Part shown: one piece after another, positions 1 through 56,288 of the stretch | Position numbering within the stretch: position 1 is the first letter of the stretch | How the letters are laid out: every line of letters begins with the position of its first letter | Source: Candidatus Magasanikiibacteriota bacterium | GTDB lineage: Bacteria; Patescibacteriota; Patescibacteriia; Magasanikbacterales; UBA922 | Reading direction: 5' to 3' | Assembly: GCA_041675185.1 (NCBI GenBank) | Contig: JBAYUH010000003.1 | Coordinates: forward strand, 1 to 56,288 | Length of the DNA stretch: 56,288 nt | The notes under the pieces: model-generated | Databases searched by the model: none | The model's input: the letters and a program-made list of their open reading frames with translations, nothing else | What the model was told of the DNA's origin: nothing | Translations under genes and position numbers: made by a program

Positions 1-14
1 TCAAAGAAAAGCCT

Positions 15-437
15 TTGCGTCGTATGATGATGATGCTCTATGTTTTCAATACTTATGCTTTTTTTATTGGGGCTTATGCTTTGCATATTTATTTTACAAA
101 TTTTTCCTTTGTTATCATAAGTGTGGTATCATCTATATATAGTGCTTTGGCTGCTTATATGATTTGGAGTTTGTATTTCAAATCAGAATTCAAGAAACTT
201 GTTGTTTGGTCTATTATTTTTGCAACTGTTGTTTTTGAGCTTATGTGGGTAATGACATATCTACCTTTTGGATATTTGGCTTTAGGACTTTTGACTGTTT
301 GGATTTGGTATTTGTTACAGCTTTTTGTTCGTTTTCATTTGGCCAAAGAAGATATAGTTTGGAAACAACAAATTGGTTTTGTATTAGTCAATTTAATTAT
401 GTATATTTTTGTACTTTATATTATTAGATGGGTATGA
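15..437 (+). CDS. hypothetical polytopic membrane protein (5' end may lie upstream of the window)
   Basis: 140-aa ORF with four hydrophobic helices. The frame stays open back to nt 3. TTG at 15 or ATG at 24 are possible starts. No family recognised. Confidence 0.45.
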   Translation: MRRMMMMLYVFNTYAFFIGAYALHIYFTNFSFVIISVVSSIYSALAAYMIWSLYFKSEFKKLVVWSIIFATVVFELMWVMTYLPFGYLALGLLTVWIWYLLQLFVRFHLAKEDIVWKQQIGFVLVNLIMYIFVLYIIRWV

Positions 438-1519
438 TAAAAAAACAATCACCACATTTGCCAGAAAAAACTTGTTCAGTTAGGGGATATCATTTTTGGC
501 AAAATATTCGTTTTACAGTGTATGTTGCTATAATTGCTTTATTGGCTGGAGTGACCGGTGCTTTGGTTGTTTCTGCTTGGCTTGAACCAGATTTTTATTC
601 TACCCAAAAAGTATTGTTCGTAAATAGAATTGCAGGTAATAACAATACTACAGATCAAATTTCTACTTGGAGTAAGACACCAAGTGTTTTGGCTGCCAAG
701 AGATTAGAATTTAGTACTATAGATATTTTTGACAAGAGTTTACAAGTTTCAAAAAATTTTTATCCCAAAGAAGCTTTTGTAGGTAGAGTTGCTATGCTTA
801 GTTCTAGTGGATGGGGAGTGATCTACAATCCAGAATTTACTCAAGCTAGATTGACAAATTGGTTAGCTTTGGATAGTCAGGGTCTAGAGTATAAAATAGA
901 AAATACAATTTTTGATTCTGAAAGAGGTATGCTTTATGTCAAATTTGTTGGTGATAATTTTCGAGTCATGTCTTTTCCTAATTGGAATAATTTTACCAAC
1001 GGTACCAAAGTGTGGGTATCAGATTACAATGTTTGGAAAGAAAGACAGCTTGGAGATACTATTGTGGTAGCAAAAAATCCATATATTATTACCGAACAAT
1101 ATAGTCGGTTACACTTAGAGCCAGAGACTACACCTGGAGATATAGTGATGACTGAAGATGGTCAGTTTGTGGGTTTTGTAGACAAAGATGGCATGTTACA
1201 GACTGCTTGGTTTGCGGATTTTCAATTACCAAGTTTGTTAGAAAAAGGCATGTTTATAAAAAATAACATTGACTGGGGTGGTTATTTTGTAGAGCGTCAT
1301 GGTACAAGTGATGTTGTTGGAGTGCCTGGTAGCGGTTTTTTGGTAGTCAATCCTGGCAAAGTCGTTTCAGATCTTAAGAAAGGTGATATAATATCTGCTA
1401 TAAATGGTAGTAAGGTTGATCCTCACAATCTTTGGAAGACAGTACTTACTAATACTGGAGATTTCAATTTGACTGTTTGGAGAAATGGCACTGAGATAGA
1501 TTTGAAAATAAAAAAATAG
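428..1519 (+). CDS. membrane-anchored PDZ-domain protein with a degenerate HtrA-like (trypsin-fold) core
   Basis: N-terminal TM helix (VYVAIIALLAGVTGALVVSAWL). C-terminal PDZ-like segment GFLVVNPGKVVSDLKKGDIISAINGSKV. Where S1C proteases carry GNSGGP, the sequence reads TTPGDIVM. No catalytic His/Ser motif was seen. Overlaps the upstream ORF by 10 nt. Confidence 0.6.
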   Translation: MGMIKKQSPHLPEKTCSVRGYHFWQNIRFTVYVAIIALLAGVTGALVVSAWLEPDFYSTQKVLFVNRIAGNNNTTDQISTWSKTPSVLAAKRLEFSTIDIFDKSLQVSKNFYPKEAFVGRVAMLSSSGWGVIYNPEFTQARLTNWLALDSQGLEYKIENTIFDSERGMLYVKFVGDNFRVMSFPNWNNFTNGTKVWVSDYNVWKERQLGDTIVVAKNPYIITEQYSRLHLEPETTPGDIVMTEDGQFVGFVDKDGMLQTAWFADFQLPSLLEKGMFIKNNIDWGGYFVERHGTSDVVGVPGSGFLVVNPGKVVSDLKKGDIISAINGSKVDPHNLWKTVLTNTGDFNLTVWRNGTEIDLKIKK

Positions 1520-1525
1520 TGAAAA

Positions 1526-1740
1526 TTCACCTAATTTCTAATTACTAATTTCTAACTTGTCCGCCTTGCCTAGCCCGCCTTTATATCCGCCTTGGGTGGA
1601 GGGGGGTGTGATAATTACAAATGACAAAATTCAAATTACAAATCAAAATACAAATGACAAAAAAGGTTTTTTCTTTGTAATTTGAAATTGATTCCACCCA
1701 AGGCGGATAAATTGACATTTGAGCTTTGAAATTTGATTTT
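1526..1740. repeat. intergenic word-hairpin containing a perfect 16-bp inverted repeat (1585-1600 / 1693-1708) and a copy of the CTTGTCCGCCTTGG dispersed repeat
   Basis: atccgccttgggtgga at 1585-1600 is the exact reverse complement of tccacccaaggcggat at 1693-1708. The inner arms are built from aattacaaat/tttgtaattt words. 1526-1567 is repeated at 55872-55906. Confidence 0.8.
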
Positions 1741-1812
1741 ATACACGAAAGTAATAAAATTTTTTTTAAAAAATAATTATTAATTTAATAAATAACTTAT
1801 TAGAACAATTCT

Positions 1813-2418
1813 ATGTTCAACACTCATAACCCATTAGAACATCTTCGTCGTCGTTTCAAATTAATTTTTTTGGTTGGTTTTTTAGTAGCTCTTTTGTCAG
1901 TTGGTCTTACTTTTATTTTTCCGTTAGAGTATAGGGCTGATGCTCAAGTATTGATTATTTCCAAATCCAATAATGGTATAGATCCTTATACTTTGGTTCG
2001 TTCAGCTGAACGTGTTGGTGACAATGTTATCCAAGTTATGAAGACTGATGATTTTTACCAAAAAGTCAAAGCTCAAAAAAATTATGATATAGATTGGACA
2101 TTTTTTGAAAACAAAGGTGAAAGAGAAAAGCGCAAATTATGGCAAAAAACTTTAGTACCATCGGTTGTATATGGTACAGGAGTTTTGAATATTTCTACTT
2201 TTAGTACCAATTCAGACAATGCTGTGAAGTTAGCAGCTGCGTCTGCTGATGCTCTGGTTAGTCAAGGTTGGCAATATGTTGGTGGTGATGTGACAATGAA
2301 AGTTGTCAATAATCCAATAGCAACCAGATGGCCAGTGCGACCAAACATTGCTTTGAATGCTTTGCTTGGATTTATAGTTGGTACATTGTTTATGGGTTTG
2401 TTGGTGGTGAGGAAATAA
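1813..2418 (+). CDS. Wzz/chain-length-determinant-like polysaccharide co-polymerase (short form)
   Basis: N-terminal TM (LIFLVGFLVALLSVGLTFIF) followed by PLEYRADAQVLI, which is typical of Wzz N-terminal domains. Second TM at the extreme C-terminus (ALLGFIVGTLFMGLLVV). Confidence 0.6.
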   Translation: MFNTHNPLEHLRRRFKLIFLVGFLVALLSVGLTFIFPLEYRADAQVLIISKSNNGIDPYTLVRSAERVGDNVIQVMKTDDFYQKVKAQKNYDIDWTFFENKGEREKRKLWQKTLVPSVVYGTGVLNISTFSTNSDNAVKLAAASADALVSQGWQYVGGDVTMKVVNNPIATRWPVRPNIALNALLGFIVGTLFMGLLVVRK

Positions 2419-2444
2419 TTTAATTTTTTATTACAAAAAATATT

Positions 2445-2759
2445 ATGGACAATAATGAAAAACAAAGTGTCATGGATCTTGGCAAAAAATTTGCTATTAT
2501 TTTGGCACAACTAAATATTACGGATGAAACTAGACAATCTATTTTAGATATAGTACCAACTTTGAACATGATTCAAATCAAAGAATTGGTAGATTTGTTT
2601 GAAAGTAAATATCTAGAAGCTTCTACTCAAGAGTTGGATGAGAGACTGAAGATTGATTTGGAAAAAATAAAAATGGAAATGAATCAAAAAAAATCAGAAA
2701 TAAATAAAAATACAATATCAGAATTAGATAATTTAGGAAAGGAAATTGATAATATTTAA
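2445..2759 (+). CDS. hypothetical coiled-coil protein
   Basis: 104-aa ORF, K/E-rich, heptad-like C-terminal half. Tightly linked to the two downstream ORFs. Confidence 0.45.
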   Translation: MDNNEKQSVMDLGKKFAIILAQLNITDETRQSILDIVPTLNMIQIKELVDLFESKYLEASTQELDERLKIDLEKIKMEMNQKKSEINKNTISELDNLGKEIDNI

Positions 2760-2764
2760 TTTTT

Positions 2765-2965
2765 ATGGTTAAAAAAAATAGTAAAAAACAACAAGAAATG
2801 AATCCTATCAAACAGCGGGAAATTTTGGCTTTGTTCAATAGAATAGAAATTATGTTTGATAAAATTTCTTCATCATTGAAGACTTTTGACAATGATACTC
2901 GTAGAGTTTTGAAAAAAGACGAAATAAAAAATATTTTAGAAAACATTCACAATATTAAAAATTAA
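2765..2965 (+). CDS. hypothetical small basic protein
   Basis: 66-aa ORF, 5 nt after the previous stop and 5 nt before the next start. Confidence 0.4.
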   Translation: MVKKNSKKQQEMNPIKQREILALFNRIEIMFDKISSSLKTFDNDTRRVLKKDEIKNILENIHNIKN

Positions 2966-2970
2966 AATAT

Positions 2971-5900
2971 ATGTCTGAAACAAAAAGAAATAATATAGAG
3001 ATGTTTATTCCAGCGATAGAAAAAGAAAATTTGTTGGAATCCTATGATAATTTTTCTGAAAAAGTTAAACAATTATTAGTCAAAAGTGAAAAAGTAACAA
3101 AATTTTGTTCTGCAGTTTTGGATTTATTACATAGTACACCAGATGATTTGAATGAAAAATTAAAAAATAAGACTGAACTTGTAGAAGATTTGAAAAAAAT
3201 AACTTTTGAATTGAATACTATTTTTTTAGTTTTGGCAGGTAAAGAAGAGAAGAAAATTAATTTTAGTGTGGTTGTTGATAGATTAAATTATTTTGAAAAT
3301 AAAGTTGATTCTATAATGGGTGTAGTTCAAAATCCAGATCAAGAATATATTTCTTTTGTGGAAGATGAAAACAAAAATTATGTTCATGATGATTTTGATA
3401 ATGATAATTGGATGGGGGGGAAGCAAGAGCAAAAACCTACAATTCAAGAAGAAAATGATGTAAATGATAATGTCAGTAAACAAGTTGAACAAGAAAATGA
3501 AGAAGAGACTGAAATTGAAGAAAAAAGTGATTTTGTTGAAATCATAAAAAATGAAAATGATAATGAACAAGAAGAACCAGAAAAAGATATACACAAAGAA
3601 ACTCCAAAAAAATTAGGTTTTTTTAAAAAATTATTTAGTAAAGAAGGTAGACAAGAAATCAAAAAAGATGTAAAAAGTTTTGGAAAAGGATTGTTGAAAG
3701 CTTTACCAAATATGGCTTATAAGACAGCTACCTCTGTTTTTGGGGTAAAATTAGTTACTGATTCTGTTGGTTTGATTGTAGATAAAGTTACCAAAGGAAA
3801 AAACGGTTGGGGAGATTATGCTAAAATGTCCAAAAATAAATATGAACGTAAAGAAATTGAACAGACTTTTCGAGAAGCTTTTGAAGAAATATTAGTCAAA
3901 AATACCAAAGAAACAAAATCAGAAACTGAAACAACTGAAGCCAAAAGACCAAAAGAAATACTAGAAAAAATAGCAAAATTAGATGCTAAGATTGATTCTT
4001 CTCAGGCTTCAAATGAAGATAAAGTAAAATTAAAAGAAAAATTACATGAAATATTAGAACAAGATAATTTTTCCAAAAAAGAAGTTTATGAAGGTGTCAA
4101 AGAAAAAATAGCTGAAATCATCAAGACTTATACAGATAACAAACTATCTTTGATTACTGTCTTAAAAGATGCTTTGAATACAGCTGGTGTTGCTACTGGT
4201 CTTTTTGCTTTGCGTGGAGTGGCTTATGCTGGGACATCTATGGCCGAAAGGATAAGATCCAATAGATCAGAAAATAAAAAGAAAGAATTGGAAGGTAAAG
4301 AAAATGAAAAAGAAAGTACTATGAAAGATTTGTTTCTCAATTCTACAATAGAAACTTTACGTGGTTTAGGTTTTCAAGGTATCAAAAAAGATAGAACAAC
4401 ATTACAAAAAGGTGTTGATTTTGCCAAATCAGTAGGCACTATTCTTCGTGGTTTAGGTATTTACGGTGTTGCTTTTGGAGATACAGATATCGCTGGAGCT
4501 TTTCATAGATTAAGTAGTAATTTGGAAGAACATGGTTTGGCTAGTACTGTTGGACGTAATTTTGTAGATAATATAGAAAGAGTTTTTCATATTTCTCATG
4601 GTGATGAATTTAGGAAAACTTTAGCAGAACAACAAAAAGAAGTAGGTATGTTTGCTCAAAATATGGGTTTGACTGCAGCGACTTCTGTACATGAACAATT
4701 ACATGTTGGACAGAATATTCCTATTGTGGAACCTCGTAATAATATTGCAGAAAATATAGAAGTAAATCATGAGCCACAAATTTTTAGTCTGACAGTTACC
4801 AAAGGTGGTAGTGCTTGGGGAACTTTAGATAAGACTTTGGATAGTGACAATACTCCACAAGAATTTAAAAATATGTTTGTAGGTGACAAACATGTTGATT
4901 TTTCACAGTGGCGTGAAAAACAACTTCTTGATATGGGTTATCAAAAAGTAAACGGCCATTGGGGTTCACCATTTACTATTCATGCTGGAGCTGAAATGAA
5001 AGTATACAAAGGTGAAGATGGAGATTGGCATGCTAGATTTGATAAAGAACTCAAAGCTGTACATGCTGATACACATAGAGAATATCGTACAATCAATGTT
5101 CACAAAACTTTGCATTTTCAAAATGAAAATAAACATGATATTGCTGATACTAACAAAAATGAAATTGCAAACACCTTGAAAAAAATAGCAAATACCAAAG
5201 ATGTGAATTTTGATGAAAAGACTGGTGAGATTAGTTTGGTTGAGCATCATAATACTTCTCCAAATTTGGAGGTCCATACTGACCATTCACATATTTTGTC
5301 AACTGATAATACAGATCATCATGTAAAAATAGAATCTGGTACTAATTTTGAAACTAGTATTATACCAGCTAAACCAAGTTTTTTTGATGAGAGTCAAGTA
5401 ATTCATAATCAAACACATAATGTAGATCATGCAAATAACATTGAACATAATACATTATCTAACGGTCAAGCCAAAAAAGTAGAGACTACGAATATAACAT
5501 CAGAATTGAAATCTATGCAATCTGGTGTAAAAGATACAAAATCTGGTTTGATTGACAATGTGAGTACACATAAAGTGGGTGAAATAACTGCCAAAAAATT
5601 TAATACTAAAATAGAAAATATAGGATATGGTTTTGACGATAGTCCAGCTTCTGAATATGATGAACGCGGTATTTCAAAAGTAATGTATGATGTTGTCAAA
5701 GAGCGTATTATTTCTTCTCCTGATACTTTGTCAGAAGAAGCTAAGAATTTGATTGATGATAATCTTATGGATCCTGTAGAAAAGACAAGAGAATTGTCAG
5801 CTATGTTTGTGAACGAAGGTACTTTAACAGATTTGAGTCTAGAAGAGAAATTATTTTTGGGTGGAGATGATGTTTTTAATAATTCTCATGAATTTACAAG

Positions 5901-6126
5901 TGTTGCAGTATATGATGGAGATGGTAAACTTACTTCCACTGCTTATTTACCTATTGGCCATGGTGGTTCTACAGCCAATCATTGTGTTGGTTTGAAAATG
6001 GCAGGTTCTGGTGAATATAGATTTGTCTCTAGCGAAGATTCTATTTTTGTCAAAGGTATGGACAAAAATGGCGATGCTATTTTGAATGAAATAAAGAAAA
6101 GTAATATTGAAAGTAACGTTTTATAA
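2971..6126 (+). CDS. large (1051 aa) hypothetical protein with coiled-coil/acidic N-terminal third, a central hydrophobic segment and a His/Asn-rich region
   Basis: Uninterrupted 3.1-kb ORF in AT-rich sequence. Acidic tract EQENEEETEIEE. Hydrophobic segment NTAGVATGLFALRGVAYAG. His-rich tract HTDHSHILSTDNTDHH. No catalytic motif recognised. Confidence 0.75.
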   Translation: MSETKRNNIEMFIPAIEKENLLESYDNFSEKVKQLLVKSEKVTKFCSAVLDLLHSTPDDLNEKLKNKTELVEDLKKITFELNTIFLVLAGKEEKKINFSVVVDRLNYFENKVDSIMGVVQNPDQEYISFVEDENKNYVHDDFDNDNWMGGKQEQKPTIQEENDVNDNVSKQVEQENEEETEIEEKSDFVEIIKNENDNEQEEPEKDIHKETPKKLGFFKKLFSKEGRQEIKKDVKSFGKGLLKALPNMAYKTATSVFGVKLVTDSVGLIVDKVTKGKNGWGDYAKMSKNKYERKEIEQTFREAFEEILVKNTKETKSETETTEAKRPKEILEKIAKLDAKIDSSQASNEDKVKLKEKLHEILEQDNFSKKEVYEGVKEKIAEIIKTYTDNKLSLITVLKDALNTAGVATGLFALRGVAYAGTSMAERIRSNRSENKKKELEGKENEKESTMKDLFLNSTIETLRGLGFQGIKKDRTTLQKGVDFAKSVGTILRGLGIYGVAFGDTDIAGAFHRLSSNLEEHGLASTVGRNFVDNIERVFHISHGDEFRKTLAEQQKEVGMFAQNMGLTAATSVHEQLHVGQNIPIVEPRNNIAENIEVNHEPQIFSLTVTKGGSAWGTLDKTLDSDNTPQEFKNMFVGDKHVDFSQWREKQLLDMGYQKVNGHWGSPFTIHAGAEMKVYKGEDGDWHARFDKELKAVHADTHREYRTINVHKTLHFQNENKHDIADTNKNEIANTLKKIANTKDVNFDEKTGEISLVEHHNTSPNLEVHTDHSHILSTDNTDHHVKIESGTNFETSIIPAKPSFFDESQVIHNQTHNVDHANNIEHNTLSNGQAKKVETTNITSELKSMQSGVKDTKSGLIDNVSTHKVGEITAKKFNTKIENIGYGFDDSPASEYDERGISKVMYDVVKERIISSPDTLSEEAKNLIDDNLMDPVEKTRELSAMFVNEGTLTDLSLEEKLFLGGDDVFNNSHEFTSVAVYDGDGKLTSTAYLPIGHGGSTANHCVGLKMAGSGEYRFVSSEDSIFVKGMDKNGDAILNEIKKSNIESNVL

Positions 6127-6148
6127 CTTTTTTATTGCTATTTAATTG

Positions 6149-6180
6149 AAAACAACCTAAGGAATGAGGTTGTTTTTGTT
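6149..6180 (+). terminator. rho-independent terminator after the 1051-aa gene
   Basis: aaaacaacct (6149-6158) pairs perfectly with aggttgtttt (6167-6176). The loop is 8 nt and a T-run follows. Confidence 0.7.
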
Positions 6181-6266
6181 GTTAGTTATATTTTTGTGGG
6201 TTAATACCCAATTTTATCATATTGGTGGTTCCAGTAGTTTAGAATCTTTCCTTCCTGTACATGCTA

Positions 6267-6295
6267 TTGACAAAATAGTCAAAATATGTTATATT
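6267..6295 (+). promoter_or_regulatory. sigma70-type promoter TTGACA-17 nt-TATATT
   Basis: ttgaca at 6267-6272, an exact 17-nt spacer, and tatatt at 6290-6295. It sits about 350 nt upstream of the ATG at 6644. Confidence 0.5.
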
Positions 6296-6301
6296 ATCCC
6301 G

Positions 6302-6643
6302 TTCTTTACTAAAGATTAATATATGGTTGTTTTGTGGGTTGAGATAGGGGATGAGAGATAGCTCTTGTTACTATCTCAGCTAACAAGCTGAAACTATTCT
6401 AGACTATGGCATATCTATGCTATAGACAGATAGATTCTTTACAATTTACCAGTGTGGCAAACACTAAAAATAAGCGATGTAGAGTGGGTTTCCCTACACG
6501 GTCAAGACTTAGTTATAATAAATATAGTTAGGTGTTGACCGTGTAGGAACCCCGCTGTGGGGTTTGAGACGACTGTCCGTCCTTCGGACGGCGATCATTC
6601 CTCACACGGGTGTTCGTGTTCTAAACTTTGGAGGTGTATTGTT
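6302..6643 (+). promoter_or_regulatory. long structured 5' leader (or independent ncRNA) upstream of the first island gene
   Basis: Overlapping alternative hairpins: gagatag/ctatctc (6355-6361/6371-6377) and cttgtta/taacaag (6364-6370/6381-6387). A 13-bp perfect stem at 6493-6505/6535-6547. GC hairpins at 6548-6564 and 6577-6591. The SD GGAGG lies at 6630-6634. Confidence 0.45.
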
Positions 6644-7267
6644 ATGAAAACCAGTATCAACAGTAATGTCATTATTCCTCAACAAGAAATCAAGTTGCCG
6701 ATGGCTTTGGTCATCGGCAATGACGACACCACAACGACGGCGCGTACCACCGTCAAAAATCATCAACGTGGCTGGTTCTTTGGTGTCCTTTGGACACTGG
6801 GAACACTCGTGGTTCTCACGATCATCGCTGCCCTCCTTTGGGGAGCATTGAGACCGCAGCCGGTTATCGTCGACTACTCGGGCGCTCTCGGGCGCATCGA
6901 GAGTAAGATCGAGGACGGCAGGATTGAGATTTCGACGGCGGCCAACTCCTCTGTAGAGGCGGCATTATTCTCTAAGAAGAATAATGACATTTTGATTCCT
7001 GTTGCCCATCGCGTAAATCGCGACGGCAAGATTCTTGACAGGGCCCTTGGCGTCACTTATGACGCGAATGGAGAAATTTCTTCCGTTCAGACGTTGGACG
7101 AGGTTCTGATGGCGGCCAACCGCGCGGCGACCGCCGCCGAGAAGCAACCGACCATCATCGTACGGCGCGTCGAAGCGGTCGACATGACCGAGACGAACTC
7201 GAGGCTCTCGGCCATTGAGAAGGCGTTGGCTCAGCCAACGACACCCACCCTCGAGCGGGTGGAGTAG
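6644..7267 (+). CDS. bitopic membrane protein, unknown function (island gene 1)
   Basis: ATG at 6644 lies 9 nt after GGAGG. The GTG-extended version from 6557 in the track would run through the leader hairpins. Single TM (WFFGVLWTLGTLVVLTIIAALLWGAL). GC-rich codon usage. Confidence 0.7.
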   Translation: MKTSINSNVIIPQQEIKLPMALVIGNDDTTTTARTTVKNHQRGWFFGVLWTLGTLVVLTIIAALLWGALRPQPVIVDYSGALGRIESKIEDGRIEISTAANSSVEAALFSKKNNDILIPVAHRVNRDGKILDRALGVTYDANGEISSVQTLDEVLMAANRAATAAEKQPTIIVRRVEAVDMTETNSRLSAIEKALAQPTTPTLERVE

Positions 7268-7484
7268 GTAGTAAGAGTGCCACACTGGTAAACCTGGAGG
7301 TCGTAGAAGGTCGAAGAAGCTTAATTGCTTTTTTGACTGGACACGACCTCTAGGAATCCAGTACATTACACTGATTACATAGATTGTAAGAGATTATATG
7401 GAATTAGACAAATATTAAAATTAGCTAGATAACAAATATTTCGTGTCATAAGACTTATGACGTGAGATATGTGCTATCCAGCAC

Positions 7485-7706
7485 AAAATGTTCATTACAA
7501 TTTACTAATTTTTTGAGACTAAATATAGACAGAAGAGTATTTTTCTTTTGGTTTTGGGAAAATCTAGTGTGGTAAGGGAAAGAGTAATAAAGGTTTTTAT
7601 AATTCTTTCCCTTATCGCACTTAGCCGCCCCGCTCGGGGCAAATGACCCGCGTGGCGGGACGGTAAGGTTTTTTCAACTTCAGATCAAGAGAGAGGAGGT
7701 GTATAT
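7485..7706 (+). promoter_or_regulatory. structured 5' leader of island gene 2, paralogous to 6431-6643
   Basis: Shares the following with leader 1: ttacaatttac, agtgtggYaa, a long stem with an AT-rich loop (18 bp, 7566-7583/7604-7621), the ccccgctNgggg hairpin (7627-7640), a second GC hairpin (7647-7659), and GGAGGTGTAT before the ATG. Confidence 0.5.
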
Positions 7707-8462
7707 ATGATGAGCGCGATTTCGCGCTTTGTCATGACGCTGGGTCTGTGCGTTATGGCTCTCGTCGCGATTAGCGGCGAGGCGAAAGCAGACAGTTGGG
7801 TTGAGACCTATCGGACCGTGTGTCCGACAGGGTCAAAGACCCTCAATGTAACTTGTACTCGCGAAGGCGAGGAAGTTATATTGCGATTTGGCTGTGGGGG
7901 TCAGATTGCAACTTACACCTACACTTGCCAACACCCCAAGTTGGCAACAACATCGTTGCTTCCTAAGATCACCGAGGACAACTGGTTCGATTACCAGCTC
8001 GGCCTTCACACCAGTGGCGTTTTCGCCACCGGAGAGCTTCCACAGATGTTTTACATCGGTGGTGAGTTTTCCGCTCAGCTCAAACTGAGTGGGAAGTGGT
8101 GGATTTCTGGGTCACTCGGCTTGGGCTATGCCCGAGTTGATGGTGATAACATTTCTCTCACAGAAAGCTTCGGACTTCAGTACCGTATCAATACGGACTG
8201 GAATCTTGGGCTCGTCGCGCGCCACTACGTGGTGCTTGATGGTGAGGGTGATGTGCTCCAGGTGATCCTGCCCACTGTGGAGATTGTGTACAATGTTTCC
8301 AAAGGTCTGCAAGTCGTCTTGAACGGCGGTGCAGGCTGGGGACATTTCCGGGTGAGCGAGCGTATTTCAGCTGAGTCCTCTGTGGCTCCTTCTGAGTATA
8401 CAACGATCACTCGCGACGATCTCGTCGGGACGTTGGGACTGAACCTGAGGGCTAAGTTCTAA
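7707..8462 (+). CDS. secreted protein: Cys-rich N-domain plus 8-stranded outer-membrane-type beta-barrel (OmpX/OmpW/OMP_b-brl-like) (island gene 2)
   Basis: Signal peptide MMSAISRFVMTLGLCVMALVAISGEAKA. Eight amphipathic beta-strand-like segments, including FDYQLGLHT, WWISGSLGLGYARV, WNLGLVARHYVV and LVGTLGLNLRAKF. The terminal residue is Phe. Confidence 0.7.
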   Translation: MMSAISRFVMTLGLCVMALVAISGEAKADSWVETYRTVCPTGSKTLNVTCTREGEEVILRFGCGGQIATYTYTCQHPKLATTSLLPKITEDNWFDYQLGLHTSGVFATGELPQMFYIGGEFSAQLKLSGKWWISGSLGLGYARVDGDNISLTESFGLQYRINTDWNLGLVARHYVVLDGEGDVLQVILPTVEIVYNVSKGLQVVLNGGAGWGHFRVSERISAESSVAPSEYTTITRDDLVGTLGLNLRAKF

Positions 8463-8582
8463 TCAACGGTGAGCGAGGTTGTAGTCAGATACCTCGTCAA
8501 AAAAATCTGGCACAGTTCAAATTTTAGAGTTTCTGTCTATTTTTTGCAAAAGGTGGCGCTCCAGCCTTAAAATGGAGCTTGG

Positions 8583-10238
8583 ATGAAAATGAAGAATGGT
8601 ATGTTCAGTTTCGTGGTCATGGCGTTTTTCGCTATGGCTTTCTCGACCATCAGTGCTTGCGCTGACGGTCAGGGTATCAACACGCCGGCGACGTCTGTCG
8701 CTGGTCTCAACGCGGACGGGACTGGTCCCGCAGACAACTGCGAGGCAGTCTACAATCCGCCTAGTGTGAGGTTGGGAAAGAGTTGTGTTGTCGTAGCTGA
8801 CTGTAACAGTGTTGCACCGTTGTTGAAGTCAGGGGCTTCTGCTCCAGTGTTCTGTGTTACGCAGAACGAGGTAGATGACTTTGGCTGGTCACAGGTTCTT
8901 GTGGGGCAGTGCGTTGCACAGCTCGACACGGACGGTGACGCGGCTGGTGACGAGTGTGACGACGATGACGATGGTGACCTCATCAAGGACGCCGTCGACA
9001 ATTGCCCGCTGGTTACTAACCATGATCAGCTCAACACCGACCACGATGGACTTGGCGACGCCTGTGATCCCGACGACGACAACGACGGGATCCTCGATGG
9101 TGTTGACAACTGTCCGCTGGTGGAGAATGCCAATCAGCTCGACACGAACACTGATGGGGTTGGCGATGCGTGCGAGGATGACTCGGATGGCGACGGTATT
9201 CTGAATAATACCGATAACTGTCCGTTTGTGGCGAATGTTGATCAACTCAATTCCGATGATGATCTGATGGGCGACGCCTGTGATCCCGACGACGACAACG
9301 ACGGGATCCTCGACGCCGCTGACAATTGTCCGCTGGTGGCGAATGCCAATCAGCTCGACACTGACGGCGACAGTTTCGGTGATGTCTGCGATCCAGACAT
9401 CGATGGCGACACAGTACTCAACGGTGTCGACAACTGCCCGCTTGTTGCCAACCATGGTCAGCTCGACACTGACGGCGACAGTTTCGGTGATGTCTGCGAT
9501 CCAGACATCGATGGCGACACAGTACTCAACGGTGTCGACAACTGCCCGAACGTTGCTAATTTTGATCAATCAGATCTTGACAACGACAGTTTCGGTGATG
9601 TCTGCGATCCTGACTGCGACGGCGACGGCACCGTTGCGCCATGCAACGCCGACTCGGATGGCGACGGTTTCATTCCTCCTGCTGATTGTATGGAGGGTGA
9701 GGCGTCGGTTCATCCGGGTGCGACTGAGCTCTGCAACGGTGTTGACGACGACTGCGATGGTGTAACCGACGATGGCTGTCCGGCTCCCGCCTGCGTTACT
9801 GCCACCGAATGTGATGATGGTATCGCAACGAACACTGACACTTGCGTCAGCGGGGTGTGTGTACATACTCCGTTGCCGCCGGCTGGCACGTGTTTGGTGA
9901 ATGCTGATTGTCTAAGTACCGAAGCGTGTATTGCTGGGATTTGCCGACTCAAAGCAGCTCCTGGTCAATGTTCGCCTTTCGCCGTCACGGTGAAAGGGAT
10001 GACGACACCGTCGGTCAAAAAGGCATATCTTGAATGGTATACCACCTCGGCCAATCCCGCACCCACAAGGAACGGGGTAGTCGAAGATGGAACGTATCAG
10101 TCATTTGCTGGCGAATGCTCAGTTATCGCGTTTGATTTCGCGGTGGGTGAGTGTGGCTGTCATACTGCCTTTGGGGATTCTCCGTGTAAGGAGCTTCCTG
10201 ATTCACCTGGCCTCGTCGGATGCCGGCATAATCAGTAG
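8583..10238 (+). CDS. lipoprotein with six thrombospondin type 3 (calcium-binding DxDxDG...DNCP) repeats and a Cys-rich C-terminal region with a CNGVDDDCDG motif (island gene 3)
   Basis: Signal peptide with lipobox ISAC (Cys26). Six 36-aa units contain DNCPxVxNxxQxDxDxDxxGDxCDxDxDxDG. ELCNGVDDDCDGVTDDGC follows the repeats. Confidence 0.8.
   Translation: MKMKNGMFSFVVMAFFAMAFSTISACADGQGINTPATSVAGLNADGTGPADNCEAVYNPPSVRLGKSCVVVADCNSVAPLLKSGASAPVFCVTQNEVDDFGWSQVLVGQCVAQLDTDGDAAGDECDDDDDGDLIKDAVDNCPLVTNHDQLNTDHDGLGDACDPDDDNDGILDGVDNCPLVENANQLDTNTDGVGDACEDDSDGDGILNNTDNCPFVANVDQLNSDDDLMGDACDPDDDNDGILDAADNCPLVANANQLDTDGDSFGDVCDPDIDGDTVLNGVDNCPLVANHGQLDTDGDSFGDVCDPDIDGDTVLNGVDNCPNVANFDQSDLDNDSFGDVCDPDCDGDGTVAPCNADSDGDGFIPPADCMEGEASVHPGATELCNGVDDDCDGVTDDGCPAPACVTATECDDGIATNTDTCVSGVCVHTPLPPAGTCLVNADCLSTEACIAGICRLKAAPGQCSPFAVTVKGMTTPSVKKAYLEWYTTSANPAPTRNGVVEDGTYQSFAGECSVIAFDFAVGECGCHTAFGDSPCKELPDSPGLVGCRHNQ
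9351..9548 (+). repeat. perfect 90-bp tandem duplication (period 108 bp) inside the TSP3-repeat gene
   Basis: 9351-9440 and 9459-9548 are identical (cagctcgacactgacggcgacagtttcggtgatgtctgcgatccagacatcgatggcgacacagtactcaacggtgtcgacaactgcccg). A second shared block, ggcgacgcctgtgatcccgacgacgacaacgacgggatcctcga, occurs near 9053 and 9270. Confidence 0.9.
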
Positions 10239-10477
10239 TAGACATCGCAGTCTCATAAATTAGTAAAAACTGACCCTTGAAATAGGGTCCACCTGTTCAA
10301 AGATTCCAAAAACGTATTACAGTTACGTCTAGGAGGAGAGCAAGAGGTCGTGTGGACCGCTTTAAACAAAACACAACTAAGAGGGGGATGGGATTTCAGA
10401 CTGTAACTGAAATCCCTACCATATTACGCTTTTATAAATTTTATGAAGGTGTTGAGGGTAAAAATATAAATAATGAA

Positions 10478-10508
10478 ACAGTAACTTGCAATGAGTTGCT
10501 GTTTTTTT
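10478..10508 (+). terminator. rho-independent terminator closing the island transcript
   Basis: acagtaact (10478-10486) pairs with agttgctgt (10494-10502), including one G-U pair. Seven T residues follow. A second 8-bp hairpin lies at 10509-10527. Confidence 0.65.
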
Positions 10509-10577
10509 ATACTCAGTTTCTGAGTATCGCATTTATCATTTTGAAAAAAAACAAAAATATGGTAATATCTAAGTATT

Positions 10578-12065
10578 ATGATAGGTAACATTTTCCTTTA
10601 TTTACCAAATAATTTTATAGGCCTTTTTTTGTTATTGGTCATTTTTGTTTTAACTTTTCTGTTGATTTTTAAATTGAATAAAAGTGAATGGATTATTTAT
10701 ACTTTGCTTGTTTGGTTTCCTCTCGAGAGTCTTATTCTAATGTATACGCCAATTGAATTTTTTGCTTATGTAAAATATATCCCTGAAATTATCATGTATG
10801 GTCTGGCATTTGGTTCATTGATTTCTTATATCAAGGATAAAAGAAAAATTTTACCAAAACAACCTCTCAACAAATGGCTTATTGCTTTTGTGGTAGTAGC
10901 GCTCATTTCTTTATTACTAAATTTTTATAGTTGGACTACTTGGCTTCTGGGTTTGAGACAAATATTACGTTTTGTTTTGTTGGTATTTGTAATTTTGTGG
11001 ATGGATTATGATGAAAAAATTCTAAAGAAGATTATCAAATTTGGTGCAACAATGATTGCTTTGGAAATAATTTTGGGTTTTGTACAGTATTTATCTGGTG
11101 GATATTTGGATCCTTATTTATTTTCTTCACGTACTGTCAGTATTGGTAATTTGGCGTTACTTGGAGGACTAGAAGAGTTTTGGACACAAGGTAGTCGAGT
11201 ATTTGCTACGCTTGGTAGATATGATCAGCTTGGTAGTTTTGTAGCTTTGGGTATTATTTTGATGTTTCCATTTGTATTTTTTTTGAAAAAAAGACAAGAT
11301 AAATTTTGGTATTTTATTTTTTTTATTTTGGCTTTTGTAGTACTTTATCTTACTAAATCTCGTGCTAGCTGGATTGCAACTTTTCTTGGTGTTGTGACAA
11401 TTGGTTGGTTTTTGCGTAAAGACAAAAGAGTGGCTTTGGGTATTGGTGTGTTTTTGACTATTTTTGTGGCATATTTAGGTTTTTTTGCACTTAGTCATGA
11501 TAATGTCTTGTCTATTGGTGATAAACCAACCCAAACTTTGGGTGAGCGTGTATTTGAAGCTTTTAGTATTCAGGGTTTGCGAGATAGTTATGATGGTTAT
11601 GGTAGAATATTTTTTATCATAAATACTCCACGTATGGTGGTTACTAAGTATCCTTTTTTTGGTGTTGGTCCTGGACAATATGGTGGGGGAGTTGCAGCAG
11701 CACTTCTCAATACTGATATGTATGATAGATTGCATTTACCTTTTGGTATTCAAAATATTTTTGGACAAATAGACAACAATTGGATGAGTATTTGGGGTGA
11801 AGTTGGGACTATTGGTCTGATTGTTTGGATAATGGTATTTGTGACTATTATTAAGATGTCTTTGTTAGTTAGAAATAAGACAGAAAATATTTTTGAAAAA
11901 AATTTGGCTGAAGGATTGATTGGTTTGACAGTTGGTATTATGGCAATAGGATTTTTTGGACCATATTTTGAATTTAGATCGTTGATGTTTTATTATTGGG
12001 CGACAGTGGGGGTTGTGATGGTGTTTTTTGTTCGGAGGTATAATAAAAATTATTTGGAAAATTAA
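10578..12065 (+). CDS. O-antigen ligase/polymerase (Wzy_C)-like polytopic membrane protein
   Basis: 495 aa with at least 10 TM helices. The central LTKSRASWIA segment and a large loop resemble Wzy_C/O-antigen ligase proteins. Confidence 0.6.
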   Translation: MIGNIFLYLPNNFIGLFLLLVIFVLTFLLIFKLNKSEWIIYTLLVWFPLESLILMYTPIEFFAYVKYIPEIIMYGLAFGSLISYIKDKRKILPKQPLNKWLIAFVVVALISLLLNFYSWTTWLLGLRQILRFVLLVFVILWMDYDEKILKKIIKFGATMIALEIILGFVQYLSGGYLDPYLFSSRTVSIGNLALLGGLEEFWTQGSRVFATLGRYDQLGSFVALGIILMFPFVFFLKKRQDKFWYFIFFILAFVVLYLTKSRASWIATFLGVVTIGWFLRKDKRVALGIGVFLTIFVAYLGFFALSHDNVLSIGDKPTQTLGERVFEAFSIQGLRDSYDGYGRIFFIINTPRMVVTKYPFFGVGPGQYGGGVAAALLNTDMYDRLHLPFGIQNIFGQIDNNWMSIWGEVGTIGLIVWIMVFVTIIKMSLLVRNKTENIFEKNLAEGLIGLTVGIMAIGFFGPYFEFRSLMFYYWATVGVVMVFFVRRYNKNYLEN

Positions 12066-12233
12066 TATAAATAAACTATAATTAGACAATAACTTGACGA
12101 TAACTAACAAAAACAATAAGATCACTAGTTTTTGTATCGTTATAGTTTCATTATCGTATAATTATTTAAATTTGATAATAACTAAACAACAACTATTTAG
12201 TAACTATTAACAATAACTATTATAATATAAAAT

Positions 12234-12362
12234 ATGGAAGAGGAGGGAAGTAAGTATGTACCGTTGAATAAGTTGTTTGTCTACAAAATTTCGATAGAGC
12301 TGTGTGATTTAGGTTGGAGCATTTATGAAAAATTTGATTGGCAAGATAAGAAAATAAAATGA
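12234..12362 (+). pseudogene. truncated remnant of a four-helix-bundle ('23S rRNA intervening sequence protein') gene
   Basis: ATG at 12234 gives MEEEGSKYVPLNKLFVYKISIELCDLGWSIYEKFDWQDKKIK followed by a stop. This matches the N-terminal pattern of the family (..PL.K..VY..S.EL....W.IY..L.W.DKKI..). The downstream ANIAEG part is missing. Confidence 0.45.
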
Positions 12363-12589
12363 AAAAGAGTGATGTGTAGTGTAAAAAGTTATTTTCTAGT
12401 TATTGTTTAATTAAATTTTGTAGAATAGACAACTAAACAATAATTAGTCAATAACGTTACAATAACTATTTTCCAAAAGTTATCGGCTAGTTAAACTACA
12501 TTGAAGAAATATTTATACAATAACTAAACAATAATAATACAATAACTAGTTTTAAATTAGTTATTGTCTAGTTACAGTCTTATAGTATT

Positions 12590-13609
12590 ATGAACAAAAA
12601 AAAATTACAACACAAAACAATATCTCCAATCGACTGTGTCCTTGGTATCACTTACAATTGTAATTCTCGTTGTGTGATGTGTGATATTTGGAAAATAAAA
12701 GATTTTCCTGAATTACCAGTGGCAGAGTACAAAAAATTACCAAGTTCTTTGCGCGATATCAATATTTCTGGTGGTGAGCCTTTTTTGCGTGGAGATATTC
12801 CAGAGATAATTGCTACTGTTAAGAAAGCAGCTCCTAAAGCTCGAATGGTTATCTCGACCAATGGTTTCATGCCAGTCTTGATTGAAAAACAAATGAAAGA
12901 AATATTGAAAATCAAACCAGATATTGGTATTGCTATTTCTGTTGATGGTTATGGAAAGACTCATGAGGAAATTCGTAAAATTCCCAATGCTTGGGAAAAA
13001 GATATGGAAACTCTAGAAAGATTACAAAAATTAGGTATGAAAAATTTGCGTCTAGCTTTCACTATCTTGCCACAAAATATACAAGATTTTGGTAAAGTTT
13101 ATGACGAAACTAGAAAGCGTGGTATTCAGTTTACGCATGCTTTTGCACAGAGCTCAGAACATTATTTTGGTGGCAGTAACAATGATAATAATAAACCAAA
13201 TTTGGATATATTGAAGGCACAATATAAATATCTTATAAATGGCGAACTAAAATCTTGGCACCCAAAGAAATGGGTGAGAGCTTTTTTTGCTCATGGTCTA
13301 TACAAATTTAGTATTGAAAAAACTCAAGTTTTGAACAATGATCCTGGTACGAAGTTTTTTTATCTTGATCCACGTGGTGTAGTCTATCCTTCAGTAGTAC
13401 ACAATTATCCAATGGGTAATATCCAAAATTATGACAAGTGGAATGATTTGTGGTATGGTGAAACTGCAGAAAAAGCTAGAGAAAAAGTAGTAACCATTGG
13501 TCGGCCAGCTTGGATGATTTGTACAGCTAGGACAGCTATTAGGAAAAATCCTCACAAAGTGGTGAAATGGATAATCCAAAATAAAGTTGGGGGAATGAGG
13601 GATTTGTAA
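12590..13609 (+). CDS. radical SAM protein
   Basis: CNSRCVMC (CX3CX2C) near the N-terminus, followed by the SGGEPFLR glycine-rich SAM motif. Confidence 0.8.
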   Translation: MNKKKLQHKTISPIDCVLGITYNCNSRCVMCDIWKIKDFPELPVAEYKKLPSSLRDINISGGEPFLRGDIPEIIATVKKAAPKARMVISTNGFMPVLIEKQMKEILKIKPDIGIAISVDGYGKTHEEIRKIPNAWEKDMETLERLQKLGMKNLRLAFTILPQNIQDFGKVYDETRKRGIQFTHAFAQSSEHYFGGSNNDNNKPNLDILKAQYKYLINGELKSWHPKKWVRAFFAHGLYKFSIEKTQVLNNDPGTKFFYLDPRGVVYPSVVHNYPMGNIQNYDKWNDLWYGETAEKAREKVVTIGRPAWMICTARTAIRKNPHKVVKWIIQNKVGGMRDL

Positions 13610-13643
13610 CAAACAATAATTATAAGGTCACTAGCTATTGTCT

Positions 13644-13783
13644 AGTTATAGTTTAATCCGCCCAAGGCGGACAAGGTTTAATTCCTCGTAGTTTCAGCCA
13701 GAGGACTGATCAGCCTTGGGCACGATACTGCGAAATAATCCAATTGATACATTGTCAGCTTGCTGCGAGGTAGTTCATTTATC
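13644..13783 (-). repeat. dispersed structured repeat, family 1 (long variant)
   Basis: aatccgcccaaggcggacaaggtttaattcctcg is identical to 42434-42467. Relative to that copy it carries a roughly 31-nt internal insertion, and the insertion is homologous to 17631-17698 in the opposite orientation. Confidence 0.8.
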
Positions 13784-13862
13784 GTGTTGTTATTAATTTT
13801 GTTGGAGTCTAATTAGATTATAATTAAACAAAAACTATACAATAACTATTTTTTTTGAAATT

Positions 13863-15065
13863 ATGAAAATACTGTTGGTAAACAAATATTGGTACATAAA
13901 AGGCGGGGCAGAACGTGTGGTTTTTGCTACCAAAAAAGTGTTGGAAGATGCTGGTCATGAAGTAGAGATTTTTGGTATGAAACATCCAAAAAATATTTTT
14001 GAAAATAAATATTTTATTGATAATATTGATTATGGTAATACTAAAGGTTTAAGAAAGATAATAGTGGGTATTAAGAGTATTTATAATTGGGATGCAAAAA
14101 ATAAATTTGCAGATTTAATTGATAAGTTTAAGCCAGATATAGTACATTTTCATAATATTTATCATCAATTGTCTTTTTCTCTTTTGGATGTTGTCAAAGA
14201 AAAAAAAATTCCTGCGGTGATGACTTTGCATGATTACAAAATGATTAGCCCAAATTATAATCTTTTTAATAATGGAAAGATCTTTGAACAGAGTTGTGGT
14301 AGTAATTATTATAAATGTATTTTGAATAATTGCATGGGAAATTTTGGACAAAGTGTACTTGCGACCTGTGAGGCTTATTTGAGAAAATGGAAAAAATGGA
14401 ATCATAATGTGAAAATGTATATAAGTTCAAGTAATTTTTTGAAAGAAAAATTTTTGTCTGTAGGTTTTGTAGAAAAAATAGAAGTAGTGTCAAATCCTTT
14501 GGTTGATTTTTCTACTGAAAATATTTTAGTAGGTGGCAAAAATGTATTATATATGGGCAGACTTTCTGAAGAAAAAGGTGTTGAATTAGTTTTAAAAGTA
14601 GCAAAACAATTGCTAGATATAAAATTCCAAATAGTGGGAGACGGTCCATTGAAAAAATATTTACAAACAGTTATTGAAAAGGAAAATATAAAAAATGTAG
14701 AAATACTTGGTTATCAATCTAGTGATATTTTACATAATACCTTGGAAAAAGCTAGAATTCTTATAATGCCTTCGCAGTGGTATGAAAATTGTCCTTTGAG
14801 TGTACTCGAAGCTCATGCTGCAGGTAAAGTGATCTTAGCAAGTAATTTGGGTGGTTTGGTAGAAATGGTTCCAAAAGATATGTTAGTTGATCACAAAAAT
14901 ATAGAACAATGGGTATCTATGGTTCAAAATTGGTATAAAAAATCAGATGAAGAACTGAAAAAAATAGGTATAGAGTTAAGAGCTAGAGTGTTTAACGAAA
15001 ATGATTTGTCTACGTATTACAAAAGAATTATTAAGTTATACGAAAAAGTAGTAAAGTCGTTATAA
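13863..15065 (+). CDS. glycosyltransferase family 4
   Basis: MKILLVNKYWYIKGGAERV N-terminus. C-terminal EX7E-type region PSQWYENCPLSVLEAHAAGKVILAS. Confidence 0.85.
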   Translation: MKILLVNKYWYIKGGAERVVFATKKVLEDAGHEVEIFGMKHPKNIFENKYFIDNIDYGNTKGLRKIIVGIKSIYNWDAKNKFADLIDKFKPDIVHFHNIYHQLSFSLLDVVKEKKIPAVMTLHDYKMISPNYNLFNNGKIFEQSCGSNYYKCILNNCMGNFGQSVLATCEAYLRKWKKWNHNVKMYISSSNFLKEKFLSVGFVEKIEVVSNPLVDFSTENILVGGKNVLYMGRLSEEKGVELVLKVAKQLLDIKFQIVGDGPLKKYLQTVIEKENIKNVEILGYQSSDILHNTLEKARILIMPSQWYENCPLSVLEAHAAGKVILASNLGGLVEMVPKDMLVDHKNIEQWVSMVQNWYKKSDEELKKIGIELRARVFNENDLSTYYKRIIKLYEKVVKSL

Positions 15066-15084
15066 AAAAAGTTTTTTCAAAATT

Positions 15085-15113
15085 AAAAACGTTCTTGTTA
15101 AGAACGTTTTTTT
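15085..15113. terminator. bidirectional terminator between convergent GT4 genes
   Basis: aaaaacgttctt (15085-15096) pairs perfectly with aagaacgttttt (15100-15111). A-runs and T-runs flank both sides. Confidence 0.75.
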
Positions 15114-16248
15114 ATTTTATTAATTTTTTATACAACATTTCTATCTTTGGCACTATCACATCCCAACTGTAATGTTCATGAATAACCTTTTTATTTTCTT
15201 GTCCCATTTTTTTTCTTTCTTCTTCAGAAAGATTCAAAAATTCATATAAACATTTTTTCAAAGCTTCTACATTATTTTCTTTGAAAAGCATTTTTGGATT
15301 TTTGATTAGCTCTAGATGTTCAGTAATTGTGGACACTAATGTTGGTATAGCATAACTCATGCCTTGTAATACTGTAATAGGTAAACCTTCATTGAGAGAA
15401 GGATGTACCAAAGCCAAAGAATTCGCATATAGTTCTTCCAACACTTTACCTGACTGAAAATCAGTAAAGACTATATCATTGACATTGCTAGCTTGAATGT
15501 GTAGCTTCTTTATGTAGTTGTCTGTATAAGCAGAACCACCAACGATGGCTAATTTTATTTTTTGTATTTTTTCATCATTTGGATATTGTGCTTTTAATTT
15601 GTGAAAAGCTTCTATTAGAAAATGGGCGCCTTTGTGAGGAACTAGACGAGAAACCATGATAAAATATTTATTTTTTTCAAGAGAGAATTGTTTTATTTCT
15701 TTTGAACCAACAATATGTTCAATTTCATTGACTCCATTTGGTATGTATGTGGTTTTTCTATTAAATTCATTTATACAATATAGCTTTATACTATCTGATA
15801 CAGAAATAGTTTTGTGGGCAAAAGTACAAGCAGTTTTCTCACCAATTCTCAAGAATAATTTGGCAATACTATTCCATTTTTGGTGGTATCTATCTATAGA
15901 ATGAAAGGTAGTTACTACTTTTGTTTTTGGTGCAAAGATACGTGGTATCCAAGATAACAAAGAAGGACCAACACCATGGTAGTGGATGATATCGTATTTT
16001 TGAAATAGCGCATGAATAGTAGATGTAAAAGTATGTACTATAGCATCTAGATGTTTAGTGCGTATTGTTGGAGTATGTATGATATATACACCTTCGAATT
16101 TTTTGTTTAAATTTTTTGTATACCATTTACGACTATAGACTGTAACATCATTATTTTTGGCTAGACGCACAGACAAATCATGTACGTGTTTTTCCACGCC
16201 ACCATATAGAGCTGGTATGCCTTTTTGTCCAATCATGGCTATTTTCAT
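15112..16248 (-). CDS. glycosyltransferase family 4
   Basis: MKIAMIGQKGIPALYGGVEKHV N-terminus. HPSLNEGLPITVLQGMSYAIPTLVS motif. Confidence 0.85.
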   Translation of the reverse strand: MKIAMIGQKGIPALYGGVEKHVHDLSVRLAKNNDVTVYSRKWYTKNLNKKFEGVYIIHTPTIRTKHLDAIVHTFTSTIHALFQKYDIIHYHGVGPSLLSWIPRIFAPKTKVVTTFHSIDRYHQKWNSIAKLFLRIGEKTACTFAHKTISVSDSIKLYCINEFNRKTTYIPNGVNEIEHIVGSKEIKQFSLEKNKYFIMVSRLVPHKGAHFLIEAFHKLKAQYPNDEKIQKIKLAIVGGSAYTDNYIKKLHIQASNVNDIVFTDFQSGKVLEELYANSLALVHPSLNEGLPITVLQGMSYAIPTLVSTITEHLELIKNPKMLFKENNVEALKKCLYEFLNLSEEERKKMGQENKKVIHEHYSWDVIVPKIEMLYKKLIK

Positions 16249-16392
16249 ATATAATGGTATTTGTTAATAAAAATGTTTTTTTGTGAGTATTTTAAGCTTA
16301 ATTAAGCCTTTTTTTCCTTGATTACTAAAACAACATATTATAGCATAAAACAGTCCTTTTGTCAAGGTAGGCTATATGTGGTAAAATTAACC

Positions 16393-16427
16393 AAAGGCTT
16401 GAAAAGCCTGAAATGCTAGAAAGGCTT
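16393..16427 (+). repeat. dispersed repeat, family 3 (ggcttgaaa words)
   Basis: aaaggcttgaaaagcctgaaatgctagaaaggctt matches 47823-47857 at 33 of 35 positions. A related copy lies at 34612-34690. Confidence 0.8.
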
Positions 16428-16515
16428 GGAAGGTCTTTTTAAGTATAAATTTTTTAGATAAAATCTAGTAAAACCAATAAACTAATAAACTAATAATCTA
16501 TTAAACCAAAATACT

Positions 16516-17550
16516 ATGAAACCTATAAAATCATATTTTGAAGATGCACTCAAAGTTGGTGCTTCTGATTTACATTTGGTTGGTGGGGACAGACCTACTT
16601 TGAGAATTGAAGGTAATTTGAAAGAATTAGAAAAAGAACCAATATTTCCAGAAGAATTAGAAAAAGCTATCCTTACTCTTTTGGATTCAAAAAAGAAAAA
16701 GGCTTTTGAAGAAAATTTAGAATTAGATTTTGGAATGGAAGTCAACAATACTCGTTTTCGTGTCAATCTACATCGTCAAAATGGTACTGTGGGTTTGGCA
16801 GCTCGTGTCATACCAAAGGAAATACCTACACCACAGGATTTGCGTTTTGAACCACAATTGCTTGAAGCTACCAATCTAATGGATGGTTTGGTCGTGATTG
16901 TTGGTCCAACTGGTCATGGTAAATCTACTACTCTTGCCAGTATGATAAATGAGATTAACAAAAATCGTAAATCTCATATTATTACTATTGAAGATCCTAT
17001 AGAATTTGTTTTTAAAGATGATAAAAGTCTTATTGAACAACGTGAAGTTGGTACAGATACCAAATCTTTTGCTGAAGCTTTGAAACATGTTTTGCGACAA
17101 GATCCAAATGTGATTTTGGTAGGTGAAATGCGTGATCTTGAAACTATTTCTACTGTTTTGACTGCAGCTGAAACTGGACATTTGGTATTGTCAACTATTC
17201 ATGCTGCTTCTGGAGCAGATGCTATAGAACGTATTATCGACGTATTTGATGGACCACAGCAAAAACAAATAATGATCCAGCTAGCTTCTGTGTTGCGTGT
17301 AGTGATTACTCAACAGCTTTTGCCAACAGTAGAGGGTGGTCGTGTCGCTGCTCGTGAAATTTTGGTGAATAATTCTGCTGTATCTAATATGATCAAAGAA
17401 AGTAATGTGGCTCAAATTTATAGTGCTATCCAAACTGGAGCTGACAATGGTATGCAAAGTATGGAAAATTCTCTAAAAGATCTTTTGGCAGCGGGAATAA
17501 TTAGTGAGGAAGTCGCTGAAAAAAGAATGATGAAACATAGACAATTATAA
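16516..17550 (+). CDS. pilT: type IV pilus retraction ATPase PilT
   Basis: GPTGHGKSTT Walker A, ITIEDPIEF, VILVGEMRDLETI and GHLVLSTIHA motifs. 344 aa. Confidence 0.9.
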   Translation: MKPIKSYFEDALKVGASDLHLVGGDRPTLRIEGNLKELEKEPIFPEELEKAILTLLDSKKKKAFEENLELDFGMEVNNTRFRVNLHRQNGTVGLAARVIPKEIPTPQDLRFEPQLLEATNLMDGLVVIVGPTGHGKSTTLASMINEINKNRKSHIITIEDPIEFVFKDDKSLIEQREVGTDTKSFAEALKHVLRQDPNVILVGEMRDLETISTVLTAAETGHLVLSTIHAASGADAIERIIDVFDGPQQKQIMIQLASVLRVVITQQLLPTVEGGRVAAREILVNNSAVSNMIKESNVAQIYSAIQTGADNGMQSMENSLKDLLAAGIISEEVAEKRMMKHRQL

Positions 17551-17630
17551 TAATTTAGGAATTTTAAATTTTGAATTTTAAAACAATTCCTAAATTTTTT
17601 AATTTCAAATGCAAAAATATTGTATAATAA

Positions 17631-17698
17631 ATTACCTCGCAGTATCGTGCTTTAGACTGTTCAATCCTCTGATTCAGGCTGATGAGGTATATATCCAG
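17631..17698 (+). repeat. dispersed structured repeat, family 1 (short inverted variant)
   Basis: tacctcgcagtatcgtgc...cctctg...ctgatgaggta aligns with the reverse complement of 13690-13735. Confidence 0.6.
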
Positions 17699-17845
17699 GA
17701 AATATCTTTTGAAAATTTACGGTTTCTTAAATTTTTCCCTTAAAGGAAATTTTGAGATAAGCCTCTAGGAATAAAATGATTTAAAATTTCTAAATTGTAA
17801 AATTGTTTTAAAATTTAAAATTTCTAAATTAAAAATTTAATTCGT

Positions 17846-19621
17846 GTGCGAGTAAACTATCAAGTAAAACCAAAACAAATTTTCAAAAAAGAAAATCCAG
17901 ATTTTAGATTGAATCTGGCTGTTTTGATTTGTGCTGGTGCTTTTGTAGTTATTTCTATACGTCTATTTACTCTGATGATTTTGCAACATAGTTTTTATAC
18001 AACTCTTGCTTCTGGTTCACAAGATATGTATGAAAGTCTTTTTCCAAAACGTGGGGAAATTTTTTTGGAATCAGAAAATGGAGAAGATTTGTTTCCTTTG
18101 GCTATCAATCGTGATTTTTACACTATATATTCAGATGATAGATTGATCAAAGATAATCAAACAGCTGAAGATATCGTGACAAAATTGTCTGAAGTATTTT
18201 CTTATGATGATGAACGCAAAGCAAAAGTTTTGGCACAATTGGAAAAAACAGGTGATCCTTATGAACCATTGGAACAAAAAGTAGATGAAGAAACTGTTAG
18301 TAAAGTAAAAACAATGAATTTGGTTGGTATTGGTTTTTCTCGTTTTTCACAACGTTATTATCCTGAAGGAAATTTAGCTTCACAAGTGATTGGTTTTTTG
18401 GGTAAAGATGAATCAGGAAAAGATGTTGGGCGTTATGGTCTAGAAGGATATTGGCAACAGGAATTAGTAGGTAATGGGGGATTTTTGGAAGGTGCTAAAA
18501 CAGCTCAAGGTAGTTGGATTCCTTTGGCAGGTAGAGCTCTAAAACCAGCTGAAGATGGTGTGGATTTGATTTTGACTATTGATAGAACATTGCAATTTGA
18601 AGCTTGTAAAATTTTGGAAGAACAACAAAAATTATACGAAGCTGAAACTGCTGCATTAGTAATTATGGATCCTTTTACTGGCGCTATAAAAGCCATGTGC
18701 TCTAGTCCTAGTTTTGATCCTAATAAATATGGTGATGTGGAAAGTGCTGAGGCTTATAATAATCAAACAATATTTACGCCTTATGAACCTGGATCAGTTT
18801 TTAAACCTATAATTGTATCAGCTGCCTTGAATGAGGGTATCATAACACCAGATACAACTTTTGTAGACAAAGGTAGTGCAGATGCCAATTGTCAAAAACC
18901 AATTCAAAATGCTAACTTGAAAAGTTTTGGTTTGCAAACAATGACTGGTGTATTAGTAAATTCTATCAATACTGGTATGGTCTTTATTGCTAACAAACTT
19001 GGTAAAGATAAATTTAAACAATATGTAGAGTCTTATGGTTTTGGTGTGAAGACAGGAATTGAATTGGATACTGAAGCGGGTGGGACTGTAGATTCTTTGT
19101 ATCTTAATAAAGGTGATAAAGTAGATTGTTATACAGCAACAGCATCATTTGGACAAGGTATTTCAGTCACACCTCTACAACTTGTCAATGCTTATGCAAC
19201 TATAGCTAATGGTGGAAAAATGATGCGTCCTTATATTGTAGAAAAAGTAGTGCATGCTGATGGAAAGGAAGACATTACTAAACCAAGAGAAATAAAAACT
19301 GTACTAGACAAAAGAAACGCTAGTCTGTTGTCAGGAATGCTAGTAAGAGTAGTAGATGATGGTGAAGGTAGTTTGGCAAAAGTACCTGGTTATTATGTGG
19401 CTGGAAAAACTGGTACTGCTCAAATTGCAGGAAAAGGCGGGTATACAACTGATCTAAATCATACATTTATTGGTTTTGGACCAGTGGATGATCCAAAATA
19501 TGTGATGATTGTCAAATTTGGTAAACCAAAATTAGTATATGCTTCTACTACTGCTGCACGTACTTTTTCTAAAATTTCGCAGTTTATTATGCAGTATTAT
19601 CATGTTCAGCCAAGTAGGTAA
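17846..19621 (+). CDS. class B penicillin-binding protein (FtsI/PBP2-type transpeptidase)
   Basis: N-terminal TM. SVFK (SxxK), SIN (SxN) and KTGTA motifs appear in the correct order. GTG start. Confidence 0.9.
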   Translation: MRVNYQVKPKQIFKKENPDFRLNLAVLICAGAFVVISIRLFTLMILQHSFYTTLASGSQDMYESLFPKRGEIFLESENGEDLFPLAINRDFYTIYSDDRLIKDNQTAEDIVTKLSEVFSYDDERKAKVLAQLEKTGDPYEPLEQKVDEETVSKVKTMNLVGIGFSRFSQRYYPEGNLASQVIGFLGKDESGKDVGRYGLEGYWQQELVGNGGFLEGAKTAQGSWIPLAGRALKPAEDGVDLILTIDRTLQFEACKILEEQQKLYEAETAALVIMDPFTGAIKAMCSSPSFDPNKYGDVESAEAYNNQTIFTPYEPGSVFKPIIVSAALNEGIITPDTTFVDKGSADANCQKPIQNANLKSFGLQTMTGVLVNSINTGMVFIANKLGKDKFKQYVESYGFGVKTGIELDTEAGGTVDSLYLNKGDKVDCYTATASFGQGISVTPLQLVNAYATIANGGKMMRPYIVEKVVHADGKEDITKPREIKTVLDKRNASLLSGMLVRVVDDGEGSLAKVPGYYVAGKTGTAQIAGKGGYTTDLNHTFIGFGPVDDPKYVMIVKFGKPKLVYASTTAARTFSKISQFIMQYYHVQPSR

Positions 19622-19646
19622 TTTATTTTTTAATCAATATAGACCT

Positions 19647-19675
19647 TTGACTTTTTTTGGAAAATGTAGTATATT
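19647..19675 (+). promoter_or_regulatory. sigma70-type promoter TTGACT-17 nt-TATATT upstream of tRNA-Glu
   Basis: ttgact at 19647-19652, a 17-nt spacer, and tatatt at 19670-19675. Confidence 0.5.
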
Positions 19676-19724
19676 ATTTTGGCTTTGTGATTGTTTTAAG
19701 ATAATCACTAGTCACTATATTTTT

Positions 19725-19796
19725 GGCCCGTTCGTCTAGTGGCTAGGACGCTAGGTTCTCATCCTAGTAACAGGAGTTCGATTCTCCTACGGGCTA
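19725..19796 (+). tRNA. tRNA-Glu (anticodon CTC)
   Basis: Cloverleaf folded by hand. Acceptor ggcccgt/acgggct. D-arm ttcgtctagtggctaggacg is typical of tRNA-Glu. Anticodon stem ctagg/cctag with loop ttCTCat. T-arm ggagttcgattctcc. No encoded CCA. Confidence 0.9.
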
Positions 19797-19897
19797 CAGT
19801 AGAAAATTACAATTTAAAATAAACAAATTCCAAATAAATTATAGTAAACAACAGTTTTAATTTGTAATTTGTAAATTGTTATTTGTATATTTCAAAT

Positions 19898-19971
19898 GTC
19901 AGGGTAGCTCAGCTGGTGAGAGCGTAGGATTCATAACCCTAAGGTCGGGAGTTCGAATCTCCCCCTTGACA
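19898..19971 (+). tRNA. tRNA with CAT anticodon (elongator Met, or Ile2 if lysidine-modified)
   Basis: Acceptor gtcaggg/ccttgac. D-arm tagctcagctggtgagagc. Anticodon loop ttCATaa. T-arm gggagttcgaatctccc. G1-C72 pairs and the three G-C anticodon-stem pairs are absent, which argues against an initiator. Confidence 0.85.
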
Positions 19972-19977
19972 CACACA

Positions 19978-20012
19978 ACCCCGCCCTTCGCGAAAGGCGG
20001 GGTGATATTTTT
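19978..20012 (+). terminator. GC hairpin terminator after the tRNAs
   Basis: accccgcc / ggcggggt stem with loop cttcgcgaaa. The module is nearly the same as the one at 30310-30348. Confidence 0.55.
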
Positions 20013-20018
20013 CAAAAT

Positions 20019-20046
20019 AAAAACTACCAAATTATTGGTAGTTTTT
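20019..20046. terminator. bidirectional terminator (tRNAs on + / lipoprotein gene on -)
   Basis: aaaaactaccaa (20019-20030) pairs perfectly with ttggtagttttt (20035-20046). The loop is 4 nt. Confidence 0.75.
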
Positions 20047-20060
20047 GTTTTTAGATTAAT

Positions 20061-20528
20061 TTATTTAATATCTACTTCCAAATCATTACTATAGACATCA
20101 CATTTATCATTTATAACAGCGCAAACTCGGATATGAGCTTTACCACTTGGAAGACCTGACCAAATTTTGCCAAAATGTGAACGTCCTCTTTCAAAATACC
20201 AAGTTGCAGGCTCTGTAGGATTAGCGTCTTTTCCATATACTAATCTCCATATTTCGACTTTATCTTTTAGCTCTTGTGATGCTGACCAATTTAGATTTAC
20301 TGTACCTTTTTTGGTTATTGGTTGTTCTGATAATATAAATTCGCTTGTGGTATTTTCTAATGTTGTATCAGTAGTTGTGGTATTTGTTTTTGTTACAATA
20401 GGTTCTGCCAATTTGACTTGTGGTGTTTCTGTTGTTGAAGTGTTGTTTGGTGTTGTTGTACTACTACAACCAGCTCCTATCAACATTAGTGCGATAGCTG
20501 AAGTTAATAAAAGATATGTTTTGCGCAT
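20061..20528 (-). CDS. lipoprotein with Thr-rich linker, unknown function
   Basis: Signal peptide MRKTYLLLTSAIALMLIGAGC with a lipobox. T/N-rich linker, then a roughly 90-aa globular domain. Confidence 0.7.
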   Translation of the reverse strand: MRKTYLLLTSAIALMLIGAGCSSTTTPNNTSTTETPQVKLAEPIVTKTNTTTTDTTLENTTSEFILSEQPITKKGTVNLNWSASQELKDKVEIWRLVYGKDANPTEPATWYFERGRSHFGKIWSGLPSGKAHIRVCAVINDKCDVYSNDLEVDIK

Positions 20529-20629
20529 AGGTTTTTTGATTATGAATAAATACTTTTTTAGATTAAAATGTCTTTTGTATACTTATTGTAGAATAAATTC
20601 GTTAAGTATGCAAGACGGTATACTAACAA

Positions 20630-20657
20630 TTGACAAAAAATACTATAATGGTATGAT
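20630..20657 (+). promoter_or_regulatory. candidate promoter TTGACA-16 nt-TATGAT upstream of uvrA
   Basis: ttgaca at 20630-20635 and tatgat at 20652-20657. This would give a leader of about 200 nt that contains the palindrome at 20736-20794. Confidence 0.35.
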
Positions 20658-20735
20658 TAGCTTGGTTCTTTAGATAATTAAGTGTAAGTAATTAAACCCT
20701 TATTTGAGGGCTTTTTGTGCTACCAAATAGACTAC

Positions 20736-20794
20736 AGTCTACAGACAACAGACTATGGATAGAACTTTAGTCAGTAGTCTGTTGTCTGTAGACT
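20736..20794. repeat. perfect 20-bp inverted repeat with 19-nt loop
   Basis: agtctacagacaacagacta (20736-20755) is the exact reverse complement of tagtctgttgtctgtagact (20775-20794). Confidence 0.9.
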
Positions 20795-20866
20795 TATTGG
20801 TTTTGAGGTGTGTATTTTTATTTATTTAATTTTGACTGTAAGAAAGCTTTATTTTAAGAAACGTCT

Positions 20867-23467
20867 ATGCAAGACAAAATTATTATTCGAGGTGCTAGAG
20901 AACATAATTTAAAAAATATTTCTTTAGAATTACCAAGAAACAAGATGATTGTTTTTACTGGACTTTCTGGTTCTGGTAAATCTAGTCTGGCTTTTGATAC
21001 TATTTTTGCTGAAGGTCAACGTAGATATGTGGAAAGTTTGTCAGCTTATGCTAGGCAATTTCTTGGTAATATGCAAAAACCAGATGTGGATGAAATAGAC
21101 GGTCTTAGTCCCGCAATTTCTATTGATCAAAGAGCTCATAGTGCTAATCCAAGATCTACAGTAGCGACGATTACTGAGATTTATGATTATTTACGTGTGC
21201 TTTATGCACGTATTGGTGAGCCATATTGTCCAGTTTGTGGTACTAAAATTGAAAAGATGACAGTGGATGAAATTCAATCACGTATCATGAATCACATATC
21301 ACGTATCAAAAAAGGCAAAGAAATAATTATTCTTTCTCCAGTTGTACGTGGTAGGAAAGGGGAATATTATCAAATGTTGTACGACATGTATAATAATGGT
21401 TTTCTTGAAGTGCGAGTTGATGGTAAAATGTATTCTCTCAAAGAAAGAATTATTTTGTCAAAAAATAAAAAACATACAATTGAAATTGTAATTGATAAAG
21501 TATTTGTTGCACCAGAAAACTTTAAGGAAATGAAACAGAGGCTTTCAGAAGCTGTGGAAACTGCTATAGATTTGTCGGATGGACTTTGTGGAATTATTTA
21601 TGATACAAAAACAGAAGATATCTATAGTACAGAATATTCTTGTCCGAAAGATGGTTATAGTTTTCCAGAGATTGAACCACGTCTTTTTTCTTTCAACAGT
21701 CCTTATGGTTATTGTAGTCATTGTACTGGTCTTGGTACCAAAGAACTTTTTAGTGAAGATGCCTGTCCGAAGTGTGAGGGAAAACGTCTCAATGAAAATG
21801 CGCTTAGTGTCAAAATTGCTGAAAAAAATATTTGGGAAGTGACTTCTCTTACTATTGGTGAGGCCAAAGTTTTTTTTGAAAATCTGATAGAAAGTTTGGT
21901 GGAAAATAGATTGGCAATTGCTTCAGCGGCTCTAAATGAAATAAATAATCGTCTTTCTTTTTTGAATAATGTGGGTTTGCATTATATTACACTCAATCGT
22001 CGTGCTGGGACTTTGTCTGGTGGAGAAGCACAACGTATTAGACTTGCTTCACAAGTTGGACAACAGCTTGTTGGTGCGCTTTATGTTTTGGACGAACCAA
22101 CAATTGGTTTGCATCAAAGAGATAATGATAGATTGGTCTCTACTTTGCGTGAACTTTGTGATAAAGGAAATACGATTATTGTTGTTGAACATGATGAAGA
22201 TACAATTCTAATTAGTGATTGGATAGTAGATATTGGACCAAAAGCTGGTGTACATGGGGGAGAGATAGTATATTCTGGTACTTTGGAAAATCTTTTGAAA
22301 AAAGATACAAATAGCAAAAAACAAACAAATAACAAATTACAAATTCCAAATGATGATAACTTTAATTGCAAGGTTTATGGCAATGCAAAGGATTCACTCA
22401 CGGGTAAATACTTGCGTGGTGAAGAAAAAATCTCAGTACCAGAGACAAGAAGAAAAGTAGATGGACATACGCCAAAAATAAAAATCAAAGGAGCAACAGA
22501 AAATAATTTGAAAAATATCAATGTAGAAATTCCTTTGCGTAGATTTATTTGTTTGACTGGTGTATCTGGTTCTGGCAAATCTACTCTCATGCACAAAATT
22601 TTGTATCGTGGAATTGCTAATCGTCTCAATCATGTTAACAAAAGAATTGGTGATCATAAAGAAATTTTGAATACAGAATACATTGATAAAATAATTAAAA
22701 TAGATCAAAAACCAATTGGTCGTACGCCGCGTAGTAATCCAGCGACATATACAGCTACTTGGGGTTCTATTCGTGAAATTTTTGCTAGTACTCCAGAAGC
22801 GCGTATTCGTGGTTATAAAGTTGGTAGATTTAGTTTCAATCGTCCGGGTGGACGTTGTGAGAATTGTGAAGGAAAAGGAAAACTAACAATTGAAATGCAT
22901 TTCTTACCAAGTGTAGAAATTGATTGTGATGTTTGTAAAGGTAAAAGATTCAATCAGGAAACTTTGGAAGTCCATTATAAAGAAAAAAATATTGCACAAG
23001 TGTTGGATATGACTATTGAAGAAGCTGAAGAATTTTTTGTTGATATTCCACAAATTTTTGATAAATTAAAAATGTTGAATAGCGTTGGGCTTGATTATTT
23101 GAAACTTGGTCAATCAGCTACGACTCTTTCTGGTGGAGAAGCTCAGAGAATAAAACTTTCCAAAGAATTAGCCAAAAGAAATACAACTAAAACTTTGTAT
23201 TTGTTGGATGAACCAACAACTGGTCTACATTATGATGATGTTAAGAAACTTGTTGGTGTACTTCAAAGTTTGGTATCAAAAGGAAATACTGTGATGGTAA
23301 TTGAACACAATCTTGATGTGATAAAATGTGCTGATTGGATAATTGATCTTGGTCCAGAAGGTGGTGATAAAGGTGGGGAAGTCGTTGCTTGTGGTACTCC
23401 AGAAGAAGTGGCTTTGAAATCAACAGTGAGTTCAACAGGGAAATATTTGAAGAGATTTTTGTCATAA
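20867..23467 (+). CDS. uvrA: excinuclease ABC subunit UvrA
   Basis: IIIRGAREHNLKNI start. Two ABC modules (GLSGSGKSSLAF, GVSGSGKSTL). LSGGEAQR signatures occur twice. Zinc-finger CxxC pairs are present. Confidence 0.95.
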   Translation: MQDKIIIRGAREHNLKNISLELPRNKMIVFTGLSGSGKSSLAFDTIFAEGQRRYVESLSAYARQFLGNMQKPDVDEIDGLSPAISIDQRAHSANPRSTVATITEIYDYLRVLYARIGEPYCPVCGTKIEKMTVDEIQSRIMNHISRIKKGKEIIILSPVVRGRKGEYYQMLYDMYNNGFLEVRVDGKMYSLKERIILSKNKKHTIEIVIDKVFVAPENFKEMKQRLSEAVETAIDLSDGLCGIIYDTKTEDIYSTEYSCPKDGYSFPEIEPRLFSFNSPYGYCSHCTGLGTKELFSEDACPKCEGKRLNENALSVKIAEKNIWEVTSLTIGEAKVFFENLIESLVENRLAIASAALNEINNRLSFLNNVGLHYITLNRRAGTLSGGEAQRIRLASQVGQQLVGALYVLDEPTIGLHQRDNDRLVSTLRELCDKGNTIIVVEHDEDTILISDWIVDIGPKAGVHGGEIVYSGTLENLLKKDTNSKKQTNNKLQIPNDDNFNCKVYGNAKDSLTGKYLRGEEKISVPETRRKVDGHTPKIKIKGATENNLKNINVEIPLRRFICLTGVSGSGKSTLMHKILYRGIANRLNHVNKRIGDHKEILNTEYIDKIIKIDQKPIGRTPRSNPATYTATWGSIREIFASTPEARIRGYKVGRFSFNRPGGRCENCEGKGKLTIEMHFLPSVEIDCDVCKGKRFNQETLEVHYKEKNIAQVLDMTIEEAEEFFVDIPQIFDKLKMLNSVGLDYLKLGQSATTLSGGEAQRIKLSKELAKRNTTKTLYLLDEPTTGLHYDDVKKLVGVLQSLVSKGNTVMVIEHNLDVIKCADWIIDLGPEGGDKGGEVVACGTPEEVALKSTVSSTGKYLKRFLS

Positions 23468-23606
23468 AAGCATTAAAACATAAAAATATTAAAACAACTT
23501 TGTAATATTAAACAGGATGTAAACAAATAATAAATACTAAATCACAAAATTGGAATTTGTAATTTGTTTCTTGTTTGTTACTTGTGATTTGTATCTTAAA
23601 GTTATT

Positions 23607-24971
23607 ATGCAAAATTTGATAGAAAAAGTTAAACGTTTTCCAACTGAACCTGGTATCTATTTATTCTACAATAAAACAAAAGAATTGATTTATATCGGGA
23701 AAGCAACATCTCTGCGCAATCGAGTACAGAGTTATTTTCGTGGTGCACGCTCAATGCGACCAATAGAACAAATGATGCATGAAGTGGTGGATATCAAAAT
23801 CAAACAAACTGATTCAGTCTTGGAAGCTGTGATTCTTGAAGCTAATTATATTAAGAAATTTTTACCAAAGTATAATGTCGAAGGTAAGGATGATAGAAGT
23901 TGGAACTATATTGTGGTTACTACTGATGAATTTTCTCAAGTCTTGTATATCAGACAACATGAAATGGATTTATTAAAACATAAAAACATAAAAACATTAA
24001 AACAAAGTGAAGAAAAGACCAATAAAAATAAAAGTGGTAAAATAAGTTCACTAAAACAGGTTAAGCATTTGTTTGGGCCATATCCCGGTTTGAAGACTAG
24101 AGAGATGATGAAGTTGTTGCAAAGATTATTTTTTATTTCTACTTGTAAGCCAGGACAAAAAAGAGAATGTCTGTATTATCAGATAGGTCAGTGTTTGGGA
24201 GTTTGCACGGGAGAAATAAGTTCAAGAGAATATAAAAGTAAAGTGATATTACCTCTGGTCACTTTTTTGCGTGGAGGCAAAAAGAAATTGATAAAAAGTC
24301 TAGAAATAAAAATGAGAAAGTTTTCGAAACAAGAAGACTTCGAAGAAGCTGGGCGTCTGCGTAATCAAATTAATTCTTTGTTAAAAATTCATGATATAGC
24401 TCTTTTAAACAAAACTTTTGTTGAGGATGACATTCGAATTACGAATGACCCGAATGTACGAATAAATAGAATAGAAGGATATGATATTTCTAATTTAGGG
24501 TCTACTGGTAAAGTAGGAAGTATGGTTGTGTTCGATGGTGTAGAAGCTCAGAAAAAAGATTATCGTAAATTCAAAATAAAAACAGTTGAAGGACAAAGTG
24601 ATGTAGATTGTTTGTGTGAAGTATTAGAGCGCAGATTAGCTCATGCTAACATTCGAATTTCGAATGACTCGAATGTACGAATTATAAATAAAAAAGATAT
24701 TTGGCCTTTGCCTGATATTTTTCTAATTGACGGTGGTAAGCCACAAGTAAGTGTTGCTATGTCTGTTTTAAAAAAATATAAACTAAATATTCCACTAGTT
24801 GGTATTGCCAAAGGTCCTGAACGTAAGAGAAATGATTTTATTTTTGGAAATAAAGATAGGGAATTTATAAAATTTGTAAATAATAATCAAGATCTTTTGA
24901 TCCGTGTTAGAGATGAAGCTCATAGATTTGCGATTACTTTTCAGAGGAGTTTACGTGGGATTAAAAGATAA
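23607..24971 (+). CDS. uvrC: excinuclease ABC subunit UvrC (short form, no C-terminal HhH domain)
   Basis: GIY-YIG (PGIYLFYNKTKELIYIGKATSLRNRVQSYF). UVR domain (QEDFEEAGRLRNQINSL). Endonuclease domain (RIEGYDISNLGSTGKVGSMVVF, LIDGGKPQV, RDEAHRFAI). The ATG at 23607 is preferred over the upstream TTG-extended ORF. Confidence 0.9.
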   Translation: MQNLIEKVKRFPTEPGIYLFYNKTKELIYIGKATSLRNRVQSYFRGARSMRPIEQMMHEVVDIKIKQTDSVLEAVILEANYIKKFLPKYNVEGKDDRSWNYIVVTTDEFSQVLYIRQHEMDLLKHKNIKTLKQSEEKTNKNKSGKISSLKQVKHLFGPYPGLKTREMMKLLQRLFFISTCKPGQKRECLYYQIGQCLGVCTGEISSREYKSKVILPLVTFLRGGKKKLIKSLEIKMRKFSKQEDFEEAGRLRNQINSLLKIHDIALLNKTFVEDDIRITNDPNVRINRIEGYDISNLGSTGKVGSMVVFDGVEAQKKDYRKFKIKTVEGQSDVDCLCEVLERRLAHANIRISNDSNVRIINKKDIWPLPDIFLIDGGKPQVSVAMSVLKKYKLNIPLVGIAKGPERKRNDFIFGNKDREFIKFVNNNQDLLIRVRDEAHRFAITFQRSLRGIKR

Positions 24972-25030
24972 AAGACTAAATAATTAGTTTCAAAAAATAT
25001 TGGCATATCTAAGCCAATTTTTTTGTTAAC

Positions 25031-25117
25031 TGTGGATATGTGGTGGATAAATGGGTTGAAGTGGTTGAAAAGGTTATTAAAGTGGTATATAATGGTTTCA
25101 AGTGGTAAAAAGTGGGG
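25031..25117 (+). promoter_or_regulatory. mraZ promoter (TTGAAA-17-TATAAT) embedded in a ~10-bp-periodic array of (A)AGTGG/TGGG boxes (candidate MraZ operator)
   Basis: -35 at 25065-25070 and -10 at 25088-25093. GTGG/TGG cores occur at about 25033, 25044, 25052, 25062, 25083, 25093, 25103 and 25113. Confidence 0.55.
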
Positions 25118-25193
25118 CCAGACTTCACTAAAGTTTCGTCTGGTAAAAAAAGATAAATAAAATGCTTGTCTATTTATCTATAAAAACATCATT

Positions 25194-25625
25194 ATGTTTA
25201 TTGGTGAATATCACCACAATCTTGATGACAAAGGACGACTTGCTGTTCCTAAGAAATTTCGAACAGAGTTGTCCAAAGGTGCAGTTGTAACTAGAGGTCT
25301 AGATAACTGTCTATTTTTGTATACCAAATCAGAATGGAAAATTTTGGCTGATAAATTGGCTAGCTTACCATTTTCACAAGCCAATAGTAGAGCTTTCTCC
25401 CGTCTGATGCTTGCTGGAGCTATGGATGTGACTATTGATAAACAAGGTCGTATCATTTTGCCAGATTATCTTCGTAACTTTGCTGGTCTCAAAAAGGAAG
25501 TGATTGTAGCCGGTCTGTACAACCGTCTAGAATTGTGGGATCAGAAAAGTTGGGAAGATTATAAGAAACGTACAGAAACTGAAAGTAATCAAATTGCTGA
25601 ACAGATGTTTGAACTGGGTGTTTAA
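25194..25625 (+). CDS. mraZ: transcriptional regulator MraZ
   Basis: MFIGEYHHNLDDKGRLAVPKKFR and a second DKQGRIILP repeat, giving two SpoVT-AbrB-like halves. Confidence 0.95.
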   Translation: MFIGEYHHNLDDKGRLAVPKKFRTELSKGAVVTRGLDNCLFLYTKSEWKILADKLASLPFSQANSRAFSRLMLAGAMDVTIDKQGRIILPDYLRNFAGLKKEVIVAGLYNRLELWDQKSWEDYKKRTETESNQIAEQMFELGV

Positions 25626-25717
25626 AATAAAGTAAAAAGTAAATAGAAAATAGTAAATAGAATATTTAATAATTCACTATTTACTGTTGTCTGTTTACTA
25701 TTTACTAATATGAAGTT

Positions 25718-26659
25718 ATGAGACATGTACCTGTATTATTAAAAGAAGTTCTTGATAATCTAAACCTGGAAGCAGGTAAGAATATTATCGATTGTACACT
25801 TGGTGATGCTGGACACTCTGAAAAGATTTTGGAACTCACCGGTCCAGATGGTAAATTACTTGGTATTGATGCTGATGTTGAAGCAATATTACGAACTAAA
25901 CAATTTTTGTATAAGTTTGATGAGAGAGTGATTTTCGCTCGGGATAATTTTGAAAATTTGGGCAAGATTGTCAAAGAAAATAAATTTGACAATGTTACTG
26001 GAATTTTGATCGACTTGGGTTGGTCTAGTCCACAGTTTGAAGAACGTGGAAGGGGATTTAGTTTCCTTAAAAAAGATGAAATGCTGGATATGCGTTATGA
26101 TACATATCTCAAGTGTGTACATGAAGCAACAAGTCTACCACATGGACCATGTAGTGCTACGGAACTATTGGATTTGAAAGATTATGAAGAATTAGAAGAA
26201 ATATTTCGTAAATATGGTGAAGAAAATTTGAGTCGTGAAATAGCCAAAGCAATTGTGGAAAAAAGAAAAGATTATACGATTGAAACAGTTGGAGATTTGG
26301 TAGATATTATTTTGGAAGTTTATAGAAAAAAATTAAAAACAGATAAAGAAATTCCTTGGGTAGGTGGGTTGCATCCAGCTACAAAAGTATTTCAAGCATT
26401 GCGTATCGCAGTCAATGATGAACTTGGAGTAATAGAAAGAGTTTTGCCACAAGCAGTAGAAATATTGCAAAGTGGTGGAAGGCTTGCTGTTATCACTTTT
26501 CACTCCACTGAAGATACAATTGTAAAACATTATTTCAAATCACAAAATAATAAAACAATTAAAATAATCACTAAAAAACCTGTCATTTGTAGTGAGCAAG
26601 AACGAGAAATAAATCCTCGTGCGCGCAGTGCCAAATTACGGGTAGTGGAAAAAATATAA
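25718..26659 (+). CDS. rsmH: 16S rRNA (cytosine1402-N4)-methyltransferase RsmH
   Basis: HVPVLLKEVL start, DCTLGDAGHS, DLGWSSPQ, HPATKVFQALRIAVNDEL and ITFHSTED motifs. Confidence 0.95.
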   Translation: MRHVPVLLKEVLDNLNLEAGKNIIDCTLGDAGHSEKILELTGPDGKLLGIDADVEAILRTKQFLYKFDERVIFARDNFENLGKIVKENKFDNVTGILIDLGWSSPQFEERGRGFSFLKKDEMLDMRYDTYLKCVHEATSLPHGPCSATELLDLKDYEELEEIFRKYGEENLSREIAKAIVEKRKDYTIETVGDLVDIILEVYRKKLKTDKEIPWVGGLHPATKVFQALRIAVNDELGVIERVLPQAVEILQSGGRLAVITFHSTEDTIVKHYFKSQNNKTIKIITKKPVICSEQEREINPRARSAKLRVVEKI

Positions 26660-26662
26660 TTT

Positions 26663-27007
26663 ATGAATTCCTACCTAGAAAAAAAACAAACTTTACGTGA
26701 AAAGAAAGAAGCTTTGAATAAATTATTATTTAGTACTTCTTTCCGTGTGTCAGTTGGTATTTTTATTCTTATTTTTGGAGTGTTGTATATTTTGAAAACT
26801 ACATCTGTCTCTACCAAAGGTTATATGATCAGTGATTTGGAAAGACAAGTGGCCAATTTGGAATATGAAAATAGAAAAATGGATGTAACTGTGGCAAAAT
26901 TGAAATCTATGCAAAGTTTGCAAGAAAGAATTTCTAATACAGATTTAGTGGCTGTAGCTAATGTGGATTATTTAAATATTTTGGATGGTTCAGTGGCTGT
27001 AAGATAA
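26663..27007 (+). CDS. ftsL: FtsL-like cell-division protein
   Basis: Small bitopic protein (TM VSVGIFILIFGVLYIL) followed by a coiled coil. It sits immediately after rsmH. Confidence 0.65.
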   Translation: MNSYLEKKQTLREKKEALNKLLFSTSFRVSVGIFILIFGVLYILKTTSVSTKGYMISDLERQVANLEYENRKMDVTVAKLKSMQSLQERISNTDLVAVANVDYLNILDGSVAVR

Positions 27008-27010
27008 TGA

Positions 27011-27052
27011 GTCAAAAGTCCATAAAGTCCATAAAGTCCATAAAGTCAAAAG
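27011..27052 (+). repeat. tandem 9-nt word array (gtcaaaagt / ccataaagt x3 / caaaagt)
   Basis: Read directly from the sequence. It is followed by a small terminator hairpin, cacgta/tacgtg, at 27057-27084. Confidence 0.85.
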
Positions 27053-27127
27053 TATTCACGTAGCTTGTCTGTTACGTGTTTTTGTTTTTTGTGGTATAAT
27101 TAAATTAATTAATTTTTGATTTGAGTT

Positions 27128-27490
27128 ATGTTTGTACTATTGTTACAACGAATGTTGATCGAGTTTATTTTAGATTTTTTTTATTTTCCTATTTGGTGGT
27201 ATACCGATGGTGCGAGAAGAGTACTAATGTTTTGCGTTAATATGATAAAAGAAGTCAATGCCATGATGTCTCCTGGTCTTTGGTTGAAAAATATTTTTGT
27301 ACCGATGTTTGGTCAATATGATTTTCAAGGTCGTCTGGTAAGTGTGTTTGTAAGATTTTTAAATATTATTTTTAGAACGATTGGTCTTTTGGTTTGGGTG
27401 ATTTTGGTTATTGTTTTATTTTTTATTTGGATTTTGTTGCCAATGGGTGTTTTATATTTTTTGATTGATTCTGTGATATCTATAGTTTAG
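27128..27490 (+). CDS. hypothetical membrane protein
   Basis: 120 aa with two or three hydrophobic helices. No family recognised. Confidence 0.5.
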   Translation: MFVLLLQRMLIEFILDFFYFPIWWYTDGARRVLMFCVNMIKEVNAMMSPGLWLKNIFVPMFGQYDFQGRLVSVFVRFLNIIFRTIGLLVWVILVIVLFFIWILLPMGVLYFLIDSVISIV

Positions 27491-27509
27491 ATTAAAAAAT
27501 AATTTTATT

Positions 27510-30269
27510 ATGATTTTTGTAAAAAATGAAAAAATAAATATTGTTGTCTGTGACAAATGTCAGGGTACTGGTTTTTTGCAATTTCGTAATTGTCCGAATT
27601 GTAAAAAAATGCATGCAGGATTTTTTTATAACAATCTCTTTATTTATTTTGGTCAGTCTTTGACACTTTATAATATTAAGTTGCACAAAGCAAGAAAAAT
27701 TTTGAATTTTGTGAGGATTTTGTCGGCTTTGGTGTTTTGGTTAGGTTTTTGGGCTTTGCTTGTATATAGTGTTTGGCAAACTGACAAAAATATAAATAAA
27801 ATTTTGACAGCCTCCTTTTGGTTTGATGGTAGGGAAAAAATACGTATTTTATTTTGGCTTGGTTTTGTGGCAATGACTTATTTATTTTATAGGATTACTG
27901 TTCAAAATCCTGTAAAAAAAGATATAGATTATAATTTTTTGAAAAAAAATGTTGATAAGAAAAATAATATTACAGCAACCAATTGGTTGGATATAAAAAA
28001 GATCTCACACAAAAACAAATTTGATTTTAGTAATTTTTTGACTGAAAATACTAATGAAGTTTTGCAACAAAGTTTTTTGTTTGCTAGAAGTAAAAAAAAT
28101 TCGGAGATTACTCCTCTACATATTTTTTATACTTTACTTTCATCCGACGAAATTATTGGTATTTTTGTGCGCTTGGGAATTTCTATTCAAAATTTGAAAT
28201 CAAGAGTTGGTCTATTGATAAGTAAAACAAAGAAAACAGATTTGGAAAACAAATATTTTGGTGATGATTTTTGGCAAATTATTTTTAATACTTTTGTCAT
28301 ATCTGCTAATTTCAAAGATATTTCTATTCGTACCAGTGAATTGCTTTTGGCGACTGTGCGACAATCAGAAAGTTTGCAAGAAATTTTGTATGATTTGGGT
28401 GTGGAAAATCAGAAATTAGACAATGTTGTAGAATGGGTAAGAAATAGAGAATATTTTTATGATCAATATCGTAAATTTAGACGAGCTGCTAGTGGTGTGA
28501 GTAAATATGGTATGGACAAAGCAATGACTTCGGTAGCAACTCCATTTATGAATGCTTATAGTAAAGATCTTACTCTTTTTGCGAAATATGGGCATTTGTC
28601 ACAGTGTGTAGCTAGAGAAAAAGAAATAGAAGAAATATTCAATATTATTGAAGCTGGTAGTGAAAATGTTATTTTGGTAGGTGAACATGGTGTCGGTAAA
28701 ATGGCAATCATTGAGGGAATTGTGCAAAAAATGATTTCAGGTGAGGCTCCAAAAAAATTGTTAGATAAAAGATTTGTACAGATTTCTACTTCATCACTTA
28801 TGGCTGGTACGACTGTTGCTGGAGCTCAACAAAGACTTATTAAAATTATGAATGAAGTATCTCATGCCAAAAATATTATTTTGTTTATAAATAATTTGCA
28901 TGATTTGACAGGGATGAATAGTGGTCAGGGTGGGCAAAGTATGGATGTGTCAGAAACTTTGGCTGAATATTTGAGTAGTGGTAATTTTACAATGTTTGCA
29001 ACATCTTTGCCTGAAGGTTATAATCGTCACATTGTAAATAGTGAAATTGGCACAGTCTTTGCCAAAGTAAGTATTAGCGAAATGAATGCAGATCAAGCTA
29101 TAAGTGTATTAGAATCAAAAGCTGGGGAAATAGAATACAAAAATAAAATATTTTTTTCTTATGATTCATTGGCTAAGTGTGTAACATTGACAGACAAATT
29201 TTTCTTTGATCAAAATTTGCCAGCTAGTGCTATTGCGCTTTTGTTAGAAGTCGGAAATTTTGTAAAAAATAAAAAAGGACAAAATACTTTGGTGTTTGCT
29301 GAGGATGTGGCTGAAGTAGTAGCTAACAAGACTGGTATACCTGTAGCTAGTATTACTGAAAATGAGTCAGACAAACTAATGCGTCTAGAACAAGAAATGC
29401 ACAAACACGTTGTCGGACAAGATTTAGCAGTAGAGCTTGTATCAAATGCTTTGCGTCGTGCTAGGGCAGAAATAAGATCACAAAAACGTCCTATTGCGAA
29501 TTTTCTTTTTCTTGGACCTACTGGTGTTGGTAAAACAGAATTAGCCAAAACTATAGCTGAGGTTTACTTCGGTGGAGAAGACAAAATGATTAGAATGGAT
29601 ATGAGTGAATATCAAGACACCAATAGTATTTATCGTATGATTGGTCAACCTGGTCAACAAGGGACTGGATTACTCACTGAAGCTGTGCGACAAAAACCTT
29701 TCTCACTTGTTCTTTTGGATGAACTTGAAAAAGCCAACAAAGATGTTCTCAATTTGTTTTTGCAAGTTTTTGATGACGGACGTCTGACTGATAGTGTTGG
29801 ACGTGTCATAGATTTTACTAGTACTATTATTATTGCTACTTCCAATGCTGGTACTAGCTATGTACAATCACAAATGAATAATAATGTAGATTTAGATACT
29901 ATCAAGAATAGTTTGATTCATGGAGAACTAATGCAATATTATCGTCCTGAATTTCTTAATCGTTTTGATGGTATAGTACTTTTCAAAGCTTTGAATCGTG
30001 AAGAAATAAAACAAATTGCAGGACTTATGCTCAAAAGTATTGCTAAGGATTTGGAAGCTCGTGGTGTAGAATTACGTGTGGAAGATTCTGCTCTTGAAGC
30101 TTTGGCTGATGTAGGTTTTGATCCAGAATTTGGAGCTAGACCAATGAGAAGAGCTATCCAAGATAGAATAGAAAATAGACTAGCTGAATTGATTTTGCAA
30201 AATAAATTACAAAGAAGAGACACCATTATACTTGGAGATGCTTGTCAGATTAGTGTAAAGCATGGTTAG
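27510..30269 (+). CDS. membrane-anchored Clp/Hsp100-family AAA+ ATPase with N-terminal zinc ribbon and degenerate first nucleotide-binding domain
   Basis: CDKCQGTG...CPNC zinc-ribbon. Two TM helices. Two Clp_N-like repeats. NBD1 reads GEHGVGKMA and ILFINNLHDL (Walker B DE replaced by NN). NBD2 is intact (GPTGVGKTELAK, LVLLDELEKA, GARPMRR). Confidence 0.85.
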   Translation: MIFVKNEKINIVVCDKCQGTGFLQFRNCPNCKKMHAGFFYNNLFIYFGQSLTLYNIKLHKARKILNFVRILSALVFWLGFWALLVYSVWQTDKNINKILTASFWFDGREKIRILFWLGFVAMTYLFYRITVQNPVKKDIDYNFLKKNVDKKNNITATNWLDIKKISHKNKFDFSNFLTENTNEVLQQSFLFARSKKNSEITPLHIFYTLLSSDEIIGIFVRLGISIQNLKSRVGLLISKTKKTDLENKYFGDDFWQIIFNTFVISANFKDISIRTSELLLATVRQSESLQEILYDLGVENQKLDNVVEWVRNREYFYDQYRKFRRAASGVSKYGMDKAMTSVATPFMNAYSKDLTLFAKYGHLSQCVAREKEIEEIFNIIEAGSENVILVGEHGVGKMAIIEGIVQKMISGEAPKKLLDKRFVQISTSSLMAGTTVAGAQQRLIKIMNEVSHAKNIILFINNLHDLTGMNSGQGGQSMDVSETLAEYLSSGNFTMFATSLPEGYNRHIVNSEIGTVFAKVSISEMNADQAISVLESKAGEIEYKNKIFFSYDSLAKCVTLTDKFFFDQNLPASAIALLLEVGNFVKNKKGQNTLVFAEDVAEVVANKTGIPVASITENESDKLMRLEQEMHKHVVGQDLAVELVSNALRRARAEIRSQKRPIANFLFLGPTGVGKTELAKTIAEVYFGGEDKMIRMDMSEYQDTNSIYRMIGQPGQQGTGLLTEAVRQKPFSLVLLDELEKANKDVLNLFLQVFDDGRLTDSVGRVIDFTSTIIIATSNAGTSYVQSQMNNNVDLDTIKNSLIHGELMQYYRPEFLNRFDGIVLFKALNREEIKQIAGLMLKSIAKDLEARGVELRVEDSALEALADVGFDPEFGARPMRRAIQDRIENRLAELILQNKLQRRDTIILGDACQISVKHG

Positions 30270-30309
30270 ACACTGGTTATGCTTATTTTAAAAGATTGTA
30301 CTGATAAAA

Positions 30310-30348
30310 ATCAACCCCGCCCTTCTCGAATGGCGGGGTTGATTTTTT
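30310..30348 (+). terminator. rho-independent terminator
   Basis: atcaaccccgcc (30310-30321) pairs perfectly with ggcggggttgat (30332-30343). TTTTTT follows. Confidence 0.85.
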
Positions 30349-30394
30349 GCTAATTTTTGCTATAATATCTGCGGTTTATAAAAGAAAATTAATT

Positions 30395-31309
30395 ATGCAA
30401 AATAAAGAATTAAGAAAGAAAATTGAAAATTATCTATATATTTACGAACATCCTGGTAGAGTAGTGTTGTCAAAAAAATATCCAAAATTACAAAAACCAA
30501 TTATTTTTGTTCGTTATCTTTTGAGGAATATCCAAAATTTTTTTGATTGGCGTTTGCAAACCAAAAAAAGTGTAAAATATTTTGAAAATGTAATAGCTCG
30601 TCATCAATCTCTATTACGTCGTAAACTCGGAGTAAGTAATCCACGTTTACAAGAACAAAAAATAACTAATCTAAAACAAGCAATCAAGAAATTGGATGGT
30701 GTAATTATTCCGCCAGGAAAAATATTTTCTTTGTGGAAAATTGTTGGTAAACCTAGGTATGAAGATGGTTATGTCGATGGGATGTTACTTTCAGGTGGAG
30801 AAATCAGTGAGGGTTTGGGTGGTGGTTTGTGTCAGTTGTCAAATTTTTTGTATTGGATTTTTCTTCACTCACCAACTGAGATAATAGAACGTCATCATCA
30901 TTCAAAAGATGTTTTTCCTGATTCTGGACGTACCTTGCCTTTTGGTAGTGGAGCAACTATTTTTTATAATTTTGTAGATTTGAAAGTAAGAAATGTTTCA
31001 AAATTTCCTTTACAAATAAAAATTTGGCTAACTGATGAACATCTAAAAGGGCAAATATTGAATAATGGTAAAATAATGGAAAAAATACATATTTTTGAAA
31101 AAAATCATTTGTTTATTAAAAAAGGTAATAAATATTTTCGTTACAATGAAATATTTAGAGAAGTACAAATTGATGGTAAAATCATAAAGACTGAAGAAGT
31201 GACTACTAATTTTGCGCCAGTTTTATATAAAGTTGATGAAGAATATTTACAAAATAATAATTTTGAAGTTTGGGACATTGATTTCACAGATTATATCAGA
31301 TTGCACTGA
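30395..31309 (+). CDS. VanW family protein
   Basis: VanW-like core (GKIFSLWKIVGKP...GYVDGMLL...GGGLCQLSNFLYW). The ATG at 30395 is preferred because the TTG-extended start overlaps the terminator T-run. Confidence 0.8.
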   Translation: MQNKELRKKIENYLYIYEHPGRVVLSKKYPKLQKPIIFVRYLLRNIQNFFDWRLQTKKSVKYFENVIARHQSLLRRKLGVSNPRLQEQKITNLKQAIKKLDGVIIPPGKIFSLWKIVGKPRYEDGYVDGMLLSGGEISEGLGGGLCQLSNFLYWIFLHSPTEIIERHHHSKDVFPDSGRTLPFGSGATIFYNFVDLKVRNVSKFPLQIKIWLTDEHLKGQILNNGKIMEKIHIFEKNHLFIKKGNKYFRYNEIFREVQIDGKIIKTEEVTTNFAPVLYKVDEEYLQNNNFEVWDIDFTDYIRLH

Positions 31310-31365
31310 TTAAGGGTTAGTTTGTTTTTTGTACATTTTTTGCTATACTTTGTTTAGAAATTCAT

Positions 31366-32433
31366 ATGATTATCTATTTATTTTATTTTGGTTTTACTTT
31401 TCTTGTCTCTGTAGTGACAACTTTTTTTGTGACTATACTTATGAGAAAGTGTGGTATAGTGGACAAAGCTGGTAAGGAAAAAAGAAAAATTCACAAGAAA
31501 ACTATTGCGCTTGGTGGGGGATTAGCTATATTTTTTAGTTTTTTCTTGTCAGTTTTATTAACCTGGTTTTTGACTGATAATTTCACTTATGAAATTGTTG
31601 GGCGTAATTTGTTGGGATTATTTTTTGGTTCTTTGATTTTGGTTATTGGTGGAATTTTGGATGATAAATATAATTTGAGACCTAAATTACAAATAGTTTT
31701 TCCTATTTTGGCAACTTTGGTTATCATTTTTTCTGGTATTGGTCCACATGTTATCTCCAATCCTTTTGGTGGAATTATTAGACTTGATTTTTGGAAAATT
31801 AGTCTTGGTAATCTTGGTGTATTTGTAGTAGTGGCTGATTTGTTAGTTTTCTTTTGGCTTATGGGTATGATGTTTACTACCAAGTTTCTTGACGGTCTTG
31901 ATGGTTTGGTTTCGGGGATTGTGATTATTGGTGCTTTGGTTCTTTTCTTTTTTTCTTTACAAACACAATGGTATCAGCCTGATGTAGCGATGCTGGCTAT
32001 AATTTTGACTGGAGCTACATTGGGATTTTTAGTTTGGAATTGGTTTCCAGCCAAAATATTTCTTGGTGAAGGTGGTAGTTTGTTAACAGGATTTTTATTG
32101 GGTAGTCTGGCTATAATTTCTGGTGGGAAATTGGCAATTACTCTTTTGGTAATGGCTGTACCTGTTTTGGATGTGGGAAGAGTGATAATCAAACGTATAA
32201 GAAACAAAAAACCAATTTATATTGGCGACAATGAACATTTACATTTTCGTTTGTTGGAAAGTGGACTAAGTCAGAAACAAGCTGTATTATTATTATATAG
32301 TATTTCATTTTTGTTTGGTCTTTCAGCTTTGTTTTTGCAAAGTAAACAAAAATTATTTTCTTTAATTTTTCTTTTTGTGGTGATGTTGCTTTTGGGTATT
32401 TGGTTTAGTAAAAAGAAGTTGAAGAATGTGTAG
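31366..32433 (+). CDS. glycosyltransferase family 4 polyprenyl-phosphate sugar-1-phosphate transferase (WecA/MraY family)
   Basis: About 10 TM helices. DDKYNL, FLDGLDGL and NWFPAKIFLGEGGS motifs. Confidence 0.85.
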   Translation: MIIYLFYFGFTFLVSVVTTFFVTILMRKCGIVDKAGKEKRKIHKKTIALGGGLAIFFSFFLSVLLTWFLTDNFTYEIVGRNLLGLFFGSLILVIGGILDDKYNLRPKLQIVFPILATLVIIFSGIGPHVISNPFGGIIRLDFWKISLGNLGVFVVVADLLVFFWLMGMMFTTKFLDGLDGLVSGIVIIGALVLFFFSLQTQWYQPDVAMLAIILTGATLGFLVWNWFPAKIFLGEGGSLLTGFLLGSLAIISGGKLAITLLVMAVPVLDVGRVIIKRIRNKKPIYIGDNEHLHFRLLESGLSQKQAVLLLYSISFLFGLSALFLQSKQKLFSLIFLFVVMLLLGIWFSKKKLKNV

Positions 32434-32530
32434 TGAGGAATGGGGGACGGGGAATGAGGAATGTGGAATGTAATTGATTTAGATTTTTAAAATTGTTTTT
32501 TATTTTGTTTGTTATCTATATACTTATATT

Positions 32531-32995
32531 ATGAAAAAAAACAATAATTTCAAATTTTATTTTTTTATAGTTTTTATTGTAGTAGCAATATTCTTGTTTT
32601 TTTGGCAGAGATTTCATTGGCCAAGTGCAACTGTATCTTTGAAAAACCAGACTTTACATGTCCTCGTGGCTGATAGTATTTATCGTCAACAAAAAGGTCT
32701 GGGTGGTAGGACTAGTATTGCACCTTATGATGGTATGATTTTCCCTTTTGCCATGCTTAGTAAACACGCTTTTATTATGAGGAATATGAATTTTCCTATA
32801 GATATTATTTGGCTCAAAAAAGGGGAAGTAGTGGATTATGCGCCAAATGTACAGATAGAGCCAAATCATACAGAAGAAACTTATATTCGCTATACTTCAC
32901 GTACTGATGATGATATGGTCTTGGAGTTGTCAGCTGGCTGGGCACAGGCTCATGATTTGAAGATTGGGGACAAAATGACCCTTGTGGAGGACTAG
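32531..32995 (+). CDS. DUF192 domain protein
   Basis: N-terminal TM, then the QKGLGGR...GMIFPF...MRNMNFPIDIIWL pattern typical of DUF192/COG1430. Confidence 0.75.
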   Translation: MKKNNNFKFYFFIVFIVVAIFLFFWQRFHWPSATVSLKNQTLHVLVADSIYRQQKGLGGRTSIAPYDGMIFPFAMLSKHAFIMRNMNFPIDIIWLKKGEVVDYAPNVQIEPNHTEETYIRYTSRTDDDMVLELSAGWAQAHDLKIGDKMTLVED

Positions 32996-33106
32996 TCTTG
33001 ACTTATTCTACTTAATTTAGTATAATATCCACGTTTCCTAAAAACAATTTTATCTTAGCAGAGTCTTGTGTCAAGACAATAATAATAAATTTTTAAAAAC
33101 AAAAAT

Positions 33107-33421
33107 ATGTTTGCAGTCATTCAAACTGGTGGAAAGCAATATCTTGTCAAAGATGGTGATCTCCTAAAAGTTGAAAAATTAGAAGTTGAAGTTGGTAAAG
33201 AGGTCATTTTTGATGAGGTTTTGATGCTTGCCAAAGAAGATGGTACTGATGTACAAATCGGCAAACCATTTTTGGAAGGTGTAAGTATTGTTGCAATGTG
33301 TGAAGAACAAGGAAAAAACAGAACTATCCGCGTTGTAAAATATAAACGAAAAATACGTTACAAAAAAGTTCATGGTCATAGACAACGTTATACTAAGATC
33401 AAAGTGAAAGAAGTGAAATAG
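33107..33421 (+). CDS. rplU: 50S ribosomal protein L21
   Basis: MFAVIQTGGKQYLVKDGDLLKVEKL... and the basic C-terminus KKVHGHRQRYTKIKV. Confidence 0.95.
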   Translation: MFAVIQTGGKQYLVKDGDLLKVEKLEVEVGKEVIFDEVLMLAKEDGTDVQIGKPFLEGVSIVAMCEEQGKNRTIRVVKYKRKIRYKKVHGHRQRYTKIKVKEVK

Positions 33422-33457
33422 CATGTAACATGTAACACGTATCACGTAACACATATT

Positions 33458-33483
33458 AAAAACCGCTTGAAAGCGGTTTTTTT
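33458..33483. terminator. bidirectional terminator (rplU / recR)
   Basis: aaaaaccgc / gcggttttt stem with loop ttgaaa. Confidence 0.8.
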
Positions 33484-33509
33484 GTATTTAAAATTTTATT
33501 TATTAGTGC

Positions 33510-34112
33510 CTATTTATTTGATACTCTATTTTTCAAAGCACTGCTCAAAGTTATTTCATCAGCATATTGCAAGTCACTACCCATCGGAAGTCCACGGGCT
33601 AGGCGGGTGACTTTTATTTCTGGTTTTAGTTTTTTTATTTGTCTTTCCAAATACATCATCGTGGTTTCACCACTGATATCAGGATTGAGAGCAAGTATTA
33701 CCTCGTCTATTTCATTTTTGTGGAGTCTAGTCATTAGTTCATTTATTTTTAGAAATTTACTAATATTTTCATCATCTGGTTTCAAAGTTCCACGCAAGAT
33801 ATGGTAAACGCCAGTAAATTCTTTGGTCTTTTCAATTGTTTCTCTATCTTGTGGTTGTGATACTACGCAAATGACTTTGTGATCACGTCTAATATCAATA
33901 CAAAAACTACAAGGACTAGTGTCTCCGAAGTCCCAACACACTTCACAGCTTTTGATATTTTCTATCAATTCTTTTAAGGCTATTGTCAATTCAGCTACAT
34001 CTTTTTTACCAGATTTTAGTAAATAAAAAACAAAGCGTTCGGCTGTGCGATGACCAACACTAGGTAGGCGAGAAAACGCTTTGATTAGATTTTGAATGGG
34101 TTTTGAATACAT
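33510..34112 (-). CDS. recR: recombination protein RecR
   Basis: IQNLIKAFSRLPSVGHRTAERFVFYLL HhH region. CEVCWDFGDTSPCSFC zinc finger. Toprim region. Start at the internal ATG (34112). Confidence 0.9.
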   Translation of the reverse strand: MYSKPIQNLIKAFSRLPSVGHRTAERFVFYLLKSGKKDVAELTIALKELIENIKSCEVCWDFGDTSPCSFCIDIRRDHKVICVVSQPQDRETIEKTKEFTGVYHILRGTLKPDDENISKFLKINELMTRLHKNEIDEVILALNPDISGETTMMYLERQIKKLKPEIKVTRLARGLPMGSDLQYADEITLSSALKNRVSNK

Positions 34113-34242
34113 TTTTGTAAATATACAATAGTAAAATAACAAATTTCAAATAATATACAAATCACAAATTTTATTTTTTTGTTATTGTTTGTTGTAATTT
34201 ATTTGGAATTTGTGTATTTTTAATTGTTTATTTTGTAAAGAT

Positions 34243-34539
34243 TTAACTAAGTCCTGGAATATTTGGCAATCCACCCATTTCTTTCATCTTCATTGCCATT
34301 ACACGTTGCATTTTTCTGAGTGCATCAGAGTGAGCATCTTTGAAAGAAGATTCTAATTTTGATTTTTTACCAACTTCGAGCATATCTTCAGAAACATTTA
34401 CATTGGTTATTTCTAGATTGCCGTTCATAGTCAATTCTACACCATTTGATTTGGTAGTAATACTTTCTTGTGAAAGTTTACTTTGCATTTCTTTAGCTTG
34501 ATCACGAAGATCTTTGAATTGTTTTAGTTTGTTGAACAT
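34243..34539 (-). CDS. ybaB: YbaB/EbfC family nucleoid-associated protein
   Basis: 98 aa starting MFNKLKQFKDLRDQAKEMQSKL. Adjacent to recR, as in many bacteria. Confidence 0.85.
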   Translation of the reverse strand: MFNKLKQFKDLRDQAKEMQSKLSQESITTKSNGVELTMNGNLEITNVNVSEDMLEVGKKSKLESSFKDAHSDALRKMQRVMAMKMKEMGGLPNIPGLS

Positions 34540-34688
34540 ACGTTTTTTATTTAAAATTTTGTTAATTAATTAAAAATATTTTATAACTATATTTTATCAA
34601 ATAAAGTGGATGTTTGAAAGGCTTGAAAGGCAGTTTTTATATTATAGCCTCTCAAGTTTTTTTGGCTTTTTAAGCATTTCCAGCCTTT

Positions 34689-36083
34689 TTACTCCGGACT
34701 TTCATAAGTTGTATCAGTATCCAAATTTTTGAAAGAGGTACGAGCTTCATCAAAAAATGTACGAATGACTCCGGTCGGACCATTTCTATGCTTGGCAACA
34801 TGAATTTCGGCAATATTTCTTTCATCTGGTGGAATATCTTCTAGACGATAATTTCTATCAGCTGCTTTACGATAAAGAAACATCACAATATCAGCATCCT
34901 GTTCTATACTACCAGATTCACGTAAATGTGACAATTTTGGGATAGCTGGTTTGCTTTGTTCTACTGCACGAGAAAGCTGAGAAAGAGCAATAACAGGAAT
35001 ATTTAGTTCACGAGCAATACCTTTCAAATTTCTACTGATGACAGCGACTTCTTGTACACGGTTACTACTATTTTTGTCATTGTGTGATTCCATAAGTTGC
35101 ATATAATCAATAACAATCATACCCAATCCGTGTTCAGCTTGTAAACGTCTAGCTTTAGTTCTAATTTGCATAACGTTGTTGCCAGGTGTGTCATCAATAT
35201 AAATTGGTGCTTCAGATAGTACGCCCATGGCATGTCCAATACGCGGGAAATCATCACTATCTGGTTTGTCTGATAAGTTGCCTGTACGCATCTTCCACAA
35301 GTCAATACCAGCTTCAGCACAAAGCATTCTATCTACCAATTGTTCTTTACTCATTTCTAATGAAAAGAAGCCTACAGGTACCTTATATTTCGTTGCAGCG
35401 TGTCTGGCAATATCAAGTGCAAAAGAAGTCTTACCCACAGATGGGCGAGCTGCCAAAATTATTAAGTCAGATTTTTGGAAACCAGCCATTAGTTCATCTA
35501 GTTTTTTGATACCACTTGGTACACCGCGCAATTTACCTTTTTCTTTGTGTAGTTCATCAATACGTTCAAAAGCAGTACTCAAAACACCGCGAATAGAAAC
35601 AAAAGTTTGTTTGCTTTGTTTTTGAGTAATAGTATAGAGTTGCTGTTGAGCTTGGTCTAATAGTTGTTCTACATCATCAGCGTCTTCTTGATAACCAAGT
35701 TTGGCTATTTCATGAGCAGAGTTTAGAAGTTGTCTAAGTGTAGATTTTCTTTTGATAATCTCAGCATATTGTTGGATATGTGAAGCTGTTGGTACAGAGT
35801 TGGACAATTCTATTAGATAACTTTTGCCACCACAACTTTCTAGTAGTTTTCTTTCTTCCAATCTATTTGCTACAGTCAATACATCTATGGGTTCATTTTT
35901 TTGGTACAACTCCAACATTATTTCGTAAATAAAAGAATGTGAACGTTTGTAAAAATCTGTTTCATTTACTATGTCAGAAATTTTCAACATGGCATCTTTG
36001 TCAATCAAAATAGAGCCTAATAATGATTTTTCAGCTTCAATATTTTGTGGTGGTATTTTTTCTAGTTGAGTAATATCTGGCAT
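34689..36083 (-). CDS. dnaB: replicative DNA helicase DnaB
   Basis: PPQNIEAEKSLLGSILID N-terminus. Walker A ARPSVGKTSFAL. IVIDYMQLM, and the SRNLKGIARELNIPVIALSQLSR motif. Confidence 0.95.
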   Translation of the reverse strand: MPDITQLEKIPPQNIEAEKSLLGSILIDKDAMLKISDIVNETDFYKRSHSFIYEIMLELYQKNEPIDVLTVANRLEERKLLESCGGKSYLIELSNSVPTASHIQQYAEIIKRKSTLRQLLNSAHEIAKLGYQEDADDVEQLLDQAQQQLYTITQKQSKQTFVSIRGVLSTAFERIDELHKEKGKLRGVPSGIKKLDELMAGFQKSDLIILAARPSVGKTSFALDIARHAATKYKVPVGFFSLEMSKEQLVDRMLCAEAGIDLWKMRTGNLSDKPDSDDFPRIGHAMGVLSEAPIYIDDTPGNNVMQIRTKARRLQAEHGLGMIVIDYMQLMESHNDKNSSNRVQEVAVISRNLKGIARELNIPVIALSQLSRAVEQSKPAIPKLSHLRESGSIEQDADIVMFLYRKAADRNYRLEDIPPDERNIAEIHVAKHRNGPTGVIRTFFDEARTSFKNLDTDTTYESPE

Positions 36084-36265
36084 AAATAGTTGTTTGAATA
36101 CGTTGTTATATTACCGCAGATTTGAATTGGATTCAAGCTAAAAAAAATATTTTTGTGTGTATGCTGTGTTTAATTTGTTGACAAGATTTTTTTCAATTTT
36201 AAAAGCATTGATTTTTTGCTAAGTTATGATATTATAAGTGGCAAAGATAAATATTTGAGTATTTT

Positions 36266-37438
36266 ATGAAAATCTGTCTAATACACAATTTGTACGAACC
36301 ATACGCTAGAGGCGGTGCTGAACAAGTTGTTAAGTCTACTATTGATTATTTTGTTTCTATGGGAAATGAAGTAATTTTGATTACCTCAGCTCAGACAAAA
36401 GAAGAAATTGTAGAGAATGGTAAATTGAAAATTTATCGTATCAAGCAAAAAAATATTTGTGGGTTTTTGGATTTGTACAAACATTCTTTTTTAATTCGTT
36501 TTGTTTGGCATTTGATTGATATGTTTAATTTTGGTATTGCCAAAAAAGTGGGGATAATTTTACAGCAAGAAAAAGTAGGAGTAGTCCATACGCACAATTT
36601 GATGGGACTAAGTTTTTTGATTCCACAAGAAATTAGAAAATTAAAAATAAAAAATATACACACTGTGCACGATGTACAGTTGGTAGAGCCTAGTGGAATT
36701 ATTTTGAAAGCAAAAGAAAAAACTTGTCGTTATCGTGGTTGGTTTATGAAAATGCATATTTTGGTGATGAAGAATTTGGTTGGTTCACCGGATGTAGTGA
36801 TTTCTCCATCGCAATTTTTGTTAAATTTCTACAAAGAAAAAGGATTTTTTGAAAATTCAAAATTGAAATTGTTGGCCAATCCTTTGACTTTTGATTTTCC
36901 AAATATTTTTTCCAAAGAAAAGCACGAAGGATTTAATTTTCTTTATGTGGGACAAATTGAAAAACACAAAGGTATTTTTGAATTATTGGAAGTTTTTCAA
37001 AATATAAAAAATGCTACTTTGCATATAGTAGGTGATGGCACACAATTGGATTTTTTGAAAAAACAGTTTCAGGATTTTAGTAACATTAAATTTTATGGGA
37101 GACTAAATAGAGAAGATTTGTCAAAAATATTTTCTAAAATAGATGTTACAATTTTTTCTTCGATTTGTTATGAAAATTATCCAGCAGTAATTTTTGAAAG
37201 TTTTTATTTTGCTACACCTGTATTGACTTGCAATCATTCTTCTTTGCCTGAGTTTGTAAAAGTAGGGGAGAACGGTTGGCTTTTTGATATAGAAAAAGAA
37301 AATGATTTGGCAGAAAAATTGCAGTGGTGTCTAGAAAATAAAACAGACATACAAAAGATGTCTGAGAATTTTGATACTAAAATTTTTAAAAAAAATAGTG
37401 ATAATTATTTTTTTGAATTGCTGAATTTGTATAAATAA
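36266..37438 (+). CDS. glycosyltransferase family 4
   Basis: MKICLIHNLYEPYARGGAEQVV N-terminus. C-terminal YENYPAVIFESFYFATPVLTC region. Confidence 0.8.
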   Translation: MKICLIHNLYEPYARGGAEQVVKSTIDYFVSMGNEVILITSAQTKEEIVENGKLKIYRIKQKNICGFLDLYKHSFLIRFVWHLIDMFNFGIAKKVGIILQQEKVGVVHTHNLMGLSFLIPQEIRKLKIKNIHTVHDVQLVEPSGIILKAKEKTCRYRGWFMKMHILVMKNLVGSPDVVISPSQFLLNFYKEKGFFENSKLKLLANPLTFDFPNIFSKEKHEGFNFLYVGQIEKHKGIFELLEVFQNIKNATLHIVGDGTQLDFLKKQFQDFSNIKFYGRLNREDLSKIFSKIDVTIFSSICYENYPAVIFESFYFATPVLTCNHSSLPEFVKVGENGWLFDIEKENDLAEKLQWCLENKTDIQKMSENFDTKIFKKNSDNYFFELLNLYK

Positions 37439-39574
37439 TTATTCTTCTTCTTGTAAAATATATTCATAAACCCAAACTCTACCATTGTCTAGCTCCCACC
37501 AATTGTCAGCATCTACTTTGGCATCATCACGAATCTGAGCAGCTGGACTCCAATAATCAGTGTGGATGAAATAAGCTTTTCTGACTCCAGCAAATTTCAT
37601 GGCTTCTTCCATTGGTTGTCTCTGGGCTTTGACATAAGCCATTTGTCTGAAATATTGATAAAGTGGACCGCCAGTTGGAATAGAATAAAAATATTGCAAA
37701 CCTTGTGAAGTTGGTAAATAACCATCGAAACCAAATTCTGTTAAGGCTGCTGTAGCTACTGCTTGATTGGTGAGAACTATATAATCTTTTTTATTATTAT
37801 TTCTATCAACAATAAATTTTACAGCTATTAAATCAGCTTTTCTCAAATTTTGTCCAGTATATAGTGAAATATTGTCACGAGTCGGGTAGGTAAAAAACCA
37901 GGAGAGTAGAAGTGATAAAGCTAAAAAAATAGATACAAGAATTTGCCAGCTTATTTTGTTTTTTAGTTTTATAAATATTTCTCTAATAGCAATAATAAAA
38001 AACGGTAGAAATAAAATCAAACTTAAATCTAATAATCTAGTACCATATAATTTTTGGTCATAAGAAATTACATCTTTGAATTTTATAGAAGTGATAATCA
38101 AGAAAGACGATGTAGTGAGTGCCAAAAAAGTACTGATGAAAAAGTAAGTGATATTTTGTTTGTATTTTTTTAGAGCTAGGAAAATACCAAAGATAATGAT
38201 TATTATTATTAGGGGTTTCAAAATATCGCGATAATAATACAAAAGTTTTAATAATTTTGGACCACGTTCAATGAAGATATATTGTGGTCTAGCAAAAATA
38301 TTAAAAAAAACTTTAGCATTTTGAAAAGTATTTTGCCAAATTAAAGATCCTTTGTTGAATATAGAATTTAAGTATAGAGCAAAAGGAACAGTAAATGTGA
38401 GAATAAGAATGTACAGCGGATAAAATATTTTTTTGAAATTAGCATATATTTTTTTATAGATAATAGAAGCCAAATAAATTACAAATATTGGTAGACCGAT
38501 GAGTGGGTGTATCGTAGTAGTTAGTATATTGAGTAAAACACCAAAAATATTGGTTTGTATATCACTATGTTTATTTTCATACCAGATCCAAGAGGTTGTA
38601 ATGAGAGAAATAAGTAACGCCAAATTATTTGGTGTGGTAAATATAAAAAAGTTGAGCGGTATCAAAGAAATTAGAAGTAATGCTGGGTATATTTTATTTT
38701 TAAAATTATTTTTTGTGAGGGCAAAATAAAAACAAAGTGGAATAGCGACAGAAGCTAATATTGGGACTATACTTCTGTCCAGCCAAGAGATGTTTAATTT
38801 AGTAATAAAATTTGTAGAGACAACCCACATATATTGTCCGATATAATAAGGTTGTTTTGGAGCAATGAACAGATGTTCTCTTATCCATTTTTCAGTAGCT
38901 TCGTGAACGTGTGGATCAAAACCATAACCATATTTGAAAACAAAAAAAGCTACGTTCAAAATAATAGCTGTGTGGAGTATGATAAGTAATAGGTTGGTTT
39001 TTTGGTTTTTTGATCTTTGTAAAAAAAATAATAAAAGAGCTGAAACTAGAAAGAAAAGTATAAAAATTTTATTACTAAAAAGTGTCCAAGGTGAAATGAT
39101 AGTCTCGTCATAACGATGACTTATAAGAATTGTCAGTATAGTGATTTGTCCAATAAAAATTATGATAGCTAAAATATTTTTTTTTAGATAGTCTGATATT
39201 TGTTTTGTAGTTATTTGTTTTTTTTTGAAAATAATAAAATCTTCTATAGTATTTTTTCTACACAGGTATGAAATTGTAATAGAAGTAAATATGAAGGTAA
39301 AAGAGATAGTAGCCTGGTCTATTTGGTAAAACCAGTAGATAATAGACAATAAAGAAGTGGTCACCGCAATAAGACCTATGGTTCCAAAAAATAGCTTCCA
39401 AAATGAGTTTTCCTGTTTGATAAAACAAATACCAAAAGAATAGCCAAAAAAGGCTATATATAAAACATAAGCCAAAGTTCCTAAAATAGGATTTGTTGTG
39501 TACCATGTTGCTAAGAGTAAAAGGGTTGTAATAAGGGTTGCAAGCGTGGTATACTTTTTGAATAGTGTTGTCAT
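37439..39574 (-). CDS. large polytopic membrane protein with C-terminal soluble domain (GT-C-like architecture; paralog of 40225-42405)
   Basis: 711 aa. More than 12 hydrophobic helices, then a soluble tail of about 150 aa. Its stop codon directly abuts the stop of the convergent GT4 gene (taatta at 37436-37441). Confidence 0.7.
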   Translation of the reverse strand: MTTLFKKYTTLATLITTLLLLATWYTTNPILGTLAYVLYIAFFGYSFGICFIKQENSFWKLFFGTIGLIAVTTSLLSIIYWFYQIDQATISFTFIFTSITISYLCRKNTIEDFIIFKKKQITTKQISDYLKKNILAIIIFIGQITILTILISHRYDETIISPWTLFSNKIFILFFLVSALLLFFLQRSKNQKTNLLLIILHTAIILNVAFFVFKYGYGFDPHVHEATEKWIREHLFIAPKQPYYIGQYMWVVSTNFITKLNISWLDRSIVPILASVAIPLCFYFALTKNNFKNKIYPALLLISLIPLNFFIFTTPNNLALLISLITTSWIWYENKHSDIQTNIFGVLLNILTTTIHPLIGLPIFVIYLASIIYKKIYANFKKIFYPLYILILTFTVPFALYLNSIFNKGSLIWQNTFQNAKVFFNIFARPQYIFIERGPKLLKLLYYYRDILKPLIIIIIIFGIFLALKKYKQNITYFFISTFLALTTSSFLIITSIKFKDVISYDQKLYGTRLLDLSLILFLPFFIIAIREIFIKLKNKISWQILVSIFLALSLLLSWFFTYPTRDNISLYTGQNLRKADLIAVKFIVDRNNNKKDYIVLTNQAVATAALTEFGFDGYLPTSQGLQYFYSIPTGGPLYQYFRQMAYVKAQRQPMEEAMKFAGVRKAYFIHTDYWSPAAQIRDDAKVDADNWWELDNGRVWVYEYILQEEE

Positions 39575-39604
39575 AAGGTCTAATTTGATTATTATAACAA
39601 ATTT

Positions 39605-40228
39605 ATGTCTTTTATCAAGGATTTCAAAGATAAGAATTTTGATTTGTTTGAATATCTACCAGCTACTGAAGTGCATCCACACGATCATTTTTTGGCTGTG
39701 ACAATTTTGCGTCTTTTGCCAAAGAACATTACTCCCAACAAAATTAGTTTATTTCGTATTTTTGCTACCCCTTTTGTTTTTTTGTTGATTTTTTTTGGGT
39801 ATTACAATGTTGGTGTTATCTGTTTTGTACTAGTAGCCTTCACTGATGCTATGGATGGATCACTTGCTAGAACACAAAATAAAATAACTAAATTCGGTAT
39901 GCTTACAGATCCTTTGGCTGACAAGCTCCTGATTGGCTCTATGGTACTACTTCTTGTATTTAAATATTTGGATTTTTGGTTGGGGATTGTGGTATTGGTT
40001 ATAGAAATTATTTTTATTATTGCGGCTTTTGTTTATCGTGTGAAGTTCAAGACTGTTCGTATGGCCAATCTGTGGGGGAAGATAAAAATGTTTTTGCAAG
40101 TATTGGCAATTTGTAGTGTGCTTATAGCTTTGGTTTTTGAAAATCAGACTTTTCTCAATATAGCCAATGTGATTTTGGGATTATCAGTAGGCTTTGCTTT
40201 AGTTAGTTTATTTCGGCATGGTATATGA
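39605..40228 (+). CDS. CDP-alcohol phosphatidyltransferase family protein
   Basis: DAMDGSLARTQNKITKFGMLTDPLADK matches the motif D-x2-DG-x2-AR-x8-G-x3-D-x3-D. Confidence 0.85.
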   Translation: MSFIKDFKDKNFDLFEYLPATEVHPHDHFLAVTILRLLPKNITPNKISLFRIFATPFVFLLIFFGYYNVGVICFVLVAFTDAMDGSLARTQNKITKFGMLTDPLADKLLIGSMVLLLVFKYLDFWLGIVVLVIEIIFIIAAFVYRVKFKTVRMANLWGKIKMFLQVLAICSVLIALVFENQTFLNIANVILGLSVGFALVSLFRHGI

Positions 40229-42405
40229 GTATGACTTTTTTGAAGAATAAAAATTTTTTGTTTACGATTTTATCTTTAATTTTGATTGCTATTCCTTCTC
40301 CTATCAGTAAGTTGTTAGGATTTTTTGGTTTTTTATTTTTCACTTCACAAATTTGGAAAAGTTTTTTTTCTTCTCTATTTGCTGAAAAATTTTCTAGTTT
40401 GATATATTTTTTGTTAGGTTTTTTTACTGTTTTTAGTTTGCTTGGTTTGGTATCTAGTATATTTGTGGTTTATTATACTTTGAATTCTACTCTTTTAGTT
40501 TGTTCTTTTGTTATTACTGATTTTTTGACTTTGGTTTTTTGTTACAAAAATTTGGAAAATAAATCATATCCCAAAAAAGAAAATTTTTTTCAAGAGAATA
40601 ATTATGTAAAAATTTTACTAGTTGTCTTTATCCTGTTATTTTCTTTAGGTATTTTTATTTTGTCACAGCACACTAGTGTGGAGGTGTTATTTAGTCCTTG
40701 GCAAACTATTCCCTTTGCTTATTTATTGATTTTTTTTGTTTTGAGCTTGGTTGCCGTGAGTTTACTTTATTTTTTACAGCACAAAGAAATAAGTTTATTT
40801 ATTTTTATTATTTTGGCTTTTTTTGTGCATGCTTACCTACCTATGTCTCATGTTTTGCCGTGGGGAGGGGATGTCTGGAGACATATGGCAGTAGAACAAA
40901 AGATTATGGATGGAGGTCTGGAATTGCCAGTTCTTTTTGGCAAAGAAGTATTATCTCGTAATATTTTTGGTTTAGCTATACCAGAAACATTTTTGATATC
41001 TACCAAATATTCTTATGGGCATTTGTGGGCAACAAGTATTCTCTTGTCTGATAGTCTGCATGTAGATTTGCTTCAAATAAACAAATGGTTAGTCACTATT
41101 TTGTGGTCGGTGTTTGTTCCTATTTTTTTGTATTTACTTGGTGTGGAGTTGTTTGATTCAAAAAAAAAATCTTTGTGGCTAGTTTTTTGTAGTATTTTTA
41201 TTTTTTCTTTTCAAGCTTTGGGGGCTTTTACTTTGCCTGTGAGTTTTGATTTTATTTTATTTTTGTTTTTATTGTTTTTATTTTTTTCTTATGTAAAATC
41301 TCAAAATAATAATTTGAAAAAAATGTTATTTTTGTTTTTACCATTACTTTTATTTCAGTATACTTTATTTTTTTTATTATTTATTTTTATTATTGTTTTT
41401 TCTTTTATTTTAAATAAAATAAAGAGTTTTGGTTCAAAAATTATTTTGGCTTTTTCTGCTATATTTTTTATTCCGATTTTTGAATTAATTACCAATTTGT
41501 CTGTACTAAATAATTTGCCAAGTATCTTTTCAAATGCTAAACAGACTGTAGGGTATTTGTCTGGAATTACTTATGCTCTAGCTATCCGAAGTGAGGATAT
41601 TTTGACTGGTAATATTTTTTTTAATCATACGCCTTTGATTGCTTTTGTTCCTAATATTTTTAATATTTTTAGATGGCACATACCTTTGGTTATGTTTGGT
41701 GTTTGGTGTTTATTTTTTATTGGTATTTTTTATATTCTTCTAAAAGAAAAAAGAAAAGAATGGCAAATTGTTACTTTGTTTTCTTTTTTGGTAGCTGGTG
41801 GTTATATTGTTGGTTGGATATTTTTTTCTGGTGATCATCTGTTTATACGTAGACTTGATCCTGTTTTGGCTTTGGTTATTTTGTTTGGTTCTTTTTATAC
41901 TATTTATAATACAAGAATTTTCAAGAGAATTTTAGACAAAAAAATAATTAGTTTTTCCTTAGTCACTTTAATTATTTTGTTTGGTACTACTGCTTATTCT
42001 TCTGGGCCAGATATGCAAGTGGTTTCTGTAAATGAGTACAAAGCTAATCAATATATTTTTAGTCTAATTAAAGATGATCAACATTATTGTGTGATTAGTA
42101 ATAGTTGGACTTTGCTTACTCTGGAATATTTTTCAAATAAAAAAATTGTGGGAGGCGGTTTTCCAATAGATAGACAGTTTGCCCAACCTGAATTAACTAA
42201 TATTTATCAATCTTTGTTAAACACTAGTTTTGAATTATCAATGTTGGACAAAGCTTTTGGTATAACTGGAAGTAATAGATGTATTTTGGCTATACCAAAA
42301 GAGTCTGTTACTTCAGAACAGAAAAAAGTTTTGGATGCTAAGCTGTCTGACTACGATTTAGGAGATTTGTCTATGTATGTTTGGGTAGTTGAAAAAAAGT
42401 CTTGA
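40225..42405 (+). CDS. large polytopic membrane protein with C-terminal soluble domain (GT-C-like architecture)
   Basis: 726 aa with many TM helices and a soluble C-terminal domain. Overlaps the upstream gene by 4 nt (ATGA). Confidence 0.7.
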   Translation: MSMTFLKNKNFLFTILSLILIAIPSPISKLLGFFGFLFFTSQIWKSFFSSLFAEKFSSLIYFLLGFFTVFSLLGLVSSIFVVYYTLNSTLLVCSFVITDFLTLVFCYKNLENKSYPKKENFFQENNYVKILLVVFILLFSLGIFILSQHTSVEVLFSPWQTIPFAYLLIFFVLSLVAVSLLYFLQHKEISLFIFIILAFFVHAYLPMSHVLPWGGDVWRHMAVEQKIMDGGLELPVLFGKEVLSRNIFGLAIPETFLISTKYSYGHLWATSILLSDSLHVDLLQINKWLVTILWSVFVPIFLYLLGVELFDSKKKSLWLVFCSIFIFSFQALGAFTLPVSFDFILFLFLLFLFFSYVKSQNNNLKKMLFLFLPLLLFQYTLFFLLFIFIIVFSFILNKIKSFGSKIILAFSAIFFIPIFELITNLSVLNNLPSIFSNAKQTVGYLSGITYALAIRSEDILTGNIFFNHTPLIAFVPNIFNIFRWHIPLVMFGVWCLFFIGIFYILLKEKRKEWQIVTLFSFLVAGGYIVGWIFFSGDHLFIRRLDPVLALVILFGSFYTIYNTRIFKRILDKKIISFSLVTLIILFGTTAYSSGPDMQVVSVNEYKANQYIFSLIKDDQHYCVISNSWTLLTLEYFSNKKIVGGGFPIDRQFAQPELTNIYQSLLNTSFELSMLDKAFGITGSNRCILAIPKESVTSEQKKVLDAKLSDYDLGDLSMYVWVVEKKS

Positions 42406-42423
42406 TTAGTTTATTATAATAAT

Positions 42424-42529
42424 AGTTATATTTAATCCGCCCAAGGCGGACAAGGTTTAATTCCTCGCAGTTTACTGCGAAATAATCTAATTGATACCTC
42501 GTCAGCTTGCTGCTAGGTATTTCATTTAT
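42424..42529 (-). repeat. dispersed structured repeat, family 1 (short variant)
   Basis: 34 nt are identical to 13655-13688. Contains hairpins ccgcc/ggcgg and tcgcagt/actgcga. It occupies the region that the TTG-extended HIT ORF would have to translate. Confidence 0.8.
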
Positions 42530-42535
42530 AAAAAT

Positions 42536-42943
42536 ATGGAAAATTGTATATTTTGCAAAATACTTGCTGGGAAAATACCAAATCATACTATTTATGAGGA
42601 TGAGTACACTTTGGCTTTTCTAGACATTACACCTAGTACCAAAGGTCATACTTTGGTAATACCAAAAGTTCATGCACAAAATTTGTTAGAATTGGATGAA
42701 GAATATGTGGGCAAATTATTGTTGGCTGTAAAAAAGGCTCAAGAAAAAATAGATTTGATTTTGAAACCAAATGGTTATAATATTGGCTGGAACCATGGTG
42801 AAATAGGTGGACAAGCTGTACCCCATATACATATTCATATTATGCCACGCTACAATGGTGATGGTGGTGGAAACATGCATTCAATAGTACATAATCCTGG
42901 TGACGAGACTGTCGAAGAAGTATTTGGTTTGTTTAATAAATAA
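42536..42943 (+). CDS. HIT family hydrolase
   Basis: CIFCKILAGKIP start and the histidine triad VPHIHIHIMPR. Confidence 0.9.
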   Translation: MENCIFCKILAGKIPNHTIYEDEYTLAFLDITPSTKGHTLVIPKVHAQNLLELDEEYVGKLLLAVKKAQEKIDLILKPNGYNIGWNHGEIGGQAVPHIHIHIMPRYNGDGGGNMHSIVHNPGDETVEEVFGLFNK

Positions 42944-42955
42944 TTTTCGTTTTTT

Positions 42956-43033
42956 GGCTTACAAAGCTTACAAGGCTCACAAGGCTTACATTCTGCCTTG
43001 TAAGCTTCGTAAGCCTTGTAAGCCTTGTATAAG
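42956..43033. repeat. word-hairpin (9-nt words ggcttacaa / ccttgtaag)
   Basis: Four tandem cttacaa-type words are followed by four copies of their complement around the loop ttct. Confidence 0.85.
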
Positions 43034-43041
43034 CTTTTACT

Positions 43042-43578
43042 ATGCCAAAACATCTAGAAAAAATATCAGAGGAAATTCTAAATAAAAATCCTTGGTCTAC
43101 TTATAAGCATGATAGATATATCAAGCCAAACGGTAAAGAGGGTGATTATTTTTATATGGAAATTTTGGGTGGTTCAGCAATGGTTGTTGCGGTTATGCCA
43201 AACGATAGTATAGTTTTGACATTACAGCATAGATATTTGGCAGATAAACAAAGTATAGAGTTTCCAGCTGGGCGCAGGAAAGCGGGACAGACTTCATTGG
43301 ATGTGGCCAAAATAGAACTTTTGGAAGAAACAGGTTGCATTGCTGATGAAATTATAAAGATAGGTGTTTTTGAAAGTTCACCTTCTAGTATAAAAGATGA
43401 AATACATGTTTATTTGGCTCATGTTTTTGAACAAAGAGATCAAAAATTAGATGACTCAGAAGAAATTGATATTTTGTATCGTAGACCAGATGAAATTGAT
43501 GAAATGATAAAAAATAATGAAATTTTCAATGGTCCAACAATGGCAGCTTGGTCACTTGTTAGACATCATTTATTATAA
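43042..43578 (+). CDS. NUDIX hydrolase (ADP-ribose pyrophosphatase-like)
   Basis: Nudix box GRRKAGQTSLDVAKIELLEETGC. Confidence 0.85.
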   Translation: MPKHLEKISEEILNKNPWSTYKHDRYIKPNGKEGDYFYMEILGGSAMVVAVMPNDSIVLTLQHRYLADKQSIEFPAGRRKAGQTSLDVAKIELLEETGCIADEIIKIGVFESSPSSIKDEIHVYLAHVFEQRDQKLDDSEEIDILYRRPDEIDEMIKNNEIFNGPTMAAWSLVRHHLL

Positions 43579-43587
43579 TAGAAAATT

Positions 43588-44592
43588 ATGAAATTACTAG
43601 TTACTGGAGGGGCTGGATTTATTGGATCAAACTTTATACATTATTGGTTAGAAAAACATCCTGAAGATGAGATTGTCAATTTCGATGTTTTGACTTACGC
43701 TGGAAATCTAGAAAATTTGAAAGATATTGAAAATAATACAAATTATAAATTTGTCAAAGGTGATATTTGTGATAGAGAGTTAGTTTTTTCTTTGGTAAAA
43801 GATGTAGATGTCGTAGTTCATTATGCGGCTGAAACTCATGTAGACAGATCTATTATGGATCCTAGCGCTTTCATACGCAGTAATGTTTTGGGTACTCAAG
43901 TTTTGCTTGATGCTGTTCGTGAGTATGATAAACGTTTTCATCATGTTTCCACGGATGAAGTTTTTGGTACTTTGAAAGATGTTGATCCAGCTTTTAATGA
44001 AAAAACACCTTATGATCCAAGAAGTCCATATAGTGCTAGTAAGGCAGCAGCTGATCATTTGGTACGGGCTTATTTTCATACCTATGAAATCAAAATGACT
44101 ATTTCCAATTGTTCAAATAATTATGGTCGTTTTATGTTTCCTGAAAAAGTTTTGCCACTTTTTATTGCCAATTTGATGGAAAACAAAAAAGTCCCTGTTT
44201 ATGGTGATGGTTTACAAATAAGAGATTGGATTCATACACTTGATCATGCTTGTGGTGTAGATATGATTTTGCAAAAAGGGAAAATAGGTGAGACATATTG
44301 TCTTGGTGGAAATAATGAATTGACCAATTTGCAACTTACAAAAACTTTATTAAAAATAATGAGCAAAGATGAAAGTTATATTGAATATGTCAAAGATAGG
44401 CCAGGGCATGACCGTAGATACGCGATTGATTTTACCAAAGCCAAGACAGAATTGGATTGGGAACCAAAAATAAAATTTGACGATGGTCTAAAAGATATGG
44501 TAGATTGGTATAAAAATAATCAAGAATGGGTGAAAAGATGTCTGAGTGGTGAGTATCAAAAGTACTATAAAAGACAATATTTAGAACGTTGA
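43588..44592 (+). CDS. rfbB: dTDP-glucose 4,6-dehydratase
   Basis: MKLLVTGGAGFIGSNF, the YSASKAAADHLVRAY catalytic motif, and NCSNNYGRFMFPEK. Confidence 0.9.
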   Translation: MKLLVTGGAGFIGSNFIHYWLEKHPEDEIVNFDVLTYAGNLENLKDIENNTNYKFVKGDICDRELVFSLVKDVDVVVHYAAETHVDRSIMDPSAFIRSNVLGTQVLLDAVREYDKRFHHVSTDEVFGTLKDVDPAFNEKTPYDPRSPYSASKAAADHLVRAYFHTYEIKMTISNCSNNYGRFMFPEKVLPLFIANLMENKKVPVYGDGLQIRDWIHTLDHACGVDMILQKGKIGETYCLGGNNELTNLQLTKTLLKIMSKDESYIEYVKDRPGHDRRYAIDFTKAKTELDWEPKIKFDDGLKDMVDWYKNNQEWVKRCLSGEYQKYYKRQYLER

Positions 44593-44804
44593 TATTCTAG
44601 ATTTATTATTTATTTATATAAATAGGTGATTTAATTTCAAAATACAAAATCCAAATTACAAATAAAAATCAAATTTCAAATATTAAAATTATTTTGTCAT
44701 TTAAAATTTTGGATTTGATTTGAAATTTGAGCTTTGAAATTTGTCATTATAAATAATTTGTAAACCAGCCAACTAACACTAATTAAATGACTAACTAATT
44801 TTTT

Positions 44805-45680
44805 ATGAAGATTTTGATAATAGGCAATGGTTATGTGGGTAACCGTTGTAAAGAAACCTGGGGAGAAGAAGCTGTTATTGCTAATGGCCATGTAAACTCC
44901 AAAGAAGATGTCTTGGAACTTTTGGATAAATACAAACCAGATGCAGTATTGAATGCAGCTGGTGTTACTGGTAAGCCAAATGTAGATTGGTGTGAAAATC
45001 ATCAGTTGGAGACGATTGTTGGTAATACCAAATTGCCAATTACTATTGCTGAGGGTTGTCAGGAAAGAGGAGTGTATCTTCTTCATATTGGTTCTGGTTG
45101 TATTTTTTATGGTGATTCAAATCATGAGGACAAAAAATGGCGAGAAAGTGATATGGGAAATCCAACAGAAGTCACTTATTCTAGAACAAAGTGGGCAGCT
45201 GATTTAGTTTTATCAACATTAGATAATGTAGGAATTGCCAGGATTCGTATGCCAATTGATTGGATGCCAGCACCAAGAAATCTGATAGACAAAATTACGA
45301 CTTATCCAAAAGTAATTGATGTGGAAAATAGTGTAACTATTGTAGATGATTTGATAGATGTTTTTCACCAATTGCTTGAGAAAAAAGCCAAAGGAATTTT
45401 TCATGTTACCAATCCTGGAACACTCAAACATAGAGAAACAATTGCTTTGTATGAAGAATTGGTTGATCCTAAACATAAAAATGAATGGATTACTAATGAT
45501 GATTTGGTCAAACAAGGTCTAGCCATAAAAACAAGATCAAATAATTTCTTAGCATCAGAAAATTTGGCAAAAATTGGTATACATATGCGAGATGTGCATG
45601 TTGCTATACGTGATACTATGGAAAAGTATGCTAAAGCAAAAAAAGAAAGTAAGAGTAGTACAACAGGACCAACTTGTTAA
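44805..45680 (+). CDS. NRS/ER-type 4-keto-6-deoxyglucose 3,5-epimerase/4-reductase-like protein (RmlD-superfamily)
   Basis: NAAGVTGKPNVDWCENHQLETI, GSGCIFYGD, YSRTKW, IRMPIDWMPAPRNLIDKITTYPKVIDVENSVTI and NPGTLKH closely follow, from memory, the pattern of plant/viral NRS/ER (UER1-like) enzymes rather than classical bacterial RmlD. Confidence 0.7.
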   Translation: MKILIIGNGYVGNRCKETWGEEAVIANGHVNSKEDVLELLDKYKPDAVLNAAGVTGKPNVDWCENHQLETIVGNTKLPITIAEGCQERGVYLLHIGSGCIFYGDSNHEDKKWRESDMGNPTEVTYSRTKWAADLVLSTLDNVGIARIRMPIDWMPAPRNLIDKITTYPKVIDVENSVTIVDDLIDVFHQLLEKKAKGIFHVTNPGTLKHRETIALYEELVDPKHKNEWITNDDLVKQGLAIKTRSNNFLASENLAKIGIHMRDVHVAIRDTMEKYAKAKKESKSSTTGPTC

Positions 45681-45697
45681 ATAAATTTGTTCATTTG

Positions 45698-45725
45698 AAA
45701 CAACTCTCAAAAAGAGTTGTTTTTT
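45698..45725 (+). terminator. rho-independent terminator
   Basis: aaacaactct / agagttgttt 10-bp stem, 5-nt loop and a T-run. Confidence 0.8.
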
Positions 45726-45768
45726 GACTTGATTTTTCCTTCAAAATAAGCTAGTATAAGAGATATCT

Positions 45769-46623
45769 ATGAAGTTATCTATAATTACTGTCACTTGGAA
45801 TAATGAACTACAAATTGCTAGACAGCTCAAGTCAGTGATTTCTGGTTGTAAAAATATTAGTTTTGAACAAATCGTGGTGGACAATGCTTCCAAAGATAGA
45901 ACTGTAGAAATTGCCAAATCAGTGCCAAATGTCAAAGTGATTGTAAATACAGAAAATACTGGTTTTGCTCATGCCAATAATCAGGGTATGGAAATTAGTA
46001 CTGGTGAATATTTGCTTTTCCTCAATGCTGATATGAAAGTAGAAGAGGGAAGTATTGACACAATAGTTAATTGGTTAGAAAATAGAAAAGATGTTGGTAT
46101 TGTTAGTCCAAAATTAGTAGATGAAAATGGTAAATTAAATGAAGACGCTAAACCAAGAAGATTGCCTCGTGTTTGGGAACAAATTGCTTTAATTTTGAAA
46201 TTGCCACATTTGTTTCCTAATATTTTGGATAAATATTTGATGAAAGATTTTGATAGTGAAAAAGAACAAGAAGTAGATTCTGTACGTGGTTCGTTTATGC
46301 TAATGAGAAGAAGTGTGGTTGAAAAACTTGGCTTTGCTTTTGATCCGAGATATTATATTTGGTATGAAGATGTAGATATTTGTCGGGAAGTAAAAAAGAT
46401 GGGTTTAAAAGTTGTTTATAGTCCAATGATTAGTGCTATAGATTATGTTGGACAAAGTTTCAAGAAGCAAGAAAGTCTATGGAAGCAAAAGAATTTTACG
46501 AGAAGTATGCTGACTTATTTTCAAAAATGGGAACCATTTTATAAATGGATGTGGATTTGGTTGGTAAGGCCAGTGGGAATTGTAATGGTATATTTAGTTA
46601 ATAAATTTAATAATTCAAAATAA
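45769..46623 (+). CDS. glycosyltransferase family 2
   Basis: LSIITVTWNN, NTGFAHANNQG and LFLNADM motifs. Confidence 0.85.
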   Translation: MKLSIITVTWNNELQIARQLKSVISGCKNISFEQIVVDNASKDRTVEIAKSVPNVKVIVNTENTGFAHANNQGMEISTGEYLLFLNADMKVEEGSIDTIVNWLENRKDVGIVSPKLVDENGKLNEDAKPRRLPRVWEQIALILKLPHLFPNILDKYLMKDFDSEKEQEVDSVRGSFMLMRRSVVEKLGFAFDPRYYIWYEDVDICREVKKMGLKVVYSPMISAIDYVGQSFKKQESLWKQKNFTRSMLTYFQKWEPFYKWMWIWLVRPVGIVMVYLVNKFNNSK

Positions 46624-46741
46624 ACAAATAAAAATAAACAAATTCCAAATAAATTACAATAAACAATATAAAAATTTTGGAATTTGTGGTTTGTTTATTA
46701 TTTGGAATTTGTAATTTTAGTATTGTATATTTATCTATATT

Positions 46742-47821
46742 ATGTCACAAAAATTATCAATTCATTTAGTAACTTGGAATGGTGCAAAATATATTCCTTA
46801 TCTTTTTGATTCTCTAAAAAAACAGACATTCAAAGATTGGAAATTGTATATCTGGGAAAATGCTTCAAGTGATAATACAAAAGAATTGATAAAAAAAGAA
46901 TTGGAAAATTTTGATATTCCTAACGAATTTTTTGAAAGTGAAAAAAATTTGGGTTTTGCAGGTGGACACAATGAACTTTATAGAGGGATGGGGAATGAGG
47001 AAAGTGGAATGAGTGAATATTTTCTTTTACTTAATCAAGATATGTACTTGATGCCAGATGCTTTTGAAAAAATGGTAAAGTTTTTGGATGAAAATGAAGA
47101 TGTCGCAGTAGTCACACCTAGACTAATGAAGTGGAATTTTTTAGATGTTGAAACAGATTTTGCCGAAAGTTTGACTAATAGGATTGATGCATTGGGACTA
47201 AAAGTTTTGCGTAATAGACGAGTGATAGAAAAATATGTTGGAAAAGATTGGGATGAAAAGAAAGCTAAAATGGAATTATCTTTCAGAATGCGTGGAGAGG
47301 CTTTAGAGGTTTTTGGAGTTTCTGGGTCTTTGCCAATGTATAGAAGAGAGTGTATCAAGCAAGTAGAATTTTCTGATGGTAATTTTTTTGATAATTTGTA
47401 TGAATCATACAAAGAAGATGTTGATTTGTCTTGGCGTTTGAGAATTTCTGGTTTCAAATCTTTTGTATTGTTGGACACTGTAACCTATCATGATCGATCA
47501 GCTCAAGCTCAGGAAAGATTGGGTGATACAGCTACTATAGAAAACAAGAAGAAACAATCTCAGTGGATCAAATATCATAGTTACAAAAATCACTTGATGA
47601 CACTTTATAAAAATGAATATTTAGAAAACTATCTACTTGATTTTTTGTGGATAAAATGGTATGAATTAAAGAAGTTTATTTTTCTTTTGTTTTTTGATAG
47701 AAATGTTTTGAAAGGTTTGTTGGTTATTTGGAAAAATAGGAAGCTACTAAAAACTCGTAGAGAAGAAATAAAAAAAATGAGAAAAGTTAGTTATAAGGAA
47801 TTGAGAAAATGGTGGAGTTGA
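46742..47821 (+). CDS. glycosyltransferase family 2
   Basis: LSIHLVTWNG, NLGFAGGHNE and LLLNQDM motifs. Contains an in-frame copy of the ggaatgagg word repeat at 46985-47018. Confidence 0.85.
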   Translation: MSQKLSIHLVTWNGAKYIPYLFDSLKKQTFKDWKLYIWENASSDNTKELIKKELENFDIPNEFFESEKNLGFAGGHNELYRGMGNEESGMSEYFLLLNQDMYLMPDAFEKMVKFLDENEDVAVVTPRLMKWNFLDVETDFAESLTNRIDALGLKVLRNRRVIEKYVGKDWDEKKAKMELSFRMRGEALEVFGVSGSLPMYRRECIKQVEFSDGNFFDNLYESYKEDVDLSWRLRISGFKSFVLLDTVTYHDRSAQAQERLGDTATIENKKKQSQWIKYHSYKNHLMTLYKNEYLENYLLDFLWIKWYELKKFIFLLFFDRNVLKGLLVIWKNRKLLKTRREEIKKMRKVSYKELRKWWS

Positions 47822-47908
47822 AAAAGGCTTGAAATGCCTGAAATGCTTGAAAGGCTTAAAAAGCTTTTCTGGCCTTTCAAGCTTTTTTAGCTTTTTAAGC
47901 CTTTTATT

Positions 47909-48757
47909 GTGAAAGATATAAATATAGTATTTGTAAACTACAAAAGAAAAGATGATATATCTCTAGCTATTTCATCTTTGTTTTCAGATATACAAGATTG
48001 CAAATATGATGTGCAAATTACTGTGGTAGACAATTCTTTGAATGAAGATAAAATAAAAGAAGAATTGAATAGTAAATTTTCAAAAGTAAATTATATAGAT
48101 GCTCTTGGTAATGTGGGTTTTGGTAAAGGTAATAATCTTGGTTTCAAATCTTGTGAGGCTCGTTATTATTTTGCTCTGAATCCAGATGTTATTATACCGC
48201 AAAATTCTAGAACAATTGAAAGAATCGTAGAGTTTATGGACAAAAATCCAAGGATTGCTTGTATTGGTCCTAAATTATTAAACATGGATGGTAGTCTGCA
48301 ATATACTTGTTATCGTTTTGATTTGGCTTCAATACTTATAAAACCTTTGAAACAAATAAATTTTGATAAGAAATACAAATGGGTCAAAAAACATGCTGAC
48401 AAATTGGAAATGAAGGATTTTGATCATAATTCTACCAGACCTGTTGATTGGGTTTTGGGAGCTGCTATGGTTGTTCGTAAAGAAATCACTGATGAGATTG
48501 GTTTCTTTGACGAAAGATATTTCATGTATTTGGAAGATGCTGATTGGTGTCATCAAATGTGGGAAAAACAATATCCAGTATATTATGTCCATGACATTGT
48601 GATAAATCATGTACATACTAGAGAATCTGCCAAAGTTCCTGGAATTTTCAAAGCAATATTCAAAAATAAATTGGCACGTATTCATGCTAATAGTTGGTTC
48701 AAGTATATGTGGAAGTGGCGATATAGCCATAAATTTTATCAGACTTCATTTCGATGA
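47909..48757 (+). CDS. glycosyltransferase family 2
   Basis: INIVFVNYKR, NVGFGKGNNLG and ALNPDV motifs. GTG start. Confidence 0.8.
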   Translation: MKDINIVFVNYKRKDDISLAISSLFSDIQDCKYDVQITVVDNSLNEDKIKEELNSKFSKVNYIDALGNVGFGKGNNLGFKSCEARYYFALNPDVIIPQNSRTIERIVEFMDKNPRIACIGPKLLNMDGSLQYTCYRFDLASILIKPLKQINFDKKYKWVKKHADKLEMKDFDHNSTRPVDWVLGAAMVVRKEITDEIGFFDERYFMYLEDADWCHQMWEKQYPVYYVHDIVINHVHTRESAKVPGIFKAIFKNKLARIHANSWFKYMWKWRYSHKFYQTSFR

Positions 48758-48792
48758 GGAGAGAAACAATTAAGATTAAATAAATAATTTTT

Positions 48793-49896
48793 ATGCAAAA
48801 TTATCCAAAAATAGCCATAGTGTATTTACTTTATTATCATAATGAATCTTATGTAGATAATTTAGTTTCTGCTCTTAAGAAAATTACTTATCCAAAAGAT
48901 AAAGTAGAGTTGGTTATTGTTTCCAATCAGCATGAAAAAGATGGTAGCTTTATTCATTATATAAATGATACTGTAATGTCTTTGTCTGGTTCTGAAATAC
49001 CCCATACAACCATTATTACCAACAAAGAAAATTTGGGTTTTGCTGTTGGTAATAATCAAGGAGCAGAGTGGGCAGTAAAAAATAATTTTGATTATGTTTT
49101 CTTTCATAATAATGATGGGTTTTTTGCTACCAATGCGCTTGAACCTTTGGTAGAAACTTTGGAAGCTGACAAACAGATTGCTATTGCACAATCTCTTCTT
49201 TTGCTTCATCCAGAAACTGAGCTTATCAATAGCACTGGAAATTCTTTTCATTATCTCGGTCTTGGTTTTTGTAATGATTACAGAAAAAAAATTAAAGATG
49301 TTGTGTTACCAAAAATAAAAGAAATAGATTATGCTAGTGGTGCTGCTTTTATGATTAGTACAGAGCTTATCAGAAAATATGGGGCTTGGGATGCTGATTT
49401 TTATATTTATCATGAAGATTTGGATTGGGGACTTCGTATGAGAAGTTTGGGATACAAAATTGTCTTAGTTAGAGATTCTATTTTTTATCATCAATATCAA
49501 TTTTCTAGAAGTATTATGAAATTTTTTTGGATGGAAAGAAATCGTTATGCTGTTATGCTTATGTATTTCAAATGGCTAACACTTTTGTTTTTGTTGCCAA
49601 TTGCTATTTGTTTGGAATTAGGACTTTGGTTATTTAGTTTCAAAAATGGTTATGCAAGTAAAAGATGGGAAGTGTATAAGTATTGGTTGAATTTCAAAAA
49701 CTGGTCTATTTGGTTTAAGAAAAGAAAAATTATTCAACAGAATAGAAAAGTAAGTGATAGAGAAATGTTGAGTCATAGTGTGTCAGAAATTGTCTTTCAA
49801 GATGCTTCTACTGATAATTTTTTGGTCAATTATCTTGCCAATCCTATAATGAAGTTGTATTATTATGTAGTTGTGAAAGGTCTGATTTGGTGGTAA
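48793..49896 (+). CDS. glycosyltransferase family 2 with C-terminal membrane segment
   Basis: IAIVYLLYYHNE, NLGFAVGNNQG, FFHNNDG and HEDLDWGLRM motifs. Two TM helices near the C-terminus. Confidence 0.8.
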   Translation: MQNYPKIAIVYLLYYHNESYVDNLVSALKKITYPKDKVELVIVSNQHEKDGSFIHYINDTVMSLSGSEIPHTTIITNKENLGFAVGNNQGAEWAVKNNFDYVFFHNNDGFFATNALEPLVETLEADKQIAIAQSLLLLHPETELINSTGNSFHYLGLGFCNDYRKKIKDVVLPKIKEIDYASGAAFMISTELIRKYGAWDADFYIYHEDLDWGLRMRSLGYKIVLVRDSIFYHQYQFSRSIMKFFWMERNRYAVMLMYFKWLTLLFLLPIAICLELGLWLFSFKNGYASKRWEVYKYWLNFKNWSIWFKKRKIIQQNRKVSDREMLSHSVSEIVFQDASTDNFLVNYLANPIMKLYYYVVVKGLIWW

Positions 49897-49933
49897 ACAT
49901 TGATTGCACTGATTTTAAATGATTTCACTGATT

Positions 49934-50326
49934 ATGTATAAAGAGAGTGATTTAACAAGAAAAATAATTGGTATAGCCATGAAAATACATCGTGAGATCG
50001 GTCCTGGATTTCAAGAAAAGATGTATCATAAAGCTATGATTTTAGATTTAGAAAAGGAAGGTTTGGTAGTTTGTAGTGAAAAAGAATTTGATGTAATATA
50101 TCAGAATGAATGTGTGGGTACTTTCAGATTGGATCTGGTGGTTGAAGGAAAGATTGTCATTGAATTAAAAGCTGTTTCAGGAGAAATTCCAAAATTATTT
50201 TATTCACAAACAATTTCTTACCTAAAAGCAAGTGGTTTGGAAATAGGCCTATTAATTAATTTTTGTAATGATAGTCTTGATATAAAACGTTTTGCAAATT
50301 ATAAAAATTTTAAACAAGGTAATTAA
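49934..50326 (+). CDS. GxxExxY protein (PD-(D/E)XK-like fold family)
   Basis: IIGIAMKIHREIGPGFQEKMYHKAM (the GxxExxY signature reads GFQEKMY) and DLVVEGKIVIELKAV. An alternative ATG lies at 49919. Confidence 0.75.
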   Translation: MYKESDLTRKIIGIAMKIHREIGPGFQEKMYHKAMILDLEKEGLVVCSEKEFDVIYQNECVGTFRLDLVVEGKIVIELKAVSGEIPKLFYSQTISYLKASGLEIGLLINFCNDSLDIKRFANYKNFKQGN

Positions 50327-50366
50327 TTTCAGTGGAATCTTTTAAAATCAGTGTAATCAATGTTAT

Positions 50367-51452
50367 ATGAAAATAAAAAAAGCAATACTTACTGGTGGGG
50401 GAAGAGCAACAAGACTTCATCCTATCACTACTACAATCAATAAACATTTACTACCTTTGGCAAATAAGCCCATGATTTTTCATGCTATTGAAAAAGCTAT
50501 TGAAGCTGGTATTGAAGAAATTTTTATCAATACTAATCCTGGTGAAAAAGATTTGGAAAATTTTATTGGAGATGGTGGTCATTGGGGAATAAAAATAAAA
50601 TTTTTTGAACAGACTGGTGGGCCACAAGGTATTGCTCATGTGGTGAATGAAGCTAAGAAATTTATTGGGGACGAACCTTTCATGTTTTATTTGTCAGACA
50701 ATGTAATACTTGGTAGCATCAAACCAATGTTTGAAGAATTTGAAAACGGTAAGTTTGATTGTATGTTGGCTTTGTCAGAAGTCCCAGATCCACAAAGATT
50801 TGGTGTACCAATTTTTGATGAAAATAAAAAATTAATAGATGTTTTGGAAAAGCCAGCTAATCCACAAAATAATTTTGCTGTTACTGGTATTTATTTGTAC
50901 GGACCAAAAATATTTTTTGAAGCTTTCCAAAATATTGAAAAAAGTGATAGAGGAGAATATGAGATTTCTAGTATTCATTCTAATTTTTTGAAAAATAATA
51001 AAAATGTTGGTTACAAAGAAATAACTGGTTGGTGGAAAGATACTGGTAAAATAGAAGATTTGTTGATTGCCAATCGTCTTTTGTTGGAAGAAATGTCACA
51101 CACTAATTTTCCTAATCACGGTACTGTAGAAGATGGTGTGCAAATAAAAGGTAAAGTTCATATCGGTCTAGGTTCTAGAGTAGCCAAAGATGTAATTTTG
51201 GATGGACCAGTAATTATTGGTGAAAACTGTATTTTGTCCAATTGCAAAATTGGTCCTAATACTACTATTGGTTCTGGTTGTGAAATAAAAAATGTTACTA
51301 TAAAAGATTCTATTATTTTGGACAATACTTTTATTGACGTAGATTTATTTATAGTAAATAGTCTGATTGGCAAAAATGTGAAGATTATAAAAAAATCTAC
51401 CACAGATGGTAGAAACATGCTTATAGGTGATAAGACAATTGTAGAAATCTAG
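50367..51452 (+). CDS. sugar-1-phosphate nucleotidyltransferase, long form with C-terminal left-handed beta-helix (glucose-1-phosphate thymidylyltransferase-like)
   Basis: KAILTGGGRATRLHPITTTINKHLLPLANKPMI N-terminus. C-terminal hexapeptide-like repeats (IGENCILSNCKIGPNTTIGSGCEI). Confidence 0.8.
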   Translation: MKIKKAILTGGGRATRLHPITTTINKHLLPLANKPMIFHAIEKAIEAGIEEIFINTNPGEKDLENFIGDGGHWGIKIKFFEQTGGPQGIAHVVNEAKKFIGDEPFMFYLSDNVILGSIKPMFEEFENGKFDCMLALSEVPDPQRFGVPIFDENKKLIDVLEKPANPQNNFAVTGIYLYGPKIFFEAFQNIEKSDRGEYEISSIHSNFLKNNKNVGYKEITGWWKDTGKIEDLLIANRLLLEEMSHTNFPNHGTVEDGVQIKGKVHIGLGSRVAKDVILDGPVIIGENCILSNCKIGPNTTIGSGCEIKNVTIKDSIILDNTFIDVDLFIVNSLIGKNVKIIKKSTTDGRNMLIGDKTIVEI

Positions 51453-52747
51453 AGATCTAGTCTGTACAGTTTGTGTTCTTTTCCGGTTGTATAAAATAAT
51501 GCTCTATATTTTTTGTTTATATAAATTTTGTTTTCGGTAGTTTTCAAAATTGGAAATTGAAGATATTGGTCTATATCTATTGCTTTTATTTCATTTTCAG
51601 TTTGTAAAATATATATTCTGCCCTCATCCAAAAGTTGAAGGGTGTTTATTTTTTCACCAGTACGATATTGTAAGTTGATAGTGCCATCTTCTTTTATCGT
51701 TGTTATATCCCAATCAGAATAAACTATCCAGTCTTGATTAGTTTCATTCCAAAATAAATTTTTTCCATTTATTTTTGTTTCTAGATTTGTTTGTAAATCG
51801 TAAACTAAGAAACCATCTAAAGTTTTGGTAAGTATTCTATTTTTGTTTAAACTTATTATTTCGGATATTTTATTTTGTAGATGATAAGTAATTTTATTAT
51901 CGAAAATAGTGTTTTCATCATAGAACCAGACATTTTCATTGTCTTCGACGTACCATTTGTTAGTAGTGGTACTAGTCAAATTTTTGGTAGTACCATTTTT
52001 TTCAATAGTTATAATTTGATTTTGTTTTGTAGTAGAGAGTGGTTTGTTGTTTTCATTTTTCCATTGGACTGTATTTGTTGAAGTATCTATATCAACAGCC
52101 TGATTATTTTCTGGTTTATTCAAATCATAGAGGACTAATTTTTTTTGTCCATTTTCATTTTTGATAATGTAGACAACGTTGTCAAAAGGGGAAACAGAAT
52201 AATCTATAATATCAGTATTATTTTCCAAAGTTTTGGTAGTATTATTTTTTATATCAAAATATATAATATTGTATTTGTCATTTGGTGCCAAAGTCAGTAA
52301 TAAAATATTGTCTGAATTATGACTTCCTATTATATCTTGGACATTGGATAATTCTGTAAACATTGGTAACCCATCTTTCAATAAACTAAAGTAATTTATA
52401 TAAGTTGTTTGTTTGCTGTTTACACTAATATTTTTTCCCCAAGTTTTGTAACCATCTTTTTTGATAGTCAATAAATAGGTGTCAGGGTAGAGTGATAAAT
52501 TGAATGGTATTTTTTGTGCCAATTCTGCACCATTCAAAAAAACTTGAGCTTCTTTTGGTAGGACATCTACATTGAGTATACCTGTTTGTTTTATTTTGTG
52601 TTTGACAAAATCATAGCGGTATCCAGAGCTATAGGCGATTAAGATTGGAGATATTACAAAAAAAGAACTAACTAGAAGGATCATAATAGTAAGTCTGATT
52701 GGTCTAGTTAGTCTAGTTTTTAATATTTTTTCATGTATTTTGTCCAT
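51449..52747 (-). CDS. PEGA-domain membrane-anchored protein
   Basis: N-terminal TM, then LNVDVLPKEAQVFLNGAELAQKIPFNLSLYPDTYLLTIKKDGYKTW (PEGA-like), then a long beta-rich region. Its stop overlaps the convergent gene's stop (ctag at 51449-51452). Confidence 0.65.
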   Translation of the reverse strand: MDKIHEKILKTRLTRPIRLTIMILLVSSFFVISPILIAYSSGYRYDFVKHKIKQTGILNVDVLPKEAQVFLNGAELAQKIPFNLSLYPDTYLLTIKKDGYKTWGKNISVNSKQTTYINYFSLLKDGLPMFTELSNVQDIIGSHNSDNILLLTLAPNDKYNIIYFDIKNNTTKTLENNTDIIDYSVSPFDNVVYIIKNENGQKKLVLYDLNKPENNQAVDIDTSTNTVQWKNENNKPLSTTKQNQIITIEKNGTTKNLTSTTTNKWYVEDNENVWFYDENTIFDNKITYHLQNKISEIISLNKNRILTKTLDGFLVYDLQTNLETKINGKNLFWNETNQDWIVYSDWDITTIKEDGTINLQYRTGEKINTLQLLDEGRIYILQTENEIKAIDIDQYLQFPILKTTENKIYINKKYRALFYTTGKEHKLYRLDL

Positions 52748-52815
52748 GTTTGCCTTTTATGTCTTTTTCATGTATAATCATAACGTATTTTCAAATATTT
52801 ATCAACTATTTTATT

Positions 52816-54117
52816 ATGGCTAAATTTGTAATTGAGGGTGGCAAAGAATTATCAGGAGCTTTGAGTGTCAATACTGCCAAGAATTCCGCAGTAGCTATTC
52901 TCTGCGCCTCTTTGATGATTCAAGGAGAAGTTTTGTTGCAGGACATGCCTCATATTGAGGAAGTTTTTCGTATTTTGGAAATATTAAAAAGTATTGGAGT
53001 AAAATTTGCTTGGAAAGATGAACACACTCTTTTTTTGGATACTTCGTCCAAATTGACTATGGATAAAATAGACAAAAAAGCTACAGAAGTGACTAGATCT
53101 TCACTAATGTTGCTTGGTGCTTTGGCTGCTCGTGAAAAAGAATTCAAAATTTATAAATCTGGAGGTTGCCGTTTGGGGGAGCGTACTGTCAAGCCACACC
53201 TGTTTGCTCTTGAAAAGTTTGGTGTTAGTGTAGAATCAAAAAATAAATATTATGAAGTAAAAAATAAACCTTTGAAAGCTGTTGATATTGTAATGTATGA
53301 GTCAGGGGATACACCAACAGAAAATGCAATTATGGCAGCGGTTTTAGCTCCTGGAGTCACTACTATCAAATTTGCTTCTTCAAACTATATGGTGCAAGAT
53401 TTGTGTTATTTTTTGCAGGTTGCTGGTGCCAAAATTGAAGGAATTGGTAATACGACTTTGAAGATTACTGGAGTCAAAAAATTAAATTCCATAAAAACAT
53501 ACAGTATTATGCCTGATCCTATAGAAGCCATGACTTTTATAGCTTTGTCTATTACTACTAAATCAGAGTTGACTATCAAAAATTGTCCATTAGATTTTTT
53601 GGAATTAGAATTAGAGAAATTGTCAGTCATGGGTCAAAAATTTCAAATAAAAAATAAACGTAAATCAGCCAATGGATATTTTAACATAGTAGATATCAAA
53701 TTTTTTAAATCAGAATTACAAGCTTTGCCTGACAAAATTTATGGTAGGCCTTTTCCAGGTCTTAATATCGACAATCTACCTTTGTTTGTGCCAATTTTAA
53801 CTCAAGTCAGAGGCAGGACTTTGGTTCATGATTGGGTCTATGAAAATAGAGCGATTTATTTTCTTGATTTTCAAAAATTAGGAGCTAATCTTACTTTGTT
53901 AGATCCACATCGTGTCTTTGTAGAAGGTCCAAGCAAGCTAATATGCAATGAATTGATGTGTCCGCCAGCAATTAGACCAGCAGTAGCCTTACTTGTAGCT
54001 ATGATTGCTGCTAAGGGTAGATCAATAATGCGTAATTCTTATACCATTGAACGTGGATATGAAAAATTAGCTGAGCGTCTTTCAGCTGTGGGAGCCAAAA
54101 TAACTTATGAAGAATAA
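52816..54117 (+). CDS. murA: UDP-N-acetylglucosamine 1-carboxyvinyltransferase MurA
   Basis: MAKFVIEGGKELSGALSVNTAKNSAVAIL start and active-site GGCRLGERT. The ATG at 52816 is preferred over the upstream-extended ORF. Confidence 0.9.
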   Translation: MAKFVIEGGKELSGALSVNTAKNSAVAILCASLMIQGEVLLQDMPHIEEVFRILEILKSIGVKFAWKDEHTLFLDTSSKLTMDKIDKKATEVTRSSLMLLGALAAREKEFKIYKSGGCRLGERTVKPHLFALEKFGVSVESKNKYYEVKNKPLKAVDIVMYESGDTPTENAIMAAVLAPGVTTIKFASSNYMVQDLCYFLQVAGAKIEGIGNTTLKITGVKKLNSIKTYSIMPDPIEAMTFIALSITTKSELTIKNCPLDFLELELEKLSVMGQKFQIKNKRKSANGYFNIVDIKFFKSELQALPDKIYGRPFPGLNIDNLPLFVPILTQVRGRTLVHDWVYENRAIYFLDFQKLGANLTLLDPHRVFVEGPSKLICNELMCPPAIRPAVALLVAMIAAKGRSIMRNSYTIERGYEKLAERLSAVGAKITYEE

Positions 54118-54131
54118 TTAGTATATATAGT

Positions 54132-55394
54132 ATGCCTAAAAGAAAAATTTTAAATATTGTTTTATCTGGTATTTTTATTGTAGCTGTATTTTTTACTGGT
54201 GTAACTATTGGTATTAGTAGAGATATTGGTAATAATTTGTTAAATAGTAGTGGTAATGTAGACATTACCAAAGTAGTCAATCTTTATGGTAATAGTCGAT
54301 CTGATCAAGTAGATTTCAAAGAATATTGGGATATTTGGAATAAGATAAAAAAGAATTATGTCAAACAACCAGTTAGTGATGTTGATTTGTTTTATTCTTC
54401 AATAGAAGGATTGGTAAAAGGTTTGGATGATCCTTATTCTGTTTTTTTTCCACCATCGAAGGCTAAGGCTTTTGTTAGTGATTTGTCTGGAGCTTTTGAG
54501 GGTATAGGTGCTGAAATTGGAATGCAAAATGATAGAATTACTATAGTCTCTCCTTTGGAAGGTTCTCCAGCTGAAAAAGCTGGTCTAAAAGCAGGTGATG
54601 TGATTTTGGCTGTAGATGGTACAGATATTAGTTCTTTGAGTGTAGAAGAAGTAGTATTGAAAATTAGAGGTCCAAAACAAACTATTGTTTCTTTGACAAT
54701 AGAAAGAGGTGAAAAATTTGAAAAACAAAATATTGAAATTATGCGTGATAGTATTGACTTGCCATCAGTAAAATGGGAAGACAAAGGCAAGGGAATTATT
54801 TATTTACGTGTTAGTTTTTTCAATGATAATACTTGGTCTGAATTTGACAAAGCTGTCAAAGAAATTATTCTCAAATCTCCAAAAAGTATTGTCTTGGATT
54901 TGCGTGGTAATCCTGGCGGTTATCTTGATACTTCTGTCAAAGTGGCTGCCGAATGGCTTACCAAAGATCAAGGTGTCGTTGTCTCAGAAAAAACAAATGA
55001 TGGTCAAACAAAAAAATATAATTCTGAGGAAGGCAAACATAGATTTGTGGGTATTCCTACAATTATATTAGTTGACAATGGTACAGCTTCTGGTTCAGAA
55101 ATTGTTACTGGTGCTTTGCAAGATTATGGTGTAGCTACTGTGGTAGGTAAGACTACTTATGGCAAAGGCTCTGTTCAGGAATTTGAAGTTTTGCCAGATG
55201 GATCAGCTTTGAAAATTACTATTGCTGAATGGTACACTCCCAAAGATCGTCAAATAAACAAAATAGGTTTGTATCCAGATATAACTGTCGATGGTGATAT
55301 GTTTGTCCAAAAAAATAATACTAAGGGTGACAAAGTAGGTGATTATGTGGACAAGGGTATAGAAAAAGCTTTGGAAATTTTATCAAAAAAATAA
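54132..55394 (+). CDS. S41 family carboxyl-terminal processing protease
   Basis: N-terminal TM. PDZ (GSPAEKAGLKAGDVILAVDG). DLRGNPGGYL, GTASGSEI and TYGKGSVQ motifs. Confidence 0.9.
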   Translation: MPKRKILNIVLSGIFIVAVFFTGVTIGISRDIGNNLLNSSGNVDITKVVNLYGNSRSDQVDFKEYWDIWNKIKKNYVKQPVSDVDLFYSSIEGLVKGLDDPYSVFFPPSKAKAFVSDLSGAFEGIGAEIGMQNDRITIVSPLEGSPAEKAGLKAGDVILAVDGTDISSLSVEEVVLKIRGPKQTIVSLTIERGEKFEKQNIEIMRDSIDLPSVKWEDKGKGIIYLRVSFFNDNTWSEFDKAVKEIILKSPKSIVLDLRGNPGGYLDTSVKVAAEWLTKDQGVVVSEKTNDGQTKKYNSEEGKHRFVGIPTIILVDNGTASGSEIVTGALQDYGVATVVGKTTYGKGSVQEFEVLPDGSALKITIAEWYTPKDRQINKIGLYPDITVDGDMFVQKNNTKGDKVGDYVDKGIEKALEILSKK

Positions 55395-55416
55395 TAAAAA
55401 TAATGGGTATTAGTAT

Positions 55417-55785
55417 ATGTTTTCAGGTATTGTTGTACATGGTGATGGTAATGGAAAAATATTTGGTTTTCCTACAGCCAATATTGATTGTCAAATAAAA
55501 AAGGGGATGAATATTACCACTGGTGTTTTTGCTTCAGTTGTTACAATTGATAATAAGAAATATAATAGCGCTTTTGTAATTATGTCAAAAGAAAAATCTT
55601 TCAAATTTGAAGTGCATATTTTGGATTTGGATTTTGATTCTGATTTGTATGGCAAGTATCTTGAAGTAGATTTGGTACAAAAGGTAAGTGAAGTAGAACG
55701 TTATGATTCGCATGAAGAATTGTTGAAAAAAATAAAACAAGATATAGAAATGGTAAAAGAAGTTTTTGTGGGACGGGATAAGTAA
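55417..55785 (+). CDS. riboflavin kinase (stand-alone RibF C-terminal domain)
   Basis: FSGIVVHGDGNGKIFGFPTANI and HILDLDFDSDLYGKYLEV motifs. Confidence 0.8.
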   Translation: MFSGIVVHGDGNGKIFGFPTANIDCQIKKGMNITTGVFASVVTIDNKKYNSAFVIMSKEKSFKFEVHILDLDFDSDLYGKYLEVDLVQKVSEVERYDSHEELLKKIKQDIEMVKEVFVGRDK

Positions 55786-55871
55786 ACAAAAAAGCATTTT
55801 CACAAAATAAAAACCTATGCTATAATACCTTCACTTAAAAAACTATTAAAAAATATAATAATAATTTCTAA

Positions 55872-55906
55872 TTCACCTAATTCCTAATTTCTAACTTGTC
55901 CGCCTT
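55872..55906 (+). repeat. dispersed repeat, family 1 (5' module)
   Basis: ttcacctaattcctaatttctaacttgtccgcctt matches 1526-1567, which has one extra 7-nt word. Confidence 0.8.
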
Positions 55907-55946
55907 TTGGGAGGATAAAATTTTCAATTAAAAAATTATCTATAAT

Positions 55947-56288
55947 ATGAAATACTTCAACCCTCCTCGTGACAATCTAAAAGGTAAACAAAAAGATATT
56001 ATGGATCAATCTAAAAAGATTGCTTCTTTTGATAAGTATTGGTTTTGGCATGGACTATGGCATTCACATCAAGCTCTTAAACGAAAAGATGTCGTGGGTA
56101 CATTCACTGATTTTAATCGCCGTTCTCGTCACCTCAAACTCCAAATCCTCCTCCACTACTTCCGCAACTTCTTCTTATTCCCATTTTTCTTATTCAAATT
56201 CCTTCTCCCTTCATTTATGAAGGGAAAGAACAATGTCTGGAAGAACATAAAGACAATAATAAAAGAAAAAGAATTTAAACCACTAAGA
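55947..56288 (+). CDS. hypothetical protein, 3'-truncated by the window edge
   Basis: ATG at 55947 opens a frame (MKYFNPPRDNLKGKQKDIMDQSKK...) that runs uninterrupted for 114 codons to the last base. It is absent from the ORF track, presumably because it has no stop. Confidence 0.4.
   Translation, partial: MKYFNPPRDNLKGKQKDIMDQSKKIASFDKYWFWHGLWHSHQALKRKDVVGTFTDFNRRSRHLKLQILLHYFRNFFLFPFFLFKFLLPSFMKGKNNVWKNIKTIIKEKEFKPLR

Follow-up and report, generated by a model that had tools for sequence, protein, structure and literature searches.

Described proteins that the envelope proteins treated here resemble include small beta-barrels of the OmpA/NspA/Ail kind and MtsC, a family of cell-cell cohesion. 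An outer membrane is believed to be missing from Patescibacteria (PMC12102498), and the 16S rRNA of one Parcubacteria subgroup is devoid of an anti-Shine-Dalgarno (anti-SD) sequence (PMC9297842). The locus lies in a 56,288-nt stretch of a Candidatus Magasanikiibacteriota contig (hereafter the window), in which neither a 16S gene nor BAM or Lol genes are visible, and comprises three genes, P1, P2 and P3, flanked by the gene of a giant surface protein on the left and by a Wzy_C gene on the right. We consider it, with a probability of about 0.7, an old, long-resident and fast-evolving three-cassette envelope-protein locus of the Patescibacteria chromosome, which would encode a surface complex and whose high G+C would be kept by selection.

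Composition and codon usage

The block (positions 6340-10360) has a G+C content of 51.1%, against 31.2% in the rest of the window. None of the 300-nt windows outside the island exceeds 41% G+C (mean 31.2%, sd 4.0), while those inside average 52%, and the tetranucleotide distance to the host profile is 0.069, compared with 0.022 +/- 0.006 for host 4-kb segments. The abrupt change described in an earlier note on this DNA (16/60 G+C at 3001-3060, 33/60 at 9001-9060) was recounted exactly, and the sliding-window GC, GC3 and tetranucleotide analyses proposed there each set the island clearly apart from the host; its composition does look foreign. The GC-ending codons were likewise recovered, with GC3 values of 0.67, 0.60 and 0.57 in the CDSs 6644-7267, 7707-8462 and 8583-10238, respectively, versus 0.16-0.26 in the 29 other CDSs of the window. 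Among NNY codons the C-ending share is 0.56-0.86 in island genes and 0.11-0.19 in host genes, and among NNR codons the G-ending share is 0.70-0.95 versus 0.15-0.23; the codon usage of the island CDSs is the inverse of that of the genome.

The AT-rich segments 6181-6340, 7360-7620 and 10240-10577 (29.4, 28.7 and 34% G+C, respectively) do have the host-like G+C previously ascribed to them, but they are not anonymous host-like spacer, being island-specific, kept across lineages and very strongly structured. Spacers within the islands of the window and its relatives contain 30-48% G+C, with 100-nt minima of 12-35%. The GC-ward bias is thus limited to CDSs: the sequence between them remains AT-rich, as does the giant gene, which evolves equally fast.

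Cassette organization and expression signals

Each gene forms a cassette consisting of a long, conserved and structured leader, a putative strong SD site, a GC-rich CDS and a following hairpin (Table 1). The sequence GGAGGTGTAT, reported earlier as a strong ribosome-binding context common to the first two island genes, occurs exactly twice in 56 kb, both times just before an island ATG (0.07 expected by chance). Between -22 and -4, a GGAG/GAGG/AGGA core is found in 3/3 island genes of the window and 13/16 of the relatives (16/19 together); as the note had indicated for host genes, it is absent from all 40 host CDSs of the window, and it occurs in 1/36 of those of the relatives (1/76 together; Fisher's exact test, p = 3e-14).

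Table 1. Features of the island and its borders (positions in the window).
Feature	Position	Strand	Remarks
Wzz gene	1813-2418		Upstream of island
Giant surface protein gene, 1051 aa	2971..6126	+	AT-rich, GC3 0.16; left border of slot
Terminator-like hairpin ending giant gene	6147..6178	+	12-bp stem, then T-rich tail
Host-type sigma-70 promoter, cassette 1	6267..6295	+	TTGACA-17-TATATT, TG extended -10
P1 leader, non-coding, ~345 nt	6296..6643	+	
Motif TTACAATTTAC	6439-6449		P1 leader
5' arm TTTACCAGTGTGGCA	6445-6459		P1 leader
Long hairpin	6493-6547		P1 leader
GC hairpins	6553-6620		P1 leader
SD site GGAGGTGTAT	6630-6639		P1 leader
P1, 207 aa, predicted single-pass membrane protein	6644..7267	+	GC3 0.67
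P1-P2 intergenic module	7268..7706	+	
3' arm TGCCACACTGGTAAA	7278-7292		P1-P2 module
Long terminator-like hairpin	7293-7354		P1-P2 module
Boundary motif CATTACACTGAT	7364-7375		P1-P2 module
AT-rich hairpin	7424-7482		P1-P2 module
Motif TTACAATTTAC	7495-7505		P1-P2 module copy
Hairpin	7566-7621		P1-P2 module
GC hairpins CCCCGCTCGGGG and CCCGCGTGGCGGG	7628-7662		P1-P2 module
SD site GGAGGTGTAT	7695-7704		P2 copy
P2, 251 aa, predicted exported	7707..8462	+	Signal peptide, cleavage between ...AKA and DS
P2-P3 spacer	8463..8582	+	77% mean column identity, window/L005/L006/L015 (alignment A3)
Conserved hairpin, then A-run	8486-8510		P2-P3 spacer
Hairpin CTCCAGCC..TGGAG	~8559-8579		Overlaps weak SD site GGAG of P3
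P3, 551 aa, predicted lipoprotein	8583..10238	+	Lipobox ISAC
Right border	10239..10577	+	Hairpins 10272-10289, 10390-10420
Terminator-like hairpin	10475-10505		Right border
Promoter-like site TTGAAA-16-TAATAT	10541-10568		Before Wzy_C gene
Wzy_C (O-antigen-ligase-like) gene	10578..12065	+	Pfam E = 9e-14; AT-rich; right border of slot

Expression from host promoters, as previously proposed, would apply to the first of the three cassettes, the only one before which a host-type sigma-70 promoter was identified. This promoter is unchanged in L006, L015 and L011 (alignment A1), is very similar to the host promoter at 16365-16337 and, as noted before, has the same -10 hexamer as the tRNA promoter TTGACT-17-TATATT at 19647-19675. 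The P1 leader shares 80% mean column identity with those of L006, L015 and L011, although the P1 proteins are merely 51-55% identical; it is strongly folded (RNAfold z = -7.2), with compensatory changes at nine pairs, has no second copy elsewhere in the window and contains a small ORF whose frame, as read from alignment A1, is not kept. For the P1-P2 module the z value is -10.5. The two 15-nt complementary arms on the 5' and 3' sides of P1 show covariation (TTTACC/GGTAAA in the window, TTCACC/GGTGA in L006, U.G wobble in L015), two compensatory changes relative to L006 lie in the stem of the long terminator-like hairpin, and the motif TTACAATTYAC is present once before cassette 1 and once before cassette 2 in three lineages. 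Over the leader alignments A1-A3, mean column identity is 67-80%.

Predicted products

All three products are predicted to be Sec-exported. P1 is a predicted single-pass membrane protein with an N-terminal region, one transmembrane helix (~72-97) and an extracytoplasmic C-terminal domain of ~110 aa. It has no family match in Pfam, PHROG or NCBIfam and three homologues in 5.8 billion proteins, of which both placeable ones (P0006/L015 and P0007/L011) lie in islands; unrelated transmembrane/coiled-coil proteins occupy its position in L005.

P2 is modelled as a small OmpA/NspA/Ail-like 8-stranded beta-barrel (residues 94-250, C-terminus ...LRAKF), preceded by a putatively disulfide-rich, 4-stranded N-terminal domain with four cysteines (residues 31-73) and a variable linker. 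The AlphaFold2 model has a pLDDT of 88.9 overall and 95-98 in the barrel, and the Pfam matches to OMP_b-brl and Autotransporter are both under the cut-offs. Among 1.84 billion cluster representatives, a profile search recovered just 20 P2-like proteins, a family of ~20 clusters that includes 16 remote relatives (labels in P0128-P0148).

P3 is probably a lipid-anchored, Ca-binding protein with about six 36-aa thrombospondin type 3 (TSP3) repeats (108-nt units, 8919-9643; Pfam TSP_3, E = 5e-58, 6 stretches), a segment rich in Cys (CxxDDDCDG) and a Cys-rich domain at the C-terminus; in its relatives, the start codon corresponds to the second ATG, at 8589. Full-length homologues come solely from Patescibacteria or unnamed metagenomic contigs, whereas in diderm proteins the generic TSP3 repeats alone match. 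The barrel and the lipoprotein agree with the earlier description of diderm-type envelope proteins, and the Wzz and Wzy_C genes on either side with that of a surface-glycan setting.

Conservation and variability of the locus in related lineages

In the synteny comparison suggested by the earlier note, the same slot, from the giant gene to Wzy_C, proved to be filled by the block in no fewer than five further AT-rich lineages of Patescibacteria. Slot and composition recur in L005, L006-L011, L013/L014, L015/L020, L016 and L023, with island GC3 of 0.6-0.9 in the relatives versus ~0.2-0.3 in the flanks, and the available source labels refer to different samples (e.g., groundwater metagenome, CG1_02, STC_93/Sandtown MAG). 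Giant-gene homologues stand upstream of the island in L005, L006, L013, L016 and L020, with GC3 of 0.16-0.22 in AT-rich lineages and 0.38 in L016, while Wzy_C is 72-73% identical to its homologue in L006 and 52% to that in L013. A whole clade of AT-rich relatives has the slot in common.

The closest relative of the window is L015/L020, with a Wzz protein 93% identical; the giant gene is itself fast-evolving, being 49.5% identical to that of L020. Four-fold sites of Wzz are 0.58 identical between the window and L020 (0.39 expected), and the normalised synonymous retention of P1-P3 (0.21-0.34) matches that of Wzz, which fits co-divergence of the island genes with their flank. Between L005 and L006, Wzz proteins are 95.5% identical, P2 59% and P3 45%, and P1 is unrelated; the corresponding 4-fold identities are 0.90 for Wzz, 0.68 for P2 and 0.50 for P3. 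The island proteins diverge at a far higher rate than do the flanking genes. In P2, L006 clusters with L015 (77%), contrary to the flank tree, P0130 and P0139 have mosaic domains, and in L005 a homologous leader precedes a different CDS. Lineages thus exchange whole CDSs or domains with leaders conserved, and the locus therefore has the behaviour of a replacement-type hypervariable surface locus.

Maintenance of the high G+C content

At P3 synonymous sites that are A/T in two other lineages, G/C is found in 71-79% of cases in L005, 62-64% in L015 and 56% in L006; values for P2 are lower and noisier (50, 11 and 27%, respectively; n = 9-16), and in the window they range over 0-45% across P3 and P2. 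Polarised synonymous changes amount to 127 GC>AT versus 9 AT>GC in the window's island and are balanced in the relatives, a test weakened by near-saturation and by the lineage difference in composition; in the host genes of the window they are balanced. The GC bias appears to be at substitution equilibrium in the relatives and weaker or eroding in the window's lineage. Selection on transcripts or translation, acting on mRNA stability/structure or on a separately controlled translation class, would keep both the G+C and the SD sites; ongoing import or a regional mutational/conversion bias is less likely as its upkeep. To our knowledge there is no established rationale for selecting G/C-ending codons in every class, including the rarest of the genome.

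The strongest competitor, though an improbable one, is continual import, in which CDS cassettes are replaced by homologous recombination anchored in conserved leaders and flanks, from a GC-rich reservoir, for instance Patescibacteria of high G+C, host bacteria or an unseen mobile element. It would account for the demonstrated cassette replacement and tree incongruence, for leaders far more conserved than CDSs and for the window's island, which looks like imported DNA that is now decaying. The amino-acid composition of all 20 P2-family members is of a GC-rich type (GARP/FYMINK 1.1-3.0 versus 0.33-0.84 in host proteins), and one of the remote relatives comes from a 470-kb contig. Against it, L005, L006 and L015 show balanced synonymous flux and in-place conversion of A/T to G/C, unexpected after import into an AT-biased genome; the reservoir would moreover have to carry the same AT-rich leaders, and searches of genome, metagenome and viral collections turned up no reservoir sequence.

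Less probable still is a regional cause of which the high G+C would be a mere side effect, for example gene conversion biased towards GC at a recombination hot spot, or a bias in local repair or mutation. The locus recombines, and enrichment is about equal over all codon classes and for both G and C, as a non-translational force would yield; however, the 77-1486-nt spacers remain at 30-48% G+C, falling locally to 12-26% in AT-rich lineages, even in their indel-rich, fast-changing parts, and the adjoining giant gene, equally fast, keeps its low GC3.

The earlier note favoured a recent transfer in which the window's organism would have received the genes from a diderm of high G+C, perhaps the one on which it lives, and would now express them from host promoters. 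Composition, codon usage, SD sites, the products (a beta-barrel with C-terminal Phe and a lipoprotein), the likeness of the P3 repeats to those of Myxococcota and Proteobacteria and the GC>AT changes, as during amelioration, all speak for such an event. It is nevertheless very unlikely: genes, slot and leaders are common to at least five other, more deeply diverged lineages, with the same or stronger GC-richness, as for an ancient resident, and at synonymous sites island and flank have diverged equally from the closest relative. Integrase, att repeat and tRNA are absent from the borders, a search of 5.8 billion proteins gave no homologue of P1 or P2 outside these islands and none in any GC-rich genome found, and no donor emerged from the protein or cluster searches. 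The block may still be of ancient foreign origin.

An assembly or binning artefact joining another organism's GC-rich fragment to the AT-rich contig, already doubted in the note, can be dismissed in spite of the sharp composition steps, a homologous fragment in a Micrarchaeota bin and a megahit assembly that splits the region into three contigs, since the breaks (7011/7049, 10513/10532; L001, a megahit contig, covers 7049-10513 and L003 begins at 10532) lie away from the composition junctions (~6340, ~10360), L004 (assembly ERZ27247358) runs from the giant gene over the left junction to 7011, a host-type promoter precedes the island, and the joint arrangement is repeated in independent assemblies from further lineages and samples. 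It is on the other lineages that independence rests, since both the megahit and the Logan contigs match the window without a difference and probably stem from the same population.

Comparison with known systems

Under the preferred reading of a long-resident locus, a role at the surface or in host contact is likely, judging from fold and signal sequences: P1, P2 and P3 would form a cell-surface or adhesion complex under diversifying selection. The presumed lack of an outer membrane in Patescibacteria makes a classical outer-membrane role for the P2 barrel problematic, and the barrel might insert in the outer membrane of a partner cell or in an unrecognised outer layer of the symbiont. Among PDB structures, Foldseek places the P2 model closest to the OmpA transmembrane domain, NspA, Ail, OmpW and OpcA (probability 1.0; E 1e-5 to 1e-4). 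P3 scores 228 bits against NCBIfam MtsC, under the cut-off of 350, and its TSP3 repeats are 55-67% identical, over the repeats, to those of Myxococcota and Proteobacteria.

Composition, codon usage and translation initiation signals

Sequence and comparative analyses revealed that the GC-rich block is a locus of envelope-protein cassettes, conserved and hypervariable, in a Patescibacteria clade and is insulated in composition and in translation signals from the AT-rich rest of the chromosome, the genes of which are referred to below as host genes. G+C content amounts to 51.1% in the window interval 6340-10360 against 31.2% in the other 52 kb, where none of the 300-nt windows exceeds 41% (mean 31.2%, sd 4.0), and the tetranucleotide profile of the island lies about seven standard deviations away from those of 4-kb host segments. 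GC skew within the island is unremarkable. The three island CDSs, P1, P2 and P3, have GC3 values of 0.67, 0.60 and 0.57, respectively, versus 0.16-0.26 in the 29 other CDSs of the window. Codon usage is inverted across every codon class: C-ending codons make up 0.56-0.86 of NNY codons in the island and 0.11-0.19 in host genes, and G-ending codons 0.70-0.95 and 0.15-0.23 of NNR codons, respectively. The block is atypical for the genome in both composition and codon usage, a trait of recently acquired genomic islands. The GC3 shift is equal for NNY, NNR and four-fold degenerate codons and favors the rarest codons of the genome, which is not the pattern of ordinary codon optimization; translational optimization was therefore dropped as its cause. 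For Lys, Glu and Gln, G-ending NNR codons represent 15% of host usage versus 70% in the island genes. A tRNA-Glu with anticodon CTC, which reads GAG, is encoded in the window.

A Shine-Dalgarno (SD) core precedes all three island genes of the window and 13 of the 16 examined in relatives, as opposed to none of 40 host genes in the window and one of 36 in relatives (Fisher p = 3e-14). The sequence GGAGGTGTAT has two copies only in the window, one ahead of each of the first two island genes. The anti-SD sequence is reportedly missing in a Parcubacteria subgroup (PMC9297842). The sole strong SD (AGGAGG) among 76 host-side genes was found in the related locus L013, ahead of a KilA-N domain gene adjoining a GIY-YIG gene, probably a mobile or phage-derived insert. 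What the earlier note had read from the DNA itself held in nearly every point, including the composition step, the G+C counts of individual lines, the promoter coordinates, the composition of the AT-rich segments, the ribosome-binding context shared by the first two island genes and its absence from host genes.

Coordinates of features in the window, in contigs identical to it and in related loci
Feature	Sequence	Position	Strand	Remark
Giant gene	window	2971-6126		also in L005, L006, L013, L016, L020
Consensus promoter of cassette 1	window	6267-6295	+	resembles the two host promoters below
Small ORF in P1 leader	window	6406-6531		not a gene
15-nt complementarity around P1	window	6445-6459 / 7278-7292
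P1	window	6644-7267	+	207 aa
P2	window	7707-8462	+	251 aa
P3	window	8583-10238	+	551 aa
Two 108-nt TSP3 units	window	9351-9566		near-identical
Unit missing in megahit contig L001	window	9350-9457
Host promoter	window	16365-16337	-
Host promoter	window	19647-19675
tRNA-Glu (CTC)	window	19725-19797
ORF in glycan region	window	37439-39574	-	711 aa
ORF in glycan region	window	40225-42405	+	726 aa
ERZ27247358 contig 1	window	giant gene to 7011		crosses left composition junction
ERZ27247358 contig 2	window	7049-10513
ERZ27247358 contig 3	window	from 10532
AT-rich non-coding stretch	L005	12740-14225		1.5 kb
Gene with weak Peptidase_Mx1 match	L005	14226-14981		251 aa
Public ORF call	L006	8252-8995	-	247 aa; same position in L007-L010
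Public ORF call	L006	10676-12202	-	472/508 aa; same position in L007-L010
KilA-N domain gene	L013	702-1082
Island fragment	L017 (MNVH01000037.1)	1-4981		5 kb

Integrity of the locus and its neighborhood

The remaining window is an ordinary bacterial chromosome, encoding UvrA, UvrC, MraZ, RsmH, a Clp ATPase, DnaB, MurA and PBP2, as well as a PilT-type ATPase and many glycosyltransferases. Two large ORFs of its glycan region gave no Pfam match at E <= 1e-5. Three contigs of assembly ERZ27247358 are identical to the window sequence, and their breaks fall away from the composition junctions. They probably derive from the same population as the window, which makes comparative evidence the stronger case against a chimera. 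The simple assembly chimera, already considered less likely in the earlier note, is indeed contradicted by the position of these breaks, by the contig that spans the left junction and by the same gene order in relatives.

The same-population contigs L001, L002 and L004 equal the window save for one 108-nt repeat. One of two TSP3 units is missing from L001, in which P3 consequently has 515 instead of 551 residues, reflecting either repeat collapse during assembly or genuine copy-number variation. Strain-level hypervariability, considered on a BLAST identity of 99.2% between L001 and the window, was dropped for this pair since global alignment left this repeat as the sole difference.

None of the usual mobility signatures was found: no integrase or transposase gene lies inside or adjoining the island, direct repeats at its borders are only weak, AT-rich and chance-like, and the nearest tRNA is 9 kb off. 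A phage or mobile origin was likewise discarded, with no PHROG family for P1-P3, no relative in IMG/VR and no integrase.

Occupancy of the same slot in related lineages

P2 has just three other clusters among 5.8 billion proteins. The contigs carrying these clusters and full-length P3 relatives display the gene order Wzz, small genes, giant protein, GC-rich genes, Wzy_C, radical SAM and GT4, so the island occupies a recurrent, fixed slot bounded by conserved genes. It was found in at least five further lineages, represented by L005 (an NCBI Patescibacteria MAG), L006-L011 with L023 (including a groundwater metagenome assembly), L013/L014 (two NCBI MAGs), L015/L020 and L016, with GC3 of 0.61-0.90 in the island versus about 0.17-0.38 in the flanks. 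No empty slot occurs among the related lineages recovered, all of which carry the island. Searches of protein, genome, metagenome and viral collections detected no homologue of P1 or P2 known to lie outside these islands, and the TSP3 repeats of P3 are the only island part with matches in other phyla. The anomaly is real and unusual, but its recent transfer from a GC-rich diderm, possibly the organism on which this bacterium lives, as the earlier note had proposed, is not supported: the same GC-rich genes sit in the same slot in these AT-rich lineages, and the search with the three proteins led to no identifiable donor.

Several peculiarities of public data concern this locus. An island fragment with 54% G+C (L017) is filed under the MAG 'Candidatus Micrarchaeota archaeon CG1_02_55_22', although its sequence matches L015/L020 at 99.5% identity. 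The left flank of L020 consists of AT-rich Patescibacteria DNA and encodes a Wzz 93% identical to that of the window. Composition evidently caused the mis-binning of the fragment. In L006-L010, public gene calls place two ORFs on the minus strand, overlying the P1 and P3 homologues, whereas tblastn and ORF translation located the true genes on the plus strand. These calls are artefacts, antisense ORFs such as arise in GC-rich DNA, and gene callers trained on an AT-rich genome fail in the GC-rich block. An inversion or shufflon, suggested by these calls and by the perfect 15-nt inverted repeat around P1, was rejected because tblastn gave plus-strand positions for all genes in all loci. The island thus defeats standard pipelines through misplacement in a Micrarchaeota MAG and wrong-strand ORF calls, which implies that such loci are systematically lost from genomes of the candidate phyla radiation (CPR). 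Finally, L005 harbors between the island and Wzy_C an AT-rich non-coding stretch, in which the cassette boundary motif recurs as tandem GATACTGATGT-like repeats, and a gene with a weak Peptidase_Mx1 match, both missing in the window.

Divergence and replacement of the cassettes

Between the window and its closest relative, L015/L020, composition-normalized retention of four-fold sites is about 0.31 for Wzz (93% identical proteins) and 0.21-0.34 for P1-P3, the protein identity of which falls to 55-69%. The matching retention indicates that the island co-diverged with the chromosome, and together with the low protein identity it implies a very high dN/dS. A different picture emerges from L005 and L006: their Wzz proteins are 95.5% identical with four-fold identity of 0.90, versus only 0.68 for P2 and 0.50 for P3, and their P1 proteins are unrelated. 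In addition, P2 of L006 is nearest to that of L015, contradicting the flank tree. Cassettes were hence also replaced between lineages, and the central genes, far more divergent than the flanks and with trees incongruent with them, behave as a replacement locus. Deep pairs such as those among L013, L016, L006 and the window are saturated at synonymous sites, with GC4 still at 0.7-0.9. The giant gene is itself hypervariable, its product being 49.5% identical between the window and L020 and ranging from 1051 to 1779 aa among complete copies; its GC3 in AT-rich lineages is host-like (0.16-0.22).

Predicted products of the island genes

P1 is a single-pass membrane protein of no known family, in place of which L005 encodes unrelated transmembrane/coiled-coil proteins. 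Following an N-terminal Sec signal peptide (MMSAISRFVMTLGLCVMALVAISGEAKA/DS, read by eye), P2 has an N-terminal beta domain with four cysteines, then a variable linker and finally a barrel of eight strands with Phe as its last residue. Its AlphaFold2 model, reliable only with the 21-sequence alignment (pLDDT 88.9, versus 53 with four sequences), shows eight strands over residues 94-250. The best PDB matches of this model are the OmpA transmembrane domain, NspA, Ail, OmpW and OpcA; Foldseek returned OmpA, NspA, Ail and OmpW at probability 1.0 and E of 1e-5 to 6e-4, with modest TM-scores of 0.4-0.55 per target. The C-terminus, ...LGLNLRAKF, ends in a Phe invariant over the alignment, as in a beta-signal. 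At the sequence level, P2 remained below the cut-offs of PF13505 (13.8 bits against 28.7, E = 0.065) and PF03797 (19.4 bits against 26), and a PDB profile search gave no match below E = 0.4. The family comprises 20 clusters among 1.84 billion representatives, all members having an amino-acid composition of GC-rich type, and is mosaic, with independent recombination of N-terminal domain and barrel. An outer membrane is thought to be absent from Patescibacteria (PMC12102498), and no BamA/Omp85 gene is present within the 56-kb window.

The lipoprotein P3 carries about six thrombospondin type 3 (TSP3) repeats, of 108-nt period in the DNA, and Cys-rich C-terminal parts. It matches PF02412 in six stretches (E = 5.4e-58, 192.8 bits against a cut-off of 25) with the calcium-binding unit DxDxDGxxDxxDxC. 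The nearest named model is NF047638 (MtsC, myxobacterial cell-cell cohesion), at 227.9 bits below the equivalog cut-off of 350, and the C-terminus, ...GCRHNQ, shows no MYXO-CTERM on reading by eye.

Leaders and intergenic modules

Each cassette comprises a leader, an SD site, a GC-rich CDS and a 3' hairpin. The 345-nt leader of cassette 1 shares 80% mean column identity with those of L006, L015 and L011, despite only 51-55% identity of the P1 proteins, and the P1-P2 and P2-P3 intergenic regions are also conserved. Leaders fold far more stably than shuffled controls (z = -7.2 and -10.5) and contain compensatory changes. GC-rich hairpins lie immediately 5' of SD sites, the motif CATTACACTGAT follows the 3' hairpins, and in three lineages a single TTACAATTYAC precedes cassette 1 and another precedes cassette 2. 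P1 is bracketed by a 15-nt 5'/3' complementarity that co-varies between lineages. This conservation, structure and recurrence of elements identify the spacers as integral, island-specific regulatory modules; they are AT-rich, as previously described, yet the label "host-like" does not apply to them. Rfam covariance models gave nothing at the gathering threshold, and only spurious microRNA/snoRNA hairpin matches in E-value mode, so that a known RNA family or riboswitch was dropped. Dispersed repeats were dismissed as well, the non-coding modules having no second copy in the window, as was a small ORF in the P1 leader, the frame of which is unconserved in L006 or L015 in the leader alignment. 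The promoter of cassette 1 and the minus-strand host promoter have in common the extended consensus TTGACAAAA-N9-TnTATGyTATAwT, possibly the form that strong promoters take in this organism.

Maintenance of the high G+C content

Island spacers have 30-48% G+C, falling to 12-26% over some 100-nt stretches in AT-rich lineages, and the GC-raising force is limited to the CDSs. The AT-rich spacers, together with a giant gene that evolves equally fast at host-like GC3, argue against a regional mutation or conversion bias. Import followed by decay alone is opposed by the polarized synonymous flux, which is balanced in L005, L015 and L006, and by P3 sites with A/T in two other lineages, which carry G/C in these three in 56-79% of cases (conditional gain in P2 is lower and noisier); G/C is thus fixed in place. 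In the window island, synonymous changes number 127 GC>AT versus 9 AT>GC, as opposed to a balanced flux in the window host genes, and conditional G/C gain is only 0-45%, so that this copy, under near-saturation of synonymous sites, is either eroding or at a lower equilibrium. By elimination, selection on the transcripts or on their translation is the favored explanation for the retained G+C.

Inverse codon usage and a separate initiation signal that persist across divergences with saturated synonymous sites are not predicted by simple amelioration theory, and the island offers a concrete system in which to ask which factors besides mutation bias determine the base composition of tiny symbiont genomes. 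It also places an outer-membrane-type beta-barrel family, in a phylum thought to lack that membrane, beside a giant surface protein and glycan genes, a setting that makes the island proteins leading candidates for the machinery by which groundwater Patescibacteria attach. A further reading, which we regard as improbable, is that the clade would keep a separate gene class, marked by inverse codon usage and SD sites, neither of which the rest of the genome uses, for diderm-type envelope proteins, namely a beta-barrel, a lipoprotein and a membrane anchor, whose site of action would be on or within the outer membrane of a diderm partner cell rich in G+C. Such a coding style would then be under selection for coupling expression to the partner or to a particular state of translation; taken furthest, this reading would have the genes transferred to the partner and expressed there.

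Comparison with known systems

Replacement-type flexible islands include the cell-wall island GI1 of Haloquadratum walsbyi and the O-antigen and capsule loci of Enterobacteria and streptococci (PMC4535781 and works cited there). Like these, the present locus occupies a fixed chromosomal slot among conserved genes and encodes surface-exposed products, with alleles that diverge far beyond the flanks, homologous recombination as the mode of exchange and atypical G+C. O-antigen clusters are low in G+C; here the deviation is towards high G+C, extreme (GC3 0.8-0.9 versus 0.2) and confined to CDSs. Moreover, the cargo consists of three small protein genes instead of glycan-synthesis operons, with gene-specific SD sites, conserved structured leaders and in-place upkeep of inverted codon usage.

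P2 resembles OmpA, OmpX, Ail, NspA, Opa, OmpW and OpcA in its eight predicted antiparallel strands, signal peptide and terminal Phe, and several of its best structural matches are adhesins or invasins. Opa proteins are hypervariable. P2 differs from such small barrels in having no significant sequence match to them, uniformly short loops and an additional N-terminal Cys-rich beta domain, and from diderm barrels in belonging to a phylum thought to be devoid of an outer membrane (PMC12102498). P3 shares with MtsC and TSP3-bearing OmpA-family proteins a calcium-binding TSP3 array in an exported protein, but, besides its sub-equivalog score, it has a lipobox N-terminus in place of MYXO-CTERM and a different C-terminal Cys-rich domain.

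The vls surface-protein locus of Borrelia burgdorferi, with about 50% G+C in a genome of about 28%, evolves by recombination, through gene conversion from adjacent silent cassettes, and has a strong GC skew. The island is likewise a recombining surface-protein locus with G+C far above that of its AT-rich genome, although no silent cassettes were seen in 56 kb and its skew is not elevated. In a Gracilibacterium, a hypervariable surface gene contains a repeat common to a protein of the putative host, and its authors proposed an extracellular protein under diversifying pressure, possibly host-related (PMC6851277). Both cases involve a CPR bacterium with a locally hypervariable extracellular protein; in Gracilibacterium the variation is in repeat number and sequence within one gene, whereas the island is a compositionally distinct multi-gene cassette.

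Follow-up and report, generated by a model that had tools for sequence, protein, structure and literature searches.

We propose that the leaders of a GC-rich gene island in the chromosome of a tiny groundwater bacterium (Magasanikbacteria) are the 5' halves of RNA-level modules for processing, stability, and translation, which lie together in one operon. We think that this explanation has about an even chance of being right. In the stretch of 56,288 nucleotides that we analyzed (the window), each TTACAAT box in the island is followed by an arm that is complementary to sequence just 3' of a stop codon, and the resulting helices loop out gene 1 (0.8 kb) and genes 2-3 (2.7 kb). Our comparisons show that these helices and the hairpins in the leaders are present, are conserved, and covary. 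The mechanism is our inference. Conserved long-range pairing of the two untranslated regions of an mRNA has been documented in very few bacterial genes. In this island, several cassettes have it, with clear covariation, and the host belongs to an uncultured candidate-phylum lineage about whose gene expression almost nothing is known.

A GC-rich island that looks like a single operon

The island (6267-10505, + strand) encodes hypervariable envelope or surface proteins. Its only strong promoter is conserved, and there is no intrinsic terminator inside it, so we read it as one operon: it looks like a single transcription unit of about 4.2 kb, from the promoter at 6267 to a terminator near 10500. 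The promoter, genes, and terminator are:

6267..6295, + strand: island promoter (TTGACA, a 17-nt spacer, TATATT, and an extended TG)
6644..7267, + strand: gene 1, a 207-amino-acid single-pass membrane protein that is hypervariable across lineages
7707-8462, + strand: gene 2, with a signal peptide; it shares the helix-2 unit (7707..10238) with gene 3
8583-10238, + strand: gene 3, lipoprotein-like, with thrombospondin type 3 repeats; within the helix-2 unit
10475..10505, + strand: first intrinsic-terminator-like site 3' of the promoter, read as the end of the transcription unit

The promoter scores 11/12 and is the sole strong promoter that a promoter scan found in 5900-10800. We compared the island to those of four related lineages (L009, L026, L019, and L021), and the promoter is kept in the first three of these. 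The island's coding sequences are mosaic and hypervariable, and they are less conserved than the untranslated modules beside them. Orthologues of gene 1 have 51-56% amino-acid identity (dN/dS of 0.2-0.5), and this gene has a dS of 0.9, while its flanks have 98% identity. The leaders do not differ at all between two strains. Judging from these sequences, conserved untranslated modules around variable coding sequences point to a putative dedicated surface-variation locus. In a literature search, we found no islands of this kind described for these bacteria.

The island genes also differ from their neighbors in their ribosome-binding sites: GGAG, GAGG, or AGGA lies upstream of all three island genes, versus 0 of 38 native genes. 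Thus, one genome combines native genes that have no Shine-Dalgarno sequence with island genes that have long folded leaders and a perfect GGAGG, and this contrast makes the expression of foreign-looking genes directly testable.

Structure and relatedness of the two leaders

An earlier note on this DNA described the leaders of genes 1 and 2 as paralogous structured elements of about 200 nt with a shared order of motifs. Leader 1 is longer than this, at about 340 nt from the promoter (6267-6295), and its upstream section had been missed. The features of the leaders are:

6298..6434, + strand: upstream section of leader 1; three hairpins, including an invariant palindrome, TCAGCT (6376-6381)...AGCTGA (6386-6391)
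6435..6449, + strand: TTACAAT box 1, TTCTTTACAATTTAC; the box at 7491-7505 repeats it exactly except for one base
6493..6547, + strand: long hairpin of leader 1 with an AT-rich apex (stem 6493-6517/6523-6547)
6549..6620, + strand: GC-rich irregular stem region of leader 1 (CCCCGCTGTGGGG at 6550-6562; GTCCGTCC/GGACGG hairpin at about 6573-6595)
6630..6639, + strand: GGAGGTGTAT, Shine-Dalgarno region of gene 1; in the consensus fold, GGAGG pairs with a UUUCC that lies immediately 5' of the long hairpin
7491..7505, + strand: TTACAAT box 2, TTCATTACAATTTAC
7566..7621, + strand: long hairpin of leader 2 (P2; stem 7566-7591/7596-7621, with two G-U pairs)
7624..7664, + strand: GC-rich stem of leader 2, GCCGCCCCGCU...GGCGGGACGGU, from the RNAalifold consensus
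7695..7704, + strand: GGAGGTGTAT, Shine-Dalgarno region of gene 2

Most of the shared elements in the earlier description are real. TTACAATTTAC occurs exactly twice (6439-6449 and 7495-7505, a shift of one from the coordinates first reported), and so does GGAGGTGTAT, which lies 4-7 nt ahead of each ATG. The sequence also shows the long stem of each leader, its second GC hairpin, and the CCCCGCTGTGGGG and CCCCGCTCGGGG elements. AGTGTGGYAA is present as described (6451-6460 and 7566-7575) but is not over-represented, with 10 matches versus 7 expected. Its role differs as well: AGTGTGG is in the long-range 5' arm in leader 1 and in the 5' strand of a local hairpin in leader 2. Similarly, both leaders have stems around AT-rich loops, but the shared word within those loops is not kept in the orthologues of leader 2.

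The earlier note also inferred that the leader was a duplicated module, as the two coding sequences are unrelated. We confirmed that the proteins are unrelated. The two leaders have a similar layout and share ten 8-mers, versus 0.94 expected, and none of 1000 dinucleotide shuffles reached this count; the score of their global alignment was matched by 1 of 1000 shuffles. However, we found no profile homology beyond TTCWTTACAATTTAC and GGAGGTGTAT. Local alignment of the leaders recovers at best the 15-nt TTCWTTACAATTTAC box, and nhmmer searches with profiles of the leader-2 orthologues against leader 1, and the reverse, gave no match even at E = 10. The idea of a duplicated module thus has only partial support, and it fails for the two leaders of the window. 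Leaders that are truly paralogous are found in L019, with 76% identity over 83 nt (E = 2e-13).

That the leaders are structured cis elements is well supported. Leaders 1 and 2 are both far more stable than shuffled sequences (z about -8), and the sense strand, which forms more G-U pairs, folds better than the antisense strand in 11 of 12 leaders. The stems are conserved and carry compensatory changes. The upstream section of leader 1 is kept in four lineages, including L019 despite its different downstream gene, with compensatory changes in 9 of its 27 predicted pairs. The long hairpin of leader 1 is kept in L009 and L026, and an analogous hairpin with covarying stems is found in L019-A and L019-B. 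In the P2 hairpin of leader 2, three to four pairs have compensatory changes across the four lineages compared. In the GC-rich stem of leader 2, every change is of the G-C to G-U type, and given the orthologous sequences, the CCCCG hairpin that had been described there is better explained as a part of the longer stem at 7624-7664. We also considered a conserved upstream peptide in leader 1 (a 41-codon open reading frame at 6406-6531), but its frame changes in L009 and it has no ATG in L019.

Foreign DNA with GC-rich hairpins and AT-rich filler might yield two functionless look-alikes, and these results bear on that possibility. Chance resemblance would fit with the lack of global homology between the leaders, and with the finding that neither AGTGTGGYAA nor the words in the AT-rich loops are significant singly. 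But the number of shared 8-mers and the stability of the folds are beyond the shuffled controls, the orthologous leaders are conserved beyond the level of coding sequence, and both the stems and the long-range arms covary. Conservation and covariation already contradict chance resemblance, which we consider extremely improbable.

The leaders might instead sense a signal, acting as riboswitches, RNA thermometers, or switches that bind a protein, with the long-range arms being secondary. A multi-branch fold would keep the ribosome-binding site masked, and a signal would expose it by opening the closing helix. Consistent with this, the consensus folds close both leaders by pairing a pyrimidine stretch with GGAGG; the orthologues of leader 1 have UUUCC or CUUCC, and leader 2 of L026 has CCUCC. 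The multi-stem junctions are kept, and in several leaders the site is predicted to be paired with a probability of 0.93-1.0. However, this value is 0.17-0.69 in five other leaders, while the mean for controls is 0.66. We saw no conserved unpaired core that could be a ligand pocket, as the conserved bases are mostly in stems. Also, a shared sensor is unlikely given the lack of homology between leaders 1 and 2, and the membrane or surface proteins give no hint of a ligand. As for known families, the earlier note had recognized none, and our scans agree: at the gathering scores of the families, Rfam 15 covariance models found only tRNAs in the window and in L009, L019, L021, L024, and L026, and a permissive scan of 6100-10700 gave only sub-threshold look-alikes of microRNAs or snoRNAs on the hairpins. 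Overall, we view signal sensing as rather unlikely.

Long-range helices around gene 1 and genes 2-3

The arms and the elements at the 3' ends are:

6445..6459, + strand: 5' arm of helix 1, TTTACCAGTGTGGCA; perfect 15-nt complement of 7278-7292
7278..7292, + strand: 3' arm of helix 1, TGCCACACTGGTAAA; 10 nt past the stop codon of gene 1
7293..7354, + strand: imperfect 3' hairpin; adjoins the 3' arm of helix 1 with no linker and has no U-tract
7355..7400, + strand: CCAGT and then a GATTACA-type element, ACATTACACTGATTACATAGATTGTAAGAGATTA
7501..7520, + strand: 5' arm of helix 2, TTTACTAATTT tt TGAGACT; its partner is 10249-10267
10249..10267, + strand: 3' arm of helix 2, AGTCTCA t AAATTAGTAAA; 11 nt past the stop codon of gene 3

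Helix 1 has a pair probability of 0.92 in a fold of nucleotides 6300-7400. Helix 2 consists of 11 bp, a 2x1 internal loop, and 7 bp; its duplex energy of -19.3 kcal/mol was equalled by 1 of 300 shuffles, and its orthologue in L009 has two compensatory changes and one G-U pair. Across lineages, 8 of 12 cassettes have complementary arms, which fall into five sequence classes, and the arms pair with a probability of 0.92-0.99 when whole cassettes are folded. The 3' arm is 0-11 nt from the stop codon, or about 30 nt in the case of genes 2-3 of L009. For native genes, complementarity between the 5' and 3' flanks is 6-10 nt and is mostly AT-only; two reach 12-13 nt.

The arm sequences vary by cassette yet stay complementary, with compensatory changes at 14 of 15 pairs. 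In our alignment of the arms, 88% of cells are paired, versus 29-47% in controls in which the arms were slid, and the covariation score is 0.80 versus 0.27 (0 of 500 shuffles); the alignment was registered by hand, and because it includes just four or five lineages, two of them close, these statistics are thin. One arm position forms a wobble series: U-A in the window, U-G in L026, and C-G in L009. A second G-U pair on the sense strand is found in the arms of genes 2-3 in L009, and we saw no A-C pairs in the arms. The arms are absent from genes 2-3 of L026, from genes 2-3 of L019 (which lost the 5' arm through a 19-nt deletion), and from cassettes 2 and 3 of L021, so they are dispensable at least sometimes.

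The 3' hairpin at 7293..7354 is kept in L009, L026, L019-A, and L019-B, and its folds show no strand preference. The GATTACA-type element marks the end of the island in L009, L019, L024, and L026. This element also trails many ordinary Magasanikbacteria genes.

A TTACAA box leads every GC-rich cassette that we examined in L009, L019, L021, and L026, and in about 300 kb of Magasanikbacteria DNA, the pattern T[CT][AT]TTACAA[TAG] followed by GC-rich DNA is found only at the heads of cassettes. We rejected concerted evolution of the boxes: both boxes in L009 have TTCAC, but in L026 one has TTTAC and the other has TTCAC. Might the box be a DNA signal, either an operator at which a regulator of the island binds or a promoter -35 element (TTTACA or ATTACA), so that each box starts its own transcript? 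Its place at the head of every cassette would fit with this, as would the gene-end element that lies between gene 1 and box 2, and TTTACA is a functional variant of the -35 element (as in the lac promoter). But across eight cassettes, there is no consistent -10 hexamer 16-19 nt away; the promoter scan did not report the boxes; and the first cassette's box is 140 nt 3' of a near-consensus promoter. A DNA signal would also leave unexplained why the next 12-18 nt are complementary to the 3' untranslated region. We doubt this explanation strongly.

A proposed mechanism and its precedents

In our proposal, a module would begin with a TTCWTTACAAT box, followed by the 5' arm that pairs just 3' of the module's last stop codon, then by stable hairpins on the sense strand, and then by a canonical GGAGG that would be partly masked by an upstream pyrimidine stretch. 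The module of gene 1 would add a 3' hairpin that stacks on the long-range helix. The long-range helices may act like the stems that flank rRNAs, as sites for processing by a double-strand-specific (RNase III-type) enzyme. Alternatively, they may be panhandles that hide both ends from exonucleases. By either route, the operon's transcript would be split into units that are separately stable and separately translated. The leaders would supply the GC-rich genes with ribosome recruitment and control, in a genome that has no Shine-Dalgarno sequences at its native genes. RNase III processing was among the roles that the earlier note suggested for the leaders, and it fits the long-range helices.

Some observations count against RNA-level modules. 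At 13-18 bp, the helices are below the classic substrates of RNase III, and the 3' hairpins are strand-neutral. Masking of the ribosome-binding site (0.17-1.0 overall) is not clearly stronger than in controls, and selection at the DNA level on inverted repeats would lead to covariation too.

For processing, the closest precedent comes from bacterial rRNA operons, in which RNase III processing stems enclose the 16S and 23S rRNAs (reviewed in PMC6582327). As in those operons, the 5' and 3' flanks within one polycistronic transcript would pair over kilobases and loop out the intervening RNA, and the sequence of the flanking helix drifts while its complementarity is kept. Unlike the rRNA stems, the island's helices enclose protein-coding cistrons, and cleavage is only predicted. 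Stems of the rRNA type are usually about two helical turns; with no linker between them, helix 1 could stack on the abutting 3' hairpin. Another difference is that the island's 3' arms are so near to the stop codon that terminating ribosomes must melt them. Among Rfam 15 families, we found no catalogued family with helices that bracket genes in this way.

A precedent for pairing between the ends of an mRNA is icaR of Staphylococcus aureus, in which the 5' and 3' untranslated regions of one mRNA pair with each other, with effects on translation and on RNase III-dependent decay (PMC3868564). The partner of the 3' region in icaR is the ribosome-binding site itself, whereas the island's 3' arms pair 170-190 nt upstream, beside the conserved box: the 5' arms at 6445-6459 and 7501-7520 are 171 and 175 nt upstream of GGAGG. 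Also unlike icaR, the arrangement is repeated on several cassettes of one operon.

The leaders of ermC and aprE have 5'-terminal stem-loops that stabilize mRNAs in Gram-positive bacteria. The island's leaders resemble these in having a stable structure at their start, a strong ribosome-binding site, and great length. The stabilizers are local hairpins on single genes, however, while the first helix in the island forms with the 3' end of the unit.

DNA-level explanations

The box, the arms, and the 3' palindrome could instead be the boundaries of DNA cassettes, as the earlier note suggested in proposing a capture mechanism. They would then be recombination sites or anchors for swapping, duplicating, or capturing cassettes, either by an integron-like mechanism or by homologous exchange at conserved flanks, and the arms would be complementary because integration had split a palindromic site. 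The homology of L019 to the other lineages ends exactly at TTACAATTCACCAGT, the junction of TTACAAT and the arm, and is followed by different genes. L019 also has two paralogous cassettes in tandem, both of them complete with box, arms, and palindrome. Direct CCAGT repeats bound the cassettes in the window, L009, and L019, and the palindrome lies within ACTGG...CCAGT. The high dS of gene 1 between nearly identical flanks, the grouping of strain differences in patches, the differing island content at this locus in L021, L023, and L024, the absence of the island from L028, and the strand-neutral 3' palindromes all fit with DNA exchange.

Other evidence argues against DNA cassettes, and we consider them unlikely. 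Pfam scans of the roughly 40 open reading frames in the 56-kb window found no integrase, invertase, transposase, or other recombinase, and the GTTRRRY core of attC-type sites is absent. The sequence of the arms is not conserved, so they are not a protein-binding site. Read on the sense strand, the mismatched positions of the arms are G-U, and this strand also gives the best folds of the leaders. Every contig that spans a cassette is colinear, and gene order is stable in four lineages. Finally, cassette 1 of L021 has arms but no distal repeat.

Like integron cassettes, the island has a row of unrelated genes, imperfect palindromes with bulges, short complementary flanking cores, and breaks in homology at the cassette junctions. 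Unlike integrons, it has no attI or GTTRRRY core, and no integrase is found in the window. Where attC has RYYYAAC/GTTRRRY flanks, the palindrome at 7293-7354 is flanked by ACTGGTAAA and AATCCAGT, and where attC is wholly 3' of the gene, the longer complementary partner in the island is 5' of the gene (6445-6459), so that the arms are on opposite sides. Integron cassettes are mostly promoterless with very short 5' untranslated regions, whereas the island's leaders are about 200 to about 340 nt, and the island's gene order is stable across species.

The perfect 15-nt inverted repeat around gene 1 (6445-6459/7278-7292) is reminiscent of invertons. Unlike for invertons, only one orientation has been seen, albeit in a small sample: L009, L010, L011, L014, and L015 are colinear, as are L027 and the window. 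We found no invertase among the open reading frames of the window. We had considered DNA inversion on account of minus-strand gene calls in L009-L013, but L009 has 100% colinearity with both L014 and L015, so we attribute those calls to artefacts of GC-rich DNA. Elements of the IS200/IS605 or REP/RAYT type have a Y1 HUH transposase and subterminal hairpins but lack terminal inverted repeats; the window has no gene for such a transposase, and the cassettes do have terminal complementarity. A protein with an HVH motif that adjoins the island in L026 had no Pfam match at E = 0.001.

The RNA and DNA roles could also be combined. The box, arms, and palindrome might make up a portable cassette that acts as a panhandle in RNA, which is processed and protected, and whose conserved ends serve in DNA as crossovers for the exchange, duplication, or capture of divergent surface-protein alleles. 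We think that this is improbable. If it is true, then a reduced genome, whose native genes have neither Shine-Dalgarno sites nor long leaders, would contain an integron-like variation system that is independent of a recombinase.

Searches for relatives of the island

Scanning species genomes for exact patterns of both shared motifs gave only chance matches in unrelated phyla. Similarly, the leader-2 core and TTACAATTYACCAGT had only chance matches in viral contigs, and collections of phages and plasmids gave no match. A metagenome scan with the downstream O-antigen-ligase-like protein identified zero new islands. In species genomes, the pattern of the island's head was found only in the L019 genome and in one contig. 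That contig is identical to L026 and had been binned as an archaeon.

The island and its relatives

The window, a stretch of AT-rich chromosome (about 31% GC), has ordinary bacterial genes that include UvrA, UvrC, MraZ, MraW, a ClpB-like ATPase, DnaB, RecR, a penicillin-binding protein, and many glycosyltransferases. Its nearest kin are genomes of Candidatus Magasanikbacteria (Patescibacteria) from groundwater metagenome assemblies. At 6500-10300 lies an island with a GC content of 48-56%, flanked by a 1051-aa protein on one side and an O-antigen-ligase-like (Wzy_C) gene on the other.

Main features of the island (forward-strand positions)
6267-6295: island promoter, near-consensus (TTGACA, 17 nt, TATATT, extended TG), conserved in all lineages
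6644-7267: gene 1, single-pass membrane protein
7707-8462: gene 2, signal-peptide protein
8583-10238: gene 3, lipoprotein-like, with thrombospondin type 3 repeats

Through homologues of genes 1 and 2, syntenic islands were found in three other lineages: L009 (with the near-identical contigs L010 to L018), L026, and L019. L021 has a more distant island at the same locus, and contigs L027, L007, and L008 come from another strain of the window organism. L062 (MNVH01000037.1) is equivalent to L026. This 5-kb contig has a complete island and was deposited in a Candidatus Micrarchaeota bin. Given its 99.5% identity to the Magasanikbacteria-type L026, mis-binning as archaeal on account of its GC content is likely. 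When species genomes, metagenomes, and viral contigs were scanned, the family proved small, with four close lineages and one distant one.

Long-range helices bracket the genes

An earlier note described the RNA upstream of genes 1 and 2 as two paralogous structured leaders of about 200 nt. This observation is real but was incompletely described: a covarying helix that brackets the genes, and untranslated modules that are more conserved than coding sequence, are more interesting. The 15 nt after the first TTACAAT box (6445-6459, TTTACCAGTGTGGCA) are fully complementary to 7278-7292, which is 10 nt past the stop codon of gene 1 (helix 1). Similarly, the 20 nt after the second box (7501-7520) pair with 10249-10267, 11 nt past the stop codon of gene 3, to form segments of 11 bp and 7 bp separated by a small internal loop (helix 2). 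Around the native genes of the window, flank complementarity is 6-10 nt and mostly AT-only, with two cases at 12-13 nt. When whole cassettes of 1.1-1.2 kb (box, both arms of the helix, and the enclosed genes) were folded, the arms paired with a probability of 0.92-0.99.

The same rule is obeyed by gene 1 of L009 and of L026, genes 2-3 of L009, the two extra cassettes of L019 (L019-A and L019-B), and cassette 1 of L021. The arm sequence differs by class (GTGTGGCA, ACTACTT, ACGAT, CTAATTT, or CGTGTCAAAA). We aligned eight helices by hand, in the register of the helix. In this hand-registered alignment, standard pairs occupy 88% of cells, versus 29-47% with a slid partner; both sides change at 14 of 15 helix pairs; and the covariation score is 0.80, versus 0.27 in shuffles (0/500). 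One arm position is U-A in the window, U-G in L026, and C-G in L009. Together with another G-U pair in the arms of L009 genes 2-3 and the lack of any A-C pair, this series mildly favors pairing in the sense RNA. Arms are missing from genes 2-3 of L026 (where the 3' region was replaced), from genes 2-3 of L019 (where a 19-nt deletion removed the 5' arm), and from cassettes 2 and 3 of L021, so they are not indispensable.

If the TTACAAT box were instead a promoter element, we would expect a consistent -10 hexamer, which we did not find, and the complementarity would be left unexplained.

The two leaders share motifs and layout

The shared motifs, long stems, and GC hairpins listed in the earlier note are all in the sequence. 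TTACAATTTAC occurs at 6439-6449 and 7495-7505, shifted by one base from where it had been placed, and GGAGGTGTAT is at 6630 and 7695. The leaders share ten 8-mers, versus 0.94 expected (0/1000 dinucleotide shuffles), and their global alignment score was equalled by 1/1000 dinucleotide shuffles. The folds of both leaders are better than those of shuffles by about 8 standard deviations. As the note claimed, the proteins encoded by genes 1 and 2 are unrelated, and no Rfam family matched.

The idea of a duplicated module holds for two short motifs and a similar layout, but not for alignable homology. The best local alignment of the leaders is only the 15-nt box TTCWTTACAATTTAC; AGTGTGGYAA is present at 6451 and 7566 but is not over-represented; and nhmmer profiles from orthologues of either leader miss the other.

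In leader 1, a long hairpin (6493-6547) is accompanied by an irregular GC-rich stem. The apical loop region of this hairpin contains a perfect TATAAT (6514-6519), a possible internal start that is conserved in L009 and L026 but has no good -35 element. Compensatory pairs, which the note had proposed to look for in homologues, occur in leader hairpins as well as in the long-range helices: the long hairpin of leader 2 (7566-7621) has three to four. In the GC-rich stem of leader 2 (7624-7664), every change is of the wobble type. Of 12 leaders across the lineages, 11 fold better as the sense strand than as the antisense strand, and the sense folds have more G-U pairs; no strand preference is seen in the 3' hairpins. 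In consensus folds, a pyrimidine stretch paired to GGAGG closes both leaders. The predicted masking of GGAGG varies and is not clearly higher than at control sites. We found no conserved upstream peptide in the leader.

Transcription and translation of the island

Given the conserved promoter and the absence of predicted intrinsic terminators before 10475-10505, the island is most simply one 4.2-kb operon, with a leader 1 of about 340 nt. The upstream section of this leader (6298-6434) has three hairpins, with compensatory changes in 9 of 27 pairs. It is kept even in L019, although another gene follows, and homology ends exactly at TTTACAATTCACCAGT.

None of the 38 native genes in the window has GGAG, GAGG, or AGGA within 22 nt of the start codon, and all three island genes have GGAG(G), so the shared GGAGGTGTAT is specific to the island and is not a genome-wide ribosome-site consensus. 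Many native starts have a TATAAT-like (-10-like) box 5-10 nt before the ATG (the 38 starts include 428, 12590, 32531, 46742, and 54132). This suggests that native genes use leaderless, AU-rich, or otherwise Shine-Dalgarno-independent initiation.

Three lineages have a further copy of the island promoter, TTGACAAAA..TCAAAAATGTGTTATA(T/C)T, located 180-270 nt upstream of the main copy:

L009 7752-7782: second promoter copy
L019 7167-7196: second promoter copy
L026 ~1711-1741: second promoter copy

In L009 and L026, a palindrome occurs about 100 nt beyond this second copy, which could there drive a small RNA. These two lineages also have REP-like palindromes (GTAGGGACAGGTC..GACCTGTCCCTAC) in the interval from the large protein to the island promoter (L009 7200-7910; L026 830-1860). 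In the same interval, L026 has an intact 203-aa ORF with an HVH motif and no Pfam match at E = 0.001; the L009 version is degraded to 91 aa. The window has neither the palindromes nor this ORF.

Conservation and recombination

The window and L009 are 76% identical across noncoding positions 6267-6621; for the coding sequences, identity is about 68% or no similarity is detected at the DNA level. In L009 versus L026, identity is 98% for the 3' hairpin and spacer, 80-91% for the leader, and only 52-64% for gene 1 (dS 0.90, dN 0.44, dN/dS 0.49). The window and strain L027 have no differences in 6127-6643 or 7268-7706, versus about 35 differences clustered in 8287-8443 and about 70 in 8708-8960. 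These two patches, in genes 2 and 3, are about 25% divergent; the DNA between and around them, both leaders included, is identical. The patches look like short recombination tracts. Genes 2 and 3 have conflicting gene trees, island contents differ in L021, L023, and L024, and L028 has no island. The two extra cassettes of L019 are tandem paralogues whose leaders are 76% identical over 83 nt and whose proteins are weakly similar.

By these comparisons, the untranslated modules are more conserved than the genes they flank. Such a pattern is the mark of a surface-protein locus that recombines often, and its conserved modules either serve as crossover anchors or are strongly constrained themselves.

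A proposed RNA-level module

From the helices, hairpins, conservation, covariation, and sense-strand bias, we infer an RNA-level module. A DNA-level cassette role for the box, arms, and palindromes is a live alternative: homology breaks at the box, and there are CCAGT direct repeats, bulged palindromes, and mosaic genes. However, we found no recombinase among the window genes and no attC core, arm sequences are not conserved, every spanning contig is colinear, and the wobble pairs fall on the sense strand.

If the module acts in RNA, the units of a polycistronic transcript would each be enclosed by a long-range helix, much as rRNAs are by their processing stems; these stems are one of the two closest known cases (PMC6582327). 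The helices might be cut by a double-strand-specific nuclease, or they might shield both ends as a panhandle, and the leaders would provide stability and a controllable ribosome entry site. The other is the 5'/3' pairing of icaR in Staphylococcus aureus, but there, unlike in our helices, the partner of the 3' region is the ribosome-binding site itself (PMC3868564). This cassette arrangement is absent from Rfam.

Other features of the locus

Third-codon-position GC of the island genes is 0.57-0.67 in the window, compared with 0.77-0.90 in relatives, and the L021 island reaches 62-74% GC; host genomes are 30-40% GC. Across species, the GC-rich state is maintained at one locus, not ameliorated. 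Long antisense ORFs occur in the island (window 8889-9569 and 6965-7366; L009 8252-8995 and 10676-12202; all on the minus strand). Some public assemblies call such ORFs as genes, which gives a false impression of inverted gene order.

In gene 3, 108-nt tandem repeats at 8919-9643 correspond to the thrombospondin type 3 units, and their copy number varies by strain (551 aa in the window, 515 aa in L007). The right flank, TTTTATAAA(N)TTTATGAAGGTGTTGAGGGT, is shared by the window (10430-10460) and L021 (9741-9770) despite their differing island contents, pointing to a fixed site of insertion or variation on the upstream side of the Wzy_C gene. L019 has a tRNA gene (13525-13595) about 500 nt past the island end; the nearest tRNAs in the window are at 19725 and 19898, 9 kb downstream.

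Finally, a GATTACA-type element, ACACTGATTACA..(8-12 nt)..A[AG]AGATTA, usually followed by ACAC[AT]GA, is a dispersed repeat in Magasanikbacteria, with several loci per genome:

7361-7400, plus strand: GATTACA-type element, window
~50320-50360, minus strand: GATTACA-type element, window
L033-L061: loci of the element

It usually lies directly past a stop codon and ahead of a terminator, or inverted beside a start codon, and in L009, L019, L024, and L026 it also marks where the GC-rich island ends on the right.

Follow-up and report, generated by a model that had tools for sequence, protein, structure and literature searches.

The window, by which we mean the whole 56,288-nt stretch of DNA that was analysed, is chromosomal DNA of the CPR (Patescibacteria), with a DnaB that is 88% and 74% identical to those of two Candidatus Magasanikbacteria MAGs and with dcw-cluster, peptidoglycan, DNA-repair, and glycan genes among its contents. 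On its + strand, with approximate borders at 6400..10400 drawn from composition profiles, lies a GC-rich island of three genes that form a cell-surface cassette in a surface-glycan locus of Magasanikbacteria-type CPR. The middle gene (7707..8462), the subject of this analysis, encodes a predicted β-barrel protein; it is preceded by a gene for a stalk protein and followed by a gene for a protein with TSP3 repeats. The genes, leaders, candidate promoter, and 3' terminator-like hairpin described below all lie on the + strand.

The island is always preceded by an operon with the composition of the surrounding genome (2445..6126), which consists of three ORFs encoding proteins of 104 aa (2445-2759), 66 aa (2765-2965), and, in the case of a giant gene, 1051 aa (2971-6126). 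The order of this operon is identical in the related loci L003, L004, L011, L179, and L180, in which the first gene matches the model PF18908 (DUF5663). The 104-aa ORF of the window is a positional equivalent only, because it falls short of that model. The C-terminal half of the giant protein is 39% identical to its counterpart in L004, and no family match for this protein was obtained in the Pfam, NCBIfam, and PHROGs scans. Downstream of the giant gene, its terminator-like hairpin (6147-6178) is located upstream of a candidate sigma-70-like promoter (6267..6295, TTGACA-17-TATATT with a TG), proposed solely from a consensus scan in which it shows 11 of the 12 possible matches.

Gene 1 of the island is introduced by a leader (leader 1, 6439..6643) delimited with a repeat finder, the alignment A3, and a consensus fold with compensatory pairs. 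This leader holds, in this order, a TTACAAT box, an AT-rich hairpin with 25-nt arms (6493-6547), a CCCCG-N4-GGGG hairpin (6550-6562), a second GC hairpin, and a GGAGGTG motif. The gene itself (6644..7267) encodes 207 aa from the ATG at 6644, the mechanical ORF beginning at a GTG at 6557, and its product presents a short N-terminal cytoplasmic part, a single TM helix (WFFGVLWTLGTLVVLTIIAALLWGAL), and an extracellular stalk that is coiled-coil-like in the orthologues. These orthologues are found in L004, L007, L009, L012, and L180 (32-57% identity), while the equivalents in L003, L011, L094, and L179 are only positional and carry coiled-coil or collagen-like stalks. In Pfam, gene 1 yields only sub-threshold coiled-coil/LPP-type matches.

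A second leader (leader 2, 7495..7706), paralogous to leader 1, lies upstream of the barrel gene and contains a TTACAAT box, a hairpin with 26-nt arms (7566-7621), CCCCGCTCGGGG (7628-7639), CCCGCGTGGCGGG with a T-run, and again GGAGGTG. The RNA fold of positions 7555-7712 has an energy of -69.6 kcal/mol (z = -8.0). Across the loci, a TTACAAT box is conserved ahead of both gene 1 and gene 2. Each of these genes has a long structured leader, for which Rfam returned only sub-threshold miRNA/snoRNA noise. Gene 3 (8583..10238) encodes 551 aa, and its product shows a signal peptide, a Cys-containing N-domain, seven Ca-binding TSP3 repeats (Pfam TSP_3, E = 5.4e-58, seven stretches), and a C-terminal Cys-rich region; its DNA has a periodicity of 108 nt across 8919-9643. 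This annotation draws on Pfam, NCBIfam, the repeats, and the orthologues, which at every locus come after the barrel gene. A terminator-like hairpin with a T-run (10475..10505), detected by a pattern scan, marks where the island ends on its 3' side.

The barrel ORF encodes 251 aa from an ATG that has GGAGGTG just upstream. Its first 28 residues (7707..7790) constitute a Sec signal peptide, assigned from the sequence, the conservation among homologues, and the structural model, in which residues 4-23 form a helix. As read from the sequence, the n region is MMSAISR, the hydrophobic core is FVMTLGLCVMALVAI, and the c region is SGEAKA, with cleavage before DS; the AKA at the cleavage site shows no variation in four close homologues, in which EAKA followed by D is kept. 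An LGLC sequence within the signal peptide invited a reading of the protein as a lipoprotein, which was rejected, since this is a non-canonical lipobox and is not conserved (it is missing from the homologue P0004). Behind the signal peptide, the model and the Cys conservation define a small N-terminal domain, predicted to be of the disulfide type, of four β-strands with four conserved Cys (aa 29-78, 7791..7940). Its strands span residues 31-39, 42-50, 56-63, and 66-73 (pLDDT ~82-91), and its cysteines (C39, C50, C63, and C74) are all invariant in the close family, with C39 and C50 conserved at 90% or more over the whole set of 21 family members. A disordered linker (aa 79-90, 7941-7976, pLDDT <50) joins this domain to the barrel (aa 91-251, 7977..8462 with the stop codon), which ends in ...LGLNLRAKF, so that F, A, L, L, and L occupy positions 1, 3, 5, 7, and 9 counted backwards from the C-terminus. 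This terminal F251 is invariant in the 21-member alignment, together with R172 and G210, two of the members having one residue beyond F.

The barrel was modelled with AlphaFold2 fed with the alignment of 21 sequences. The resulting model has a mean pLDDT of 88.8, rising to 91-98 within the barrel, and displays eight long strands (residues 94-107, 114-128, 131-143, 147-160, 165-177, 182-196, 201-221, and 230-250) of 13-21 residues, connected by loops that are all short (2-8 residues). Seven of these strands are amphipathic, with one hydrophobic face and an opposite face of polar or small residues, whereas in strand 7 the two faces do not clearly differ. Aromatic residues (W, Y, or F) cap the hydrophobic faces at either end, and G/S/T and charged residues abound on the polar faces. 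When the model was compared with the PDB by Foldseek, each of the 53 matches at E<=1e-3 was an outer-membrane barrel and none was a soluble one. The best matches were OmpA, NspA, Ail, OpcA, OmpW, and de novo TMBs, those to OmpA, NspA, Ail, and OmpW having E-values of 1.6e-5 to 7e-4 and a probability of 1.0. Against 8-strand OMPs, the model reaches moderate TM-scores (normalised to the target, 0.43-0.55, with an rmsd of 7-10 Å). An earlier AlphaFold model built on four sequences, superseded by the 21-sequence run, had a pLDDT of 53 and the same kind of fold matches. The prediction of an OMP-type barrel of eight strands is thus a high-confidence one; the fold matches, the aromatic caps, and the G/S/T-rich polar faces suggest that the barrel may be closed by pairing of β1 with β8 and may bear a lipid-facing hydrophobic belt.

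These results bear on a preliminary description of the locus made from the letters of the DNA, most of whose structural claims stand. The cleavable signal peptide ending in AKA, with its n, h, and c regions, and the C-terminal Phe after alternating hydrophobic residues are borne out by their conservation, and the eight amphipathic strands, for which an AlphaFold check had been suggested, are recovered by the prediction as an OMP-type barrel. The Cys-rich N-domain that it described is likewise real, but has roughly 50 residues and four Cys rather than ~70 residues and five, the fifth (C15) falling within the signal peptide. The profile comparison that it proposed with OMP_b-brl, OmpW, and OmpA_membrane left the protein below threshold for every curated OMP family. 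The description did not cover the GC-rich three-gene island or the fixed partners of the barrel gene.

At the sequence level, the barrel ORF belongs to a small protein family not described before. Only 20 representatives were found among 1.84 billion clusters, and at least six members were recovered by the family profile in an annotated database. No match at threshold was obtained in Pfam, NCBIfam, PHROGs, or PADLOC, and the Pfam hints, all of them sub-threshold, point exclusively to outer-membrane barrel families: Autotransporter (PF03797) with 19.4 bits against a cut-off of 26 and over 53 residues only, and OMP_b-brl with 13.8 bits against a cut-off of 28.7, the latter model being touched by 4 of the 21 members at E >= 0.036. 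An autotransporter β-domain, i.e., a 12-stranded barrel with a passenger, was discarded, as the match lies below the cut-off and the model has eight strands, an N-domain of 50 aa, and no passenger. Neither the protein alone nor its profile retrieved anything significant from the PDB by sequence, hhalign comparisons of the family profile with OmpX, OmpA-TM, and OmpW from E. coli gave probabilities below 1%, and a profile of a distant subfamily (A4) had no match when run against GTDB genomes and JGI metagenomes. No homologue of the barrel was found outside CPR-type contexts; one contig bearing the island has been binned into an archaeal MAG.

The protein shares with OmpA-TM, NspA, Ail/OmpX, and OmpW the Sec signal peptide, the eight long antiparallel amphipathic strands, the aromatic caps, and the C-terminal ...x-Φ-x-F signature. 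It differs from OmpA in that the additional domain is N-terminal, β-rich, and Cys-containing, with no C-terminal OmpA_C, and from the small barrels of diderm outer membranes in general in that all its loops are very short, that it is not a member of their families at the sequence level, and that it is produced by a group without an outer membrane.

The composition of the island is very different from that of its surroundings. Its GC content in 200-nt windows is 45-63%, against ~30% outside, and the GC3 of its three genes is 0.57-0.65, against 0.16-0.26 in 13 other genes of the window, with an inverted codon usage (GAG 0.74 vs 0.13, CTC 0.38 vs 0.02). A tRNA-Glu(CUC) is encoded in the window. 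The same island occupies the same slot in L003, L004-L008, L011, L094, L179, and L180, and the synteny is identical in nine independent contexts; every relative with readable flanks has the island in this slot. Loci L004-L008 come from groundwater samples. In some of these loci (L004-L008, L011, and L094), pipelines called minus-strand genes with a GC1 of 0.8-0.94; these are wrong-strand artefacts, since by tblastn every gene of the island is on the + strand. Between relatives, the identity of the barrel is 24-64% where that of the flanking Wzz/Wzy/rSAM proteins is 54-90%, so the island diverges along with its flanks, being more divergent than they are. The barrel gene has a dN/dS of 0.21-0.57 at a dS of ~0.4-2.2, which indicates purifying selection. 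Homologues that share its architecture are conserved under such selection, and the ORF is thus not a chance one. The GC3 of the island in the relatives stays at 0.76-0.92 despite a dS of about 1 or more, while the spacers inside the island are much less GC-rich (38-56%). The island is therefore inherited vertically under purifying selection, and the barrel ORF is a functional gene. We take the persistent GC-rich synonymous composition to be kept by selection or biased conversion, and not to be the remnant of a recent transfer. With classical horizontally acquired islands it has in common the sharp compositional discontinuity and the atypical codon usage; in contrast to them, it is fixed in place and co-diverging, has no integrase, tRNA edge, or direct repeats, and its GC-rich third positions outlast at least one synonymous substitution per site.

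The preliminary description had counted non-functional cargo among its explanations, next to insertion into a partner cell's outer membrane, a non-canonical use, and an envelope other than assumed; the data above do not support cargo. Two alternatives on the origin of the island have also to be confronted with these data. One of them holds that the island was recently acquired from a GC-rich diderm, such as a member of the Myxococcota, and that the barrel is a passenger with no role in the CPR cell. This would account for the GC3 of 0.6 against 0.2 and for the inverted codon usage, and it would agree with the nearest non-CPR relatives of the TSP3 gene, which are mostly from Myxococcota, over the repeats only. 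Against it, the slot is the same in all lineages with readable flanks, and the identity of the barrel falls from 64% to 24% as the flanks diverge; a recent transfer is also at odds with third positions that remain GC-rich over such synonymous distances at a dN/dS below 0.6, and with the modest GC content of the spacers. Furthermore, none of 78 non-CPR loci has a barrel-family gene within ~6 kb of the TSP3 gene, no donor was found, and a search for mobility genes, an integrase, a tRNA-edge insertion, and long or direct flanking repeats at the island came up empty. An origin in a phage or plasmid was also discarded, with no relatives in IMG/VR, INPHARED, or PLSDB and no match in PHROG or PADLOC. 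The acquisition from a foreign donor is considered largely refuted and is very improbable. Even less credence is given to the other alternative, in which the GC-rich segment would be chimeric through faulty assembly, or would be contaminating DNA fused to a contig of the CPR. Short stand-alone contigs of the island do occur in many assemblies (L001, L002, L009, L010, L012, and L095-L099), including the one in the archaeal MAG, but at least eight concordant assemblies, made independently of each other and taken from ENA, JGI, and NCBI, run across one junction between AT-rich and GC-rich DNA, or across both, with the same gene order. Contigs of 41, 115, 275, and 470 kb are among them, the 470-kb and 275-kb ones being from JGI (3300072015 and 3300022916). 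The island is thus neither cargo nor a chimera nor a recent acquisition, because it occupies the same slot, co-diverges with its flanks, is under purifying selection, and is GC-rich in all relatives; the barrel gene has, in addition, a conserved promoter-like box and a structured leader to itself.

An analogue for the inventory of modules encoded in the island is found in Myxococcus xanthus, in which TraA and TraB, an adhesin/fusogen for outer-membrane exchange, bring together an outer-membrane β-barrel, TSP3 repeats, and a Cys-rich stalk at the interface between cells (PMC12045341). The elements in common are the OM-type barrel, the Ca-binding TSP3 repeats, and the Cys-rich repeats stiffened by disulfides (PMC12045341). 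A single protein, TraB, combines barrel, TSP3 repeats, and OmpA domain, while TraA has a variable domain, Cys-rich repeats, and MYXO-CTERM; in the island, by contrast, separate genes encode the barrel and the TSP3 repeats, and the models for OmpA peptidoglycan-binding, PA14-like variable, and MYXO-CTERM domains in Pfam and NCBIfam gave no match in the island proteins. The CPR producer, moreover, belongs to a group without an outer membrane. The resemblance is an analogy between parts and not membership, limited to the module inventory. The product of gene 3 also strongly resembles MtsC over the TSP3 repeats (NCBIfam throspo3_MtsC, NF047638), with E = 2e-67 and 227.9 bits for the protein of the window and E = 1.9e-69 for the L094 orthologue, but these scores of 228-235 bits cover the repeats alone and lie below the 350-bit equivalog cut-off; moreover, MtsC is a MYXO-CTERM protein, while the C-terminus of gene 3 (…GCRHNQ) lacks a TM tail of that type. 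No papers on MtsC, or on the DUF5663 of the preceding operon, were found in the literature. Gene 3 is predicted to encode a secreted protein with TSP3 and Cys-rich repeats, of the type used by myxobacteria for cell-cell cohesion.

A transmembrane β-barrel that carries an aromatic signal at its C-terminus is regarded as a hallmark of outer membranes and of the BAM, SAM, and TOC machines that assemble them, and this signature is the classical signal for recognition and assembly in outer membranes. The absence of an outer membrane in the producer's group, already invoked in the preliminary description together with a Patescibacteria-type genome, agrees with the DnaB relationships and with the literature. 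Groundwater CPR-type cells observed by cryo-TEM present an S-layer and no outer membrane; the hosts to which they attach have two lipid layers, and a dense line is visible where the cells meet (PMC7906910). Comparative genomics places the CPR in a monoderm clade that lost its porins (10.1101/2021.05.31.446380). Neither BAM, Lpt, nor Lpx genes were found within the 56-kb window, which does not speak for the whole genome, and the barrel gene is the sole barrel-type gene found in it. No description of OMP-type barrels in CPR was found in the literature.

Several membranes, or none, could then receive the barrel. It might be a soluble or wall-associated 8-stranded β-barrel, for instance a ligand-binding one, whose hydrophobic face would be the core and which would mimic OMPs in its predicted fold only. 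An alternating pattern in one dimension does not by itself tell which face points outwards, the TM-scores to real OMPs are only ~0.5, and there is no sequence homology to OMP families; nevertheless, the complete absence of soluble proteins among the significant fold matches, the length of the strands, the caps reminiscent of aromatic girdles, the polar faces similar to the lumens of OmpA and OmpX, and the invariant terminal F behind alternating hydrophobics make this option improbable. A comparably low probability is assigned to the idea that the lineage has an outer lipid layer or a remnant outer membrane with a divergent or unrecognised assembly system, the barrel being a native OMP. The envelopes of the CPR are indeed poorly characterised (PMC8871954), the family is vertically inherited and conserved with a canonical C-terminus similar to a β-signal, and surface-glycan genes are abundant nearby (Wzz, Wzy_C/O-antigen-ligase-like, and numerous glycosyltransferases). 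Opposed to it are the imaging and the loss of porins cited above, together with the scarcity of such genes, as an outer membrane needs many OMPs. A barrel that, once exported by Sec, enters the cytoplasmic membrane of the producer itself from the outside, or that sits in another lipid-containing layer of the CPR envelope, is unlikely, although somewhat less so. There it would hold the Cys N-domain, together with its partners, at the surface of the CPR cell, and a host membrane would play no part. Gene 1 is anchored in the producer's membrane, and therefore a complex on the producer's surface would be the simplest arrangement; the loops of 2-8 residues are short, as in barrels that serve as minimal anchors, of which the de novo TMBs matched by Foldseek are an example, and BAM would be dispensable if insertion were spontaneous. 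However, no integral β-barrel is known to us from the cytoplasmic membrane of a bacterium, the ordinary anchor in that location would be a TM helix, as in gene 1, and the invariant terminal aromatic residue is a signature of outer membranes.

The reading that we favour, with a probability of about 0.5, is that this functional gene of a new family belongs to a three-protein attachment module, in which the barrel serves as the bilayer anchor, most plausibly in the outer membrane of the host. Anchoring such a module is the most likely role of the barrel, and the host outer membrane is the favoured location, the most plausible bilayer because the producer's group has been imaged without an outer membrane yet attached to hosts with two membranes. 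In this mechanism, the three island proteins would together form a cell-to-cell attachment module, and the barrel would enter the host outer membrane from the outside. Both termini of the barrel and the Cys N-domain would stay in the space between the two cells, and could there bind the TSP3 protein as well as the stalk. The barrel may insert spontaneously, as small 8-strand barrels can do in vitro, or may be aided by the host BAM through the conserved terminal aromatic signature. No established precedent for a bacterial barrel inserted from the outside into the outer membrane of another bacterium was found in the literature. The more far-reaching proposal that an episymbiotic CPR bacterium with no outer membrane plants its own OMP-type β-barrel in the outer membrane of a Gram-negative host as an attachment anchor, a "harpoon" between bacteria whose β-signal the host BAM might read, and that the GC-rich codon usage is actively kept (GC3 of up to 0.9 in genomes of 0.2), is put forward tentatively and is rather doubtful. 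For a still bolder version, in which the cassette would be tuned for translation in a GC-rich host or with resources from it, there is no positive evidence. The attachment module leaves the GC-rich codon usage without an explanation.

The island is also a clean natural case in which synonymous composition is kept well away from the equilibrium of the genome over a deep history of vertical inheritance, and it thus bears on selection, biased gene conversion, and horizontal transfer as causes of compositional islands. It has a practical side as well, since such islands break assemblies, are mis-binned, and are called on the wrong strand. For the envelope, a conserved barrel in a lineage with no outer membrane means that it works without BAM, that it uses the BAM of another cell, or that the envelope differs from what is assumed. 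How the CPR grip their hosts is a central question for a large share of bacterial diversity, and to our knowledge almost none of the molecular parts of this attachment are known besides pili. The locus described here provides a compact, conserved, and testable candidate made up of three proteins: a stalk, a barrel, and a Ca-binding adhesin.

The barrel gene (7707..8462, + strand) encodes a protein of 251 amino acids, with an ATG start preceded by GGAGGTG. Its N-terminus has the sequence of a typical Sec signal peptide, ending in SGEAKA before DS, and the AKA does not vary between the close homologs. The preliminary description of this ORF was correct overall, except for the size and cysteine count of the mature N-domain, which spans approximately residues 29-78 and holds four cysteines (C39, C50, C63, and C74) of the five in the protein, since C15 lies inside the signal peptide. 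Within the close family none of these four residues varies; over all 21 family members, conservation of C39 and C50 is at least 90%. The protein ends in LGLNLRAKF, with F, A, L, L, and L at positions 1, 3, 5, 7, and 9 from the end.

Sequence searches say little about the fold of this protein, whereas structure prediction is informative. Pfam yielded sub-threshold matches only, every one to an outer-membrane (OM) barrel family (Autotransporter, 19.4 bits vs 26; OMP_b-brl, 13.8 bits vs 28.7; and Phenol_MetA_deg), NCBIfam gave no match, and PDB sequence searches returned nothing significant. Alignment of the family profile with E. coli OmpX, OmpA-TM, and OmpW by hhalign gave probabilities <1%, the sole OmpA stretch picked being the last barrel strand (GMLSLGVSYRF aligned with GTLGLNLRAKF). 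A model built from four sequences was poor (pLDDT 53); that built from the 21-sequence family alignment reached a mean pLDDT of 88.8 (91-98 across residues 91-251), and in it a disordered linker (80-89) connects an N-domain of four strands to eight long antiparallel strands. Seven of these eight strands have one hydrophobic face and one polar/small face (G/S/T plus charged residues), with W/Y/F capping both ends of the hydrophobic faces like aromatic girdles; strand 7 shows no clear contrast. All 53 Foldseek matches in the PDB at E<=1e-3 are OM β-barrels, with OmpA, NspA, Ail, OpcA, OmpW, and de novo 8-strand TMBs at the top and moderate TM-scores (0.43-0.55). This model and these matches uphold the original assignment to an OMP-type barrel, which is presumably closed, as judged from the fold matches.

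The barrel family is very small: three relatives were found in a 5.8-billion-cluster database, and 20 (E<=1e-3) when 1.84 billion representatives were searched exhaustively with the profile. All members share a signal peptide, a small N-domain (usually with Cys), and a barrel with an aromatic end residue, and R172, G210, and F251 do not vary. Purifying selection acts on the gene (pairwise dN/dS 0.21-0.57; dS 0.4-2.2). The protein resembles a small OMP by fold and belongs to no described family by sequence. A literature search yielded no paper dealing with this family, with DUF5663, or with CPR (Patescibacteria) barrels of the OMP type.

Judging from its genes, the window is a CPR chromosome, in agreement with the context first proposed: two Candidatus Magasanikbacteria MAGs encode DnaB proteins with 88% and 74% identity to that of the window, and Uhrbacteria come next. 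The window also encodes UvrA/C, RecR, MraZ/MraW, MraY, a PBP, MurA, a ClpB-like protein, a type IV pilus ATPase, and numerous proteins for glycan synthesis. In its glycan/lipid region, a CDP-alcohol phosphatidyltransferase gene lies between two large ORFs of 711 and 726 aa (37439-39574, - strand, and 40225-42405, + strand) with no Pfam match at E<=1e-5. BAM, Lpt, and Lpx genes are absent from these 56 kb, which are only part of the genome. Comparative genomics assigns CPR to a monoderm clade in which porins were lost (10.1101/2021.05.31.446380; see also PMC8871954). Cryo-TEM of groundwater ultrasmall CPR-type cells has shown a periodic surface layer and no OM; the hosts to which these cells attach have two lipid layers, and a dense line marks the interface (PMC7906910).

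The preliminary description overlooked that the barrel gene lies inside a three-gene island (~6400-10400) with 45-63% GC in a window of ~30% GC. Gene 1 (6644..7267, + strand) encodes an N-in single-pass membrane protein with an extracellular stalk, the barrel gene is the second, and gene 3 (8583..10238, + strand) encodes a secreted protein with Cys-rich regions and seven TSP3 repeats (E = 5.4e-58). The GC3 of these genes is 0.57-0.65, versus 0.16-0.26 in 13 other window genes, and codon choice is inverted (island vs rest: GAG, 0.74 vs 0.13; CTC, 0.38 vs 0.02; CGC, 0.32 vs 0.02; ATA, 0.02 vs 0.28). Genes for tRNA-Glu(CUC) and tRNA-Met are located at 19725-19972; the former, specific for GAG, may be relevant to island translation, as Glu is encoded by GAG in 13% of cases outside the island and in 74% inside. 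Gene 3 exhibits a 108-nt DNA periodicity (8919-9643), and its identical 60-nt segments 9351-9410 and 9459-9518 suggest recent repeat expansion or conversion.

Every relative with readable flanks conserves the order DUF5663 gene (or positional equivalent), 66-69-aa ORF, giant protein, island, Wzy_C, radical SAM, and GT4, as seen in NCBI, ENA, and JGI assemblies, including contigs of 41, 115, 275, and 470 kb. In the window, the operon before the island (2445-6126) encodes proteins of 104, 66, and 1051 aa, none of the three with a family match; in relatives, the giant protein has 1409-1862 aa and a DUF5663 gene comes first. As this operon always precedes the island, both may be functionally linked. 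The islands of relatives are still more GC-rich (GC3 0.76-0.92, in genomes of 0.20-0.48), as at the database loci L003 (7500-12800), L004 (8000-12300), L011 (9000-12368), L094 (3300-8200), L179 (6500-13100), and L180 (8900-12650). L179 carries gene 1 in two tandem copies (6627-7556 and 8282-9211) encoding identical 309-aa proteins with a collagen-like G-x-y stretch, a TM helix, and a coiled coil, and its third gene has Cys-rich repeats of the CDDGxxCTxDxCDP type in place of TSP3 repeats. Public gene calls are on the wrong strand at L004 (8252-8995, 10676-12202), L011 (11393-12367), and L094 (3309-4631, 6172-7980), with GC1 of 0.8-0.94 and nonsense-like Arg/Val/Ala-rich products; tblastn and GC3 place the real genes on the + strand.

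An assembly chimera is ruled out by the many independent assemblies that span the junctions. The preliminary description had also considered the gene as non-functional cargo, an option that does not hold, nor does recent horizontal transfer, because the island proteins diverge with their flanks, and faster, because the synonymous sites are still GC-rich after having turned over (dS ~1 or more), and because the spacers within the island reach only 38-56% GC. Between L004/L007 and the window, identities are 62% for the barrel, 50-57% for gene 1, and 44-48% for the TSP3 protein, versus 75% for Wzz, 72% for Wzy, 90% for rSAM, and 68-81% for GT4; the barrel is 31% identical at L094 (Wzy, 63%) and 24% at L011 (Wzz, 54%). 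A mobile element is likewise rejected, as no border repeats, no viral, phage, or plasmid relatives, and no PHROG or PADLOC matches were found. TSP3 repeats similar to those of gene 3 occur in Myxococcota and other GC-rich diderms; no barrel-family gene lies near the TSP3 gene in any of 78 non-CPR loci, and the search for a donor identified none. A stand-alone island contig (MNVH01000037.1, 4981 bp) with gene 1, barrel, and TSP3 gene was deposited in the MAG 'Candidatus Micrarchaeota archaeon CG1_02_55_22', where it was probably mis-binned owing to its 54% GC. A 'Woesearchaeota' MAG contig (JAZDGJ010000024.1) without a barrel gene encodes a relative of the TSP3 protein (52% identity over residues 1-401). 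Candidate causes of the lasting GC-rich third positions are selection on codons or mRNA, and biased gene conversion at a recombining surface locus.

A terminator-like hairpin (6147-6178) at the end of the giant gene is followed by a near-consensus promoter (6267-6295). Genes 1 and 2 are preceded by paralogous leaders of ~210 nt (6439-6643 and 7495-7706), consisting of a TTACAAT box, a long AT-rich hairpin (25-26-nt arms), an invariant CCCCG-N3/4-GGGG hairpin, a second GC hairpin, and GGAGGTG. Between the two paralogs, the GC hairpins differ in a compensatory manner, and the predicted fold of leader 2 has an energy of -69.6 kcal/mol (z = -8). Equivalents occur at L003, L004, L009, L012, L094, L179, and L180, and in the window and at seven further loci, distant lineages among them, the box precedes island genes by 196-297 nt. 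No Rfam family matches these leaders, which are candidate cis-regulatory or mRNA-stabilising elements. To judge by ompA and S-layer mRNAs, 5' leaders of such length and structure, combined with a strong RBS, would suit stable transcripts that encode abundant surface proteins.

It has been either observed or strongly predicted that the barrel protein is secreted and has a Cys N-domain joined by a flexible linker to an OMP-type barrel, and that its gene always lies between those of a membrane-anchored stalk protein (coiled-coil, sub-threshold Lpp-like, or collagen-like) and a TSP3/Cys-rich protein. Gene 3 matches the model of MtsC, from myxobacterial cell-cell cohesion, at E = 2e-67, under the equivalog cut-off, and the myxobacterial adhesin/fusogen TraAB combines the same modules, namely an OM barrel, TSP3 repeats, and a Cys-rich stalk (PMC12045341). 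Going by what defines each of these, the barrel protein is not a TraB, an MtsC, or an autotransporter. The three-gene cassette may constitute a cell-cell attachment module, with the barrel as its bilayer anchor. Since the producer's group lacks an OM and is attached to diderm hosts, the favoured reading is that the barrel would be inserted from outside into the host OM, with the N-domain and both termini staying in the gap.

Alternatively, the barrel could insert into the producer's own membrane or sit in a cryptic outer layer of the producer. It could also be a non-membrane barrel.

It is surprising that a vertically inherited island holds its synonymous composition far from that of its genome, and that a conserved, β-signal-bearing barrel is found in a lineage thought to be devoid of any outer membrane.

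Follow-up and report, generated by a model that had tools for sequence, protein, structure and literature searches.

Tandem arrays of short words that face their own reverse complements have been described in bacteria before. In Xanthomonas, Rehm et al. (2015; PMC4692102) reported about 185 arrays of the heptamer GGGAATC per genome, typically of ~4 units, including 70-75 inverted pairs in which two convergent arrays on opposite strands are able to form a stem-loop or cruciform. These arrays are 89-93% intergenic, lie 28 nt from the upstream ORF, are transcribed, sit mostly between co-directional and rarely between divergent ORFs, and vary in length and sequence in close species. A 2007 survey, as summarised in the Xanthomonas paper, found heptamers to be over-represented among bacterial simple repeats and named polymerase slippage as a possible cause; by the same summary, the over-representation has been noted since 2007 and hardly studied (PMC4692102). 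Cyanobacterial STRR and the TAACTGA arrays of Beggiatoaceae and Bacteroidetes are likewise over-represented intergenic tandem units of 7 nt (PMC4679880). Arrays of different heptamers sometimes occur side by side, and their function is unexplained; almost all are direct, with one inverted case in 170 sets in the Beggiatoaceae genome, and most lie just upstream of start codons (PMC4679880).

Other dispersed elements resemble such arrays in part. REPs and REPINs are extragenic imperfect palindromes that form families between genes and evolve within the genome; REPs are 20-40 bp long, rich in G+C and tagged with GTAG or CGTC; they have an associated RAYT gene and have been proposed to influence mRNA stability or termination (PMC3337134, PMC3116915, PMC3733652). 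Bacterial MITEs such as Correia, RUP and BOX are small, non-autonomous and intergenic; they have inverted ends, are polymorphic for presence or absence, and sometimes overlap the ends of genes (PMC3184786, PMC2229807). Two further phenomena, neither with tandem-word arms, serve as analogies only: quasipalindrome template-switch mutagenesis, which makes the arms of imperfect palindromes more alike (PMC7202029), and the selfish short palindromes that have spread in intergenic DNA of the reduced organelle genomes of Volvox (PMC2670323).

We analysed a stretch of 56,288 nucleotides from a Candidatus Magasanikiibacteriota bacterium, here called the window, for word hairpins, by which we mean a word of 7-9 nt in tandem followed by its reverse complement in tandem. 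The representative hairpin, at 42956-43029 (no strand assigned), lies between genes for a HIT-family and a NUDIX protein. Its left arm is GGCTTACAA repeated 3.9 times (42956-42990), its loop is 4 nt, and its right arm is the reverse-complement word, of TTGTAAGCC type, also repeated 3.9 times (42995-43029); the initial annotation, which had read tandem words, a 4-nt loop and reverse-complement words here, was correct to the base. RNAfold gives the locus -40.9 kcal/mol, with mismatches at each word boundary, and none of 100 dinucleotide shuffles matched its MFE (z = -6.7) or its tandem score (z = 12.2). Because independent assemblies carry it, identical in sequence in two and as the same hairpin in a third, from a 98.9%-identical strain, it is not an assembly artefact. 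Exact-protein look-ups for close strains returned only contigs that were identical to the window or had an unchanged hairpin.

The likeness to Xanthomonas (PMC4692102) is close, with same-unit arrays on opposite strands, convergent and near each other, in intergenic positions closer to the upstream ORF (median 9 nt here) and mostly between co-directional genes. The suggestion that no formal description of this architecture existed is thus overturned, while our literature search found no account of such hairpins for Patescibacteria. Xanthomonas has one G-rich, quadruplex-capable word (GGGANTN) in a genome of 65% GC, whereas here each genome has many AT-rich word families, whose units are 7 and 9 nt long and lack G tracts and G4 potential. 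What is new relative to the known arrays is this coexistence of many AT-rich families with 7- and 9-nt units, the demonstrable collinear copying between paralogous elements, and the different lineage, Patescibacteria. Period 7 is dominant, as in the cyanobacterial and Beggiatoaceae arrays, but a fifth to a third of the arrays here are paired with a reverse complement, unlike those of Beggiatoaceae.

The elements differ from REPs in being 60-130 nt long, AT-rich and internally periodic, and the window encodes no RAYT gene; among its elements GTAG occurs only in the AGACTAC/GTAGTCT family, where it is inside every word. The size range (50-500 bp) and terminal inverted repeats of MITEs are present trivially, the elements being palindromic and 60-130 nt long. 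Unlike MITEs, they are palindromic and composed of tandem words throughout, beyond the ends, and we found no target-site duplication or parent IS. Like intrinsic terminators they are hairpins placed just past a stop codon, and their A/T-rich outer stems resemble those of bidirectional terminators. Intrinsic terminators, however, have a short GC-rich stem of about 5-14 bp and a small loop, whereas the stems here are 3-5 times longer with 29% GC, show no discrete U-tract in what is a weak test, and are absent from convergent gene ends in a genome that has ordinary terminators too.

The initial annotation had proposed that this architecture fills nearly every spacer, and listed 17 loci. The architecture is real, since strong loci lie beyond all shuffles, but its spread is narrower: among the 33 spacers that are 25 nt or longer and lie outside the GC-rich island, word hairpins occur in about 10, arrays of some kind in about 14, and a tandem array by a strict measure in 12. 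Both the dyad and the tandem signal exceeded all shuffles at the listed loci 42956, 1526, 12066, 25626 and 47822, and nearly did so at 20736. In the same shuffle test the loci at 17551 and 46624 had a dyad signal only; those at 16380, 19800 (with a weak dyad), 27011 and 33422 had tandem words only and no reverse-complement arm; and those at 13610, 23468, 34143, 34540 and 44593 were weak on both measures, yet the elements at 34143 and 44593 are homologous copies of the 46624 type. Across the window, MFE z < -4 was found in 11% of intergenic and 0% of coding 100-nt segments (Mann-Whitney p = 0.002), and tandem z > 3 in 25% and 4%, respectively (Mann-Whitney p = 2e-8). Ordinary hairpins with a short GC stem and a T run are present in at least eight spacers, including all three convergent-gene spacers (15085-15111, 19978-20003, 20014-20051, 24992-25024, 27057-27090, 30307-30346, 33458-33481 and 45698-45722). 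In a scan against Rfam 15, two tRNAs alone reached the gathering score, and the hairpins had no credible match at E <= 1.

The window has ~31% GC except for a stretch of 45-54% GC at 6-10.3 kb. It encodes uvrA, uvrC, mraZ-rsmH-ftsL, a PBP, a ClpB-like ATPase, recR, dnaB and a long run of glycosyltransferase and rfb genes; its UvrA is 89% identical to that of a Candidatus Magasanikbacteria MAG, and its RfbB 86-88% identical to those of three other Magasanikbacteria/Patescibacteria MAGs, so that the organism belongs to the Candidate Phyla Radiation. We compared the spacers all against all and then aligned them, and thereby recognised several repeat families (strand is given below only where one is assigned).

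Family A consists of degenerate CAAAT-type heptamers, NNNCAAA followed by TTTGNNN. One member, at 46612-46735, lies between two glycosyltransferase genes, and its paralogue at 34119-34235 (86-87% identical) between ybaB and recR; the two are inverted with respect to each other in genomic orientation and have the same orientation relative to transcription. The elements at 44630-44765, in the rfbB-rfbD spacer, and at 1611-1740, where a GC-rich inverted repeat (CCGCCTTGGGTGGA / TCCACCCAAGGCGGA) interrupts the centre, form a second subtype. A further copy at 19800-19897, between the genes for tRNA-Glu and tRNA-Met, has a left arm (19809-19851) 91% identical to 46624-46666 and a right arm of TAATTTG heptamers.

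Family B is built on the nonamer AAGGCTTNN, of which the representative locus (GGCTTACAA) is a variant, as is the degenerate hairpin of TTGAAAGGC words and their complement at 34610-34688, between dnaB and ybaB. The B-family hairpin at 47822-47905, with AAAGGCTTG repeated 4.9 times and then CAAGCCTTT-type words, occupies the entire spacer between two GT2 glycosyltransferase genes, and it pairs almost as well with the register shifted by 1-2 words. A half element at 16393-16433 (+ strand) has AAAGGCTTG repeated 4.6 times, no reverse-complement arm, and 94% identity to 47823-47857. Family C flanks a radical-SAM gene: on one side, at 12066-12589, arrays of CAATAACTA and TAGTTATTG in both orientations surround a non-repeat core, and on the other, at 13610-13862, the arrays have weak periodicity and dyad signals and an embedded GC-rich repeat. 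For a remnant ORF within 12066-12589, a likeness to a four-helix-bundle protein was considered, and follow-up did not confirm it.

Further families exist. Word hairpins of AGTAAAT(AG) heptamers (25631-25706) and of AGACTAC/GTAGTCT heptamers (20736-20794) lie in the mraZ-rsmH spacer and 73 nt upstream of uvrA, respectively. AT-rich heptamer arrays, AATTTTA and TTTAAAA, lie at both ends of the spacer at 17551-17845, with long-range pairing around a GC-richer core. Three arrays on the + strand are direct only: AAAGTCCAT repeated 3.7 times at 27015-27047 and GTAACAC repeated 4 times at 33422-33452, each followed by an ordinary terminator-like hairpin, and GAATGTG repeated 6.9 times at 32424-32471, which spans the stop codon of the gene ending at 32433.

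To survey other genomes we used a detector of self-BLAST inverted repeats with periodic arms, which replaced an RNALfold-style listing that returned hundreds of loose stems in coding DNA. The window and 74 Patescibacteria loci together contain 92 long intergenic inverted repeats and 23 word hairpins, as against means of 3.8 and 0.2 in ten dinucleotide shuffles of the same spacers; the comparison with shuffled intergenic sequence, which the initial annotation had named as able to refute it, thus upholds the pattern. Without the window, the Patescibacteria loci have 81 long inverted repeats and 19 word hairpins in 135 kb of intergenic DNA, whereas Streptococcus loci (1.05 Mb, 121 kb intergenic) have 49 and 0, and loci from other phyla (58 kb intergenic) 12 and 1. 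The excess of word hairpins among the inverted repeats of Patescibacteria over those of Streptococcus is significant (Fisher p = 6e-5). Tandem arrays reach 5.4 per 10 kb of spacer in Patescibacteria versus 0.3 in Streptococcus, with 7- and 9-mers ~20-fold enriched; the period is 7 in 38 of 74 arrays and 9 in 19. About a fifth to a third of arrays have an inverted partner, and inverted pairs of arrays number 6-10 in the window and 19 in the other Patescibacteria loci. Word hairpins are spread over many lineages of Patescibacteria, and the words differ from one lineage to the next; examples of these words are AATTCACCT, CCATGATTG, AAGATTAA, CAATTTT, AAAGGCTT, CAAATAGG and TTGTTAGA.

A pattern scan of genome contigs for three copies of GGCTTNNAA, which is of no use as a taxonomic census, found direct arrays in many phyla among the matches listed; at least three Magasanikbacteria genomes are among these matches, with a hairpin in L168 and L216 and a direct array in L186. 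Occurrences of GGCTTACAA in viral contigs are not related elements: all four matches inspected, of 22, are collagen-like Gly-Leu-Gln coding repeats.

The elements have a distinctive genomic setting. Word hairpins occupy 20 of 379 co-directional spacers and none of 162 convergent or divergent ones (p = 9e-4); the hairpin at 20736 is counted here as co-directional but is divergent on a manual gene map, and moving it gives a p of roughly 0.01. The median distance is 9 nt from the stop codon to the hairpin and 13 nt from the hairpin to the next start, and several hairpins themselves provide the stop codon of the upstream gene.

Similar elements recur in unrelated spacers of the window. The elements at 34119-34235 and 46612-46735 are 86% identical over 108-118 nt (E = 1e-31 for 34128 against 46616), and 16393-16427 matches 47823-47857 at 94% over 35 nt, with variant words in the same order. 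Such paralogous copies, 86-94% identical, are closer to each other than to positional orthologues: aligned with its paralogue at 34128, the element at 46616 scores 74, whereas the elements at the corresponding position in the relatives L084 and L086 score only 28-30 against it and instead resemble the window element at 44625 (79%). Four A-family copies vary too little for covariation to be informative. Whole hairpins are therefore homologous between non-orthologous spacers, and of the alternatives offered by the initial annotation, a family of non-autonomous elements is the best supported. The 56-kb window encodes no transposase, and we found no IS element in it or in the relatives' loci examined. 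With neither a transposase nor a RAYT gene seen, inter-locus gene conversion and transposition are not separable. Spacers of relatives provided no clean pair of empty and filled sites and no recognisable target-site duplication; whole spacers differ.

Comparison with relatives, based on pieces of at most 22 kb with crude ORF-based gene calls, points to rapid turnover. The loci L001, L084, L085 and L086 have good synteny with the window, and nucleotide alignments break off at the spacers. Between mraZ and rsmH, the AGTAAAT words of the window are replaced in L001 by an AGACTAC hairpin, whose word is that of the window's hairpin at 20736. The spacer at 34540 has AAAGGCTTG words in the window and L085 and GGCTTACAA words in L086, and the rfbB-rfbD spacer, 212 nt with an A element in the window, is 21 nt without an element in L085 and L086. 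L086 retains the representative hairpin (84% identical), L084 has it reduced to a one-armed CAAGCCTTT array of five units, and L085 lacks it. Orthologous spacers thus show every type of change: another word, half an array, or no element. The hairpin at 20736-20794 is 94% conserved in L001, as against ~86% for flanking coding DNA, and the representative locus 84% conserved as against ~77%; the direct array at 27015-27047 is conserved but decayed in L001. Conservation above that of the flanks hints at a function for a subset of hairpins.

A metagenome scan for close strains found nothing closer than 78% amino-acid identity to the window, and yielded a pair of 91%-identical genomes, L284 and L285 (the latter the genome of L084), in which smaller changes can be followed. 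One A element differs between them by an indel of the 7-nt word GTATTTT, and a C-to-T change in its left arm is matched by a G-to-A change at the pairing position of the right arm; by a rough estimate, the chance of a complementary change at the partner position is ~0.01. The word indel and the paired substitution are one example each. In a neighbouring spacer, one genome of the pair has an expanded GACTTTA array. The 100% identity of a 141-nt spacer in the pair does not indicate strong constraint, for the spacer lies within a 500-nt recombination tract. Word slippage also reaches coding linkers, as in uvrC, where in-frame periodic inserts differ between the window and L001. Of the causes proposed by the initial annotation, slippage gains support from the word indel and array expansion in these genomes and from the ~20-fold enrichment of tandem 7- and 9-mers. 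Template switching is consistent with the single paired change from C:G to T:A and with the lack of G-U bias described below, short of a demonstration. A search for mirrored variants, as expected if a hairpin came from a single inverted duplication of a heterogeneous array, gave a mixed outcome, many hairpins pairing equally well when shifted by 1-2 words.

The reading we favour, with middling confidence, is that the word hairpins are DNA-level, dispersed intergenic repeats akin to REPs and MITEs, or periodic palindromes, and that slippage and template switching have shaped them. Tandem arrays with units of 7 and 9 nt would build up fast in Patescibacteria spacers, where they are enriched, probably through replication slippage. 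An array may then gain an adjacent reverse-complement copy by fold-back or template switching, giving a long imperfect palindrome, whose arms would vary in word number by slippage and change jointly, probably by quasipalindrome-type template switching (one example of each change is at hand). Whole elements are copied or converted between spacers, as the paralogous sequences show, and the copies persist almost only in short co-directional gaps, from just past a stop to just before a start. In polycistronic mRNA they would become long, register-slippery stem-loops, with possible effects such as greater stability of the upstream mRNA, attenuated read-through or recruitment of RNase III. On our best reading, any such effect on RNA would be secondary.

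Alternatively, the hairpins could be selected RNA structures, that is, intercistronic stem-loops acting as weak or atypical terminators, attenuators, mRNA 3' stabilisers or RNase III sites, and the word structure would then only reflect how mutation most readily produces a long stem when a genome is AT-rich. Their median start 9 nt past the stop codon between co-directional genes would suit this, as would their absence from divergent (promoter) spacers by the ORF-based count, the conservation of some orthologous hairpins above flanking genes, the one compensatory pair in L284/L285, and the precedent of Xanthomonas, whose heptamer arrays are transcribed and lie 28 nt from the upstream ORF (PMC4692102).

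Counter to this, the mismatches show no bias of the RNA type. If selection acted on pairing in the transcript, G-U mismatches should exceed A-C mismatches on the sense strand. The word hairpins have 24 G-U and 29 A-C mismatches, which rejects a 2:1 bias (p = 0.001), whereas co-directional inverted repeats of Streptococcus have 13 and 3; the sense-strand comparison thus gives no sequence signature of selection for RNA pairing in word hairpins, although it comprises 53 mismatches and strand-biased mutation could blur its outcome. None of 67 convergent spacers, where terminators are expected and ordinary short hairpins are used, has a word hairpin. The arms are 28-56 nt long (median 37) with a stem GC of 29%, and none of 21 hairpins has at least 6 T in the next 8 nt, a weak test, for the long inverted repeats of Streptococcus also score 0, their T runs being inside the arms. 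Word hairpins fall outside the definition of canonical intrinsic terminators. They are also dispensable, with relatives' spacers only 7-21 nt long at the same sites, and one lies within the usually co-transcribed mraZ-rsmH pair. We therefore consider selected RNA structure rather unlikely as a general explanation; for a subset, chiefly those conserved above flanking genes, a selected role as stabiliser, attenuator or RNase III site is possible.

We find it improbable that the arrays are bound by a protein, one per word, that recognises DNA or single-stranded RNA in a register of 7 or 9 nt, such as a nucleoid-associated protein or a cold-shock-type OB-fold protein, with the dyad secondary. The CAAA(T) and GGCTT cores do repeat with a constant period, and paralogues and other species retain them while linker bases vary, periods 7 and 9 are strongly preferred, and Csp proteins have been reported on heptamer repeats with one protein per unit (discussed in PMC4679880). 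However, one window holds at least eight unrelated words and other lineages have other words, no candidate protein is linked to the elements, and the AAGGCTT core is rare outside arrays (10 intergenic and 3 coding matches). The same counts bear on a separate candidate, DNA uptake sequences paired as terminators. DUS/USS are a single dominant 9-12-mer that is abundant genome-wide, coding DNA included; here no word is dominant, AAGGCTT is found in 4 of 33 spacers, and we rejected this candidate.

Independent growth of a palindromic microsatellite in each spacer by slippage, with no copying between loci, would account for the word-size indel and array expansion in close relatives, for the many hairpins that pair in several registers, and for how common tandem arrays with no dyad are. 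The homology between unrelated spacers, however, is collinear (E = 1e-31) and takes in entire elements, with their loops and with variant words in the same order, so that independent slippage cannot be their source; paralogues are, moreover, closer than positional orthologues. As a general account it is accordingly very doubtful: it is contradicted for families A and B and could hold for singletons, for example 25631-25706, should these have no paralogue genome-wide. An artefact of chance, low complexity in AT-rich intergenic DNA or assembly deserves almost no credence, for although the AT-rich loci at 13610, 23468 and 34540 are indistinguishable from dinucleotide shuffles, the strong loci lie beyond all shuffles, the same hairpin is present in three independent assemblies, and homologous elements occur in several species, which together refute it for the core set.

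These observations place the Xanthomonas architecture in a very different setting, that of tiny, AT-rich, uncultured Patescibacteria. Comparative genomics can thereby address the origin of the arrays, whether by slippage, template switching or mobility, and any role they have in operon expression. The elements break alignments, and probably assemblies too, and can be used as strain markers. They can also give upstream genes their stop codons, and hairpin-based predictors would mis-call them as terminators. More speculatively, and with a good deal less confidence, periodic palindromes may be a separate class of self-renewing DNA in the phylum Patescibacteria, arising from 7- and 9-nt slippage and fold-back copying and spreading between intercistronic gaps without a dedicated transposase; or else a protein of the lineage may recognise them by a 7- or 9-nt register. 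If so, these palindromes and the arrays of Xanthomonas, cyanobacteria and Beggiatoaceae would jointly suggest a single general process that generates DNA with a 7-nt period immediately past the ends of bacterial genes.

Repeats built of short words reach beyond the intergenic spacers and beyond this lineage. Within uvrC of the window, an in-frame low-complexity insert consists of 3.8 copies of AAAACATA (23975-24004). This insert is missing from uvrC of L001, a relative with synteny to the window, which carries an in-frame, 9-nt-periodic insert of its own (CESGKPCRPC, 5680-5725). These differing periodic inserts indicate that word-type slippage extends to coding linkers too.

A word hairpin of the A type (degenerate NNNCAAA heptamers followed by TTTGNNN heptamers), about 220 nt long, lies between co-directional ORFs at 4700-4915 of L302, an IMG/VR contig filed as viral (UViG_2710723536_000001). 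It is composed of AAAATCCAAA-type words and then TTTGACAT-type words, and the contig may derive from a CPR phage or be a misfiled CPR contig. Direct arrays of 8-9-nt GGCTTGRAA-type words, often adjoining an array of another word, recur across several contigs of unrelated genomes, namely the Acidobacteria MAG SJ750 (loci L164, L182, L187, L204 and L232), Lachnospiraceae (L166, L218 and L242) and Tidjanibacter (L173, L226 and L203). Word arrays without a dyad therefore occur widely outside Patescibacteria.

In the window, related CAATAACTA/TAGTTATTG arrays lie to either side of the radical-SAM gene (12590-13609), at 12066-12589 and 13610-13862, with 81-87% matches between left and right, an arrangement reminiscent of a cassette. 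A short ORF remnant in the upstream spacer (12066-12589) had no family match. A GC-rich repeat, AATCCGCCCAAGGCGGACAAGGTTTAATTCCTCG...ACTGCGAAATAATC, is present in the window in two copies that are 91-96% identical (13643-13758 and 42423-42505), the first with a 31-nt insert that resembles 17637-17671 in reverse complement. Related CCGCC...GGCGG inverted repeats occur at 1560-1600 and 1690-1705; neither the repeat nor its relatives had an Rfam match.

Upstream of uvrA and its word hairpin (20736-20794), the interval 20630-20722 contains a promoter-like site that matches TTGACA-N17-TATAAT perfectly and, about 40 nt further on, a short GC hairpin that has a T run. The two elements are kept in L001, and the interval may represent a small leader RNA or an attenuator.

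The segment at 6000-10530 has a GC content of 45-54%, compared to 31% for the genome. One of its genes (8583-10238), which includes 108-bp tandem repeats (8997-9626), specifies a secreted protein with thrombospondin type-3 repeats; this protein has no record elsewhere, and two further ORFs in the segment have no family match. In an independent assembly, a contig starts at the segment's right-hand boundary, 46 nt upstream of the gene at 10578. Either the segment is an island that is foreign or varies between strains, or it is a chimeric join. Elsewhere in the window, a small gene of the GxxExxY / PD-(D/E)XK_3 nuclease family (49919-50326) stands alone within a glycosyltransferase cluster.

Two Magasanikbacteria genomes, L284 and L285, diverge in a mosaic fashion, with anything from 0 to 24 differences per 100 nt (region 1990-2489 of L284). 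This pattern indicates frequent homologous recombination between lineages.
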